From Magallana gigas (lineage: Eukaryota), in NCBI RefSeq assembly GCF_963853765.1, contig NC_088855.1, positions 49,600,001-49,664,000 of the forward strand: 64,000 bases of DNA. The letters are read 5' to 3'. The position numbers and the translations under genes were made by a program. The notes beneath the pieces are model-generated. The model was not told the origin of the DNA. It worked only from the letters and a program-made list of their open reading frames with translations, and made no database searches. Below, piece by piece: positions 1-64,000 of this stretch. Position 1 is the stretch's first letter; every line of letters starts with the position of its first letter.

Positions 1-14920: not shown

Positions 14921-15954
14921 TCAAGCTATAATACTTGTGAAGTTTATTCTTTTACTGTGATTCCCAAAGCTTTACAGTCTGTGATGAACATGGAAACATT
15001 ATGGTGGAAGAGTTGTCTTCCAGTATGAGTGAATAAAGAGAATGGGTTTCCATCAAGGATGGATTGATAAACTGCAGCATGGCAGCTGTATAATGATGTG
15101 TGGTGATTGATATCCAATCATAAACTTTAATCTCCCAAAAACATCAATGATCTTAAAATTAAGAGGTTTTTTTATGCTCCTGAAATGTAATTGTGATAGA
15201 GATAAATTTTTTATGTAAATGTGATGTTTTCATTACTTGTGTTGATAGTTTATTTTTATAAAGATATCCCTTTGTGTATTACTTTTTGTATTTTTCCTGC
15301 TCTTGTCTTTTGTAATATTGATGTAACATTATCTTGTTCCTGCTGAGATCATTTAGAGCAACTGGTTATTGTTTTAGAAGAAGGAAAATGTTTCTGTGTG
15401 ATCCATTAATTTCTCTCATATTTTCCTCTGGAAATGCCAAATTATATTTTATACTTGTAAGCTGAAACAGAGCTTGTTTGGTTTTTGTTGATCATTTCAG
15501 AATTGTTTATTCTTGTTTGGTATACAGTTGCATCATGAACATAAATGCTTTACAAGAATTTTTTTGTGCATTTTTTTTTTACATGTATTACTATAACTTC
15601 TAGTACATTGCCACTCTTAAACTTCAATGCAATGATTTGCATACATTTTTATCCATCTATAAACTATAATTAAGCAACAGAAATGGTGTAATTAAGAGTC
15701 AAAAGTTACTTTACTTTAACATTTCTTTGCTTGCAATGCCTTTTTCAACAACACTCAACAACAATATATCAAGAGCAAATCAAAGTATGTTGAACAATAT
15801 ATTAAACCTAAACATGAAAATACTTTACAATTATTCAACACCAACAAAAGCACAACAAATAAATCTACTGACAAAGCATAGATTAAAAGACATCACACAA
15901 AATACAACATATTTGGCCTTCTCGGGGGCTACTCGCATATAAAACTGAAAAACT

Positions 15955-16189
15955 CCTGGGTTGACACCATCAGGAAATTATTAGCTGTAACTTAAGAAAC
16001 CCGGGTTGACACTGTCGGGTTAATAATGGTTCCCGGGTTGACACCATCGGGATTTAAAGAGTAGTTCCCGGGTTGACACCGTCGTGATTTAAGGAATGGT
16101 TCCCGGTTGACACCATCGGGATTTAAGGAATGGAACCTGGGTTGACACCATCAGGTTTAAATGCAGGGACCCGGGTTGACACCAGCGGG
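15955..16189. repeat. Seven copies of a 20-bp dyad core CCYGGGTTGACACCATCRGG, period mostly 32-35 bp
   Basis: Copies begin at about 15955, 16000, 16032, 16067, 16102, 16136 and 16170, separated by related AT-rich linkers. Confidence 0.85.
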
Positions 16190-17129
16190 TAGATATAACT
16201 AATAACATAATGCATAGAAATTTATCTGAATTGGGGGTAACCAGGCCAGTTAAAAAAAGAAGAAAGTTATTACAATTGATTGTGAGAGCCCCAACGACTG
16301 CATTGAGAACAAATTAAAATACAATTAAATGTCTTATCTAATGCATACAAAAGGTGAAGCATGGGGATGGTGGGTTGGATAATTAAAATCGCAATACTTC
16401 TATACGTCTGCTTAGCTAGGGTCCGGACAAAGGAATGATGCTACAAGTAGTTACTGAAACTTAATACAGCTTAGATAAGAGAATCACGTGGTGGCTGACC
16501 ACCAGAGATGTAGCTGCCCATTACGCAATGCATTACCTAATTTGGACACGGAATTTAGGTATCTGCAATAGTCTGGTCTAAAAATAACTACTTACAGAGT
16601 GACCATCGTGCTTGTTTGCATATAAAGTATAAAACAAAATCCTACATTAATTGTTGACTATAAAATAATATCCAGCATTTAAACCTAAATACATGTAGAC
16701 TACACATTACATGAAGAATGAAAATATACACAGTCATGAAAATAATTGGTTTATATGTATAAACAAAATTTTTTACACATAAAAAATAACATTTAAAACA
16801 TACACTCTCTTTTGATTTTTGGGGCATTTTAGGGAGTTAAAAATATAATTTTGAGATATCTCTTATAAAAATGATTGTGCTTACATATGCAGAGTGTTTG
16901 TTGTTTATTTCTAAGTGTTTGACGTACTTTATTAAGATAATTGCAAGAGATCAAGGAGCCATCTCCCATCCCCCATCATTCTCCCATCTTCCTATTTCAA
17001 GGGTTTTTATCAGAACAGATCAGAAACCCTCGACTATAGAAAATGGATCTTGCAGTTTTGTATACATAAGAGTTACAGGGTGTGTAACCTGACCAGCTGC
17101 CATCTTACAGACCACCTCTAGGGCCATAG

Positions 17130-18285
17130 GCATGTAACTGTGGAGACAGTACCAATGACATGTAACTGTATAGACAGTGCCAATGTCATATAATTAAAGA
17201 CTGTGTAAATGGCATGTAATTAGAGTCTGTCAGTGGTATGTAGCTACAGAGACTGTGCCAATGACATGTAACTGTATAGACAGTGCCAACAGCATGTAAC
17301 TGTAGAGATGGTGCCATTGACATGTAACTGTAGACGATGCCAATGATATATAACTGTAAAGACTGTGCTAATGACATGTAACTATAGACTGTGCCAATGA
17401 TATGTAACTGTGGAGACTGTGCCAATGGAATGTAACTATAGATTATGTCAATGACATGTAACTGTAAAGAAGATGCCAGTGACATGTAACTGTAGACGGT
17501 GTCAATGACGTGTAACTGTAAAGAAGATGCCAGTGACATGTAACTGTAGAGACTGCCAATGGCGTGTAACTGTAGACGGTGCAAATGATGTGTAAATGTA
17601 GGTACAGTGCCAATGGCATGTAGCTGTAGAGACTGCCAATGGCATGCAACTATAGACGGTGCAAATGATATGTAAATGTAGAGACTGTGTCAATGGCATG
17701 TAGCTGTAGAGACAATGACAGGTAGCCAATGGTGTGTAATTGTAGAGACTGTACCAATGGCATGTAACTAGATACTATCAGTGGTATGTAAAGGTAGAAA
17801 CAGTGGCAACAATTTGTAGCTGTAGAGATTGTTCCAATGACATGTAACTGTAGAGACGGTCCCAATGACATGTATTTGTAGAGATAATGTCAATGACATG
17901 CAACAGGAGAGGTGGTGCCGATGGCATGTAACTATAGACTGTGCCAATGACATGTAACTGTAGAGAGGGTGCCATTTGCATGTAATTGTAGAGGCAGTGT
18001 CAATGACATGTAACTGTAGATGTTGTACCATTGGCATGTAACTGTAGAGAGACTGTTTCACTGGCATGTAACAAGAGACTATAAGAAGCGTGTATAAGTA
18101 GAGGCAGTGCCAACAGCGTGTAGCTGTAGAGACTGTGCCAATGACAAGTAACTGTACTTATGTATTGACTGAGCCAATGGCATGAAACTTTAGAGACTGA
18201 GCCAATGACATGTAACTAGAGGCTGAGCCAATGACATGTAACTAGAGGCTGAGCCAATGGTATTTAACAGTAGAGACTTTGCTAA
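17130..18285. repeat. About 28-bp minisatellite (consensus CATGTAACTGTAGAGACTGTGCCAATGA), about 40 degenerate copies
   Basis: Tandem array seen directly; it explains the repetitive minus-strand ORFs at 17186-18067. Confidence 0.93.
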
Positions 18286-19843
18286 CGATTTCTGTTACAA
18301 CAAGTCGCAAGCCATGGATGGGGCTTAAAGCATTAGCACTTAAAATAAATGATTGGAATGGCACACATTATATTTACAAATTAAGAATTGAGTCATCATC
18401 TTGCGTAGCGTTTTATTAACAATTGTCTTATTTAAAATTCACTTGGTTTCAAACGCATACCTTAATTTAAAAATAATTTCATAATAAGGGTCAAAATTTT
18501 GGATAGAGTGAGCAATATTGAAAATATACATTTAAAATTGAGCAATCTGTTAGCAAAGCGTTAAAATATAGCATAATTTTTTTTTTTAAATTATCGTTCC
18601 ATACTGATAGGAGAAGATAAAGTTGACTTGATGTGTCTAATTTGACTGCATAGCGTATTAAGTAATGTATAAGTATTAAGTATTTACTTACTAGGAGACA
18701 AACTCGTTATGATGAGCTAACTAATTATAACAAAATTTTTGTACATTATTTATAACAAGATAATTCTCTTTCTATTAAGATATCGAATTTTAAAAGCTAT
18801 ATTAAAACCTCTTGATAACAATATTTTTCCTTTCCCCAAAAAGAGCTTTTGTATTAATTAACTTGATTGATAGAGATTTTATGGTTTCATGTTATAACAA
18901 AATAATTCTCTTGCTATTACGATTTATAGAATTTAAACTATATTCAAAAATTTCGTGGTACATGTAACAATATTTTTCCCTTTCCAAAAAAGACAATATT
19001 CTGCTTTTATATTAGTGGACTTGATTGATGGAGATTTTATATGATTTTAGTTATATAACTTCAGTATCAATCGAATTAGATTAAAACTATATGTTTTGAA
19101 TCTGCTGAGAAGCGGTGGCGGATGGATTCAGAACATATAATTTTGATTAGATTGTTCCAGTATCGCTTTAGAATTAGAGGCCCATGGGCTTCTTTGTTTT
19201 TCGAAGCATCGTCTGTTTACCCATACACTGTATATTGCTGACAGGCATTACCAATTTAATCGGATACAGAATAACATTTTATATTGTATTTTGATCTTGT
19301 GCAAATTATACAGCATTATGTAAATCTAAATATAGAAATATCATGTTCTTTCATGTTGCTTCCTATGGTTCTGTAACTTCTGTTCAAGTTTGAAAAAAAA
19401 TTAGCTGTCATGATTTGTAGAAGAATAATTTTGTTCTACGTATATTTTATGTCTACAAAAAATGGTTTGCTTCTTTATCCCCAGAGATTATGGATTTAAT
19501 TAATGAATATGAAAATTATTCATATTAGTTTAATTCTACTATTAAGTTACTAAATATTAAATTATGCACGTTTTGTCGTTTACAAAGCAGAAGTCAGTGT
19601 TTTCTTTCTTAATTGTAATTTTATTCATAAAGTCATATATATTGTCCTATTAAAAAATATACAAAAATCTGATGAAAAAGAATACGTATATTGTACTAAT
19701 AATTTGGTCTTTCATTCTCTGTGGTAAGGGGATAACTTCAAAATGTTGAATATATATATATAAAAACAATAGATTCTCCATCTGCCAAACAGTTTTTACC
19801 AAATAAAATTACGTAGTAATCTTAACTGTTTGCGAATCTTTAA

Positions 19844-20183
19844 GGTACTTCACTACACCGAGACTTATACTTTTAAGACACTACGTCACAAGATGGCGAT
19901 TTAAATGCTTTGTTAAACTGTTTGTATCAATCGATTCAAGTGTATATCGTCATAGCTTAGTGGTTAACGTATCAGGCTTAGGAACCGCAGGTAATGAGTT
20001 CGAATCCACCTGGGTTTTTGTTTATGTTTACTGGATGAAATTTTTGAAAACATCATGTTTTATCTAAAATTGCACATTTTTTCGCCTATTTGACATATAT
20101 ACTTCTTATCCACCATGCTTTCTATCATAATCAAGTAATTTTCTGCTGATTTGAGAAACTATTTCACGGTGTAGTGAGGCACC
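19844..20183. mobile_element. TTAA-flanked MITE (Kolobok/piggyBac-type ends) with an internal tRNA-like segment
   Basis: TTAA|GGTACTTCACTACACCG ... CGGTGTAGTGAGGCACC|TTAA (15/17 inverted match). A-box-like TAGCTTAGTGG at 19953-19963 and B-box-like GTTCGAATCC at 19998-20007. Confidence 0.8.
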
Positions 20184-20583
20184 TTAAAAAAAATTACGTC
20201 ATTCCGGCTAACAAAATATAAAAAGTCCGTCAGCTAGCCATTCTTTTAGTTCTTTTAATATTTACTTTAAAGACCAGCCATATTAATTTTCTATTTTTCA
20301 ATCACCATCCAAATTCACGTAAGCTAAGCTTCAAGCTCAGAAGAGCTAGAAACTCGCCGCATATTCTCTCTATAGACAGAGGCCGGGACATGCATACCCC
20401 ATATGCTTTGCCTAGATCCACTTCTCTAAAGAAAATATTTAATTAACGCTGCCAGGGCGTGAGTTGACTCAGGACCCCTGACATTGTAAGGATGCTTATG
20501 CTTGTATTTATAATATTTAATGTTAATGGAAGTAGTTGTATTTATGAATGGAGAAATGACCGCAACTTTTGGCTATTATATAC

Positions 20584-20587
<4 letters not shown>

Positions 20588-20640
<53 letters not shown>
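20588..20640. repeat. (CT)n microsatellite
   Basis: Perfect dinucleotide run seen directly. Confidence 0.97.
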
Positions 20641-20643
<3 letters not shown>

Positions 20644-21609
20644 ATCTTTTTCAAGGTGAAAATAAAACATCACTGATATTTTGGAGTTATTTCAAAGTGA
20701 TAAGTAAAACTTGCCTCCCCATTCTGCATTCTGATATGTATGGCAGGCCAAATTCACAAAAAAGAGCTAAACATAGTTTCACAGTCGATAAACTAGGTTT
20801 ATCAGCTGTTAACTATAGTTTACGGATCCTAAACTATAGTTAATGATTCGTTAACTATAGTTTACATCTGTGAAACTATATTTCACGAATGTAAACTAAA
20901 GTTTACGAATGATAATCATAGTTTATCGATCTGTAAAAAAAATAAACAATAGATTTTGCTGATAAATATAGATTCACATTTGTTAATTATTTGTTAATTA
21001 TACAATCGTAAACTATAGTTAAGAGTTGTTAATTATAGTTTCACAAATCGTGAAACTACATTAATCAGACAAATTCACAAAAATGAGCTAAACATAGTTT
21101 CACAGTCGATAAACTAGGTTTATCGACTGTTAACTATAGTTTACGGATTGAAAACTATAGTTAACGACGTTAATCTATATTTCACGTCTGTAAACAATAG
21201 TTAACGCGATAATCTATGTTTCACATCTGTTAACTATAATTAAAACTGAAAACAATCATTTGCGATTGTTAAACATAGTTTATCTGATAAATATAGTTTC
21301 ACCATTGTGAAACTATCTTTAACAGATAGGTAAAGTTAGCTACTAGTAACTGGCTACTAGTAACTGGCTACGAGAAGTAAGAAAACCTAGCTACTAGTAA
21401 CTGGCTACGAGATAAAATCAAAGTTGGCTACTCGTAACTGGCTACTAGTAACTGGCTTCGAGAAGTAAGAGAAGCTAGCTACTAGTAACTGGCTACGAGA
21501 TGAAAGAAACTTGGCTTCTAGTTACTTCTTACTGTCCATGTAAGAACACATACCTAGGATTTTCATTTGTGTTCTTAAGATGTACATTGCACTATATCAC
21601 TGTCAATTG

Positions 21610-24600
21610 TCAATATATCTCAAGTAGCTGTATATATAGATTGAAGATATATGCCAGACTTGCTAATATCAACATTATGTCAAGTCATCCACATAATATT
21701 ACGACACAATTACTCAGATATCCCTCTGTATGTAGTCAGCTACTTCTGAATTTCGTTACAAATATCTTTATTTTTTGTCTGTTTTTTAGCGGTTTTGTCA
21801 ATATATCTCAAGTAGCTGTATATTTAAATTGAAGATATATGCCAGACATGCTAATATCAGTATTCTATCAAGTCATTCACATAATATTACGACACAATTA
21901 CTCAGACATCTCTATTTATGTAGTCAGCTACTTGTGCATTTTGTTACAAATATCCGTATATTTTGGCGGTTTTGTCAATATATCTTAAGTAGCTGTATAT
22001 TTAAATTGAAGAAATATGCCAGATATGCTATTATCAACATTCCTTCAAGCCATCCACATAATATTACGACACACTTACTCAGATATCTCTCTTTATGTAG
22101 TCAGCTATTTGTACATTTTGTTACAAATATCTTTATTTTGTGGCGGGGTTGTCAATATATCTCAAGTAGCTGTATATTTAAATTAAAGAAATATGCCAGA
22201 CATGCTATTTTCAACATTTATTCAAGTCATCCACTTAATATTACGACACAATTACTCAGATATCTCTCTTTATGTAGTCAGCTATTTATGCATTTTGTTA
22301 CAAATATCCTTACATTTTGACGCTTTTGTCAATATATTGCAAGTAGCTGTATATTTAAACTGAAGATATATGCCTGACATGCTATTATCAACATTCCTTC
22401 AAGTCATCCACATAATATTACGACACAATTACTCAGATATCGCTCTTTATGTGGTCAGCTACTTGTGCATTTTTTACAAATATCCTTACATTTTGACGCT
22501 TTTGTCAATATATTGCAAGTAGCTGTATATTTAGATTGAAGATATGTGCCAGATATGCTATTATCAACATTCCTTCAAGTCATCCACATAATATTACGAC
22601 ATTATTACTCAGATATCGCTCTTTATGTGGTCAGCTACTTGCGCATTTTGTGATAAATATCCTCATATTTTGACGGTTTTGTCAATATATCTCAAGTAGC
22701 TGTATATTTAAACTGAAGATATATACCAGACATGCTATTATCAACATTCCTTCAAGTCATCTACATAATATTACGACATAATTACTCAGATATCTCTCTT
22801 TATGTAGTTAGCTACTTGTGCATTTTGTTACAAATATCGTTATTTTTTTACGGTTTCGTCAATATATTGCAAGTAGCTGTATATTTAGATTGAAGATATG
22901 TGCCAGATATGCTATTATCAACATTCCTTCAAGTCATCCACATAATATTACGACATAATTACTCAGATATCGCTCTTTATTTGGTCAGCTACTTGTGCAT
23001 TTTGTTACAAATATCTTTATATTTTGACGATTTTGTCAATATATTGCAAGTAGCTGTATATTTAAACTGAAGATATATGCCAGACATTGTATTATCAACA
23101 TTGCTTCAAGTCATCCACATAATATTACGACATAATTACTCAGATATCGTTCTTTATGTGGTCACCTACTTGCGCGTTTTGTTACAAATATCGTCATATT
23201 TTGGCGGTTTTGTCAATATATCTCAAGTAGCTGTATATTTAAACCGAAAATATATGTCAGACATGCTATTATCAACATTCCTTCAAGCCATTTACATAAT
23301 ATTTCGACACAATTACTCAGATATCTCTCTTTATGTGGTCAGCTACTTGCGCATTTTGTTACAAATATCCTTATATTTTGACGCTTTTGTCAATATATTG
23401 CAAGTAGCTGTATATTTAAACTGAAGATATATGCCAGACATTGTATTATCAACATTGCTTAAAGTCATCCGCATAATATTACGACACAATTACTCAGATA
23501 TTTCCCTTTATGTGGTCAGCTACTTGTGCATTTTGTTACAAATATCTTTATTTTTTGGCGGTTTTGTCAATATATCTCAAGTAGCTGTATATAGAATGCT
23601 GATATATACAAGTCATGTTCATTTTAATATTATATTAGGACATTCACATGATATTACGACATAATTACTTATATATCTTTCTCAATCTCATCAGCTACAA
23701 GTGCATTTTGTTATAAAAACTTCCATTTTCAACAGTTTAGTTGATAAACCTCAAGTAGCTGTGTAAAAAAATGAAGATATTTACTAGTGTGGTTGATTTA
23801 AACATTCTATAAGGTCACCAACATGATATTATGACACAATTACTTAGATATCCCTTTAAATCTCATCATCTTCTAAAACATTTTGTTAAAAATATTTCTC
23901 TTTTTTTTAGGATTTTGTCAACATTTTGTCAATATATCTCAAGTAGCTGTATATTTAAACCGAAAATATATGTCAGACATGCTATTATCAACATTCCTTC
24001 AAGCCATTTACATAATATTTCGACACAATTACTCAGATATCTCTCTTTATGTGGTCAGCTACTTGCGCATTTTGTTACAAATATCCTTATATTTTGACGC
24101 TTTTGTCAATATATTGCAAGTAGCTGTATATTTAAACTGAAGATATATGCCAGACATTGTATTATCAACATTGCTTAAAGTCATCCGCATAATATTACGA
24201 CACAATTACTCAGATATTTCCCTTTATGTGGTCAGCTACTTGCGCATTTTGTTACAAATATCCTTATATTTTGACGCTTTTGTCAATATATTGCAAGTAG
24301 CTGTATATTTAAACTGAAGATATATGCCAGACATTGTATTATCAACATTGCTTAAAGTCATCCGCATAATATTACGACACAATTACTCAGATATTTCCCT
24401 TTATGTGGTCAGCTACTTGTGCATTTTGTTACAAATATCTTTATTTTTTGGCGGTTTTGTCAATATATCTCAAGTAGCTGTATATAGAATGCTGATATAT
24501 ACAAGTCATGTTCATTTTAATATTATATTAGGACATTCACATGATATTACGACATAATTACTTATATATCTTTCTCAATCTCATCAGCTACAAGTGCATT

Positions 24601-24960
24601 TTGTTATAAAAACTTCCATTTTCAACAGTTTAGTTGATAAACCTCAAGTAGCTGTGTAAAAAAATGAAGATATTTACTAGTGTGGTTGATTTAAACATTC
24701 TATAAGGTCACCAACATGATATTATGACACAATTACTTAGATATCCCTTTAAATCTCATCATCTTCTAAAACATTTTGTTAAAAATATTTCTCTTTTTTT
24801 TAGGATTTTGTCAACATTTTTCAAGTAGCTTTATGTATAGACTGCTCATATTAACCAGTCTTGCTTATTTCAACATTCTAGTAGGTCATCCACATGATAT
24901 TACGGCACAACTACTCAGATATCACTCATAATCTCGTCAGCTACAACTGCATTTCTTTAC
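21610..24960 (+). repeat. 177-bp satellite array, left arm, about 19 monomers
   Basis: Equivalent positions at 21790, 21967, 22144, 22321 give a period of 177 (59 codons), which explains the recurrent same-frame ORFs. Confidence 0.93.
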
Positions 24961-25234
24961 AAATATCTTCATTTTTAACACTTTCCATGTTACTCAAGTT
25001 TCTGTACATAAAGATGTACATAAAGATTAAAGATTAAAGATATCTAGTTTTCAATTTAAATATTGAAGAACAAACAAAAAAAATTAAATTCATAAATATT
25101 GTAAAAATCTTATCTGTAAGGGGATGGGGGAGGATGGGGGGGGGGGGCAAAATTTTCTTATAATTTAAATTTCACTGGTTATTTTCTTTCATTCACTTCA
25201 TCTTTTTAAGTGCACACGAAAAACGTATGGGGAG

Positions 25235-27310
25235 AAATAAAGATATTTGTAACAAAATGCACAAGTAGCTGACTACATAAAAAGAGATATCTGAGTACCT
25301 GTGTCGTAATATTATGTGGATGACTTGAAGGAATGTTAATCTAGCAAGTATAGCATATATCTTCAATTTAAATATACAGCTACTTGAGATATATTGACAA
25401 AACCGCCAAAAAATGAGGATATTTGTAACAAAATGCACAAGTAGCGGACTAAATCAAGAAAGATATCTGAGATATTATGTCGTAATATTATGTGGATGAC
25501 TTTTAGAAATGTTGATAATAGCACGTCTGGCATATATCGTCCATTTAAATATACAGCTACTTGAGATATATTGACAAAACCGACAAAAAATAAAGATATT
25601 TGTAACAAAATGCACAAGTACCTGACTACATAAAGAGAGATATATGAGTAACTGTGTCGTAATATTATGTGGATGACTTGAAGGAATGATGATAATAGCA
25701 TGTCTGGCATATATCTTTAATCTATATATTCAGCTACTTAAGATATATAGACAAAACAGACAAAAAATAAAGATATTTGTAACGAAATGCACAAGTAGCT
25801 GACTACATAAAGAGCGATAACTGAGAAATTGTGTCGTAATATTATGTGGCTGACGTGAAGGAATGTTGATAATAGCATGTCTGTCATATATCTTCTATTT
25901 AAATATACAGCTACGTTGGATATATTGACAACCCCGCAAAAAATAAAGATATTTGTAACAAAATGCACAAGTAGCTGACTACATAAAGAGAGATATCTGA
26001 GTAATTGTGTCGTAATATTATGTGGATGACTTGACAGAATGTTGGTATTAGCATGTCTGGCATATATCTTCAATCTATATGTACAGCTACTTGAGATAGA
26101 TAGACAAAACAGCCAAAAAAGAATGATATTTGTAACAAAATGCACAAGTAGCTGACTACATAAAGAGAGATATCTGAGTAATTGTGTCGTAATATTATGT
26201 GGATGACTTAACAGAATGTTGATATTAGCATTCCGGCATATATCTTCAATCTATATGTACAGCTACTTGAGATATATTGACAAAACAGACAAAAAATCAA
26301 GATATTTATAACGAAATGCACAAGTAGCTGACTACATAAAGAGAGATATCTGAGTAATTGTGCCGTAATATTATGAGAATGACTTGACAGAATGTTGATA
26401 TTAGCATGTCTGGCATATATCTTCAATCTATATATTCAGCTACTAAAGATATATTCATAAAACCGCCAAAAAATAAAGATATTTGTAACAAAATGCACAA
26501 GTAGCTTACTACATAAAGGGAGATATCTGAGTAATTGTATCGTAATATTATGTGGATGACTTGACAGAATGTTGGTATTAGCATGTCTGGCATATATCTT
26601 CAATATATATATTCAGCTACTTGAGATATATAGACAAAACTGACAAAAAATAAAGATATTTGTAACGAAATGCACAAGTAGCTGACTACATAAAGAGAGA
26701 TATCTGAGTAATTATGTCGTAATATTATGTGGATGACTTGACAGAATGTTGATATTAGCATTCCGGCATATATCTTCAATCTATATATTCAGCTATTTGA
26801 GATATATAGACAAAACAGACAAAAAATAAAGATATTTGTAACGAAATGCACAAGTAGCTGACTATATAAAGAGAGATATCTGAGTAATTGTATCGTAATA
26901 TTTTGTGGATGACTTGACAGAATGTTGGTATTAGCATGTCTGACAAATGTCTTAAATATATTTGTACAGCTACTTGAGATATATAGACGAAACAGCAAAA
27001 AGATAAAGATATTTGTAACAAAATGCACAAGTAGCTGACTACATAAAGGGAGATATCTGAGTAATTGTGCCGTAATATTATGTGGATGATTTGACAGAAT
27101 GTTGATATCAGCATGTCTGGCATATATCTTTAATCTATATGTACAGCTACTTGAGATATATAGACAAAACAGACAAAAAATAAAGATATTTGTAACGAAA
27201 TGCACAAGTAGCTGACTACATAAAGAGAGATATCTGAGTAATTGTATCGTAATATTATGTGGATGACTTGACATAATGTTGATATTAGCATGTCTGACAT
27301 ATATCTTCAA
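25235..27310 (-). repeat. 177-bp satellite array, right arm, inverted, about 12 monomers
   Basis: Reverse complement of the left-arm monomer; minus-strand ORF translations mirror the plus-strand ones. Confidence 0.93.
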
Positions 27311-28504
27311 TCTATATATACATTGTACAATCTATATTATTGACAATTGGCAGTGATATAGTGCAATGTACATCTTAAGAACACAAATAGAAATCCTTGG
27401 TATGTGTTCTTACATTGACAGTAAGAAGTAACTAGAAGCCAAGTTTCTTTCATCTCGTAGCCAGTTACTAGTAGCTAGCTTTTCTTACTTCTTTTAGCCA
27501 GTTACTAGTAGCCAGTTACTAGTAGCCAACTTTTATTTAATCTCGTAGCCAGTTACTAGTAACTAGCTTTTCTTAGTTCTCGTAGCCAGTTACTAGTAGC
27601 CAGTTACTAGTAGCTAACTTTACCTATCTATGATTAACAACTCTAAACTATAGTTCACGAATGCAAATTGTATCTGATAAATATAGTTTCACAATCGTGA
27701 AACTATATTTATCAACTCTAAACTATAGTTTACGAATGCAAACTATAGTTTACAGATGTGAATCTATATTTATCAGCAAAATCGTTGTTAACGTGCATTT
27801 CCTGACAGAAAAACATAGATTTGTATTCGTAAACTATAGTTTACAGATGTGAAATATAGATTAACATCGGTAACTATAGTTTAGGATCCGTAAACTATAG
27901 TTAACAGCCGATAAACCTAGTTTATCGACTATGAAACTATGTTTTGCTAATTTATGTGAATTTGGCGTGTTTTAGATTTGTAAACCGTAGTTTACTGATC
28001 ATAAAACCCTATTTATCAGATAAACTATGTTAAACAACCGCAAATGATTGTTTTCAGTGTTAACTATAGTTTACAGGTGTGAAACATAGATTATCGCGTT
28101 AACTATAGTTTACAGATGTGAAATATAGATTAACGTCGGTAACTATAGTTTACGATCCGTAAACTATAGTTAACAGTCGATAAACCTAGTTTATCGACTG
28201 TGAAACTATGTTTAGCTCATTTTTGTGAATTTGGCGTGCCATAGATATATGACTAACAGTTATAGATAGATACACAATGTAGGTATGAAAAAATGTCATT
28301 CATATCTCTGGTGTAATTTCAATGTTAACGTAATAGAACAGAAAAGATGGTCATAACAAACTATTTTTCCATGATTGCGCATAGTTAAGTTATAATGTAC
28401 GTTTAGATTCTCTCTAAAACGGAGGGGGTGGCTTAATAATCATAGATCCGCCCGCCATCTGCAGTTACTCTCAAGAGGGGTTCCGATGAGAAAAAATGCA
28501 ACGC

Positions 28505-28580
28505 TGAATTCTATTGGTTAAAACCTACTTCCTGGCAATTCATTGGCTGTAGAATATTTACACGAATTTTAAAACGAAGG
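28505..28580 (+). promoter_or_regulatory. UBE2C proximal promoter: two inverted CCAAT boxes and a CHR-like TTTAAA
   Basis: ATTGG at 28513 and 28542 and TTTAAA at about 28568-28573, 45-100 bp upstream of the ATG at 28616. This resembles the NF-Y plus CHR layout of G2/M genes. Confidence 0.5.
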
Positions 28581-28615
28581 CAAGTTGGAACATCTTTCTG
28601 GAGCTTGTAAACAAA

Positions 28616-31600
28616 ATGGCAACACAGAATACTAACCCTGCTGCCCAAACAACAGGAAGGAGCAAGGACATGTCCAGCTCTTCAAATCAAGCTCGAGATA
28701 ACCACTCGGTCAGCAAACGGTATGTCATATAACAACGATTTTCATAAAACGGTGTAAAAGATAAATGTTATCAGTTTGTTGAAATATTGAAATAAGTGAG
28801 AAACAGGCAAAATATTACCAATGAACATGGTGAAAGCAAATTAATAAAATTTCTAGATATGTCTCAAATCCAGTACAGTTTCCCAGTGCGGCAATTTTGT
28901 AACCCGGTTACACAAGGATGAGAAATGATGATCCTTATGTAGAGTCAAAAAAGAATCAGGTATATCTTAGATAAGGTAAATCATTTAAGAAAAACTTATA
29001 CAAATTTGTATAAGAGAGGGAAGACCATTGTTTTAGAGAAAATCTCCGAAACAGAGTTCCAAGGGTTACGAGGGTAACAGACCCTTGTTTCTATATAAAT
29101 CTCTGTTCTGAAACAGGGTTACAAGGGTTACAGACCCTCGTTTCTATACTAAGCTCTGTTCTGAAACAGGGTTACAAGGGTTACGAGGGTTACAGACCCT
29201 TGTTTCTATAGTAAGCTCTGTTCTGAAACAGGGTTACAAGGGTTACAGACCCTTATTTATATACTAAGCTCTGTTCTGAAACAGGGTTACAAGGGTTACG
29301 AGGGTTACAGACCCTTGTTTCTATAGTAAGCTCTGTTCTGAAACAGGGTTACAAGGGTTACGAGGGTTACAGACCCTTATTTCTATATAAATCTCTGTTC
29401 TGAAACAAGGTTACAAGGGTTACGAGGGTTACAGACCCTTGTGTCTATATAAATCTCTGTTCTGAAACAGGGTTACAAGGGTTACGAGGGTTACAGACCC
29501 TTATTTCTATAGTAAGCTCTGTTCTGAAACAGGGTTACAAGGGTTACGAGGGTTACAGACCCTTGTTCATATACTAAGCTCTGTTCTGAAACAGGGTTAC
29601 AAGGGTTACGAGGGTTACAGACCCTTGTGTCTATATAAATCTCTGTTCTGAAACAGGGTTACAAGGGTTACGAGGGTTACAGACCCTTATTTCTATAGTA
29701 GGCTCTGTTCTGAAACAGGGTTACAAGGGTTACGAGGGTTACAGACCCTTGTTCATATACTAAGCTCTGTTCTGAAACAGGGTTACAAGGGTTACGAGGG
29801 TTACAGACCCTTGTTTCTATAGTAAGCTCTGTTCTGAAACAGGGTTACAAGGGTTACGAGGGTTACAGACCCTTGTTTATATACTAAGCTATGCTATTAG
29901 ACAGGATTACAAGGGTTATGAGGGTAACAGACCTTTTTTTCTATACATATCTATGCTCTAAGACAGGGTTACAGGGATTATAGCAGACCATGGTATCTTA
30001 TTGAATTGTATCTATCTGAACCATTGAAAGAGTTACTAACTTTTGATTCATACTGTCCATTTCATTTCATTTCACTTAGCATTTTACAGTAAAGTCTATG
30101 TGTAGCATCCGATTTGTATGATTTGAATTTCAAACAAATATGTGGTAGCGAAAATTTCCATAAACTTGGAATGTTAATTAACATATACTACATATTTTTT
30201 TTTGTTGACAAATTGAAAATATTTAATTTTCAACAAAGATAACATTTCATAATTATATCATCATCTGAGTTCATATCACTTTCATTGATTAATCTCTATA
30301 AATATTCTTTGACTCTTCTAAATTTTCTTTTTCATGAAGTAAAATTCAAACTGTTATAAAAAAGAATCCAACATGAATTTTAATTAGTGTCTCTACTTTA
30401 TCTCTTCAATATTTTAGATTCCAATATTAAAAAAAAAAATACCTGCTTAAAATTTCATTACTTTTCATTGCATTTATATATAAATAATTGCTAAATGGTT
30501 AAATTCAATGAGTCCTTGTTCTGCTGTGACCTTTCTCCATTGTTTTTATGTTTCTTCAGTATTAGTATACTGTGTATAGATGGTTAATCAAAAGTGTCTA
30601 TAATTGATATCTTTTTTCATCAGAATTCTTTGATACAACCACTTTGAGTCTCCTTTTGCCCACTTTTAAAGATTGATATGTCAAAGTGTTTTGCAGTCAG
30701 CTTTTTGTTGATATCTTTTATCCATTAACTATCATTGCACCCTACATGTGACAAAATACAATAGAAATAATTGTATCAAAGAAGAAACATGTGCTGTATA
30801 TTTTATTATACATAATTGCTCGGCATGCCACATAACATACAAACACAACAGAATCAGTTAAATTAAAATTGTTGAATAAATAGAATTGTTTAAAATACAT
30901 TTTAAATATAATAAATGCTCTTCCAATCAACAATAACTGAAATATAGATAAATGATTGTTGACATACACATGTTAACATTACGAGTAACAATAACTCGTA
31001 CATAGTGAACTGTAAATAAAAAATGAACATCAACAATATTAAATCCAATCAACATGAACAGAATCATAAGCGGTTAATATGATATGTATTCTGATAATGA
31101 TCTGTTCATGTTAATTCATTTAGTAAATCTAAAAAAAATCATAACTTTTTTGATGGTTACAAACAGAATTTTTCACAAGAGGTCATAATTCCAGAATAAG
31201 GGGCAACACTCAGTGGCAATGTCTGCAGTTCCAGGGATTTCCTCCGATGGTTTTGTACGCCTGTACGGAGATCCCTGCACAACTCCGATGGTACCACTGC
31301 TGGCATCCATCACAGCAAAGCCAAAGGAGGCCTCTTCTCCCTTTCTTTCCACAAGTGGCACAAAGGTCCTTAAAAAAAGAAACCATACTTTACTAATTTG
31401 GCACACTCTCATCTAAATCAGCATTTAAATCAAATCCTACGTTTTTCACGTAGTGAATTCCCCATATACACACATTCCTATATTTTTATAACTATACTGA
31501 GTACAAGACTAAAATGAATAAAATGGATAACAACATTTTCTGATATGCCAATTAAACTCGATCTGCTTTATTATATACTTATGTATGGAATAAGAAATCA

Positions 31601-34600
31601 TTCTTTGGGGTGACAAGTTAAGTCCAGAGTGTGGTCAAATCCAATAAATTAAGCCTGAAGGACTTTATGCTAGATTCGACCATGCTTTAACCAAAACTAT
31701 CACCTCATAATAATGACACCTCATTACTTGGTTATATTTCCAAGTTCTTCACTTTAAAACAACATTTCAAAAGCACTATGATTTTATGTAGCACATGCAA
31801 AGTATTACTATGCGGCGCAGCCAATACAAATTCTTGCTTATATTATAGGACATGCCCATTTTGTGTTGCTCATCTTTTATAAAATTATTGGGCTATAGGC
31901 TTCAAAATTGATTTGTAATGTTATCACTAACAAAGACAGTTGAAATGGAAATATTGTATAATTAAGCTTTTAGAATGTGTTTTCATTAAATAGTGATCTC
32001 TCACATCAAATTGATCTAAACATTCATTATGTTAGTGGAAGCATTAGCATACTTACACTCATCGGTACCCTCTGAACAGACTCCAGAGGCAGTCTGGGTG
32101 GGGAGGGGAGGGGCTCATCTGCTTGATGTCCTTCTTCTATTGGGGTGCCCATGTCCACTGACATATTCCCCATCATTTCAATGAATGGTGGGGGTGGAAA
32201 GTCATTGGAGATTGACCCATTTAGTGATGGTAGAGGTGGTGGTGGTGGAGGAAGGTCACCCATGTCAAAGGAATCCTGTTCCGTGTCCGGGGTATCTACT
32301 ACAGAGAATTATTATATTCGTTAAATTTTCTTCAGAGTTTAACTATTATGAAGATCAATAGCTCATGTTACTTCAATATTAAAGTGTCACTACTAGATTT
32401 GGTGTCTCTAATCAATTTGCATTGTTATCATTCCATTTAAAAGAATTGTCTTGATGATTTAATTTTGAGCCCAACTGTATATAATTATAATTTCAAATCA
32501 TGTTACCATTGTCCTCGATCTCTGGGAAGGTTGTTTCCCTCACTCTGCAGGTTTCTTCAACTTCAACGTCAGATTCTACAAAAACAAAAAAAATGGATAT
32601 CAATGATCTGTACACTCTGTTTTTAGTCAAAAAAAGAGCAGCACATTAAGGAGGATTGATGGTCAACAAATTAACCATCAGATCTACCTTAAACTTTCAC
32701 ATCTGACAATATGACCATAAACTAATATTGAGAAAAGTGAAAAAGTCGAATATTTATGCTTTCAAATTTGAGCATAATGCCATATATCATACTGAGAGAA
32801 GGTAAATATAACCTAAAAACGGACACTATTCTCCAGCCCTCTGAACTAAGAGTAAAAGATTGGGGTCTATTCTGAACAGAGTACCACACTAGATAACTGA
32901 ACAATTGGGTTTCTTTTTTAAGTCATGAATCAATTGCAAAAACACTTGATTGAGACAAATGATTATAATTTCAAATCATGTTACCATTGTCCTGGATCTC
33001 TGGGAAGGTTGTTTCCCTAACTCTGGTTTCTTCCACTTCATCGTCAGATTCTACAAAAACAAAAAAAATGGATATCAATGACTTGTACATGCTTTGCTTT
33101 TAGTAAAAAAATGTGCAATATCGAGGAGTTGTATGAAAAATCTCAAAATTATTTTCTATTCAATAAAATATAATTCCTCTGAAGGAGCTCATCATAAGAA
33201 CAAATGCATGAAACTTAAGTGTACACTACTTCTTATAAGATCATCATAAGGAAAATTGAGACTGCTCTATAATATGGTTTGTGTATCTCTTTTAAATTAC
33301 AAGCTGACCTTGATGTAATATATCACACTATAAAGCAAACAATGAATCTCTGTTAGGAATTACCTGAGGTAAGGCATCGAATGGTGTCTTCAGATAAAAC
33401 ACTCATGGGGATTTTCGCGACTTTCCTCACTTTCCCCATAATCCTCCCTGATTTGTTGATCTCTGCCCCAGGCGTGTTTTTTAGGACAGCAACCACTTCA
33501 GAAACTGCAATGTTCAAAGCTGCTGCTGCTCTGGCCTTGTCCAGCAGGACGGAGTCCTCCAAACATCTGAGGATGTCTTTTTTCTCCTAGAAAATTGAAA
33601 TATAATGTAAGAGAAGGTGGATATGTTTGGATAAATATGGCAGATATAATCATTACTTTTAAAGTGTATTTTATGACCTTTTAATATTTATTAATAAAGA
33701 CATGAACTCACATGTTGGCACAACCCTCCAAGTTCTTTCAACATTCGATTTGCTGCTTTGGATGGTTGGTGGTTCAAAGTTGTATTTTCGTGGTAGGGCA
33801 GCAACACATCCTTCACATATGCCCTGACTTGCTGCCACAAATGCCCTTTCTCTGTAACCTCCAGCATCTAAATAAAAAAATTAATGCATTAATTTTCTGT
33901 CTATTACTAGTACTGGTATATATTTTCTCATGTTCAGCTTTTAATGAGGCCGACTTTAATTTTCACTGCCTGTGGTTTTGCCTTATCTAATGAAATACAG
34001 TGTATTTATACTTTTTTTTATGAATTTTTTCCTATATCACTCATAAAATTAAAAGTAAGTAACAAAATACAGATAAAAATACTTCGATTTGGAAAGGGAA
34101 AATGTTCTTTCAAATGATTTTTCCAGTGTATGGTAGGTGAGCATTGCCATTGTGTTTTTGACATTATGATAAAAAGATTAAGCTTCGAAGTACGTTAAAG
34201 GAAATAACACAACAAAATATGTAAACACATATTTCAATTTGAGGAAAATCACTTGTTATGTATGCAGCTAAGGCCATTGCAATTTTTTTCTTTGTTTAGC
34301 GTCCACCCAAAACTCAAAAACCTATCCTGGCCTATATAAGCATAATGTTATCTTGTAGATTTTATATAAATTAACTGGAATACAAATTAAAATTTTTTAT
34401 ATCAATTCAACAGGTTTTTCATTACCTTTTTGCAAATAATCAGAGGGAGAGCAATGCCCTCTGCAACTCTGATGTCCAGTCCTTCCAGATAAGACAGCAA
34501 TCCCGATGTTACGTTTGCAATCTCCTCCGCTTCAATTTCGCTGGCCATCAACTTAAGGGAAATGAAAGCAGAGGAGGCTGCAATTGCTGCCTTAGTAAGA

Positions 34601-37600
34601 ACTGCAAAGGTGCCTGGTTGGGGGTTGGCCTTGGGTCTTAAAAAGACTATGACGAACAGCCTGGAGTGATACCTTCAAAATTAAAAGTATTTCATTAGTA
34701 AGAGATTACCGGTATTAAAATTGTCCCAATAACAATTTACCTGGCCAATGTTTTACATCATTTTCTTGTTTTTTGTTCAACTATGATATAAACCTTCAAA
34801 ACTGTTTATTCCATGGAAGGCAGGAGCCTTATTTTTGAAAACCATTGAAGGCCTTAGCAAAATGCTGACATTTTTTAGGAAAGTTATGGTTCATCATTTT
34901 ATTGTATTTGGGCGACAGTTTTTATTTACCGGTACTTATGATGCATAATATCTTGAATAGGACTGGCCAATCATTATAACTATTTACCAACACTATACAG
35001 TATCAACTATTTTTTAAAGCCCTCCCAAATTTCAAATAATCTCTATAAATTATTGTCATTCATTGAAAAAAAATAGTAGTTTTTGACAGATAGGACATGC
35101 TTACTTTTCCATCTGATGGATGTCGAAGTTGGCTGTCACAAGGCACGCTGTCTGAGGGAACTGGTGTCCTCCCGATTTTCCCCTTGCTGCACCATTGGCC
35201 AAGTCCACAGCAACCTGTTTGACATCTGCTACTGAAGTAGGGTCATCCCATACAAAGGGAAGGGTGGACTTAGCAAAAGCATCCGTCAGATAGGTTAGGG
35301 TATCTCTGAAAATGATACATTGAAGTCAATATTTAAGGTTACATTCAAAACAAAAGCTTGAATAAATACTTGAACGACCTCAATGGTTAATGCATCAAGT
35401 AATAATGGCATGGAAGTTGGATATATCCATGTACTTATCACTTTACCAGCTACAATTGAAAACTAAAGGATAAAAAATCCTAATCAACATTTTACTACCG
35501 GTATTTTTTTGTCTTTGGTTTTTTTATATATATTTTTTTAAGAACTAGTTACCAGCAATAACTATAACAAAGTAGAAAAAAAATCATGTTCCAAGTTTTT
35601 GTGATTATTAGTGATTATTAGGTCATTCTGTTTTATATCATATATTGTTAGAGTCAGATGTGTAAAAGGTTTTTCTAATTACCTGCTGGTGATGGATTCA
35701 TCCAAGGAAAGCCCACTGAAGAGTCCTGCACACTGTGCAACCAAAGTCTTTCCTACTTTAGGTGGTCCAAATAGAAGGGGGAGGTTAAAATGTCCCAACT
35801 TGGCCAAGATGTCTCTGCGAAGGACGAAAAAAAGTTTTAGTCAATTGCATACAGTAAATGTATACCATATTGTCTTAAGGGGCATGGTCTTGATTTTGGT
35901 CAAATTCTATTTTTTCTGTTTACTTACAATGCTTTAGGAATGCATTCCCAATATTCAAATGAAATTTGAAAGTCAGTTGTAGAATTATAAGCAGGATACA
36001 TGGCTCACAGTTTTTGTCAAAGCTCATATGCCCTGTTTTTGTTTACATTATATGTTCAATATACCTGTATAAAATCTAGAAAATCATTTTCAAGCTAATT
36101 TGCATATCTTCTTAATAAATTTGAACATAAAAAAACAGGTCCTTATGTTTGACACATTGATTTTAGGTGTAAAACTGGAATTTTAACTTCAACATTAAAA
36201 AGTTAAAGCTTTGTTTACATAGCAAAGAAATGTAAGCTTTGTAACTTTCAGAATGACACTTAAATGTTGGTTGCCTATTAAAATGCCTTTCGAAGCGTAG
36301 TACAAAAATCAAAATTGATAAAATAATTTTTGACCAAAATCGTCACCATGCCCCTTTACGAAAAATTATTGTCATTGAATGTAAAAGCCACATTTCCAAA
36401 TCAAGCATTTCAATGTTTCATGTATCTTCTTTAATATATTTATCTGGTTTGCTTCAGATAAGATTAACACACATCTCTGGATAAAACCTGTTATTGTTTT
36501 ACAGACACCATCTTTGATCTTAACAATTAAAGCAAATGCTTGTGTCCTTGACACCCCCCCCCCACACACTTTATAATAAATCTGTCAACAGACAGTAACA
36601 AATCATATACGAATAAATGTAAATCCTGACTTAATGTACAACAATATTTTTTCTGTTTTAAGGTTTAAGGTTGACTTTATTAAACCTGATATCTTATAAG
36701 ATGAAAAAGCTGTCATTACTAGATTTACACATTCTCAAGTTTTTAATTACCTGTAGTTTGCCATCATCAGCATGCAACTCAAAGAGAGCAGGGCTGGGAC
36801 AAAGTTGTCTCTTAGTTGTGTGTGTGCCAACTCTATGAACCTTGATAAAGGATTAAGGCCAGGAGGTTCGGCAAACTGTCTGGCCATTCCTTGGGGTGGG
36901 CAGCCAGGCCATCCTGGTATCCACATGAATGGGTTGGAAGCTGGTGGAATCTTAAAATAAATGGATTGAATTACTATTGGTTTTAGGAGGCTACATGCTA
37001 TTTCTAGTAGTTTTTTAAAATTATAAATTTTATAAAAAATGAGATACACCTTTATTTATATATTGACATTTCTGTACAATCTGGAGTTGAACCATTCGCT
37101 AGCTTGCATGTGAATTTTAAATTTTTTAATAATTTTAACATTTTGTGTTTGTAGATCATCTTTCAGTCACGTAAATAACCCCCAAAATTGACAAAACTGA
37201 AATTTCCGCAACCTTATTGCGCGTCATTTTATAGCCCTAAAACACCCCAAAACATATTCCAAGAGATGATTTAATTGTCTATTGTTGAAAATGTAGGAGT
37301 AGTTTGAGGAAGGAGGTTTTTTGGTGGAAAAAAGTCATTTTATACCAATCATTTGACCCCAAGACTACAGGTACTAGAGAATTTTTGAAACCTCTTTACA
37401 AAACAACATGCCAAACTATATTGAACTCTAGGAGTTCAGTTTGCTGGTTTATAAGATGTAAGAGCAGTTTGAGAATTCGTCCTCTATTTCGTCCAAGATA
37501 CAGAATTTACACGTGCGCTCAGTGGGAGGTATATCATCAAGTCCACATGCTTTAGAATTGCCAATTAGTATACTTACTGATCAAGAATACCCTGATCACT

Positions 37601-40600
37601 TACATACATGTATATGTATTCAAAATTAGGAAAGTCATATTTTGGAGGTCCAGGATCATGCATGTTCAGGCAAGTTTGATTCATTTCAATATGATAAATA
37701 CTTAAAAAAAGAAAGTACAGTGTATTTAGTTTTTGAGCAATATCAATGCGATGAATCAGTTTTCTTCCATTATGAGTTTTGAAAGGGGGTGGGGGAGAAT
37801 TTTTTTACTATAACCTACCACTCTTCTGTTGGAAGGACTTATCAACAAGTTATGAAACCGTGCAGTTGCTTTATACCCTCTCCTGCTCTTTCGCACCAAA
37901 TCGAAAACTTCATTAAGCATGTTAAGTAACTTTTGAAATTTCTGCCAATGTATTAAATTTGGATGTTTTTGTAATTTTTGCTTTTTTGTGTATATTGGTT
38001 TTCTTTGCCTCATTTTCTGTAGAATTTCTGTTGTACAGGCCTTATCAGTAGGGCGTATTGTAGTTTGTTTGGTGTTTGTTTATAACAAATGACGTAATAC
38101 AATATATATAAGATATAAAGTTTTGATTTACATCATTGATGTTATTACAATAGTTAAACACTGATTCATACCAGTTTATATTCAGTAGGTCATCATAATT
38201 TGGACCTTGATAATATATGCCATATTGTAGTTTCTTCGATGAAATGCTAGTTGTTTATATATTATGTTTATTTTTAAGAAAAATTTCTATAATTAGTAAC
38301 AAGCGAGTATTACATAATTAGGTTCATATACAATTACATTTTTTGACTTTGTTAGAATCATTTGTTTGTACTAAGTAAATACAAGTGCACATAAAATTTT
38401 GTAAAATTTGAACATTACCGGTACTTATATTCATGCAGTCTTTGTAAAAGATGCTTATATATATATAATGAATTAATTATTTCCAGATACATTAAATATT
38501 TACATTTAATCTCACTGAAAGAAGAAATAATTTCATTAAATTAGTATCCTTTGCTCTTTCTGTGTTACTGGTTACTTTCAAATTACCCAGTACTAAATTG
38601 ATTTCAATTATTTCTCTTAATCTAAGCTTACCTAAATCCATTTATATTCCTGATCAGCATTCTTGTTTATAAGATATATGCATGGAAAGAATTATTCAAA
38701 AGCAAAAAATATAAAAATTAAAAAAAATAAAAAAAAACCTTAAGTTTATGCCATGTTACTAGCTAGGGTAGTTATCGGTAATCAAATTGTCTGTAAGAAA
38801 TATTTAATTTGTCTCTTGAATGGATTGATCAAGCCAATCAGCAACTTTTTTTTTTAATGGAGGCTGTGTAATTTATCTGGACATTATACAGTGTTAAATT
38901 AGCATTTTTAAAGTTTTCACTGTGCAATATTATCTTATGAAGATTGGGACCAATGTTATATTTAGATCTGGTGACTTAATAGTTAAAGGAATGATAAATA
39001 TAATTTTTTTAATTGGTATTGATAATCCATGTAAGCTCTTAGAAAAACTTTTTGATTCTACTTCTTTACTGTTGTGAAATATGGGGAGTGGATCTCTCAT
39101 TGAAAGATATTTCACTTATCGAAAAATTTGATGTAAAATTTCTTGGATTACATTGCAAAGCATCTAATGCTGGTTGTTTGGCAGAATTAAACAGGTTACC
39201 ACTTTGGTCTAAAATCTCATTCTCAAGCATTAAATATTGGAATCACTTGATAACGTCTTATTCTTTGGCATTTAAATTATATCTGGGATTGATCAATTCC
39301 AATTCCTGGACTAAGAAAATTTATGGCATCCTAGATAATTTGGGATTCTCAAACATTAGTAATTATAAAAGCACAATTCAACACTTTTTACCAAACATAA
39401 AGCAAAGATGATCATTGCAATTGACCAACTGTATCCAAGTAGATATATGAGCAATCATCAAAAATTTTTAGTTCAGAAAAACTTTCATTTTTTCAAAAAT
39501 TATATATGAGAAAAAGAAGTCCTTATGTTGATATACATTATAGAGATCCTCTATTAGTAGAATAAGATTAAGTGCACATAAACTTGCAATAGAAAGTGGT
39601 AGATTTAATGCCACATTTAGGAATGAAAGATATTGTAATGCTTGTAAAACTGCTGCAATTGAAGATGAAACTCATTTTCTTTTTCAATGTAAAGCCTATT
39701 CTCATCTAAGGAACAGGTATTTTAGTAATTTTTAAAAGATAATTAAAATAAATATTGCCAATAACTTGCACAAAGAAAGATACATTTACATGTATGTTTA
39801 AATAGTGAAATACATACTATTCTAAAAGTTACTGTTATTAATAAATTCATTAACTTTTGAACACAGATATCAATTAGTCTAAGGAAATGTTAAACTGATA
39901 TATATAGATCAGTAAAAATATATATACTGTACATGCATGTAGTTATTGTAAACATACAATGATGTTCCTATATATCCATTGGGCCTTAATTGCCAATTAT
40001 TGTAATTGAGTTTGTGCCAATAAAATATTTGTATTTGTATTTATCATATTTAAAAAAAAATTGAAGCTAATAATTGCATGTCAATGCAACCGGCCAGAAC
40101 CCTTTACTGAAAACAGCAGGGCATTATAAATATTTTTAATCGTTGGATAAAAATTAGTTTTATAATATGTGATGAAAAAAAAATCTAATTTTCCTTACCT
40201 TAAGATATATTGCATTAATGGCTCCAGGTTTGTTGTGACCTATCTCACAGACTGGTGACAATGATGATAGATGCAAATTGTACAGAGGATAAGTCTATGA
40301 AGTTCTCTGAATATCTTTCATCTTGCAAGTTGAAAGCCATTGATGTGTACATCTCCATCACAAGATAATTCACGTAATGCTTTTGATGAAATAATTTTCA
40401 CACCTTTACATTGTCTTCTTCATCTCTGCTTTGTTCTGCTCAACGAATCCGTAATATACAAACCCGTGTTAGTTCATATAAAATGGATTAGCATTCTTTC
40501 ATTTAGCAAGTTAAAAGCTATTATGTGTACATCTCCTTCACAGGTAAATTCAGGTAATGCTTCTGAGGGTCAACCAATTTCACACCTTAAGAGAATACCC

Positions 40601-43600
40601 GCTTTTGTTCTGCTGACCATGCAACTCGCAACAAATACATGTATACACAACACCTGTATTTTCATTTTTAAAAGAATTGAGAAAGTGCATTAAATATTTT
40701 ATTGAGTTTTGATTGAAGATGTAAGGAAATAAACTTAATTTATTTAACAATTATTATTATGAACAGTTATATTAATTTTTTAATTTTAATTGCACAAATT
40801 ATAAATGATAGCCTAATTTAAAGTCTGTTATCTTGTGTTCGATACCTCTGTTTACCCTGTTTCAGAACAGAGATTTATATAGAAACAAGGGTCTGTAACC
40901 CTCGAAACCCTTGTAACCCTGTTTCAGAACAGAGCTTAGTATAGAAACAAGGGTCTGTAACCCTTGTTTCTATTGTAACCCTTTTTCAAAACAGAGATTT
41001 ATATAGACACAAGGGTCTGTAACCCTCGTTATATTGAAACAAGGGTCTGTAACCCTCGTAACCCTTGTAACCCTGTTTCAGAACAGAGATTTATATAGAA
41101 ACAAGGGTCTGTAACCCTCGTAACCCTTGTAACCCTGTTTCAGAACAGAGCTTAGTATAGAAACAAGGGTCTGTAACCCTCGTTATATTGAAACAAGAGT
41201 CTGTAACCCTTGTAACCCTTGTAACCCTGTTTCAGAACAGAGCTTAGTATAGAAACAAGGGTTTGTAACCCTCGTTATATTGAAACAAGGGTCTGTAACC
41301 CTCGTAACCCTGTTTCAGACCAGAGATTAGTATAGAGACATGGGTTAGTTAGTATATACAGAATTTCAAGCATGGTTGAAGTTAAAATTAGGAAGGGTAA
41401 ATATCATATTGGTTTGGTTTCGTTTGTAACTGGGTTACAGAATTGCTGCACTGGGAAACTGTACTGTATTCTTGCCATATATGAAAATTTCACATGGCTC
41501 CTATGATAAAAACATGTAATTTGCCATTAACTTTTTTCCAATTTAATGATAATGATTTTTTAAAATTATAACAGTTATCTATTTCATGTCTACAAGTTGA
41601 TTTTTTATTAAACAAGCTCAATTTTTTTTTCAGACTTCAACAAGAACTCATGACTTTATTGGTAAGTAACAATGTAACAATCATGATATTTTTTTTCGCA
41701 ATCATTTCTCTCTGTCTTCTCACGGGCCGCCAATAAGCCGTTAAATGTAGGGGATGAGAGAGAGAGAGAGAGATCGAGAAATGTACACTATCTACGTGTG
41801 TATATCATTATAGATAGATAGATAGGGTATATATCTCTCTCTTTGGAATTCCCCTATAGTATAGCCTATTTATAACGGCTTATTGATAAAAATTCAGAGG
41901 CCTGTCAGGGCATAATATCCCTAGCATGCGGGTCCTGTAAAAGGACCCACTTCCAATTGAAAATTGACTGTTTTATTCAAAATCTAATTAAAAATTCCAA
42001 AAATAACTGTTTCGTATTGTTTTATAAAAGATAGGATGCTGATTTTGATGCTATACTGACTCGAGTGAAACATCCTTATATGTGTCAATTAAAATATTAG
42101 AGTGTTCTGTTATAAAAGTATGGTTTACTATGATTAAAGCATTAATTTAATGATTAAACGCGTAATATGCAAATGAAAATCAAAAAAACTGTATAGAATT
42201 TTTGGTTTTTTTGCTAATTTGCATTGAGCCTTATTTGTTAAACTATTTTCCCAAAAAAGCAATATTTTGACAAATTCCCAATTGAAAGGGTACAGGACCC
42301 AGTCCCAAAAAGGGTCAATTAAACCCTTCCTTTGGTCTTCTCTGATTGATATACTTTGTTGCCCAAATGACTTGTGATGTAAAATACAATTAATATTGCC
42401 CAAGCATTGAAAAGTGAATTCTTCATGATGACATTTGAGAGCTGTACTGACCACCGGATATGCAACAAAAAATGGACACGCTCTCTTATCCTTTGTTAAA
42501 AAGATTTAAAATGACAGCATATTGATAATGATAAGAAATGAATGCTTGAACAGAGAATGTAGATTTTAGGTGTTTTTATATGTATGAGTAATGACATATC
42601 AAGAGATATGATTAAAGAAAATTAACTTTTAGTGGAATGAAGAGTTCTTTATAGTATAAAGAGCTCTTAGACATTAGTCTTAATCAAATCTGTAGGGATG
42701 TAGACAATAGTACACCTTGTCAGCTACCGGTATATGACATTTTATAATGTTCTTGATTTTAACAAGTTTTGACAGGTCAGTAATGCATTGGTTATCTTCT
42801 TATGAATACTCAAAACATGGTTCATTCATACACCATTGTAATTTGTTTTTAAGGCTTTAATCAGGTATAGGTGCATCTACACAGTTATCATAAACATGAT
42901 ATCAAAGGTTCCATTTTCTGGTTATTTGGTGAATGTGAAAATGGGGCAAGAAAATTGTGAAAAATAAAGTGTGACTGTGTCACTACCTCAGTATGCAACA
43001 CACCTAAGAAGAAGCGGTTTGTTCCCGTTTTGCACACATTTGAAAATTAGGAATCGAAAAAATGTGTGCGAAACGGGAATTTGACCAGGTGAGATAATTG
43101 CTTAATTGCTATAGTCTATATCACAATTCCCGCGAGGGCAATTGACAATAAAAGAAAAAATACATATCTACTCGCAATTGAAATTAACATGTATTTTATG
43201 TTACAAATTATATAACTTGCATAAAAGCACATTTACATAATAATTGACATCCATATTCAAGAATTTGATTTCAAGCATCAATTTGGTCATGAACAATTTC
43301 ATTATTTTTTTTTAAAAAGAAAGATTATTGCAAAAATGTTGAATATGTAGCGCCTTTGTTTAACTTAATGCCTATAGGAAGTACATGTACATGCTAAAAG
43401 TTTGAAGAGAAAATATCTATATGTTAATATTTAATTATAATTGCTTTTGCTGACATAAATGGAAGAAATGTGTCTTGTGAAAACGCTGCTAAATATTTTT
43501 CATTTATGTTGTGTTATATCTTGAATAATTGAAGAAATTAGACAAACTGTATGATGATAAATAGGCAATTTTATATGCATGCTTCAAAAACTGTAAAGAT

Positions 43601-46600
43601 TATTTCACAAAACCTATCAAATGTAGACCTAATTCATGCATTTTCAACCTTTTTCAGTTTGAGGTATCTCGCATCAATATTAAAATATTTAATTTATTTT
43701 TGTCAGATTTTTTATGTATTTAACCTCTGATTTGAAAAACTAGAAAGTGACCCGCCATATACTAAAGCGGTGATGTCATAAGAACTACTGTCAAGGTAGC
43801 TACTTCAAACATTGAAATATTTTGTGATAAAGATCTGTTTTCTTTCATATTATTCTTTCTGTTGATACCAAACAATCAATTATAAACATGCGTTTTACAT
43901 AATTTGCAATTGTAAAAAGAGACACTGAGTACCCCATGTGACTGTCTTTGTACATGTAGTTTTCCCCTTCATCATATAATTATCCATTGAATCAGCTTCC
44001 AATAGGCTTTGGACCAGCAATAATTCTTAATTCATTTGGTTTTATATTTAAGGTAAATAGACAAAAATGTAAAAGTCAATTCATCTAATCTAATCATTAT
44101 ATTTTTATCAGACTTTTTAAATATAATATCATTATCTTTATTTTATCAAACGAAAAAAAAATGGTGATAGTTATTAGACCTAAAACACAACAAAATATCT
44201 GTATTCTTCTTGTTTTATCGTTCAGGCACTGATAAAACACAGGTAAAAATCCAGGTAAAATATTTGACCGAAAGCAGACTATAATTGCTATCACAACACA
44301 AACCACACCTATTTTTCTGTACCCAATTATCAAATGTGTGCAAAACGGGAACACACCGAAGAAGCCAATCAGCCCCACTCATAGTACCAGTATATATCTG
44401 CCCAAAACAGGAGCACAAAACTGTCAACTGTCAATTATTTATTAAAACAACATGTGTGATTATTAAATTTTTACTTGTTACACCTGCACTAATTATAACA
44501 GTTTATTTTCTGCTTTGAATTATAAATCTGTAAAACACAAAACTTGAAGTAAAAAAAACTGGACTAAAATTTGTACATTAGCAGCTATTATAGAAGTCTT
44601 TTGGAATAGGTGATATCTGGTGAATTTAAGATTCATAAAGTGACACTGAAATGGGAAAGTATGATAAATTGGTTTTGGATGCTTATTGTTAATATCTTTT
44701 ATCCTAAACATAAGTTTTACATTGAACAAACTAAAGAAATGAAGATTATAAATTTGTATTTCCCAGTTTAGTGGAAAGCAGTAGTATTTACCGGGGCGGG
44801 AAATACCGGTAATTACCACCGGTAATTCCCAGCACTGGTATTTCCCGGCCAACCCTCCTTTATTCCTAAATAAAAATCCAAAAAATCTGTTTTACTGATT
44901 TTAAATTTGTTAAAGTACAAAACAAGTGATAATATAATTTTCAGACTAAAGGTGATCCAGGCATATCTGCTTTTCCTGATGGAGACAACCTTTTTAAATG
45001 GATTGCAACCTTGACAGGACCAACAGGAACGGTAAGAAAAAATGTTTTTTTTATCATTAAGCTGAAGTGTAGTTCATCCAATTATCTGACAGGGATTATT
45101 GTACAACCTGCCAGGTTTTAGAATTTATTGAGTAAAAATTCATAATGTATTCCTAAGTTTTTCACAGAATATTTTGATAGCCATTAAGACCTCTAGAGTA
45201 AATAAAGCTGGTAAAATAAGAATCATTGTATCTATTCAATACAGAAGTACTATTGATTCTGACATCTATCATCTATGGAATTTATTTGTATAAAGTAGAC
45301 TCCTCATAAAAAATTTACATCAAAAATATTTATTTTCTAATCTGTCTCATCCTTGTAATTTGTCTTTGTCATACTGCTATTGCTACCTAGGTATATGAAG
45401 GATTAACCTACAAATTGACCCTTGAGTTTCCAAGTGGTTACCCGTACCAAGCCCCTACTGTAAAGTTTGACTCCCCATGCTACCACCCAAATGTTGACCA
45501 GAGTGGTAACATCTGTCTGGACATCCTGAAAGAGAAGTGGTCCGCCCTGTACGATGTCCGCACCATCCTGCTGTCCATTCAGAGTCTTCTTGGAGGTAAA
45601 ATAATATTAGTGTTGTGTTAAAAGCATACATATTAAACTCCAGTGGTGAAAAAAAGGTAGATTTAGAACCAACAAGAGGTAGCATTACAGTCTTTTTTGC
45701 ATAGATTTTAAAACATGTATATATGTAGAGCTATAGGGTCTCTGATTAGAAATTAAAAGGGTATCAACTAAAATTTAAAAAAAGACTTAATCATTATCAA
45801 CATATGCAATAAAAGTTAAAAAATAAGAGAAGTAACTTTAAGAACTGGTTATTAATAGTATGCTCTTTTTCAATATCAAAAATGATGTTTACGTGCTTAT
45901 CACAAATCATGCAGTGTTGCAAAACTTCCTATTCCTTGGCGAGGATATTGACATTTCTTGTAACTAATGTAATCATGGGAAATGAATTTGGTCATCGTTC
46001 AATGTAAAACACATGCTTGAAATCCAATCATTCATAAGCAGTAAACAGTATGCCCCCAATCAGGGCCATCACTCCCCTCAAATTTGAACCGGATATCGGA
46101 CCCATTCCCAATGGCAAAAAGCCGCGGATTTTCCCAATTTTAGGATAAAAATTCCCAATTGCATTACCAGTAATTACATGTATTAACAACTTGGGAGATT
46201 TGCAAGAGCTGTTTGCTTTTTGGTCAGTACATTTGCTGTAATTGATTAAAGCTGGCTTAATTATATCTCAAATAATCACGCAATTGGGATGATTATTTTA
46301 ATTAAAGGTTCTCACAACTGGACTCAACCCCTGTGGTGAATAAAAAGCCCAACTTTTGGGTCCGTTATACAGTCTTCTGTTATACAGCAGGGCATTACCG
46401 GTGATGCATTTGAAAGTGCTCAGAAATTTATAAAGGATGGTTATAAATTATTGTGATGACAGCTAGTAGCATTGGTTGATATCTTGTAATTAGATAATAA
46501 GCCTTCCAAGTAAATGCTTAGATTATCATGAAATAATTTAGACATCGTTAACAAGTCTTCTGCATTACGGCTGTAATTGAGTCACAGGGTTTTACTAATA

Positions 46601-47601
46601 CCCGTAAATACACAAGATGTCAGTAACATACACAGAATTTTGCTTCTAAGATATTGCAAATATTTAATCTATGAAATAAAGTATAAAAAAAAAAAAAATG
46701 TCCTTTTCATAATTATGAAAATCTTGGTTCCTGAGAACATCATGTGCATGAGCTAGCTGTAAAACTTTAATTAAGAAATGAACAACAGATTTACTAAATA
46801 CAGAAGTCATTTAATGACATATTAAAGTATCTTAAATTTTCCCAATTTGAGAAAAAATGTCGATAATTTTCCCAATGGAGAGGGACCTGGCCCCGTACCA
46901 AAAAGTGCTGTGACAGCCCTGCCAATTCAAGTCGCGAGATTTTTGGACCACAATGGCCTCCAAAACCGTTATTTATAAAAGCAACATACATAACTATATA
47001 TTGATGAAGAGCTATATTTTCTAAAAGCAGTTGGTGGAAGACTGAGTTTAAACTCGATAGACTTATGCGAAAAGTAGTAGAGTTAACATACATGCTAAAA
47101 TCCAGTAAGCATGCATCTTTTAGAAGCATTACTCATGATAATCACTAGTAGGTGGAACAATGTTTCCTGACTGTATTAAGGAGAGATAACCCACTAACTA
47201 AACAGTGTTACACTGGTCCACACCCATTAGCATTGCCGTCATGAGGCAGCTACCATATCACTGGTATAGAAGTGTTTTGCAAATAATAGAAATATATTTT
47301 ACAAATTGTTTAAAAATAAAAAGCAATCGATATATGCTTATAATTTAGAGATGTACCGGTACATGTATACGTATGTTGTAATACATTAATTGGGTTGTTA
47401 AAATAAATTTGATTAAAATGCTACATAAATTTCAACAGCAACTTTAGTATCCTTTTTAATATTGTAAACTTTAAATCAACAGAGCCAAACAATGACAGTC
47501 CATTGAATGGTGATGCTGCCGCCTTGTGGCCAAACCAAGAAACCTACAAGTCTGTGTTGCTGGAGAAATACGAAAAAGATGTCCGCAGTAAACAGTCGTA
47601 G
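28616..47601 (+). CDS. UBE2C: Ubiquitin-conjugating enzyme E2 C (APC/C E2)
   Basis: Exons 28616-28719 ([10 protein letters not shown]...SVSKR), 41634-41661 (LQQELMTLL), 44945-45031 ([18 protein letters not shown]), 45391-45595 ([38 protein letters not shown], catalytic Cys) and 47483-47601 (EPNNDSPLN...*). All GT-AG and frame-consistent. Confidence 0.97.
29050..29990 (+). repeat. Left subterminal array, 62-bp unit with three AGGGTTAC motifs, about 15 copies
   Basis: Unit CTCTGTTCTGAAACAGGGTTACAAGGGTTACGAGGGTTACAGACCCTTGTTTCTATAGTAAG seen directly. Confidence 0.93.
31210..40294 (-). CDS. Spliced gene for a P-loop AAA+-type ATPase/helicase-like protein with an acidic/Pro-rich linker and C-terminal PHD finger; 5' end uncertain or decayed
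   Basis: Minus-strand GT-AG exons 40294-40199 (tentative), 36950-36751, 35814-35683, 35305-35105, 34672-34426, 33867-33712, 33586-33364, 33050-32985, 32575-32507, 32298-32057, 31368-31210. All phases chain; about 564 aa from 36950. Walker A GPPKVGKT, Walker B PFVWDD, sensor-like LVTAN, Arg-finger-like HSRLF; [28 protein letters not shown]. Confidence 0.85.
35879..36354. mobile_element. Kolobok-type MITE in an intron of the ATPase-PHD gene
   Basis: TTAA|GGGGCATGGTCTTGATTTTGGTCAAA ... TTTGACCAAAATCGTCACCATGCCCC|TTTA, an imperfect TIR of about 26 bp. Confidence 0.75.
37330..38100 (-). mobile_element. Degenerate non-LTR retrotransposon (LINE) remnant
   Basis: ORF 37756-38013 resembles the pre-RT region (..[18 protein letters not shown]..). 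KACGLDDIP and [16 protein letters not shown] (LINE C-terminal Cys motif) occur near 37470-37555. Boundaries approximate. Confidence 0.6.
39050..40045 (+). mobile_element. 3' remnant of a LINE (RT C-terminus and Cys motif) with an AATAAA and TTTGTA-type tail
   Basis: [37 protein letters not shown] (ORF 39052-39411), then [36 protein letters not shown] (about 39575-39715); ends AATAAAATATTTGTATTTGTATTT. Confidence 0.8.
40845..41335 (-). repeat. Right subterminal array, inverted copies of the 62-bp unit, about 8 variant copies
   Basis: TGTTTCAGAACAGAG..GAAACAAGGGTCTGTAACCCTCGTAACCCTTGTAACCC is the reverse complement of the left array. Confidence 0.92.
43016..44357. mobile_element. 1.3-kb non-autonomous DNA transposon with Merlin-like ends
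   Basis: TIR GGT(T/G)TGTTCCCGTTTTGCACACATTTGA at both ends, flanked by the exact 8-bp direct repeat GAAGAAGC (43008-43015 and 44358-44365). A 5'-GG TIR with an 8-bp TSD fits Merlin/IS1016. Confidence 0.8.
46061..46921. mobile_element. Probable non-autonomous DNA transposon
   Basis: Ends CAGGGCCATCAC and GTGACAGCCCTG (10/12 inverted match), flanked by CCAAT on both sides; subterminal TTCCCAAT motifs at both ends. Confidence 0.5.
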
Positions 47602-48579
47602 CCAGAGAAATAATGGACACTTCCGTGCAATATCTTCATCTAGCATGTCTGAGACATGCATCAAAAGAGCATAAGTTTATGCTTGTATCACATTATAATA
47701 GAGATAGGAGTGAACTGACAAAAACGTGTGTACTTAACCCACTGGAGGTAGTAGAGGAAAAAAGAACCTTTTTTCTTACCAAAACTATTTAGCCAGATCT
47801 GTTTAAATATCATATTTAAATGACCATATTCTTTTATATATATTTAAATTCTGTATGCATTTCTCTTGACTCCCATCACAAACAATTTTTGTCAGATTAA
47901 GAAACAATTCACAATAGAACAATTGTATATTTTTTTTATTTTCATTAACACATATTTTAATCTGACACATTAACTTTTTGTGGAGAATGATATAGGGTGT
48001 GCGTCATTGTGTATGTGTGCGTAGAATGTGTATGATGTTTGCATTTTGTATTTATTTTAATTTTTTTCATTACTGTTGTACATCTTACTTAACATCGTTC
48101 TTTGAATCTCCCTAACTTTTTCTATCTTTTCTACTACTTTTGGTGTTTATTAAATCTATATGATAGGTTTGATAACTTGTAAAAAAGAATGTACTCATAT
48201 GCCTAATCTTTGGAAAACAGTTGTCAAATATTCCAACAGAATAATTGGAATCCTTTATTGAAAAATGTTATTTCAATAAATTTAATTAAACAAATCTGTG
48301 TTTATTATGTGTGACAATTCAAAACTACATGTAAATTGAATTATTTTTATAGCTACAGTATTTATACTCACAAAAACTAGGGTTAAAGCAGTTTGCCATT
48401 TTGTTTTATAAGTTGCTTCTTTTATAAATTAAAAACTGTCTAACCCAGTTTTTCCTTTATACATTCAGTAGTTATTAAAATTGTTTCTATGTTGTAGCTT
48501 GAAATTCCAAATTTATTCATGAAGGTTTTCTTAAAAGGTCCGACACCTCGTTTGGAGAAGTATTAACTTCATCCATTGG

Positions 48580-51500
48580 TCAATGAATCAGTAAACGAAG
48601 CACTGCTAACACTGTAGCTCCAGCTGTGAGGGCAGTGGCTGGAATAAAATGAAATTTTTATAAACATCGTAGAAATCAAATACATCTTGATATATCAAAT
48701 ATGCCAAACGCTTGTTTTTCATTACAGATTACAGATAGTGATGGAATTAATGGCTATCAATCTACTTTTCTTTGTGCTTATCTTTTTTGACATTTTAGAA
48801 TAATGAACTGATGTAATAAGAGAAATGTTAATGTATAAACTGGCACAATGGCAAATGCCAATACAATGTACATGTAAAATGACATCGGTGCAAATGAATT
48901 TATGCACAACAATATAACACACCCTTGCTGGAACTTATTTTCAATGCACATAATCTCAGAAAACATACCTATTGAGTACCTAAAAACATCATTTTTGTAG
49001 GATTCAAATAATGTCCGAACATTGGCTACGTCGGTTTCAATTTTATTGCGCAGCATCTGAAGGTTCTTTTCATTTTCTGCATGCTAAAAAATATGAATAC
49101 ATGTATGGATATGTACATGAACATTATGTTGTTTAAGTGAACTAAACCAAATTATTCAACTAGCATCCCAAAAAACATGATCAGTAACCAACAGCCTTTC
49201 ATGCATTTGCTTTTTGATTGTGGGGGCCAACTCAAAATTTTTTTTCTAGCTCCCATCAATAATTCGTGGCCTCATCATATTTACATGAAGGAAGCTTTTA
49301 TAGATCATATTCTGAAGTTGTGCAATTAAATACCAGTACATGTATGTACATGTTGCTGAATAACTGGACAATTGCATTTGTATTAAAATTTATTCTTTTA
49401 AAAGTAAAAACTCTCTCTCTCCTTTCTCTCTCCCTGAAGGTACATTATTTCTTCAAACTGCAGTACATCTATTTGTTGTCAGCACAGACAAATAACTAAC
49501 TGACAAATAACAAAGTACAAGCAAGTGATTATTAAATACATGTACTGGTACATTCTGAATTTCACATTAGCTTATGGACCATTATCAGATCCTACCTTTT
49601 CTTCTAATAATACTAAATAATCCTATACATTAACAATAAATTATTTTTTTTCAAAGAAACTATTCTATTGTGATTTCTTACTGCTTCAATTGCCCTGCTC
49701 TTTTCCAAGTTGATATCCAGTCTTACATGGCCCTTAAGTTTATCTAGTTCATTTTCAAGTGCCTTTTTAAGTTGCTGTATTTCCATAGTCTGTTTCTAAA
49801 GAATGATAATACATGTAGATGTAATTATAAACAGATGTGAACATAATAGACAAGACATTTTAAATATTATTCAAATTCTATCTAGAAATGTGTATTTGAA
49901 AAATTCTAAAATTTCCTGGAACTCAAGTATTTAACTAAAAACAAGCTGAATAAGTCATAAAAATTTTCTTTCTAACTAAGCATATAAGGTACCGGTACAT
50001 TCTTTTTTGTCTAAATATATATTGTATGGCAGAAGAAAACTGAATTGATGCCATGCACCATAGAGATAAGCATCATATTTTAAAAATTCAGTTTGCTGTC
50101 ACATTAACAGCTTTCACTTTTTTATTTACTTCAAATGTTTCTATCTTTGAAAAGAGACCAATTTTGCTGCTGTAAATAGGTGAAAGTCTATAACTTTTTA
50201 AAGATAATTAGTTTGTATGGAAGATTATTTGTTAATAGCTAAAAAATCAGCCCAAGCAGCTTTAAACAAACCTCTGTTTCACTTCTCAGCATGGAAAACT
50301 CGCTCTTCTCCAATATCACCAAATCTTTTTTGACAGAGTTTAAGTGGGTCATCATTTGTTGGGTTGTAATCTCCTAAAAAACAAATATAATTCATTTTTT
50401 ATTACCGGGTTATTAACCAGTAGTGTAAATATTTGCATTTCATGTATCCACCTGTCGCTTGTATCAATTATCAATATACTCCAAGTACCTACCAGCTGGG
50501 CTTTTGTAACGAGGACTTTGGTTTGGTGATCTATTGAGGAATGAAGAACCTCTTGTACAATGTCCTTAATAGCCATGGCCTGTTTCTCATCAAAACCTGC
50601 AAAATGATTAAATTTTAAAAAACTGCGAATTAATGTAATGTTCATGTCAGTGTATATGCTGTTGTGCTTCAAAGTGAATTGTTTCACATTTCCTCCAAAA
50701 GCAGTAAACAAAAATGATACATGTAGGTAACTAACCCTCCTTCATCAGCTTTTGTACCACTGCCAGGGTATCAAAGTAATATACCTTTGACTGTATGTTT
50801 CCTAAAGGGTTTATGTTCCGGATCTCGGACACATCAGGAGGTTTAGAAGTGCAATATAATCGCACTGGTGCTGTTACAAAGAAAGAAATACTTTGAGTTC
50901 AAAACGTAATTAAATAAATATCAATATAATCAAAATCCCTGTGGATGAAACTATGCTGATTAAGGTAGTATGGGACATCTCCATATTGTGACATATTGTT
51001 TATCGAAATAAACAATAAAAACAAGTATAATGTTATAGATATTTTTTTACTAAATATTGTCACCTAACAGGCTAGCGCAATGGGTTAGAGCGTTCACTAC
51101 GAACCTGTAGGTCATGAGTTTGAATACCACTGGGAATTTTAATTTTTTTACCTTTCCAAATTTTAAACTTATTTTTTGGAAAAATATTGTTAAATTTTAA
51201 AATTCTAAACCGGTAAAGGTATTTTAACATGTACTGTTATCTACATGAATATCGACAGATGTTCCATGATATCACCTTAAGGAAACATGATGCAATGATC
51301 ACTGTATTGATTATCATTTTCTAACGCTTTTGAATTACACCTGAATTCCTGTTTAAAATATCAAATGTAAAATCATTTGATTAGTGACAATTAGTGACAG
51401 TACTTACGGACGTACCATTGCCAGAAGATGTACAAGCCGATACATTACTATAGTCTGTAGGTACCACAAGTTTATCGACTCTCCTCGTCGATTCTAAAAC

Positions 51501-51641
51501 TTTTAGCGGTCCACTTGATTTTGAGAACTGTTTTAAATCATTAAACAAACATAACTGACATGAAAGCAGTTCTGAAGATATGGGTTTCATCGTCTTTGTA
51601 ATAGTTGTGAAGCGATACGCAATTCTTCTGATACCAGCCAT
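48580..51641 (-). CDS. MCUR1: MCUR1/CCDC90B-family mitochondrial coiled-coil protein (DUF1640)
   Basis: Exons 51641-51416 ([11 protein letters not shown].., presequence-like), 50870-50736 ([12 protein letters not shown]), 50596-50493 (GFDEKQA), 50373-50272 ([18 protein letters not shown]), 49795-49682 (LDINLEKSR), 49083-48969 ([11 protein letters not shown]) and 48638-48580 (C-terminal TM). A single invertebrate gene is probably co-orthologous to MCUR1 and CCDC90B. Confidence 0.92.
50964..51276. mobile_element. TTAA-flanked MITE with a tRNA-like core, in intron 1 of the MCUR1 homologue
   Basis: TTAA|GGTAGTATGGGACATCT ... AGATGTTCCATGATATCACC|TTAA; tRNA-like stretch GGCTAGCGCAATGGGTTAGAGCG..GAGTTTGAATACC at about 51070-51135. 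Confidence 0.7.
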
Positions 51642-52960
51642 CACTCACAGATTAAAGTGAAAGTAAAACAGACTAAATGAAAGTCAGTTAAGTCTTACGT
51701 TGAATTATTCGCGTCACAATCCACAGGCAGTGGACGTTTCCGTTTGTTGAGGAAGGTTGAAATGATATGAAAGCCTTCTGATGTCTAATTGAATGAGTTG
51801 AACCACCCAGTAAAATGTCATTAATTCAAGATAAAAGTCATAGGTTTAGTAATGGTTAAAAATGTCCTAATTAATACTAGAAAGAAAGTCATAAAAAAAC
51901 AAATTGGTCGCTAAATTGCTGAAAATAAAAAGTTATTATTAGGAGATAGAAAATCATGATAAAGAAATAAAAAAAGCATTATTAGGTAACTGCAAAATTT
52001 TTTTATTATTATGAAAAGTTATATTTAGGAATTTGCAAAGTCGTATTTTTGAGTTTTGACATTAAAATATATCGATACAAGACAAATGAATTTTGCAAAT
52101 TCATGTCTTGATAAATTTCACTCTACCTAATAAAAGTATGCCCCTACACTTTATTATTGTTATGCTGTATAACAAAAAATAAATTGAAGAAGCTAATTTT
52201 AATTAGAGTGAATAAATTTCAACAGGGGCTAATATAATGCATGTACTTAGTATACAAGTCCCTGATTTTGATAATCGGGTCCCTCTCCGCACATAGTGTT
52301 AACAATGCGTTTCACATAGCCACTGCACATTAGCTTTTTATATAGTTTAGGCAAATAGTATGCATCTTTATGTATATATGAGAACAATTGTTAATTTGGA
52401 AGGAAACTAAGAATATTGCACAATAAAAAGTTCCTTACTCCAAAAGTGAGGCATTTTCCAACACTGCACTTGTCAATCATATAACATTAAATCAACAAAA
52501 AATCAAAAGGGAGAGTTATAATCATTTAATAATTAACAATGAAGAATAGGAATTTTGTACAATATACCGGGTAAACAAAACTCAACATGCATCATTGTAG
52601 TGTACAAATTCATATAAAAATGGAATAACAATTTTAAACAAACAGACTCTATGCAGCCATTTAGTACATACTGCACACAATCAGCATGACATTATTCTTT
52701 CACAAGCCTACAAAACATTCAATTACTCTGCCAGGTTTCTAAAATTATTTTTCATATTGCATATTTTTATTAAGCAACAGTGACAGATGTCATAATTTAA
52801 TTTATCAATTTTACTTGCATTCTGGTGATCGAATCATACATAATTTGTCCCTTACATCAAAATGTTATTGTTACATCCATCCTCCCATCCACACACATAT
52901 AAAATGGAATTACAGCAAATATCACAGAATTAAATATATCACAAGAGCAGTACGCAGCAC

Positions 52961-55900
52961 TCAAGCAGGAGTTATGTTAAGTTTAAAGCGAAACTTTTGG
53001 TTGACGTCTCTCTTTTCGAAGGGATACCAGAAAATGAAGTTGACATCCCAGACATTGTTGAACAGGTTGAATGCCATTCCATCCACAGCCTTGATCGGCT
53101 TAAGAGGGACAGGAATAACACTGGGACGGCTTCCTGGGGTCAGCACATTGACGACGGCCACATCAGGCGACTCGATGGATAGACCTTGGTTTCTACTGTC
53201 TGTGTAATACACACCTTTGTCTACCGCTGAAAAATAGTATAATGGAAGCCACTAGTTAATAGACATTCCCATTTCAAGCTTACCTGTTTTATGAAAGATG
53301 TAGGAAACAATTTAACTAAAATCATGAAAATATAATCAGCTATTCTCACCATGCAGAATCTGGCTCCCGTTTAGAATGACATTAAGAGGATCAATAAACT
53401 GTCCAACTTTGTGGAGTTTCCAACTCAGTTTGGGATTGCTGATTGGACGAAACATGAAGTAAATCGACTCTGGCATTCGAGTTGGTGGTTTCTGAAACCA
53501 CTGGAGTTCAACATCAATGCCTACAATATTCCAAATACAAAATTTTAGTTTTTATACATTCAAATAAAAAAAAAGAATTATATAAACATTGGCATTTGAA
53601 ATAACACATTCAGGCATTGGGCCAATATAAACTTAGATCTTGAGAAGATATACATGGAGGTACTAGACTAAGTAAACTATTTTAATTTTAAAAATTACTG
53701 TTAAAATGCAACATTTTCACATGATCATATCAATAAATATAAAATAGTTGAAATACATGTATGCAGTCAATTAAAAGGCTCTATTAGCTCTATTTTTCAT
53801 TGTTCAAAAATCATTTTAAAAGTCTCTGGGTTGTAGTTATCAAGAGTGCCATGAAATTTTATCTTTAGTTAGACTAGTGTAAATTTATTATTCATAAAAT
53901 GTGTATAATCTACATTACTAGACATTTGTTTGGAGACAACATTCCCTGTGTATTTGACGTAGATCACTGCTGGAGCGCCATAATTTGACATACTGGTCGG
54001 ATCGGACATTTGAAGATGGAGAATAAAACTACATCCCTCTACAAAAGAACAAAATACTCATGCTAATCTCTTCCTTTCTGATAAAGAAAAACCACAGTGT
54101 TTCTGTTTTGTGAAATCCTGATTACCTTTACTCTTAAACAAATCCTGCATGGAGACATCCCAGTATCCACTTGTGGCATTAGCCTCCGATATGTTGGGCT
54201 TTCCTATGCCCAGCTGAAAGCGTGGGGAGTATGGATAATTCCGGTTAAAGAAGTCAAAATCTGTCTGGTTAAGTGTTTGGTATACAAATGCCCCTAGAGG
54301 GTGGGTGTTGTCTGCCCATACATTCTGTGAAAAACATTTTAAAGCTATTGTACATGTACCTCACATACTGTAAAGCAATATGCAACTTTTATTTTCTCCA
54401 TGCTGTTTTCTCCAGTTTTCATAAAACAGGGTTGTCTCCAAGACCCGTGAGGCGGGGGAATTCGCCCGCCTATAATGCCTTAATTACCCAGCTATTATTG
54501 AATTTCAACACAATGTAGCTATAAGCAAGACCCCAAGACCCCCTTCTACTTTTTTTATTTCTACCTTCTACTTCAATTTTTAGAGACAACCATGATAAAA
54601 ACATGTTTTCAAACAGTTTTGATTTTCAGATTATCTAATGTGCATACATAGGAACATAACTTCATATTTGGCTATTTAACTGCTCAAGTAGATCAAAGTA
54701 ATGGTAATGCCCCCCCCCCCCCCCCCCCAAAAAAAAAAATAAAAATAAAAAAAATTCTCTTCTGATATTATTATTTTCACTTTGAAAGCATTGAAAAATT
54801 TTGAGAACTTACCTGACTTGCAGGGTCTTTCAAATGTATTAAAGAACCCTTGCTATCAAATTGAAATTCAAAACCATTGGAACATTTCTGTATCTCTGAA
54901 GGTGTACCAACATTGTCAAATCCTGTTAAAAAATTAATATTTAAAATGTTTTTGAAAATATGACATAAAAAGTACATTTTGCTACAGTTTTTATTTTGTT
55001 TATTTGCTGATGGAATCAATAAATTAATCTAACTCTGCATTGGTCAAAACCTATTTTTTTTTTATTTATATCAACACTGCATTCATTAAAAATTTTCATT
55101 ATAAAAAATAATTTAGCACTGGATTGGGAAAAGAAATCAATAAAACATATTTTGTAATGGAAAATAACCTAATCACAAAAATCTAATTCCGAGCAGATTT
55201 CAGTTAAAATATATGAAATCTTAATATAGAATATAAAGACTGTTACTATTTTAAGAGGATCTATGTGAGTCATATTTGAATGTGAAATGTGCAAATGACC
55301 CGGTTAAAGGTTTCTTACTTTATCAAAAGCTCAACATCATTTCAATTCAAATTCAGAAAAAAAGTATAAGTCATATATATGAGATGCACAGTTTAACTAC
55401 TGTCAAAGCTACTTTGACAGAAACTTATTAAGGGTAAGATGATGTAATCAGTATTGCAATTTTTCAGGATAGGCATACATGTACCTATTAACCTTTCTAA
55501 GTTACTATTAAGTAGGAGAATCCCTTTTACCAACTTGATTTAGGGAGAGATTTTGCATAAACATCACTTAGTCAAAACCGGAAGTAATCATAGAAAGTAA
55601 ACTAAACAAAAACATGCCACACTATAATTACAGTAGACAGCTCTTATATGGATATTTTGGAGTAAAAATCACAGAAAACCAAACCTTTCATAATTGTTGC
55701 AATAAGCATGCCAAGAATCATAAGTTGCAAGAGAATTTAGTATCACATGCAGATCGAGATTGGTGTAAGATTTTAGATCTTTGCAGAAATCTCCTACAAG
55801 ATGTGGGAGGGTTAAAAGGTAAGGCAAAGGTGGGTAGAGCAGAGATATAACTGCTAGGTCTTTTTATAAATACAGCTGTATACCAGGGTATCATTGCCCA

Positions 55901-58900
55901 TTCATTTAACCTTTAACACATGAAAGAGTACTGGTAACTAATTCTCACCTGAAAAGTTTTAACTCTCAACAGACATGTTTGGTCCTGACCTGTCATATTT
56001 GGCTTTTACTAGACATGTCTGGTATAAACTGGCATATTTGGTTCTCACCTGACATATTGGGCTTTTTGGCCTGGATCAGTCCTAGCTGGTGGACAATCTC
56101 TGTGGCCAGGGTATGATTTCCCAGAGCCTCCAGTCCCAGGTTTGTAAAGTTACGCTGTTCTTGCCAAGACAGTGTGCCATTCACAAAACCATAGCCTATT
56201 TGTAAGTAAATATGCAGATAGATAAAATGTACATTGTAGATACTGGTAGTTTTGTCTGGTCAAGGTACATGTACATTAAAGTTAATGTACACTAATGTAG
56301 TGATCCAACTTACTTAGATTACTCATGATTGGATAAAATGCATCATTGCTCCAGTGATGACTGTCAAACACACTGCTAAGTCCCCAGGTGTGTTCACCAT
56401 GTTTCAGGAAAAAAACGCTGGCATTGTAAAATCTAGGATCCGACAGAGAGCAGCCTATTGTATTAAATACACACACAAAACATGACAATCATGAATGCCA
56501 TAACATTCTATAAGTAAAGTACCAGGTACCGGCAGTATGTCACATTTGTTACATTATTGATTATAACATATCATAATTATGTACCGGTAGGTATATTTGT
56601 ACATGCATCTACGGTAAGTGTGCTGCATTGTACTATAACATATGGGGTAAAGAAACAGTCAAAAATGACACACAAACCGGATTCACTCTGTAGACATTTG
56701 GTCCTGGCTCGGAACACTGCCCTCATCTCTGCCACTTTACGTGGATCAGATGCGGATCCCTGTATCCAGGTATCTCCAAACTCCTTTGTAATCACAGGAA
56801 GCTTGGACTTGTATGGCATCAAGGCCTCAACAAAAGCCTCTAGGGAGGAGGACTGAACATCTGCTCCAGGAAACTGGGATCTCGCTATCTCATAATAGCC
56901 AAGGACCTCCTACAAAATCAAAATCAGACATATACCAGTTGTTATAGAGGTTAAAAAAGAAATCAGTCTAGAGAACTCAAGAGTAATTCAGGTACCTGGA
57001 AATCTTCAATCGGAAGTACAAGTTTTCTATGTGAATTCTAAATTTTCTCTATTTTTATGAATCAAAGGAAGAAACCTACCTCATAATCCATTGGTGGTCC
57101 AGAGTTGTCTGTTCTGAATGCAAAGCAGAGAGCATGATCAAAGCCTGGAAACGTGGCACAATCCCTCCGAGACAGGCCATAAGGCTTTGCTGGGTTGGGG
57201 CCAGGGTTCTCAGGGTAACCACCTGTAAGTGATATACGATGAAGAAGAATTTATATTTATCACAGCAAAATGTTGTAGCCCATTTTAACAAAGGCTAAAC
57301 AAATTTCATCCGAGTTATTCTATATATATATGCTTAACACTGTAAATTTCTTATTTTCAAAAGTACTAAATACTACGACTCCACTGTTTTGTATCAAATT
57401 GCAAAAACATAAAATAGCAATCCCCAATATTTTGTTATTACATGTGTTTCCTATTGTTTAAAACTGTCTGAAAAATAAATGCGAAACTTTAAAATCTGTG
57501 AGGGTTAAAATGCTTCTTGCGATTTTACACAGAAATTAATTCCTCATGTTTATTTAGGAATTTACAGCACTTATCATTAAGAATATAATTTAGGCACTAC
57601 CATGTTCTTTTTTTTTTTTCATTATCTTGAAAACTCTTTCAATTACTTTGATACAATTTACAAATAATAAATTGTGGCTTTTATACTTGAATCTGAAAAA
57701 ATAAATAGCAAGATCAGGAAACAAATATACATGTAATTTAATACATGTACCATTCATATATCATCTTTTTAAAACAATTTTTGTGTTTTCTATAGCAAAG
57801 TCTCTTTCTTCTGCGATAAGTGCCATTAAATGCAGGGATAATATTAAAACTAAAATCTACCTGGGTGCCAGATTCCAATGACAGAGCTGTTTTTAAATTT
57901 CCAGTTAAAGATGGGAGGGACAGCAGGAGGGGCTGTTACAGTGTTGACACCTACACTAACAGCCTCTATTCCCAGGTCTGTCAAGATTGGCAAGACAGCC
58001 TGGGTCATTGCTGAAAATTACAACCAGAGAAAAATGAAAATATACAGAGTTCAAGGTTTGTTTTTATAAACTATGTTAAATAATCACCTTGATATTAAAA
58101 CTAGACCATATTATTGATTTGAATCATGTTCATGTTTCTGAAATTTATAAAATCTGCAAAAATTCCTGTTAACACAAATTGATTATTGGAGAAAAGATAG
58201 ACAAAATAAAAACACTGCATTGATGGACGAGTATGGGACTCACCCGGAACATCTCGTTGACTGAGCGTCCTGTATTTCCTTTTGATTCCCAGCTCCTTGT
58301 CTAAGTCTATACTGAGCTGCACACCAAAACCCACCATCATAGGGTCCATGGTCTCCATGTACATGTTCATAGGCCCTGCGTGCCAGGTGATGTCCCCGCG
58401 TCTTGCTGCAGCTATGAACTTTGCCTTTTCTGTCTCATTAGGACACTACGTGAAACGAAAGACCATTTCATTGAAAACATAATTTGGACATAAGTGATGA
58501 AGAATATCAAAATGTACCATAACCAAGAGTACTTAGAAACTGAATTTTGAAGTTTGGTCGAGACATTAGAAATGTATGTCAAAGTACCTTAATCAAATAA
58601 TCAGGGAACAAACTGGAAAAAAATCTAGAAAACAATACCGGACATCCTAACAATGAACTAGAAGATGAGGTACATGAACAATATATATTACACAGTACCT
58701 GTAGTTTTATCCCTGATAGGACCAGGTTGGGGGGACAGTGTAGGTACAGCCTGACCAGCCAGGGGTGGGTCGTATAAATCTGCTTCTCATAGTAACCCAA
58801 CTCTCTCAGGGTAGCGGAAGTATTGATTGAGCGAGGGAAGTACTCAACAAAATACTTGTTTATCACATTGTTCACAAAGCCGAGCTCCTCAGGTAGCAAC

Positions 58901-61900
58901 CCATCATATCCCACATCTTTCAAATGAAAAAAAGATATGACAACTGTACAGTTACAAGTCATTGTTTCATTCAACAACTGTACAGTTACATTTACATGTC
59001 AGTATTTCATTCATTAAAATAAGTAAAAAATGTCTACACAAAGACAGAAAAAAGGCACAAGAGACTATGCATGGAGTTTCAGTCCATTTGATGAAAAGGC
59101 ATTTTTGTTACCTGGTTTATTAAAATAACAATATGTTTTGTGACCACGGAGCATGGTGTCGATCAAAATACACATCAAGATGACACAAATGTGCAAATAA
59201 TTTTTTTACTTATAACTGGCAACCATTGAGCATTTTCACATTATATGTATCGGCTTTTTCCCTGAGTTAAATAAATACATCTGGAACTTCTCATTGCACT
59301 GTGACGTCTGGGGACTTCAACATTTTTAGTCAGTATTAGAGAGAACTATCTGTCTTTAGTAACTGATTTCTGTTCAACAAAACAATATATCATGTCATTA
59401 TTTGGTACATAGAATATAATGACAATACTTTAGGTTCTAATATTATTTGGTTTTAAGTCGAATTTATAGAGATATTTATACTTTTGACATATTTTTAAGT
59501 GGATTAATTATTGTTGACATAACATAAATTTGGACCTCATTTTTACAAGATTAGATTTTAAATAATTCTTAGAAATAAATAAAGGAATATATTAACTTTA
59601 TTGATTCAAAATTGTTTGAAACAATTCTTTAATTATTTCTACAAAATTATGTGTCAAGGATCCTCAAACCCCTTACGTCTACTTTTATGACAGCTAGCTA
59701 GTACGTCACAACATGGTGATTTTAGCGCATTGTAAAACAGTTTGTATCGCAAAATTTTTATGTCTATCCCTGTGGTGCAATGGATGTGGCTTCAACTTAC
59801 CGACTCGCAGGTCCCAAGTTTGAATACTGTAGGGACTTTTATTTTCATTAATAGGGGTAAAATTTAAAAAAAGTTTGTTTCTTCCCCAACATTGAAATTT
59901 TTTCTGTCATTTTCAAGTCAAACACATGCTAGAAATCGATATCTTTAAATAATTTAGTAGAATGAGCTTGTATGCAGAACTTTTCCCAGGTGTGTGGTCA
60001 GTGTGGAGGACACGTAAGTAAAAAAGCTATGGCAAAATTCTTTGTAATTTTTTATTGGCCTTTCTTTTAAAATATTAAATATTGTAGTGTGGTATGACAC
60101 AATATATCATATAATATCATATGGTATAGAGTTGTATGATAATCATGTTATTTGAAAATTTTACACTGTATTGTATGATACAATATGATATTTTATTATA
60201 CTTTCATGTTAAATACTGAAATCTGATTGGTTTATACGCAGTTGATAATCCGTACTATTACCCTCAGCGTTAGCAACACACTTAGCAACGGGTAACACAA
60301 CGAATTGTTACATGCGCGTACGGTTCGCCGTAGAAATCACCTCATTTCTATGTAAAAGCAGTAATAATTTCCCTAAAATTAAGACATTCGGTATAATAAA
60401 ATAGATAGTGCCTGTTTGGGAGGATAACAGTTCAAATTGACACCCCTCGAAAACCATTGTCAACCTCCGCTTCGCGTCGGTTGACAATGGTTTTCTCAGG
60501 GTGTCAATTTCAACTGTCACCCTCCCAAACAGGCACTATTTATATAGTGTCAAATGATAAATAACATAAGATATATCATACTGTATGATACAATATGATA
60601 TTGTATATGAACACACCTATGGATTCATCATCTAAGCCTGTCAAGTGCATAAGTACTATAAGACACTCCATCCATACAAGTTGGTAAAGACTGAACCAAT
60701 AATAACTAAGATTTGTCTATCAAAGGGCACCTGCTTCAAAAACTTTAACTCATGCAGATATGCAATAAATGTCTAAAGTGTGAACGCAAGTTGTCACCTA
60801 TATGTTAAAGAGATTTCCTTGCAAAATGTGTTTGTTTCAATATTTCAAAATATATACATTTATAATCATGTTTATATAAACTTTGTGCAAAAAAAAGTTA
60901 TAATTGACAGTCTATAGTATCCCTTTCCTTAGTTTTATCTTGTATTTGATCAAATTCAAAATTAATACCTTTTAAATATTTGTATCAGTGCTATACATGT
61001 ATTTGGAAGGGGTTACCAAAAGTATGATGTTATCATGTCAACTTCCGTCCACCCTTTAGCCTTTTTTCGCATATCTAATACAGTTGATGTAGACTGAGGG
61101 GTGATGTTTATAAATGACAGGTGTAATGCACCATTCTGGTTGAATTGGTTGTAAGCTTAGATGTTGAATGACTGACCGGGAGAAGGAGAGGATCGCAAAA
61201 TATTTTTACTGATGAATTTTAAGCAAAAATTTCACTTGATGTGACAGTTTGAAATAAATCCAAGATGGCAGAGATGGGTACCTTGTGTATTAACTATTAT
61301 TTGGTAAATGATATTCATTTTCATTATGAGAAAGATTTGTAACATCAGGGAGGTAGGTGCCTCTGTGTATAACTTACCAAGGTGGTTCATGAATAACAAA
61401 TGTACATGCTTGATATCCTCACACTTGATGGTCAAAACTAGAGTCAAGGTCAACAGAGTTTTAATCTGAAAGATAAACCATTTAGTAGGATAAAATATTT
61501 GACTTTTATTAAGGTTTCTAGATTTATTGCACAATAATGTCACTTCAGTTTAAAAGATATGTCATAATTAGTTTTGTCATCATGAGTGAATTAGGTTCTA
61601 ATTTCAGCCCCTTTCTCCTATCAAATGTCACATATTTTTTAAAAAAATGAACCTGTACTATTACCCCTTTTTTGTCCCCCCCCCCCCAAATAAATAAATG
61701 GGGAACTTTTATGATTTTGAAAAGTAAAAGAGAAGAACATTACAGTTTAAAAAATCTGGAATTAAAACAAATCACTGGGATCAAAATTAACTTTTTTGAC
61801 TGCTCGCAAAGAACAAGGGACGTTATTAGCCGTATTTGGCCGCAAAATTTATCATATTTTCAACGTCTTAGTTTTGTTTTTTGATGTGGTGCATTGTACT

Positions 61901-62735
61901 AAGTTCGATACTGGCTAAATTCTACAGGCACCAAAATGACGTCATTTTTCATTATGACGTCACTAGTGTACGCTAAACATGGAATGATCTCCAAAAATCG
62001 TTATAATATATAGAAATATGAATAATCTTTGCTAAAATTAAAACCTTTCACATGCATTAACCACTTTTATATTTAACATACTCATTTTCTGTATCATAAC
62101 AAATTCATATACTGAAAATGGTGACGGTTAATAACTGTGAACAATGTGAATTTTAGCAAAAAGGATTAAAATATTGCACATTTTATTATAAAAAAAAAAA
62201 AAAACAACGTAATTCAAACAACGCGATCCGACACGGACTGTTACTCGGCGTAATACGTGGTTTTTACCGGTGAAAGAGGGTTTATCTAATAAAAATCTAA
62301 AATAATTTTTTGTATACGTAAGAGAAGCCAAACGGAAAAAAGAAATAGAAATTGCAACCGAAAAATAAATAAATTGATAAATAAATAAAATTACAACACA
62401 CACACACTATTTAGATGTAAACGATTATGTAAAATTTTTACATTGGATTTTTGTTGAGATCATAACAGAAAATAATCGCCGACATATTGAAAGGATTGAT
62501 CAAAGCACTAATAATTTCTTCTTTAAGTAAACAGTTTATGTTTAAGTCCATTTGTATCCGTCATATGTGATCGAAGTAGTTTAATCAATCGTAAAACCAG
62601 AACAGACGTTAGACATATTGTCATATTGTCTTCGTCTTCTGTGATCTTTTCTTACTTTCGACTAGTACCGATGGTCGGCTGATTAAATAGACAAGTTCGC
62701 AATTGCTGAATATTCACCTGTAACTTCGTGGGCAT
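52961..62735 (-). CDS. Secreted or lysosomal glycoside hydrolase family 38-like (DUF5054-type) protein, 14 exons
   Basis: Exons 62735-62718 (MPTKLQ, tentative), 61465-61378, 58916-58699, 58445-58244, 58010-57861, 57222-57080, 56909-56678, 56454-56314, 56195-56049, 54922-54813, 54324-54126, 54038-53919, 53520-53350, 53226-52961, all frame-consistent. Signal peptide; HVHLLFMNHLDVG, YTTHPWL, QRDVPG, KPPTRMPES and FNLFNNVWDVNFIFWYP motifs. Family assignment is from recalled motif similarity. Confidence 0.85.
59654..60017. mobile_element. Older, degenerate relative of the 19844 MITE with a tRNA-like core
   Basis: GTACGTCACAACATGGTGATTTTAGCGCATTGTAAAACAGTTTGTATC aligns with CTACGTCACAAGATGGCGATTTAAATGCTTTGTTAAACTGTTTGTATC at about 19881; followed by GTGGTGCAATGG..AAGTTTGAATAC. 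Termini are decayed. Confidence 0.6.
60197..60545. mobile_element. Non-autonomous repeat ending in an about 64-bp-stem hairpin; family unassigned
   Basis: Arms 60402-60465 and 60479-60542 are near-perfect inverses around the loop TCCGCTTCGCGTC. Left boundary approximate. Confidence 0.6.
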
Positions 62736-63681
62736 TGCTTCAATTTATCGAGGAAAAGGGTTCCGCGCCTGACCGCCGCGCTTATATTTCAAGGAGGCCG
62801 ATTTGGGTTTTTTTGCAAAAAAACTACAATAGCATAACTCTTTATTTTTTAACCATATGTAATTTAAACCAACTCTAGTTTATATGCGAAGGTTCATGAA
62901 AATCGACCGTCTGGTTTTTTTAGGGACCATCTCAAAATAGAGGTACATTTACATCTTTCTATCAACAAATTAATAAATTGGTTGAATAAAGTCAGAAAAA
63001 TTAACAAAATAATTGTTACGTACATCAGTGCGTTAAGTATAAGAAACAGCCAAATCGTCTGCTATTGGAATTTGATTCTGACATCACCATGATTATTTCG
63101 TGTAGTCCGGGATTTTTTTTAAGTTGCTGAAGGTTTCGACCGATCGATAAACTAGTAAGAACTAGATCGTTTATACTTCAGTTCTGTCAATTTCAACAGA
63201 GCTATGAATGTACAATCCATTTTCGTAATAAAATAGAGGGAATCATACTTGGTGGATGTAAATAATATATTCATTTACCTCTACTGGCTTTCGAGTATTT
63301 ATCTGCAGTACTGATTCCCTAACTATGTCGGGTTAGTTAAAACGAAATTCTTATTCTAAACAAAGGGAATGGAAAGTTTGGAAATAAATATTAATACCAA
63401 AAAATAAAACATAAAAAAAATAAGAGAAATGTTTGGTTGTGTTAAAATCCAGTTTAGCCTGTCCGTCATGTTTATGACGCCGCGTTAAAGGCTTCGTAAA
63501 ATGTCGACGTTTCGTTTTAAAAAGGCGCCGTGTTTAACGTAAAATGTATCATACTTACACTAAAGTTATATGAATAAATCATATACCATTGAGTTTTGTT
63601 TATTCTTGGCTTTTGAAAATGGTAGGTATCATTAGATTTTAAAACACGGCATTTTTTGGCCAATAACGTCCCTTGTTCTTT
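61808..63681. mobile_element. Pair of inverted MITE-like ends (AAAGAACAAGGGACGTTATT(A/G)GCC) 1.9 kb apart
   Basis: 23/24 inverted match between 61808-61831 and 63658-63681. No clear TSD, so these may be two truncated copies rather than one element. Confidence 0.5.
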
Positions 63682-64000
63682 TATCTATTGGAATATTTTT
63701 TTTACTCACAAAATTAAACTTTCACTAGCATTTTTTCATCTCATAGTAATAATTTCATAAAAAAACTTATTTTCTGTAGTAAATACTGTAAACATCTATA
63801 TCTATTAATATCATCTGTAATGGCGACATACACGGATATTATGAATACATAGAGCTGAAATCACGGTGGCTTAATGTTTAGGAGAAAATTGTCTGATCAC
63901 GAACAATTACCGGTAAATTAAAAACACATGAACTTATGTTTCATTATCTACAGTATTTTTAACATAAGCTTCGAAATCTAAAAGGAAAAGACCCTTATTT

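Follow-up and report, generated by a model that had tools for sequence, protein, structure and literature searches.

A TA-flanked bivalve element with mirrored GGTTAC arrays and a spliced gene for a helicase of predicted Cch/SaPI-Rep-type fold

Introduction

Eukaryotic DNA transposons are classified by their transposase. Those of the Tc1/mariner/pogo type (IS630-Tc1-mariner) are 1-3 kb long, encode a DDE/D transposase, have tips beginning CAGT and lie with TA by both ends. The last two traits recur in the oyster element described here, which nevertheless lacks a DDE/D transposase, measures 12.6 kb and carries large subterminal tandem arrays together with a conserved helicase gene. In the foldback-type transposons FB, Galileo and Tetris, which belong to the MULE or P superfamilies and make 7-9-bp duplications, the inverted arms are largely tandem repeats and the copies mostly non-coding; we know of none with a Cch-like helicase. 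The oyster element differs from them in its putative 2-bp duplication, in arms of unequal copy number and in unique spacers that separate terminal inverted repeat (TIR) and array.

Helicase genes are also borne by Helitrons and Helentrons (Rep-Hel) and by AcademH, but these combine an SF1 (Pif1-like) or SF2 (RecQ-like) helicase with an HUH nuclease or a DDE transposase, whereas the oyster protein has a predicted Cch/MCM/SF3-like fold and no nuclease is present. IstB, MuB and TnsC are, like the oyster protein, P-loop ATPases encoded by TIR elements; unlike it, they always come with a DDE transposase gene, and they belong to the DnaC/initiator clade.

The remaining comparison is with SaPI Rep and SCCmec Cch, which staphylococcal genomic islands encode as self-loading initiator helicases (DUF927 clade). 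The winged-helix domain of SaPI Rep recognises iterons of five or six nucleotides that follow rep closely, those on the two sides being oppositely directed (PMC9371898). Short hexamer repeats directly downstream of the gene, oppositely directed on the two sides, are likewise found in bivalves, although there they number tens to more than 100 copies at both ends of a TIR element instead of 6-12 iterons at a single origin. The order Walker A, Walker B, sensor-1 is shared by Rep, Cch and the oyster protein, and sequence similarity of the bivalve protein to Rep and Cch is near the detection limit. Unlike the bacterial systems, the oyster element resides in a eukaryote, its gene has spliceosomal introns, its protein carries a PHD finger, and it has no primase partner, integrase or serine recombinase. 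No earlier description of this bivalve element family was found in the literature.

Results

The sequence analysed was a 64-kb window of the Magallana gigas genome (GCF_963853765.1, NC_088855.1, positions 49,600,001-49,664,000, forward strand); all coordinates below are positions in this window. The mobile element occupies 28876-41461 (12.6 kb) within intron 1 of UBE2C. This intron, between the end of exon 1 at 28719 and the start of exon 2 at 41634, is 12,914 bp long; subtracting the element and one TA leaves 326 bp, which agrees with the shrinkage given in a preliminary description of the locus. The TIRs, the TA on both sides and the mirrored 62-bp arrays of that description were all found again. 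The window also holds a 7.5-kb foldback just upstream of the element. The non-genic features were as follows.

28874-28875, no strand: TA at the left end, putative target-site duplication, directly outside the TIR
28876-28912, plus strand: left TIR, 37 bp, beginning CAGTTTCCCAGTGC, with one GGGTTAC on its minus strand
29115-29980, plus strand: left subterminal array, 14 units of 62 bp, downstream of the gene 3' end
29981-31211, minus strand: AT-rich spacer (26% GC) and probable 3' UTR, from stop codon to array, assigned by composition and RNA contigs at 30653-31448
37452-39732, no strand: nested fragments of non-LTR retrotransposons, between the right array and the gene 5' end, with C-terminal tails of reverse transcriptase on both strands and a weak zf-RVT match
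40854-41311, minus strand: right subterminal array, about seven 62-bp units, inverted relative to the left array
41425-41461, minus strand: right TIR
41462-41463, no strand: TA at the right end, directly outside the TIR

The left and right TIRs were identical at 34 of 37 positions, and their 21-nt tip occurred twice in the 64-kb window, both times at the element ends (expected, 0). Between TIR and array lay unique spacers of 85-200 bp that differed between the two ends. No inner repeat pair or inner duplication was found inside the element. Because both flanks read CAG-TA-CAG, the repeat may start 5 nt outside this boundary (CAGTACAGTTTCCC); this longer form aligns with the tips from Mya and Mytilus (CAGTGGTTACAGT...), and with it the flanking dinucleotides would be TC and TA instead of TA and TA.

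Three GGGTTAC motifs at 9-bp phase were present in 12 of the 14 left-array units, and the right array held 18 on the minus strand. The element ends contained 58 of the 60 GGGTTAC occurrences in the window; over its full length, about 4 would be expected. Arrays of transposase-binding sites would be indistinguishable in appearance from iterons.

In two DNA runs, the contig at flank depth diverged exactly after 28875, a sign of structural variation at the left end; a clean empty-site allele was not seen there, the alternative junction contig continuing into array-like sequence. The interior contig 29861-31110 had approximately 3.3x the k-mer depth of the flank in the two runs, and the end region 28900-29099 approximately 25x flank depth compared with approximately 3x for the interior, all of these being contig ratios and not copy numbers. 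The excess at the ends suggests shorter relatives that share them. Within the oyster, co-mobility of ends and gene rests on these depth ratios, and we infer the mobility of the element itself.

A single antisense gene, described beforehand as having 10-11 exons, was resolved into 10 minus-strand exons that all obey GT-AG and join into one intact 556-aa open frame:

31212-31368, minus strand: exon 10, PHD finger and stop codon (Pfam PF00628, E = 2.3e-9)
32057-32298, minus strand: exon 9, proline-rich linker, in frame and GT-AG, with no RNA joint seen
32507-32575, minus strand: exon 8, acidic mini-exon, tandem duplicate of exon 7, with the RNA joint 32985 to 32575
32985-33050, minus strand: exon 7, acidic mini-exon with RNA joints on both sides
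33364-33586, minus strand: exon 6, C-terminal helix-turn-helix-like segment (weak HTH matches; RNA joint)
33712-33867, minus strand: exon 5, spanned in full by one RNA contig that continues past it
34426-34672, minus strand: exon 4, helical lid after the ATPase core, conserved arginine in YHSR
35105-35305, minus strand: exon 3, Walker B VWDDP and sensor-1/motif C VTANF
35683-35814, minus strand: exon 2, Walker A GPPKVGKT
36751-36926, minus strand: exon 1 as modelled, N-terminal domain with a W-x-P-x-W-P-G motif

RNA contigs supported two introns, with joints from 33364 to 33050 and from 32985 to 32575, both reading CT..AC on the plus strand and therefore GT-AG on the minus strand. Homology extends to 36965, upstream of the exon 1 Met, so the model may lack a 5' exon. 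The spliceosomal introns of the helicase gene are conserved across bivalves and exon 6 is conserved with Mya (48% over 35 aa), whereas a PHD finger was detected in the oyster copy only. Pfam, NCBIfam and PHROGs searches of all open frames of the oyster element detected no transposase domain, in line with the initial impression that no DDE transposase is visible. Nuclease, primase, polymerase and recombinase domains were likewise not detected in the searched frames and proteins.

For fold comparison, we used an AlphaFold model of the Mya orthologue, in which residues 70-300 had pLDDT values of 85-94. The model contained an N-terminal domain and an MCM-like ATPase core, and its top Foldseek match was Cch (5dgk, E = 7e-7). 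The best 50 structural matches were replicative helicases; IstB, MuB and TnsC were absent from them, which speaks against the MuB/TnsC-like regulator considered at first. The closest ESM Atlas shapes were DUF927 proteins and phage primase-helicases (TM 0.60-0.65), and language-model features compared with DUF927 clusters gave 0.91-0.97. By its modelled fold, the encoded protein is thus a Cch/SaPI-Rep-type initiator helicase (DUF927 clade, MCM-like). The original designation as an ATPase-PHD protein stands as regards the P-loop motifs and the PHD finger, but the ATPase is not a generic AAA+ protein. The sequence-level link to Cch and DUF927 is weak: Pfam DUF927 (PF06048) scored at best 21.6 bits (E = 2e-4), in the distant homologue P0022, the gathering cut-off being 22.6, and matched neither the oyster exons nor seven bivalve proteins, while profile search gave no PDB match. 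Walker A, Walker B, the sensor-1 asparagine and a later arginine (YHSR) occur in the oyster protein and are conserved in the family alignment; this arginine is the putative finger residue. The C-terminal part expected to hold the winged helix had pLDDT below 50 in the model, and the HTH matches of exon 6 were weak. The oyster protein extends the helicase with an acidic and proline-rich linker followed by the PHD finger.

All named relatives are uncharacterised bivalve proteins, with several paralogues per genome. Like other mobile elements, the family has multiple copies, many of them degraded; a retrotransposon cuts one of these (L006). At a Mya locus (L013), inverted 176-bp arrays lie either side of the gene with GGTTAC at 9-bp phase, in the same orientation as in the oyster (GGTTAC upstream, GTAACC downstream). 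Two Mytilus loci have one array each, on the expected side and oriented relative to the gene as in the oyster: a GGTTAC array upstream at L003 and, downstream at L014, 108 copies of a 61-bp unit that is in register with the oyster 62-bp unit, sharing the TATATAGAAA box and three phased TGTnnCC. The right ends in Mya and one Mytilus locus read ...CCACTG|TA, that is, a CAG tip adjoining TA. The genomic context varies by species, being a UBE2C intron in the oyster and an HSP70-family gene in Mya. Inverted pairs around the homologues in L003 and L005 turned out to be SINE copies. No arrays were present within 10 kb at five further homologue loci.

A tblastx comparison of the Mya and Mytilus loci revealed no second conserved gene. 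Since the gene occurs with mirrored arrays in oyster and Mya and with one array at each of the two Mytilus loci, and since CAG tips by TA recur in Mya and at one Mytilus locus, the gene belongs to the element. Judged from sequence, the conserved parts of the family appear to be short CAG-type TIRs by TA, mirrored GGTTAC arrays at 9-bp phase and one spliced gene.

In a distant lineage (L002), the gene also lies between inverted arrays, but with an 8-bp duplication and a different repeat, and another lineage (L010) adjoins remnants of a hAT transposase, so ordinary transposons from more than one superfamily may serve as carriers of the helicase module.

Discussion

We favour, with moderate confidence, the view that this locus represents a low-copy bivalve element family that combines an initiator helicase with iteron-like arrays and is probably inserted by a TA-targeting transposase acting in trans. 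The anatomy of the element, the intact spliced gene, its modelled fold and the association of gene and arrays across bivalve genera are demonstrated by the data above. In the mechanism that we propose, whose conditional steps are array binding, any replication and the source of the transposase, the C-terminal helix-turn-helix part of the helicase would recognise the GGTTAC repeats as iterons, by analogy with SaPI Rep. Arrays recognised in this way would act much like an origin or mark the ends of the element, and the PHD finger would anchor the protein to chromatin. Insertion, with its TA duplication and CAG tips, would be carried out by a Tc1/mariner-type DDE transposase from elsewhere; this is the simplest account because the element encodes none, and the TA/CAG ends are compatible with mobilisation in trans of an ordinary Tc1/mariner kind. 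Of the two alternatives raised at the outset, the one upheld is an undescribed TIR family with its own ATPase/helicase, on the strength of the gene and mirrored arrays found in both oyster and Mya, the single arrays at two Mytilus loci and the CAG-TA ends of Mya and one Mytilus locus. Pack-type capture is disfavoured, the cargo being an intact 556-aa gene with homologous arrays in Mya and Mytilus.

A bolder proposal, which we advance only tentatively, is that the element corresponds, in a eukaryote, to the replicative genomic islands of bacteria, and that its sole protein, the Cch/SaPI-Rep-type helicase, would replicate it from the mirrored GGTTAC iterons. Replication would then proceed as an extrachromosomal copy or be coupled to insertion, the oyster PHD finger would read host chromatin, and the origin would probably be a prokaryotic or viral replicon that gained introns.

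The alternative that survives best, though we consider it unlikely, is an ordinary non-autonomous Tc1/mariner- or pogo-type element in which the arrays are multiplied transposase-binding sites and the helicase-PHD gene has been carried along as a passenger for a long time, doing a host-like or selfish job that bears on neither the transposition nor the replication of the element. The TA flanks and CAGT tips are a Tc1/mariner signature, no transposase is encoded, the greater depth of the ends (approximately 25x flank) than of the interior (approximately 3x) hints at shorter end-sharing relatives, and the different target duplication of the distant lineage would be expected if the backbone is swappable. 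However, homologous arrays that keep one orientation from Ostreida to Myida and Mytilida are not expected of a passenger, the initiators closest to it in structure bind hexamer iterons located immediately 3' of the gene that encodes them, which is also the layout here, and no autonomous partner is known.

We regard as rather improbable a self-sufficient replicon-transposon, in which the Cch/Rep-like helicase would load at the mirrored iterons and replicate the element episomally or with insertion, no DDE transposase being involved. The helicase gene is the only conserved coding capacity across the compared Mya and Mytilus loci, the fold is that of self-loading initiators, and the oppositely directed repeats with an AT-rich spacer by the gene resemble SaPI origins (PMC9371898). 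Against this, a helicase alone is unable to cut and join DNA, the nuclease, primase, polymerase and recombinase domains that were sought were not found, the TA duplication implies staggered cleavage by a transposase-like enzyme, and no extrachromosomal form was observed.

Coincidence, that is, a host gene between two independent foldback/MITE insertions or one placed secondarily inside a short foldback element, is very improbable: the oyster is rich in foldback-type repeats and in MITEs with internal satellites, a described pattern (PMC8268682) to which the 7.5-kb foldback upstream and the SINE pairs at L003 and L005 can be added, but the whole 12.6-kb unit, with its matching TIRs and TA, is one insertion in an intron of otherwise 326 bp and has neither inner repeat pair nor inner duplication, and motif, phase and orientation recur at the Mya orthologue and, in two Mytilus copies, on the side where they are expected.

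On the reading that we prefer, a helicase-and-array family moved in trans, the family keeps an initiator helicase and iteron-like arrays, with no transposase found, across bivalve orders whose divergence dates back hundreds of millions of years. Provided that the helicase does bind the arrays, the family would be the first case of a Cch/SaPI-Rep-type origin module at the core of a eukaryotic mobile element, would connect animal transposons with the replicative islands of bacteria and, if true, would offer a testable case of a replicon module combining with a transposon backbone. Should the island-counterpart proposal be true, it would add a fifth mechanistic class beside cut-and-paste, Helitron, Crypton and Polinton elements. 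An unannotated bivalve protein family is assigned a predicted fold and likely activity, and some of the satellite-like arrays scattered in bivalve genomes may thereby find a concrete explanation. For oyster genetics, it means that the cell-cycle gene UBE2C carries in its first intron a large antisense insertion that is transcribed.

Ends of the element and the host intron

The left terminal inverted repeat (TIR) starts at 28876 with CAGTTTCCCAGTGC...; 34 of its 37 positions agree with the reverse complement of the right TIR, which ends at 41461. TA directly abuts both ends on the outside, as the preliminary description had it. The 21-nt TIR tip occurred twice in the 64 kb, at the two element ends, where no occurrence was expected. 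Intron 1 of UBE2C lies between the end of exon 1 at 28719 and the start of exon 2 at 41634 and measures 12,914 bp; removal of the element and one TA leaves 326 bp, the contraction foreseen from the sequence, and the element is a clean insertion in a short intron. The right and left subterminal arrays of 62-bp units are mirrored, again as first described:

29115-29980, left 62-bp array, 14 copies
40854-41311, right 62-bp array, inverted

CAG-TA-CAG is present in both flanks, so the TIR could start 5 nt further out. Extended in this way, the oyster TIR aligns with the putative CAGTGGTTACA tips of Mya and Mytilus, and the flanking dinucleotides become TC and TA. In two DNA runs, a contig of flank depth follows the window up to 28875 and diverges right there, in favour of the originally proposed boundary. 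The oyster ends show no 8-bp duplication of the hAT type, and an inner inverted-repeat pair of the kind expected for a nested gene-bearing element is absent.

Most oyster 62-bp units contain three GGGTTAC motifs at 9-bp phase. In the window, 58 of the 60 GGGTTAC occurrences lie inside the two ends of the element, each TIR holding one. A reading frame derived from the array, used as a query against the protein collection for further oyster copies, gave no match, and the single match of the TIR tip in JGI metagenome contigs lay inside a bacterial gene and was discarded as chance. Upstream of UBE2C, TRF detected 20-41-bp tandem arrays at 28057-28209; the GGTTAC motif is not shared by the stretch 20741-28241, just upstream of the gene. 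The window also contains a run of N at 8047-8222.

Gene structure and transcripts

Ten minus-strand exons, separated by introns that are all GT-AG, join into a single 556-aa open frame that begins at 36926 and has its stop at 31212, bearing out the antisense spliced gene of the preliminary description. Contigs of one transcriptome run contained the minus-strand GT-AG joints 33364-to-33050 and 32985-to-32575, and exons 5 and 6 were present whole within longer RNA contigs of the run. The frame continues through the proline-rich and PHD exons; the RNA joints displayed lie at other exons. Homology to relatives reaches about 13 codons past the first Met on its 5' side, so the gene model may be missing a 5' exon; searching the window with the N-terminal regions of longer bivalve homologues did not find one. 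The open frame at 36375-36584 was rejected as an exon, exon 1 leading directly to exon 2 by homology and phase. The interval from the gene to the right array contains non-LTR retrotransposon fragments. Family searches of the element's open frames on both strands yielded no transposase, recombinase or nuclease match, in line with the earlier remark that no DDE transposase was visible.

Several smaller repeats were observed within the gene. A tandem duplication (32481-32635 and 32959-33110, spacing about 476 bp) gives rise to two acidic mini-exons of 66/69 nt, and both copies are used in RNA joints. The first intron holds a 72-nt inverted pair (35850-35921 and 36312-36383; 71% complementary, 390 nt apart), a candidate for a small nested TIR element. 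The intronic stretches 31700-32100, 32500-32700 and 33900-34100 reached summed contig depths of 60-250 times the flank in DNA runs and look like nested high-copy small repeats of MITE or SINE type; loose contig ends were numerous at 31945, 32646-32660 and 32693-32697.

The predicted fold resembles Cch-type initiator helicases

An exhaustive HMMER search of 1.84 billion representatives with the Walker-B exon recovered only 29 proteins, nearly all fragments. The named homologues were all uncharacterised bivalve proteins (Mytilus, Mercenaria, Ruditapes and Mya), among which no Pfam domain was found, and the exon boundaries flanking the Walker-B exon are common to oyster, Mercenaria and Mytilus. 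Language-model features suggested DUF927 for the oyster exon (0.91) and for a distant homologue (0.97), for which the Pfam DUF927 score fell just below threshold. Profile searches of PDB sequences returned Walker-A or chance matches only.

A first AlphaFold model, of a Ruditapes fragment with a shallow alignment, was too poor for use (pLDDT 54.6). The structure search was confined to a second model that drew on longer homologues: the 436-aa Mya orthologue with a 38-row family alignment including the oyster exons, confident over residues 70-300. The top Foldseek match was the SCCmec helicase Cch (E = 7e-7), followed by AAV Rep40, polyomavirus, poxvirus D5/E5 and SaPI5 primase-helicases, and the ESM Atlas neighbours were DUF927 proteins and phage primase-helicases. 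Walker A, Walker B, a sensor-1 asparagine and then an arginine are conserved in the family. Because of these fold matches and ATPase motifs, the element protein is classed as a homologue of Cch/SaPI-Rep-type initiator helicases, a relationship that is detectable by structure alone and not by PDB sequence profiles. The ATPase/helicase proposed earlier thus holds, but the protein is neither a generic AAA+ protein nor a MuB/TnsC-type regulator. The PHD finger was confirmed in the oyster protein and was found in the oyster copy only.

The gene and its arrays in Mya and Mytilus

In Mya arenaria (locus L013), an HSP70-family gene harbours the orthologue in antisense orientation, an arrangement that mirrors the antisense intronic placement in oyster UBE2C; the annotated HSP70-family gene covers the entire 23-kb locus. 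A 176-bp unit forms inverted arrays on either side of the Mya orthologue, at 1-511 (continuing past the locus edge) and 13653-19181, with five GGTTAC per unit at 9-bp phase. GGTTAC upstream and GTAACC downstream of the gene is the arrangement in oyster, Mya and one Mytilus locus (L003). In another (L014), a 108-copy 61-bp array lies downstream of the helicase gene, and its unit matches that of oyster in register, as both contain the TATATAGAAA box and three phased TGTnnCC. The ends from Mya and from L014 terminate in ...CCACTG, then TA. No second conserved gene was found by tblastx among the oyster, Mya and Mytilus loci compared.

The preliminary description had allowed for a Pack-type element that captured the gene. 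Had the gene been a captured passenger, the retention of homologous arrays with their phase and orientation in three bivalve orders would be unexpected, and these comparisons therefore argue that the helicase gene belongs to the element.

Long inverted pairs near homologues in Mytilus L003 and L004/L005 were considered as TIRs and proved to be tRNA-type SINE copies:

L003 10309-10575 / 23110-23377, inverted SINE pair mimicking TIRs
L005 33-353 / 15306-15624, inverted SINE pair mimicking TIRs

These pairs are 12-15 kb apart and bracket helicase homologues. Such inverted SINE pairs can mislead automated TIR detection in mollusc genomes.

Signs of mobility

In two DNA runs, the k-mer depth of a single contig over 29861-31110 was about 3.3 times that of the flank contig (195.7 vs 60.2; 26.7 vs 5.4-8.4). 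Summed over exons 5 and 6, where variant letters occur, depth was 4-7 times that of the flank, and in the subterminal region it reached about 25 times; these figures derive from contigs and are not copy numbers. Members of the family occur in multiple copies, often broken; a retrotransposon interrupts the L006 copy. At the left junction, where an empty site was looked for, the flank-depth contig of the two DNA runs jumps after 28875 to array-like 29226-29249 and then continues from 29107 onward. Since it runs into array-like sequence, it is not a simple empty site; it suggests an allele without the left TIR and about 350 bp.

A distant lineage on a different backbone

The eukaryote contig L002 carries a 45% identical homologue inside an 11.9-kb element with inverted 31-bp arrays, whose sub-repeat differs from that of oyster (spacing 10 and 21 bp), and with an exact 8-bp duplication, ATATTTTT. 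At L010, fragments of hAT transposase and a helicase-family remnant are 200 bp apart:

L010 7675-9692, same strand, upstream of the helicase remnant, degraded hAT frames (DUF4371, ZBED5-type RNase-like, hAT dimerisation domain)

From these sequence comparisons, a helicase-plus-arrays module appears to ride backbones with different insertion signatures, which speaks for an insertion enzyme that is not part of the module itself.

The L002 element also has a 168-aa frame (8969-9475, minus strand), running opposite to its helicase gene, that contains a tesmin/TSO1-like CXC cysteine cluster (E = 0.005) and may be a different chromatin/DNA-binding accessory in the position of the oyster PHD finger. 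Beside the element lies a separate 3.6-kb TIR element (15003-18682) with 49-bp repeats and an open frame with a DNCSGQNKN motif and a weak DUF7869 match; a 160-bp derivative consisting of its two ends only lies upstream at 62-221.

Classification and proposed mechanism

No description of DUF927, Cch-type or SF3 helicases in eukaryotic transposons was found in the literature searched. We file the element among TIR elements but outside Tc1/mariner, since it lacks the transposase that defines that group; that it forms a distinct replicon-type class is a tentative idea to which we give rather low odds.

SaPI Reps start replication via a C-terminal winged helix that binds penta-/hexanucleotide iterons just downstream of rep, oppositely oriented on either side of an AT-rich region (PMC9371898). 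The bivalve elements likewise have phased hexamer repeats, on a larger scale and oppositely oriented at the two ends; the array nearest the 3' end of the gene starts 0.5-1.2 kb downstream, past an AT-rich spacer of 26-28% GC, and exon 6 encodes a conserved helix-turn-helix-like segment. Because this SaPI Rep logic recurs, we propose by analogy that the helicase would bind the arrays as iterons. On this reading the element might also replicate, and its insertion, with TA and CAG tips, would fall to a Tc1/mariner-type transposase presumably supplied in trans.

Follow-up and report, generated by a model that had tools for sequence, protein, structure and literature searches.

How does an animal genome come to hold a gene that resembles the helicases of phages and bacterial mobile elements, is divided by introns and ends in a chromatin-reading domain? 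The question is raised by a gene on the minus strand (31210-36950) of the window, the 64-kb stretch of Magallana gigas DNA analysed here. An earlier note had suggested that its product is a prokaryotic or viral mobile-element enzyme that acquired introns and a PHD finger in an animal, a suggestion that the fold, the splicing and the PHD finger described below all support. We rebuilt the gene from ten exons separated by GT..AG introns (Table 1). An AG acceptor precedes every exon, and a GT donor follows each of them except the terminal exon J; the donor at the low end of exon I (GTAAGT) was picked from the sequence alone. Spliced together, the exons form a 1,695-nt frame with zero internal stops, encoding 564 amino acids. 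This is the spliced product that had been proposed, with all the quoted strings present, and the helical region, the acidic and poly-proline linker and the canonical C4HC3 PHD finger were found downstream of the ATPase. Exon H is a duplicate of exon G, the two forming direct repeats.

Table 1 Features of the helicase-PHD gene and of the transposable element that carries it (window coordinates).
Feature	Position	Strand	Remarks
Left 8-bp target-site duplication (AAAATTTC)	28846-28853	.	Identical 8 bases at 41484-41491
Whole TIR element, 12,630 bp	28854-41483	.	Shared ends and perfect 8-bp TSD
Left terminal inverted repeat	28854-28912	+	Pairs with 41425-41483
Left subterminal array	29045-30087	+	62-bp unit, ~16 copies
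Exon J	31210-31368	-	PHD finger (C4HC3) and stop codon; Pfam PF00628, splicing frame
Exon I	32057-32298	-	Acidic and poly-proline linker; RNA joint 32298/32507
Exon H	32507-32575	-	Acidic linker; RNA joints both sides
Exon G	32985-33050	-	Acidic linker; RNA joints 32575/32985, 33050/33364
Exon F	33364-33586	-	Conserved C-terminal module
Exon E	33712-33867	-	Helical region past the ATPase; RNA joint 33867/34426
Exon D	34426-34672	-	Arginine-finger strand (KYHSRLFV) and helical lid; RNA joints both sides
Exon C	35105-35305	-	Walker B (FVWDD), B'-like loop, sensor-1 (VTAN)
Exon B	35683-35814	-	Walker A (GPPKVGKT)
Exon A	36751-36950	-	Helical region before the P-loop; starts at acceptor site
Deletion junction	36988-36992	.	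C8-copy homology ends, transposase-side-end homology starts
Nested non-LTR retrotransposon 3' fragment	37289-39732	+	RT thumb and C-terminal zinc knuckle ORF fragments
Right subterminal array	40813-41336	-	62-bp unit of the left array, inverted
Right terminal inverted repeat	41425-41483	-	
Right 8-bp target-site duplication (AAAATTTC)	41484-41491	.	

Contigs from RNA libraries contained GT..AG joints at 34669/35102 and at the four further positions given in Table 1. Among the matches listed, five of the nine predicted junctions were confirmed in this way, the rest lying outside those matches. One 778-nt contig consisted of exons E, D and C already spliced, and the spliced contigs matched the window copy exactly, including a stretch that is deleted in its nearest sister copy in this genome (C8). 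A further contig covered the exact extent of exon A and carried 233 additional nucleotides upstream, from an unplaced exon, and 23 downstream. The acceptor site at the beginning of exon A implies that another exon precedes it; this, together with the upstream exon added by the RNA contig, means that the 564 residues are a 5'-incomplete product. Homologues annotated in other bivalves were colinear with it: residues 1-563 aligned with Saccostrea LOC133198484 (E 6e-74), PHD finger included, and the product aligned end to end with Mya LOC128217159 (E 3e-65). Chance does not explain an open spliced frame and an end-to-end alignment of this kind.

The Walker A, Walker B, B'-like, sensor-1 and arginine-finger motifs are intact in the window product, with roles assigned by position and established motif knowledge. 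The Walker A lysine, the Walker B acidic pair, the sensor-1 asparagine and the arginine finger (SRLFV) fit near-invariant columns of the family, and the motifs of exon C are its most conserved columns. The fold was examined on AF2 models of homologues of the window protein; the confidence of these models is low to moderate (pLDDT 48 and 56). Foldseek matched these against the PDB to 5dgk (SCCmec Cch) with probability 1.0, and a full fold search ranked Cch and SaPIbov1 Rep 4-5 Z units above RavA, MCM, BchI, RFC and p97. As modelled, the ATPase region thus adopts the fold of Cch and SaPIbov1 Rep, clear of other P-loop classes. SCCmec Cch (PDB 5DGK) and SaPIbov1 Rep (PDB 8TCH) are both self-loading helicases of the DUF927 type, encoded by mobile elements of staphylococci. 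A DUF927 domain is part of Cch, and the two proteins are related (PMC7581432). The fold class is therefore that of a ring helicase of the Cch/SaPIbov1-Rep kind (DUF927-like, related to MCM and SF3). SF3 helicases (SV40/JCV large T, poxvirus D5, ASFV PrimPol) and archaeal and eukaryotic MCM are clearly remoter, and their flanking domains are absent from the bivalve family.

Phage and Bacteroidota proteins supplied the nearest predicted structures, namely the C-terminal modules of Toprim/DnaG primase-helicases from tailed phages and Bacteroidota, with which Ostrea LOC130047675 superposed in the ESM Atlas at TM 0.78-0.80 over ~327 residues (examples are proteins of Flavobacterium phage 23T and the 'active helicase' of Microcystis phage Mae-Yong924-2). 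In BFVD, ten matches were found at E<=1e-3 (best E 9e-6), the named ones all from tailed phages, and the names among these and just under the cut-off included Toprim, 'active helicase' and DUF927 proteins. Similarly, the feature neighbours of LOC130047675 in the ESM Atlas were DUF927 clusters (0.96), one family member matched the PHROG 'DNA primase/helicase' (E 4.3e-5), and in hhalign the parts of the family, beginning with the N-terminal domain and ending with the C-terminal module, followed the same order as in the modules of phage primase-helicases, at only P 2e-4. The likeness to phage and ICE primase-helicases and to Cch, suggested in the earlier note by motif order and spacing, was thus borne out by the best folds, and the structural comparison proposed there, run on homologue models, put Cch on top with no different P-loop class ahead of it. 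In contrast to the phage enzymes, members of the bivalve family lack a primase domain, and tblastn against 50,697 phage records returned nothing significant. The distance from Cch and SaPIbov1 Rep is likewise large, at ~11-12% sequence identity. The distant member P0022 scored 21.6 bits (E 2e-4) against Pfam DUF927 (PF06048), under the 22.6-bit cut-off; no family member reached that cut-off, the window exons and the full-length bivalve homologues had no match to the profile, and screening all six frames of the entire genome with it yielded zero matches at E<=1.

On another reading, the likeness to Cch is superficial and the protein belongs to a different P-loop class, either a TnsC, MuB or IstB regulator of transposition or a classical AAA+ unfoldase. 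A profile search of PDB sequences matched only p97/VCP-type AAA+ P-loops (E ~5e-3), exon B gave weak AAA and Mg-chelatase P-loop matches in Pfam, and an AAA+ partner beside a transposase is a familiar arrangement. The p97/VCP-type matches, however, span just 23 residues around Walker A, whereas Cch and SaPIbov1 Rep lead the full fold search, and the colinearity with phage modules takes in the N-terminal domain and the C-terminal module. TnsC, MuB and IstB form a different structural clade, the initiator/clamp-loader AAA+ clade, and none of them was among the best 50 chains of that unbiased fold search. We therefore consider this reading extremely improbable, although a similar logic may perhaps apply, with an ATPase beside a transposase choosing or preparing the target and the PHD finger possibly directing it to chromatin.

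Beyond the ATPase, exon J matched Pfam PF00628 over the full profile (positions 1-47) with E 1.6e-9 and 38.1 bits (cut-off 24), and the C4HC3 zinc ligands could be read straight off the exon. A tryptophan precedes the histidine ligand (QQWYH), as in H3K4me3 readers, which is suggestive of histone reading of the H3K4me3 type. The exon F module, retained in the Mya, Saccostrea and Mytilus proteins, is a beta-hairpin followed by a helix in the model of a homologue, and is possibly a DNA-binding domain.

The gene lies within a 12.6-kb element bounded by terminal inverted repeats (TIRs) and a perfect target-site duplication (TSD). The earlier reading of the gene had overlooked this surrounding element. 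Both of its ends are common to a deleted copy (on C10) and to two short gene-less copies (on C6 and C7), and the terminal words TAGATATG.. and ..CCATATATG occur also in a 31.4-kb sibling on another chromosome of this genome (C9) and in Ostrea and Saccostrea elements. The left array carries 27 TGTA[AC]CC heptamers on the sense strand of the gene and 0 on the other strand. The non-LTR fragment is foreign to the element proper; it is mostly missing from the C10 copy, and its tail matches ~40 genomic copies. The window element itself has no transposase gene.

The sibling elements revealed what the window copy has lost. In the 31.4-kb C9 element, a CxC5/KDZ (Kyakuja-Dileera-Zisupton) transposase-like gene lies upstream of a full-length helicase-PHD gene, and elements of Ostrea, Mya and Tegillarca show the same arrangement in the same orientation. 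An ORF of the C9 element scored 33.5 bits against Pfam CxC5 (cut-off 26.9); the KDZ match was weak (17.2 bits, under the 26.6 cut-off), and the Atlas features of the transposase-like gene placed it at 0.97 to KDZ clusters. Perfect 8-bp TSDs flank the C9 element (AAAAAAAG) and the Ostrea element (GCTACCTA), and the gene-less copies each have their own (TAACAAGC for C6, CTGGGAGC for C7). Duplications of this length are also made by hAT and P elements. For Zisupton, a TSD of 8 bp has been reported (PMC12730594). A terminal 15-mer, TAGATATGGCAAGAA, is common across subfamilies and oyster genera. The window element probably belongs to a KDZ/Zisupton-like family, as a non-autonomous member that has lost its internal part by deletion.

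The taxonomic spread and copy number proposed as a check on the gene's origin proved narrow. For exon C, only 28 relatives turned up among the 1.84 billion representative proteins searched, all named homologues were from bivalves, and exon C matched four places in this genome. This low copy number, the ordinary introns and expression, and the annotation by NCBI of single 'uncharacterized LOC' genes in several bivalves would also suit a domesticated, bivalve-specific host gene whose location between TIRs is incidental or due to repeated capture by transposons. We regard that as quite unlikely. The two subfamilies are 29-55% identical, yet both reside in related elements with the common 15-mer, cognate arrays and perfect TSDs, and loci from Ostreida, Myida and Arcida alike have the KDZ-like gene, the helicase-PHD gene and the array in this order (the Mercenaria loci had neither PHD exon nor arrays). 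Moreover, because their TSDs differ, the Ostrea and C9 elements are separate insertions rather than one old locus.

We consider it probable, instead, that the gene is a Cch-like helicase-PHD passenger of a bivalve KDZ/Zisupton-type transposon and that the window holds a 12.6-kb truncated derivative. The helicase-PHD gene would be the downstream gene of large bivalve TIR transposons with 8-bp TSDs; an internal deletion would have removed the transposase gene together with those exons that encode the N-terminal domain of the helicase, leaving ten exons still open, transcribed and spliced. What is left would encode the ATPase core and C-terminal half of the helicase, followed by the helical region, the acidic/proline-rich linker and the PHD finger. 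Consistent with this, the N-terminal domain is present in family members and in the C8 and C9 copies, while an hmmsearch of six-frame translations found none of its exons in the 64-kb window. The C8 copy runs on into exons of this domain, and the homology of the window copy to it breaks off at the deletion junction (Table 1).

Whether the shortened copy still works can be judged against C8, a pseudogene that is interrupted by a stop codon, lacks 72 nt of its Walker A exon and no longer has one of the zinc ligands. The window copy has a 564-codon frame open across ten exons where its sister has a stop and a deletion, every catalytic motif fits the family consensus, and its RNA contigs are spliced and match it exactly. 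With an open, spliced frame and an RNA that joins exon A to an exon further upstream, the locus could conceivably make a short but functional product, in which an ATPase core with a PHD finger but without the N-terminal domain regulates or inhibits the full-length protein or the element. The divergence from C8, however, is equal in exons (1.6%) and introns (1.56%), with 17 non-synonymous and 9 synonymous changes, which gives no clear sign of constraint, and since the copies diverged by only ~1.6%, the window frame would be expected to remain open by chance. We therefore hold a live short protein to be unlikely; most likely, the window copy is a decaying remnant that does not produce a working helicase.

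The full-length protein would form an ATP-driven, hexameric DNA translocase that the PHD finger would tether to histone H3 tails. It may serve the transposon as an accessory factor, unwinding or remodelling the array-bearing ends or picking chromatin targets, a role that could be likened to that of the TET/JBP genes which KDZ transposons of fungi carry as passengers. The arrays also allow another function. Subterminal tandem arrays of the bivalve elements contain TGTA(A/C)CC heptamers spaced 9-10 bp apart; five loci were informative, and in each of them the gene is followed, after 0.5-3.4 kb, by a long array with the motifs always on the sense strand of the gene, while ~25 other arrays in these loci are free of the motif. 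Initiator helicases provide the nearest folds, and their origins, made up of short iterons, directly follow the genes that encode them (PMC7581432). By this comparison, the protein might be a self-loading replication initiator like SaPI Rep/Cch2 and the heptamers its iterons, so that the element would replicate, for example as excised circles, besides moving by cut-and-paste. Against this stand several observations: in TIR transposons, subterminal arrays ordinarily serve the transposase as binding sites, and these elements do have a transposase-like gene; short copies without genes retain arrays and still show TSDs, the Ostrea element is almost array-free, and no primase or polymerase is encoded. 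An initiator of this kind has, in our estimate, a small chance of being correct.

We judge similarly improbable a hybrid element, in which a replication initiator of the phage/SaPI type has been adopted by a KDZ transposon that moves by cut-and-paste. Here the C-terminal module would bind the TGTA(A/C)CC iterons, at helical-turn spacing beside the gene, and the helicase would self-load there and unwind the element ends; the PHD finger would couple the process to a histone mark, and the element would replicate, or prime its own repair, once excised. If true, the replication modules of SCCmec and SaPI would have their first equivalent in a eukaryote.

Returning to the passenger reading, the bivalve elements resemble KDZ transposons in their 8-bp TSDs, TIRs, CxC5 cluster and KDZ-like gene, and in a chromatin-related downstream passenger. 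The KDZ/Zisupton superfamily is known for chromatin-modifying passengers such as TET/JBP. The bivalve passenger, however, is a helicase-PHD protein rather than a TET/JBP dioxygenase as in fungi, the KDZ catalytic match is below its cut-off, and the ends bear long heptamer-rich arrays that give gene-less copies a foldback shape. The helicase-PHD gene would represent a second type of chromatin-linked passenger in KDZ elements. Compared with Cch and SaPIbov1 Rep, the bivalve genes add spliceosomal introns, a long acidic/proline-rich linker and a PHD finger, and are carried by a eukaryotic cut-and-paste transposon; the window copy additionally lacks the N-terminal domain. In our searches and the searchable literature, Cch/DUF927-type helicases occurred only in bacterial, archaeal and phage mobile elements. 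The fold is now found in animals, with introns, a histone-reader fusion and a KDZ/Zisupton-type transposon as its carrier, a tangible example of how a transposon of eukaryotes has put to new use a replication protein from prokaryotic mobile elements. The complete 31.4-kb two-gene element, its gene-less derivatives and the defined end repeats offer a testable system for the role of an ATP-driven DNA motor in a cut-and-paste transposon. The same elements also account for a number of 'uncharacterized LOC' models that were wrongly joined or split in the genomes of oysters, clams and mussels.

The helicase-PHD gene of the window was reconstructed by six-frame reading and splice-site inspection (see table). 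An AG acceptor was present at all ten exons, and a GT donor at each except the terminal exon J. Joined, the exons give a frame of 1,695 nt that is free of internal stops, whose 564-aa product is identical to the spliced product that the earlier note had proposed. The PHD finger claimed there was likewise recovered, as a C4HC3 domain scoring 38.1 bits against a cut-off of 24 (Pfam PF00628); this finger aside, Pfam searches of the individual exons returned P-loop noise alone. The product carries the ATPase motifs GPPKVGKT (Walker A), FVWDD (Walker B), a sensor-1 and KYHSRLFV (arginine finger), followed C-terminally by a helical region, a conserved module, a duplicated pair of acidic mini-exons, a linker rich in proline and the PHD finger. 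Since exon A starts at an acceptor site, the window product is 5'-incomplete.

Features of the helicase-PHD gene in the window, and order of components along the gene strand in the full-length element on C9
Feature	Position	Strand	Basis
Exon A	36751-36950	minus	reading frame and splice sites
Exon B	35683-35814	minus	reading frame and splice sites
Exon C	35105-35305	minus	reading frame and splice sites
Exon D	34426-34672	minus	reading frame and splice sites
Exon E	33712-33867	minus	reading frame and splice sites
Exon F	33364-33586	minus	reading frame and splice sites
Exon G	32985-33050	minus	reading frame and splice sites
Exon H	32507-32575	minus	reading frame and splice sites
Exon I	32057-32298	minus	reading frame and splice sites
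Exon J	31210-31368	minus	reading frame and splice sites
C9 element: ORF with CxC5 cysteine cluster	first		33.5 bits against a cut-off of 26.9
C9 element: exons with weak KDZ transposase match	second		17.2 bits; Atlas features 0.97 to KDZ clusters
C9 element: full helicase-PHD gene including N-terminal-domain exons	third		
C9 element: 128-bp tandem array	fourth		
C9 element: terminus	fifth		

The stretch containing the gene was present in 23 public runs, seven of them recorded as RNA, and contigs from four runs were aligned to window positions 31150-37100. These contigs contained five GT..AG joints (34669/35102, 33867/34426, 33050/33364, 32575/32985 and 32298/32507), in line with the junctions predicted from the sequence. 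Exons E, D and C were spliced together in one 778-nt contig, and another contig had D and C spliced with the B-C intron retained. A further RNA contig matched exon A exactly, with no mismatches to the window, and extended outside the aligned stretch by 23 letters downstream and 233 upstream; the latter imply that an exon upstream of A exists. As the RNA evidence consists of assembled contigs, it gives no reading of levels, strands or transcript ends. Around exons G and H, a segment of about 150 bp is duplicated at 32481-32635 and 32959-33110 (67 + 86 nt; spacing 475-478 bp), each copy comprising a 66-69-nt acidic exon with flanking intron, and the copies being 84-96% identical. Both are spliced into the message in RNA contigs, and some contigs have a joint consistent with the skipping of one of the two exons. 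The window sequence includes 176 N bases.

With the 69 aa of exon C as query, a search of 1.84 billion representative proteins yielded only 28 relatives at E<=1e-3, mostly exon-sized fragments. Further word-indexed searches, with the longer homologues and the family profile as queries, returned named homologues from bivalves only: Crassostrea, Saccostrea and Ostrea (Ostreida), three Mytilus species (Mytilida), Mya (Myida), Mercenaria (Venerida) and Tegillarca (Arcida). Saccostrea LOC133198484 aligned with the entire window product, down to the PHD finger, at 29% identity (E 6e-74), and Mya LOC128217159 matched it at 35% identity (E 3e-65). Full-length family members have an additional beta-rich N-terminal domain of roughly 170-280 residues. 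A search for orthologous contigs recovered the window subfamily in other species only as short metagenomic fragments, with no usable loci.

Public annotation has mis-joined or split the bivalve genes of this family. Model P0029 of C. gigas (XP_019920676.1) opens with an HscB/DnaJ-like N-terminus, and the O. edulis model P0035 (LOC130047675) merges exons of the KDZ-like gene with the helicase, whose C-terminal half and PHD finger are assigned to the neighbouring model P0062 (LOC130047614, one isoform of which is named 'mucin-7-like'). The Tegillarca model P0038 ends short of a PHD exon that is present at 29999-30190 of the compared stretch L026.

The ATPase had been likened to Cch, the SCCmec helicase, and to DUF927 proteins. 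Cch contains DUF927 and is a relative of SaPIbov1 Rep, both being self-loading initiator helicases of mobile elements (PMC7581432). Structure matches uphold this likeness as a fold-level relationship, whereas formal membership of Pfam DUF927 does not stand. Pfam returned nothing on full-length family proteins; the sole exception was P0022, a distant member of 160 aa encoded on a metagenomic eukaryotic contig, which scored 21.6 bits on DUF927, under the cut-off of 22.6. A DUF927 scan of the whole oyster genome gave no match. One family member matched the PHROG 'DNA primase/helicase' family (E 4.3e-5). For the ESM Atlas model of Ostrea LOC130047675, DUF927 clusters were nearest by language-model features (0.96), and phage or Bacteroidota DUF927 or Toprim primase-helicases were nearest by structure (TM 0.78-0.80 over ~327 residues). 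Foldseek against the PDB, run with a second homologue model, gave nothing at E<=1e-3, its match to Cch having probability 1.0 but E 4.5e-3; the question of the Cch fold was settled by a separate, non-Foldseek fold search. Among predicted viral structures there were ten matches at E<=1e-3, all named ones belonging to tailed phages; Toprim, DUF927 and 'active helicase' proteins were among the named matches, counting those just under the cut-off. When the bivalve family was aligned profile to profile with C-terminal modules of phage primase-helicases, the match was colinear from N-terminal domain through ATPase motifs to C-terminal module, at weak significance (P 2e-4). Fold and domain architecture are the level at which the earlier note's interpretation finds support.

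Profile matches to p97-type AAA+ proteins among PDB sequences covered only 23 residues at Walker A and were set aside as uninformative. With a distant family member as query, tblastn returned no phage-genome match below E 2, and an AF2 model of Ostrea residues 140-490 (pLDDT 48) was too poor for structure search.

The genomic setting identifies the gene as cargo. In the window, arrays of a 62-bp repeat in inverted orientation (29045-30087 and 40813-41336) lie on either side of it, as do inverted terminal sequences, and comparison with other copies in the oyster genome placed the true ends of the element at 28854 and 41483. Both ends are also present in a deleted copy on C10 and in gene-less copies on C6 (1.7 kb) and C7 (3.1 kb). 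Window, C6 and C7 copies each have their own perfect 8-bp target-site duplication (TSD): AAAATTTC, TAACAAGC and CTGGGAGC, respectively. Ends of Tc1/mariner type (TA + CAGT..) were considered and rejected because the other copies put the ends 17 bp further out, with 8-bp TSDs. The hAT and P superfamilies would fit the 8-bp TSD, and P also the foldback shape; what came to light was a CxC5/KDZ-like gene, and no transposase of either superfamily.

A second genomic paralogue of the helicase-PHD gene, 55% identical and orthologous to the genes annotated in Saccostrea, Ostrea and Crassostrea gigas, lies on C9 in an element of 31,445 bp (C9:1911301-1941745). That element has 40-bp terminal inverted repeats (TIRs), an 8-bp TSD without mismatch (AAAAAAAG) and a terminal word, TAGATATGGCAAGAA, related to the termini of the window element. 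In Ostrea edulis the gene lies inside a 27.8-kb element with termini as on C9, the TSD GCTACCTA and a CxC5 ORF upstream. In Mya the helicase gene is preceded by a homologue of this ORF, with inverted arrays on both sides, and in Tegillarca the upstream gene encodes a 680-aa CxC5 protein with a KDZ-like C-terminal region, a heptamer array lying downstream. A KDZ HMM scan of the whole genome missed the transposase-like loci on C8 and C9, which were detected by Tegillarca protein queries. We conclude that the helicase-PHD gene, previously classed as an animal gene of prokaryotic origin, is a passenger of a bivalve KDZ (Kyakuja-Dileera-Zisupton)/Zisupton-like transposon, and that the window copy is a truncated derivative. 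Zisupton elements generate 8-bp TSDs, and fungal KDZ transposons carry TET/JBP genes as passengers (PMC12730594); the bivalve cargo is the helicase-PHD gene. No paper connecting a DUF927-type helicase with KDZ/Zisupton elements, or with any eukaryote, came up in our literature search. The element is of a known kind, and its cargo belongs to a protein family without a prior eukaryotic report in the literature searchable here.

Related repeats occur elsewhere in the genome. The 62-bp array family occupies roughly 20-25 loci. The 1.7-kb copy (C6:27299396-27301144; 2396-4144 of stretch L029) consists almost solely of TIR, array, inverted array and TIR, and this foldback-like copy is likely a non-autonomous derivative. 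At C2:28954338-29028554 the 62-bp unit returns every ~7.6 kb across ~75 kb, which suggests a higher-order tandem repeat of units containing the array of the window transposon. The C9-type gene has a 97%-identical second copy of its 3' portion, comprising the PHD exon and the sequence beyond it, with the 128-bp array and terminus; this copy lies at C10:4639001-4645968 (stretch L032) and extends beyond the stretch examined.

A 97%-identical copy on C8 retains two N-terminal-domain exons upstream of exon A. Homology between this copy and the window ends at 36992, 42 bp upstream of exon A, and from 36988 on the window matches the transposase-side element end instead; on C8 that end is 171 kb distant, with KDZ-like exons adjoining. 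This switch marks the window element as an internal-deletion derivative, from which the transposase-like gene and the N-terminal exons of the helicase are gone, and no N-terminal-domain exon was detectable within the 64-kb window. The ORFs at 36992-41483 were rejected as element genes, being retrotransposon debris: positions 37289-39732 (plus strand) are a nested 3' fragment of a non-LTR retrotransposon, with an RT thumb-like region and a C-terminal CxxC..HxxxxC knuckle, whose last ~380 bp have ~40 other genomic matches. Three lesions show that the C8 copy is dead: a stop at codon 28, a 72-nt loss in the Walker A exon, and the replacement of Cys by Ser at one of the PHD zinc ligands. Window and C8 have diverged equally in exons (1.6%) and introns (1.56%), with 9 synonymous and 17 non-synonymous coding differences, so the intact frame of the window gene is no evidence of constraint. 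The window copy is probably inactive.

In the window, on C9 and at the loci of Saccostrea, Mya and Tegillarca, the arrays adjoining the helicase-PHD gene are dense in TGTA(A/C)CC heptamers, which are spaced 9-10 bp and always lie on the gene sense strand. Other arrays of these loci lack the motif. The heptamers are most likely putative subterminal transposase-binding repeats. Putative iterons for the C-terminal module of the helicase are a less likely reading, which we rank below transposase sites. Several short tandem arrays at 27003-28209, left of the window element, also lack the motif.

The analysis showed the fold class, intact nucleotide-binding motifs, PHD finger, KDZ-like transposon linkage and end arrays. 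By analogy with Cch and SaPI Rep, the full-length protein would be a hexameric, ATP-driven 3'-5' DNA translocase, which the PHD finger would anchor to histone H3 tails. Among the functional options, we give an even chance to a predicted accessory function when the KDZ-like element transposes, through opening or remodelling of DNA ends or chromatin-guided target choice.

A similar layout surrounds P0022, the most distant family member and the nearest to Pfam DUF927. At its locus (1207-12785 of stretch L011, a 2.77-Mb ENA hifiasm-meta eukaryotic contig), inverted arrays of a 31-bp repeat, with units of TGTCTACCC-like words, enclose the gene, an arrangement that matches the bivalve elements.
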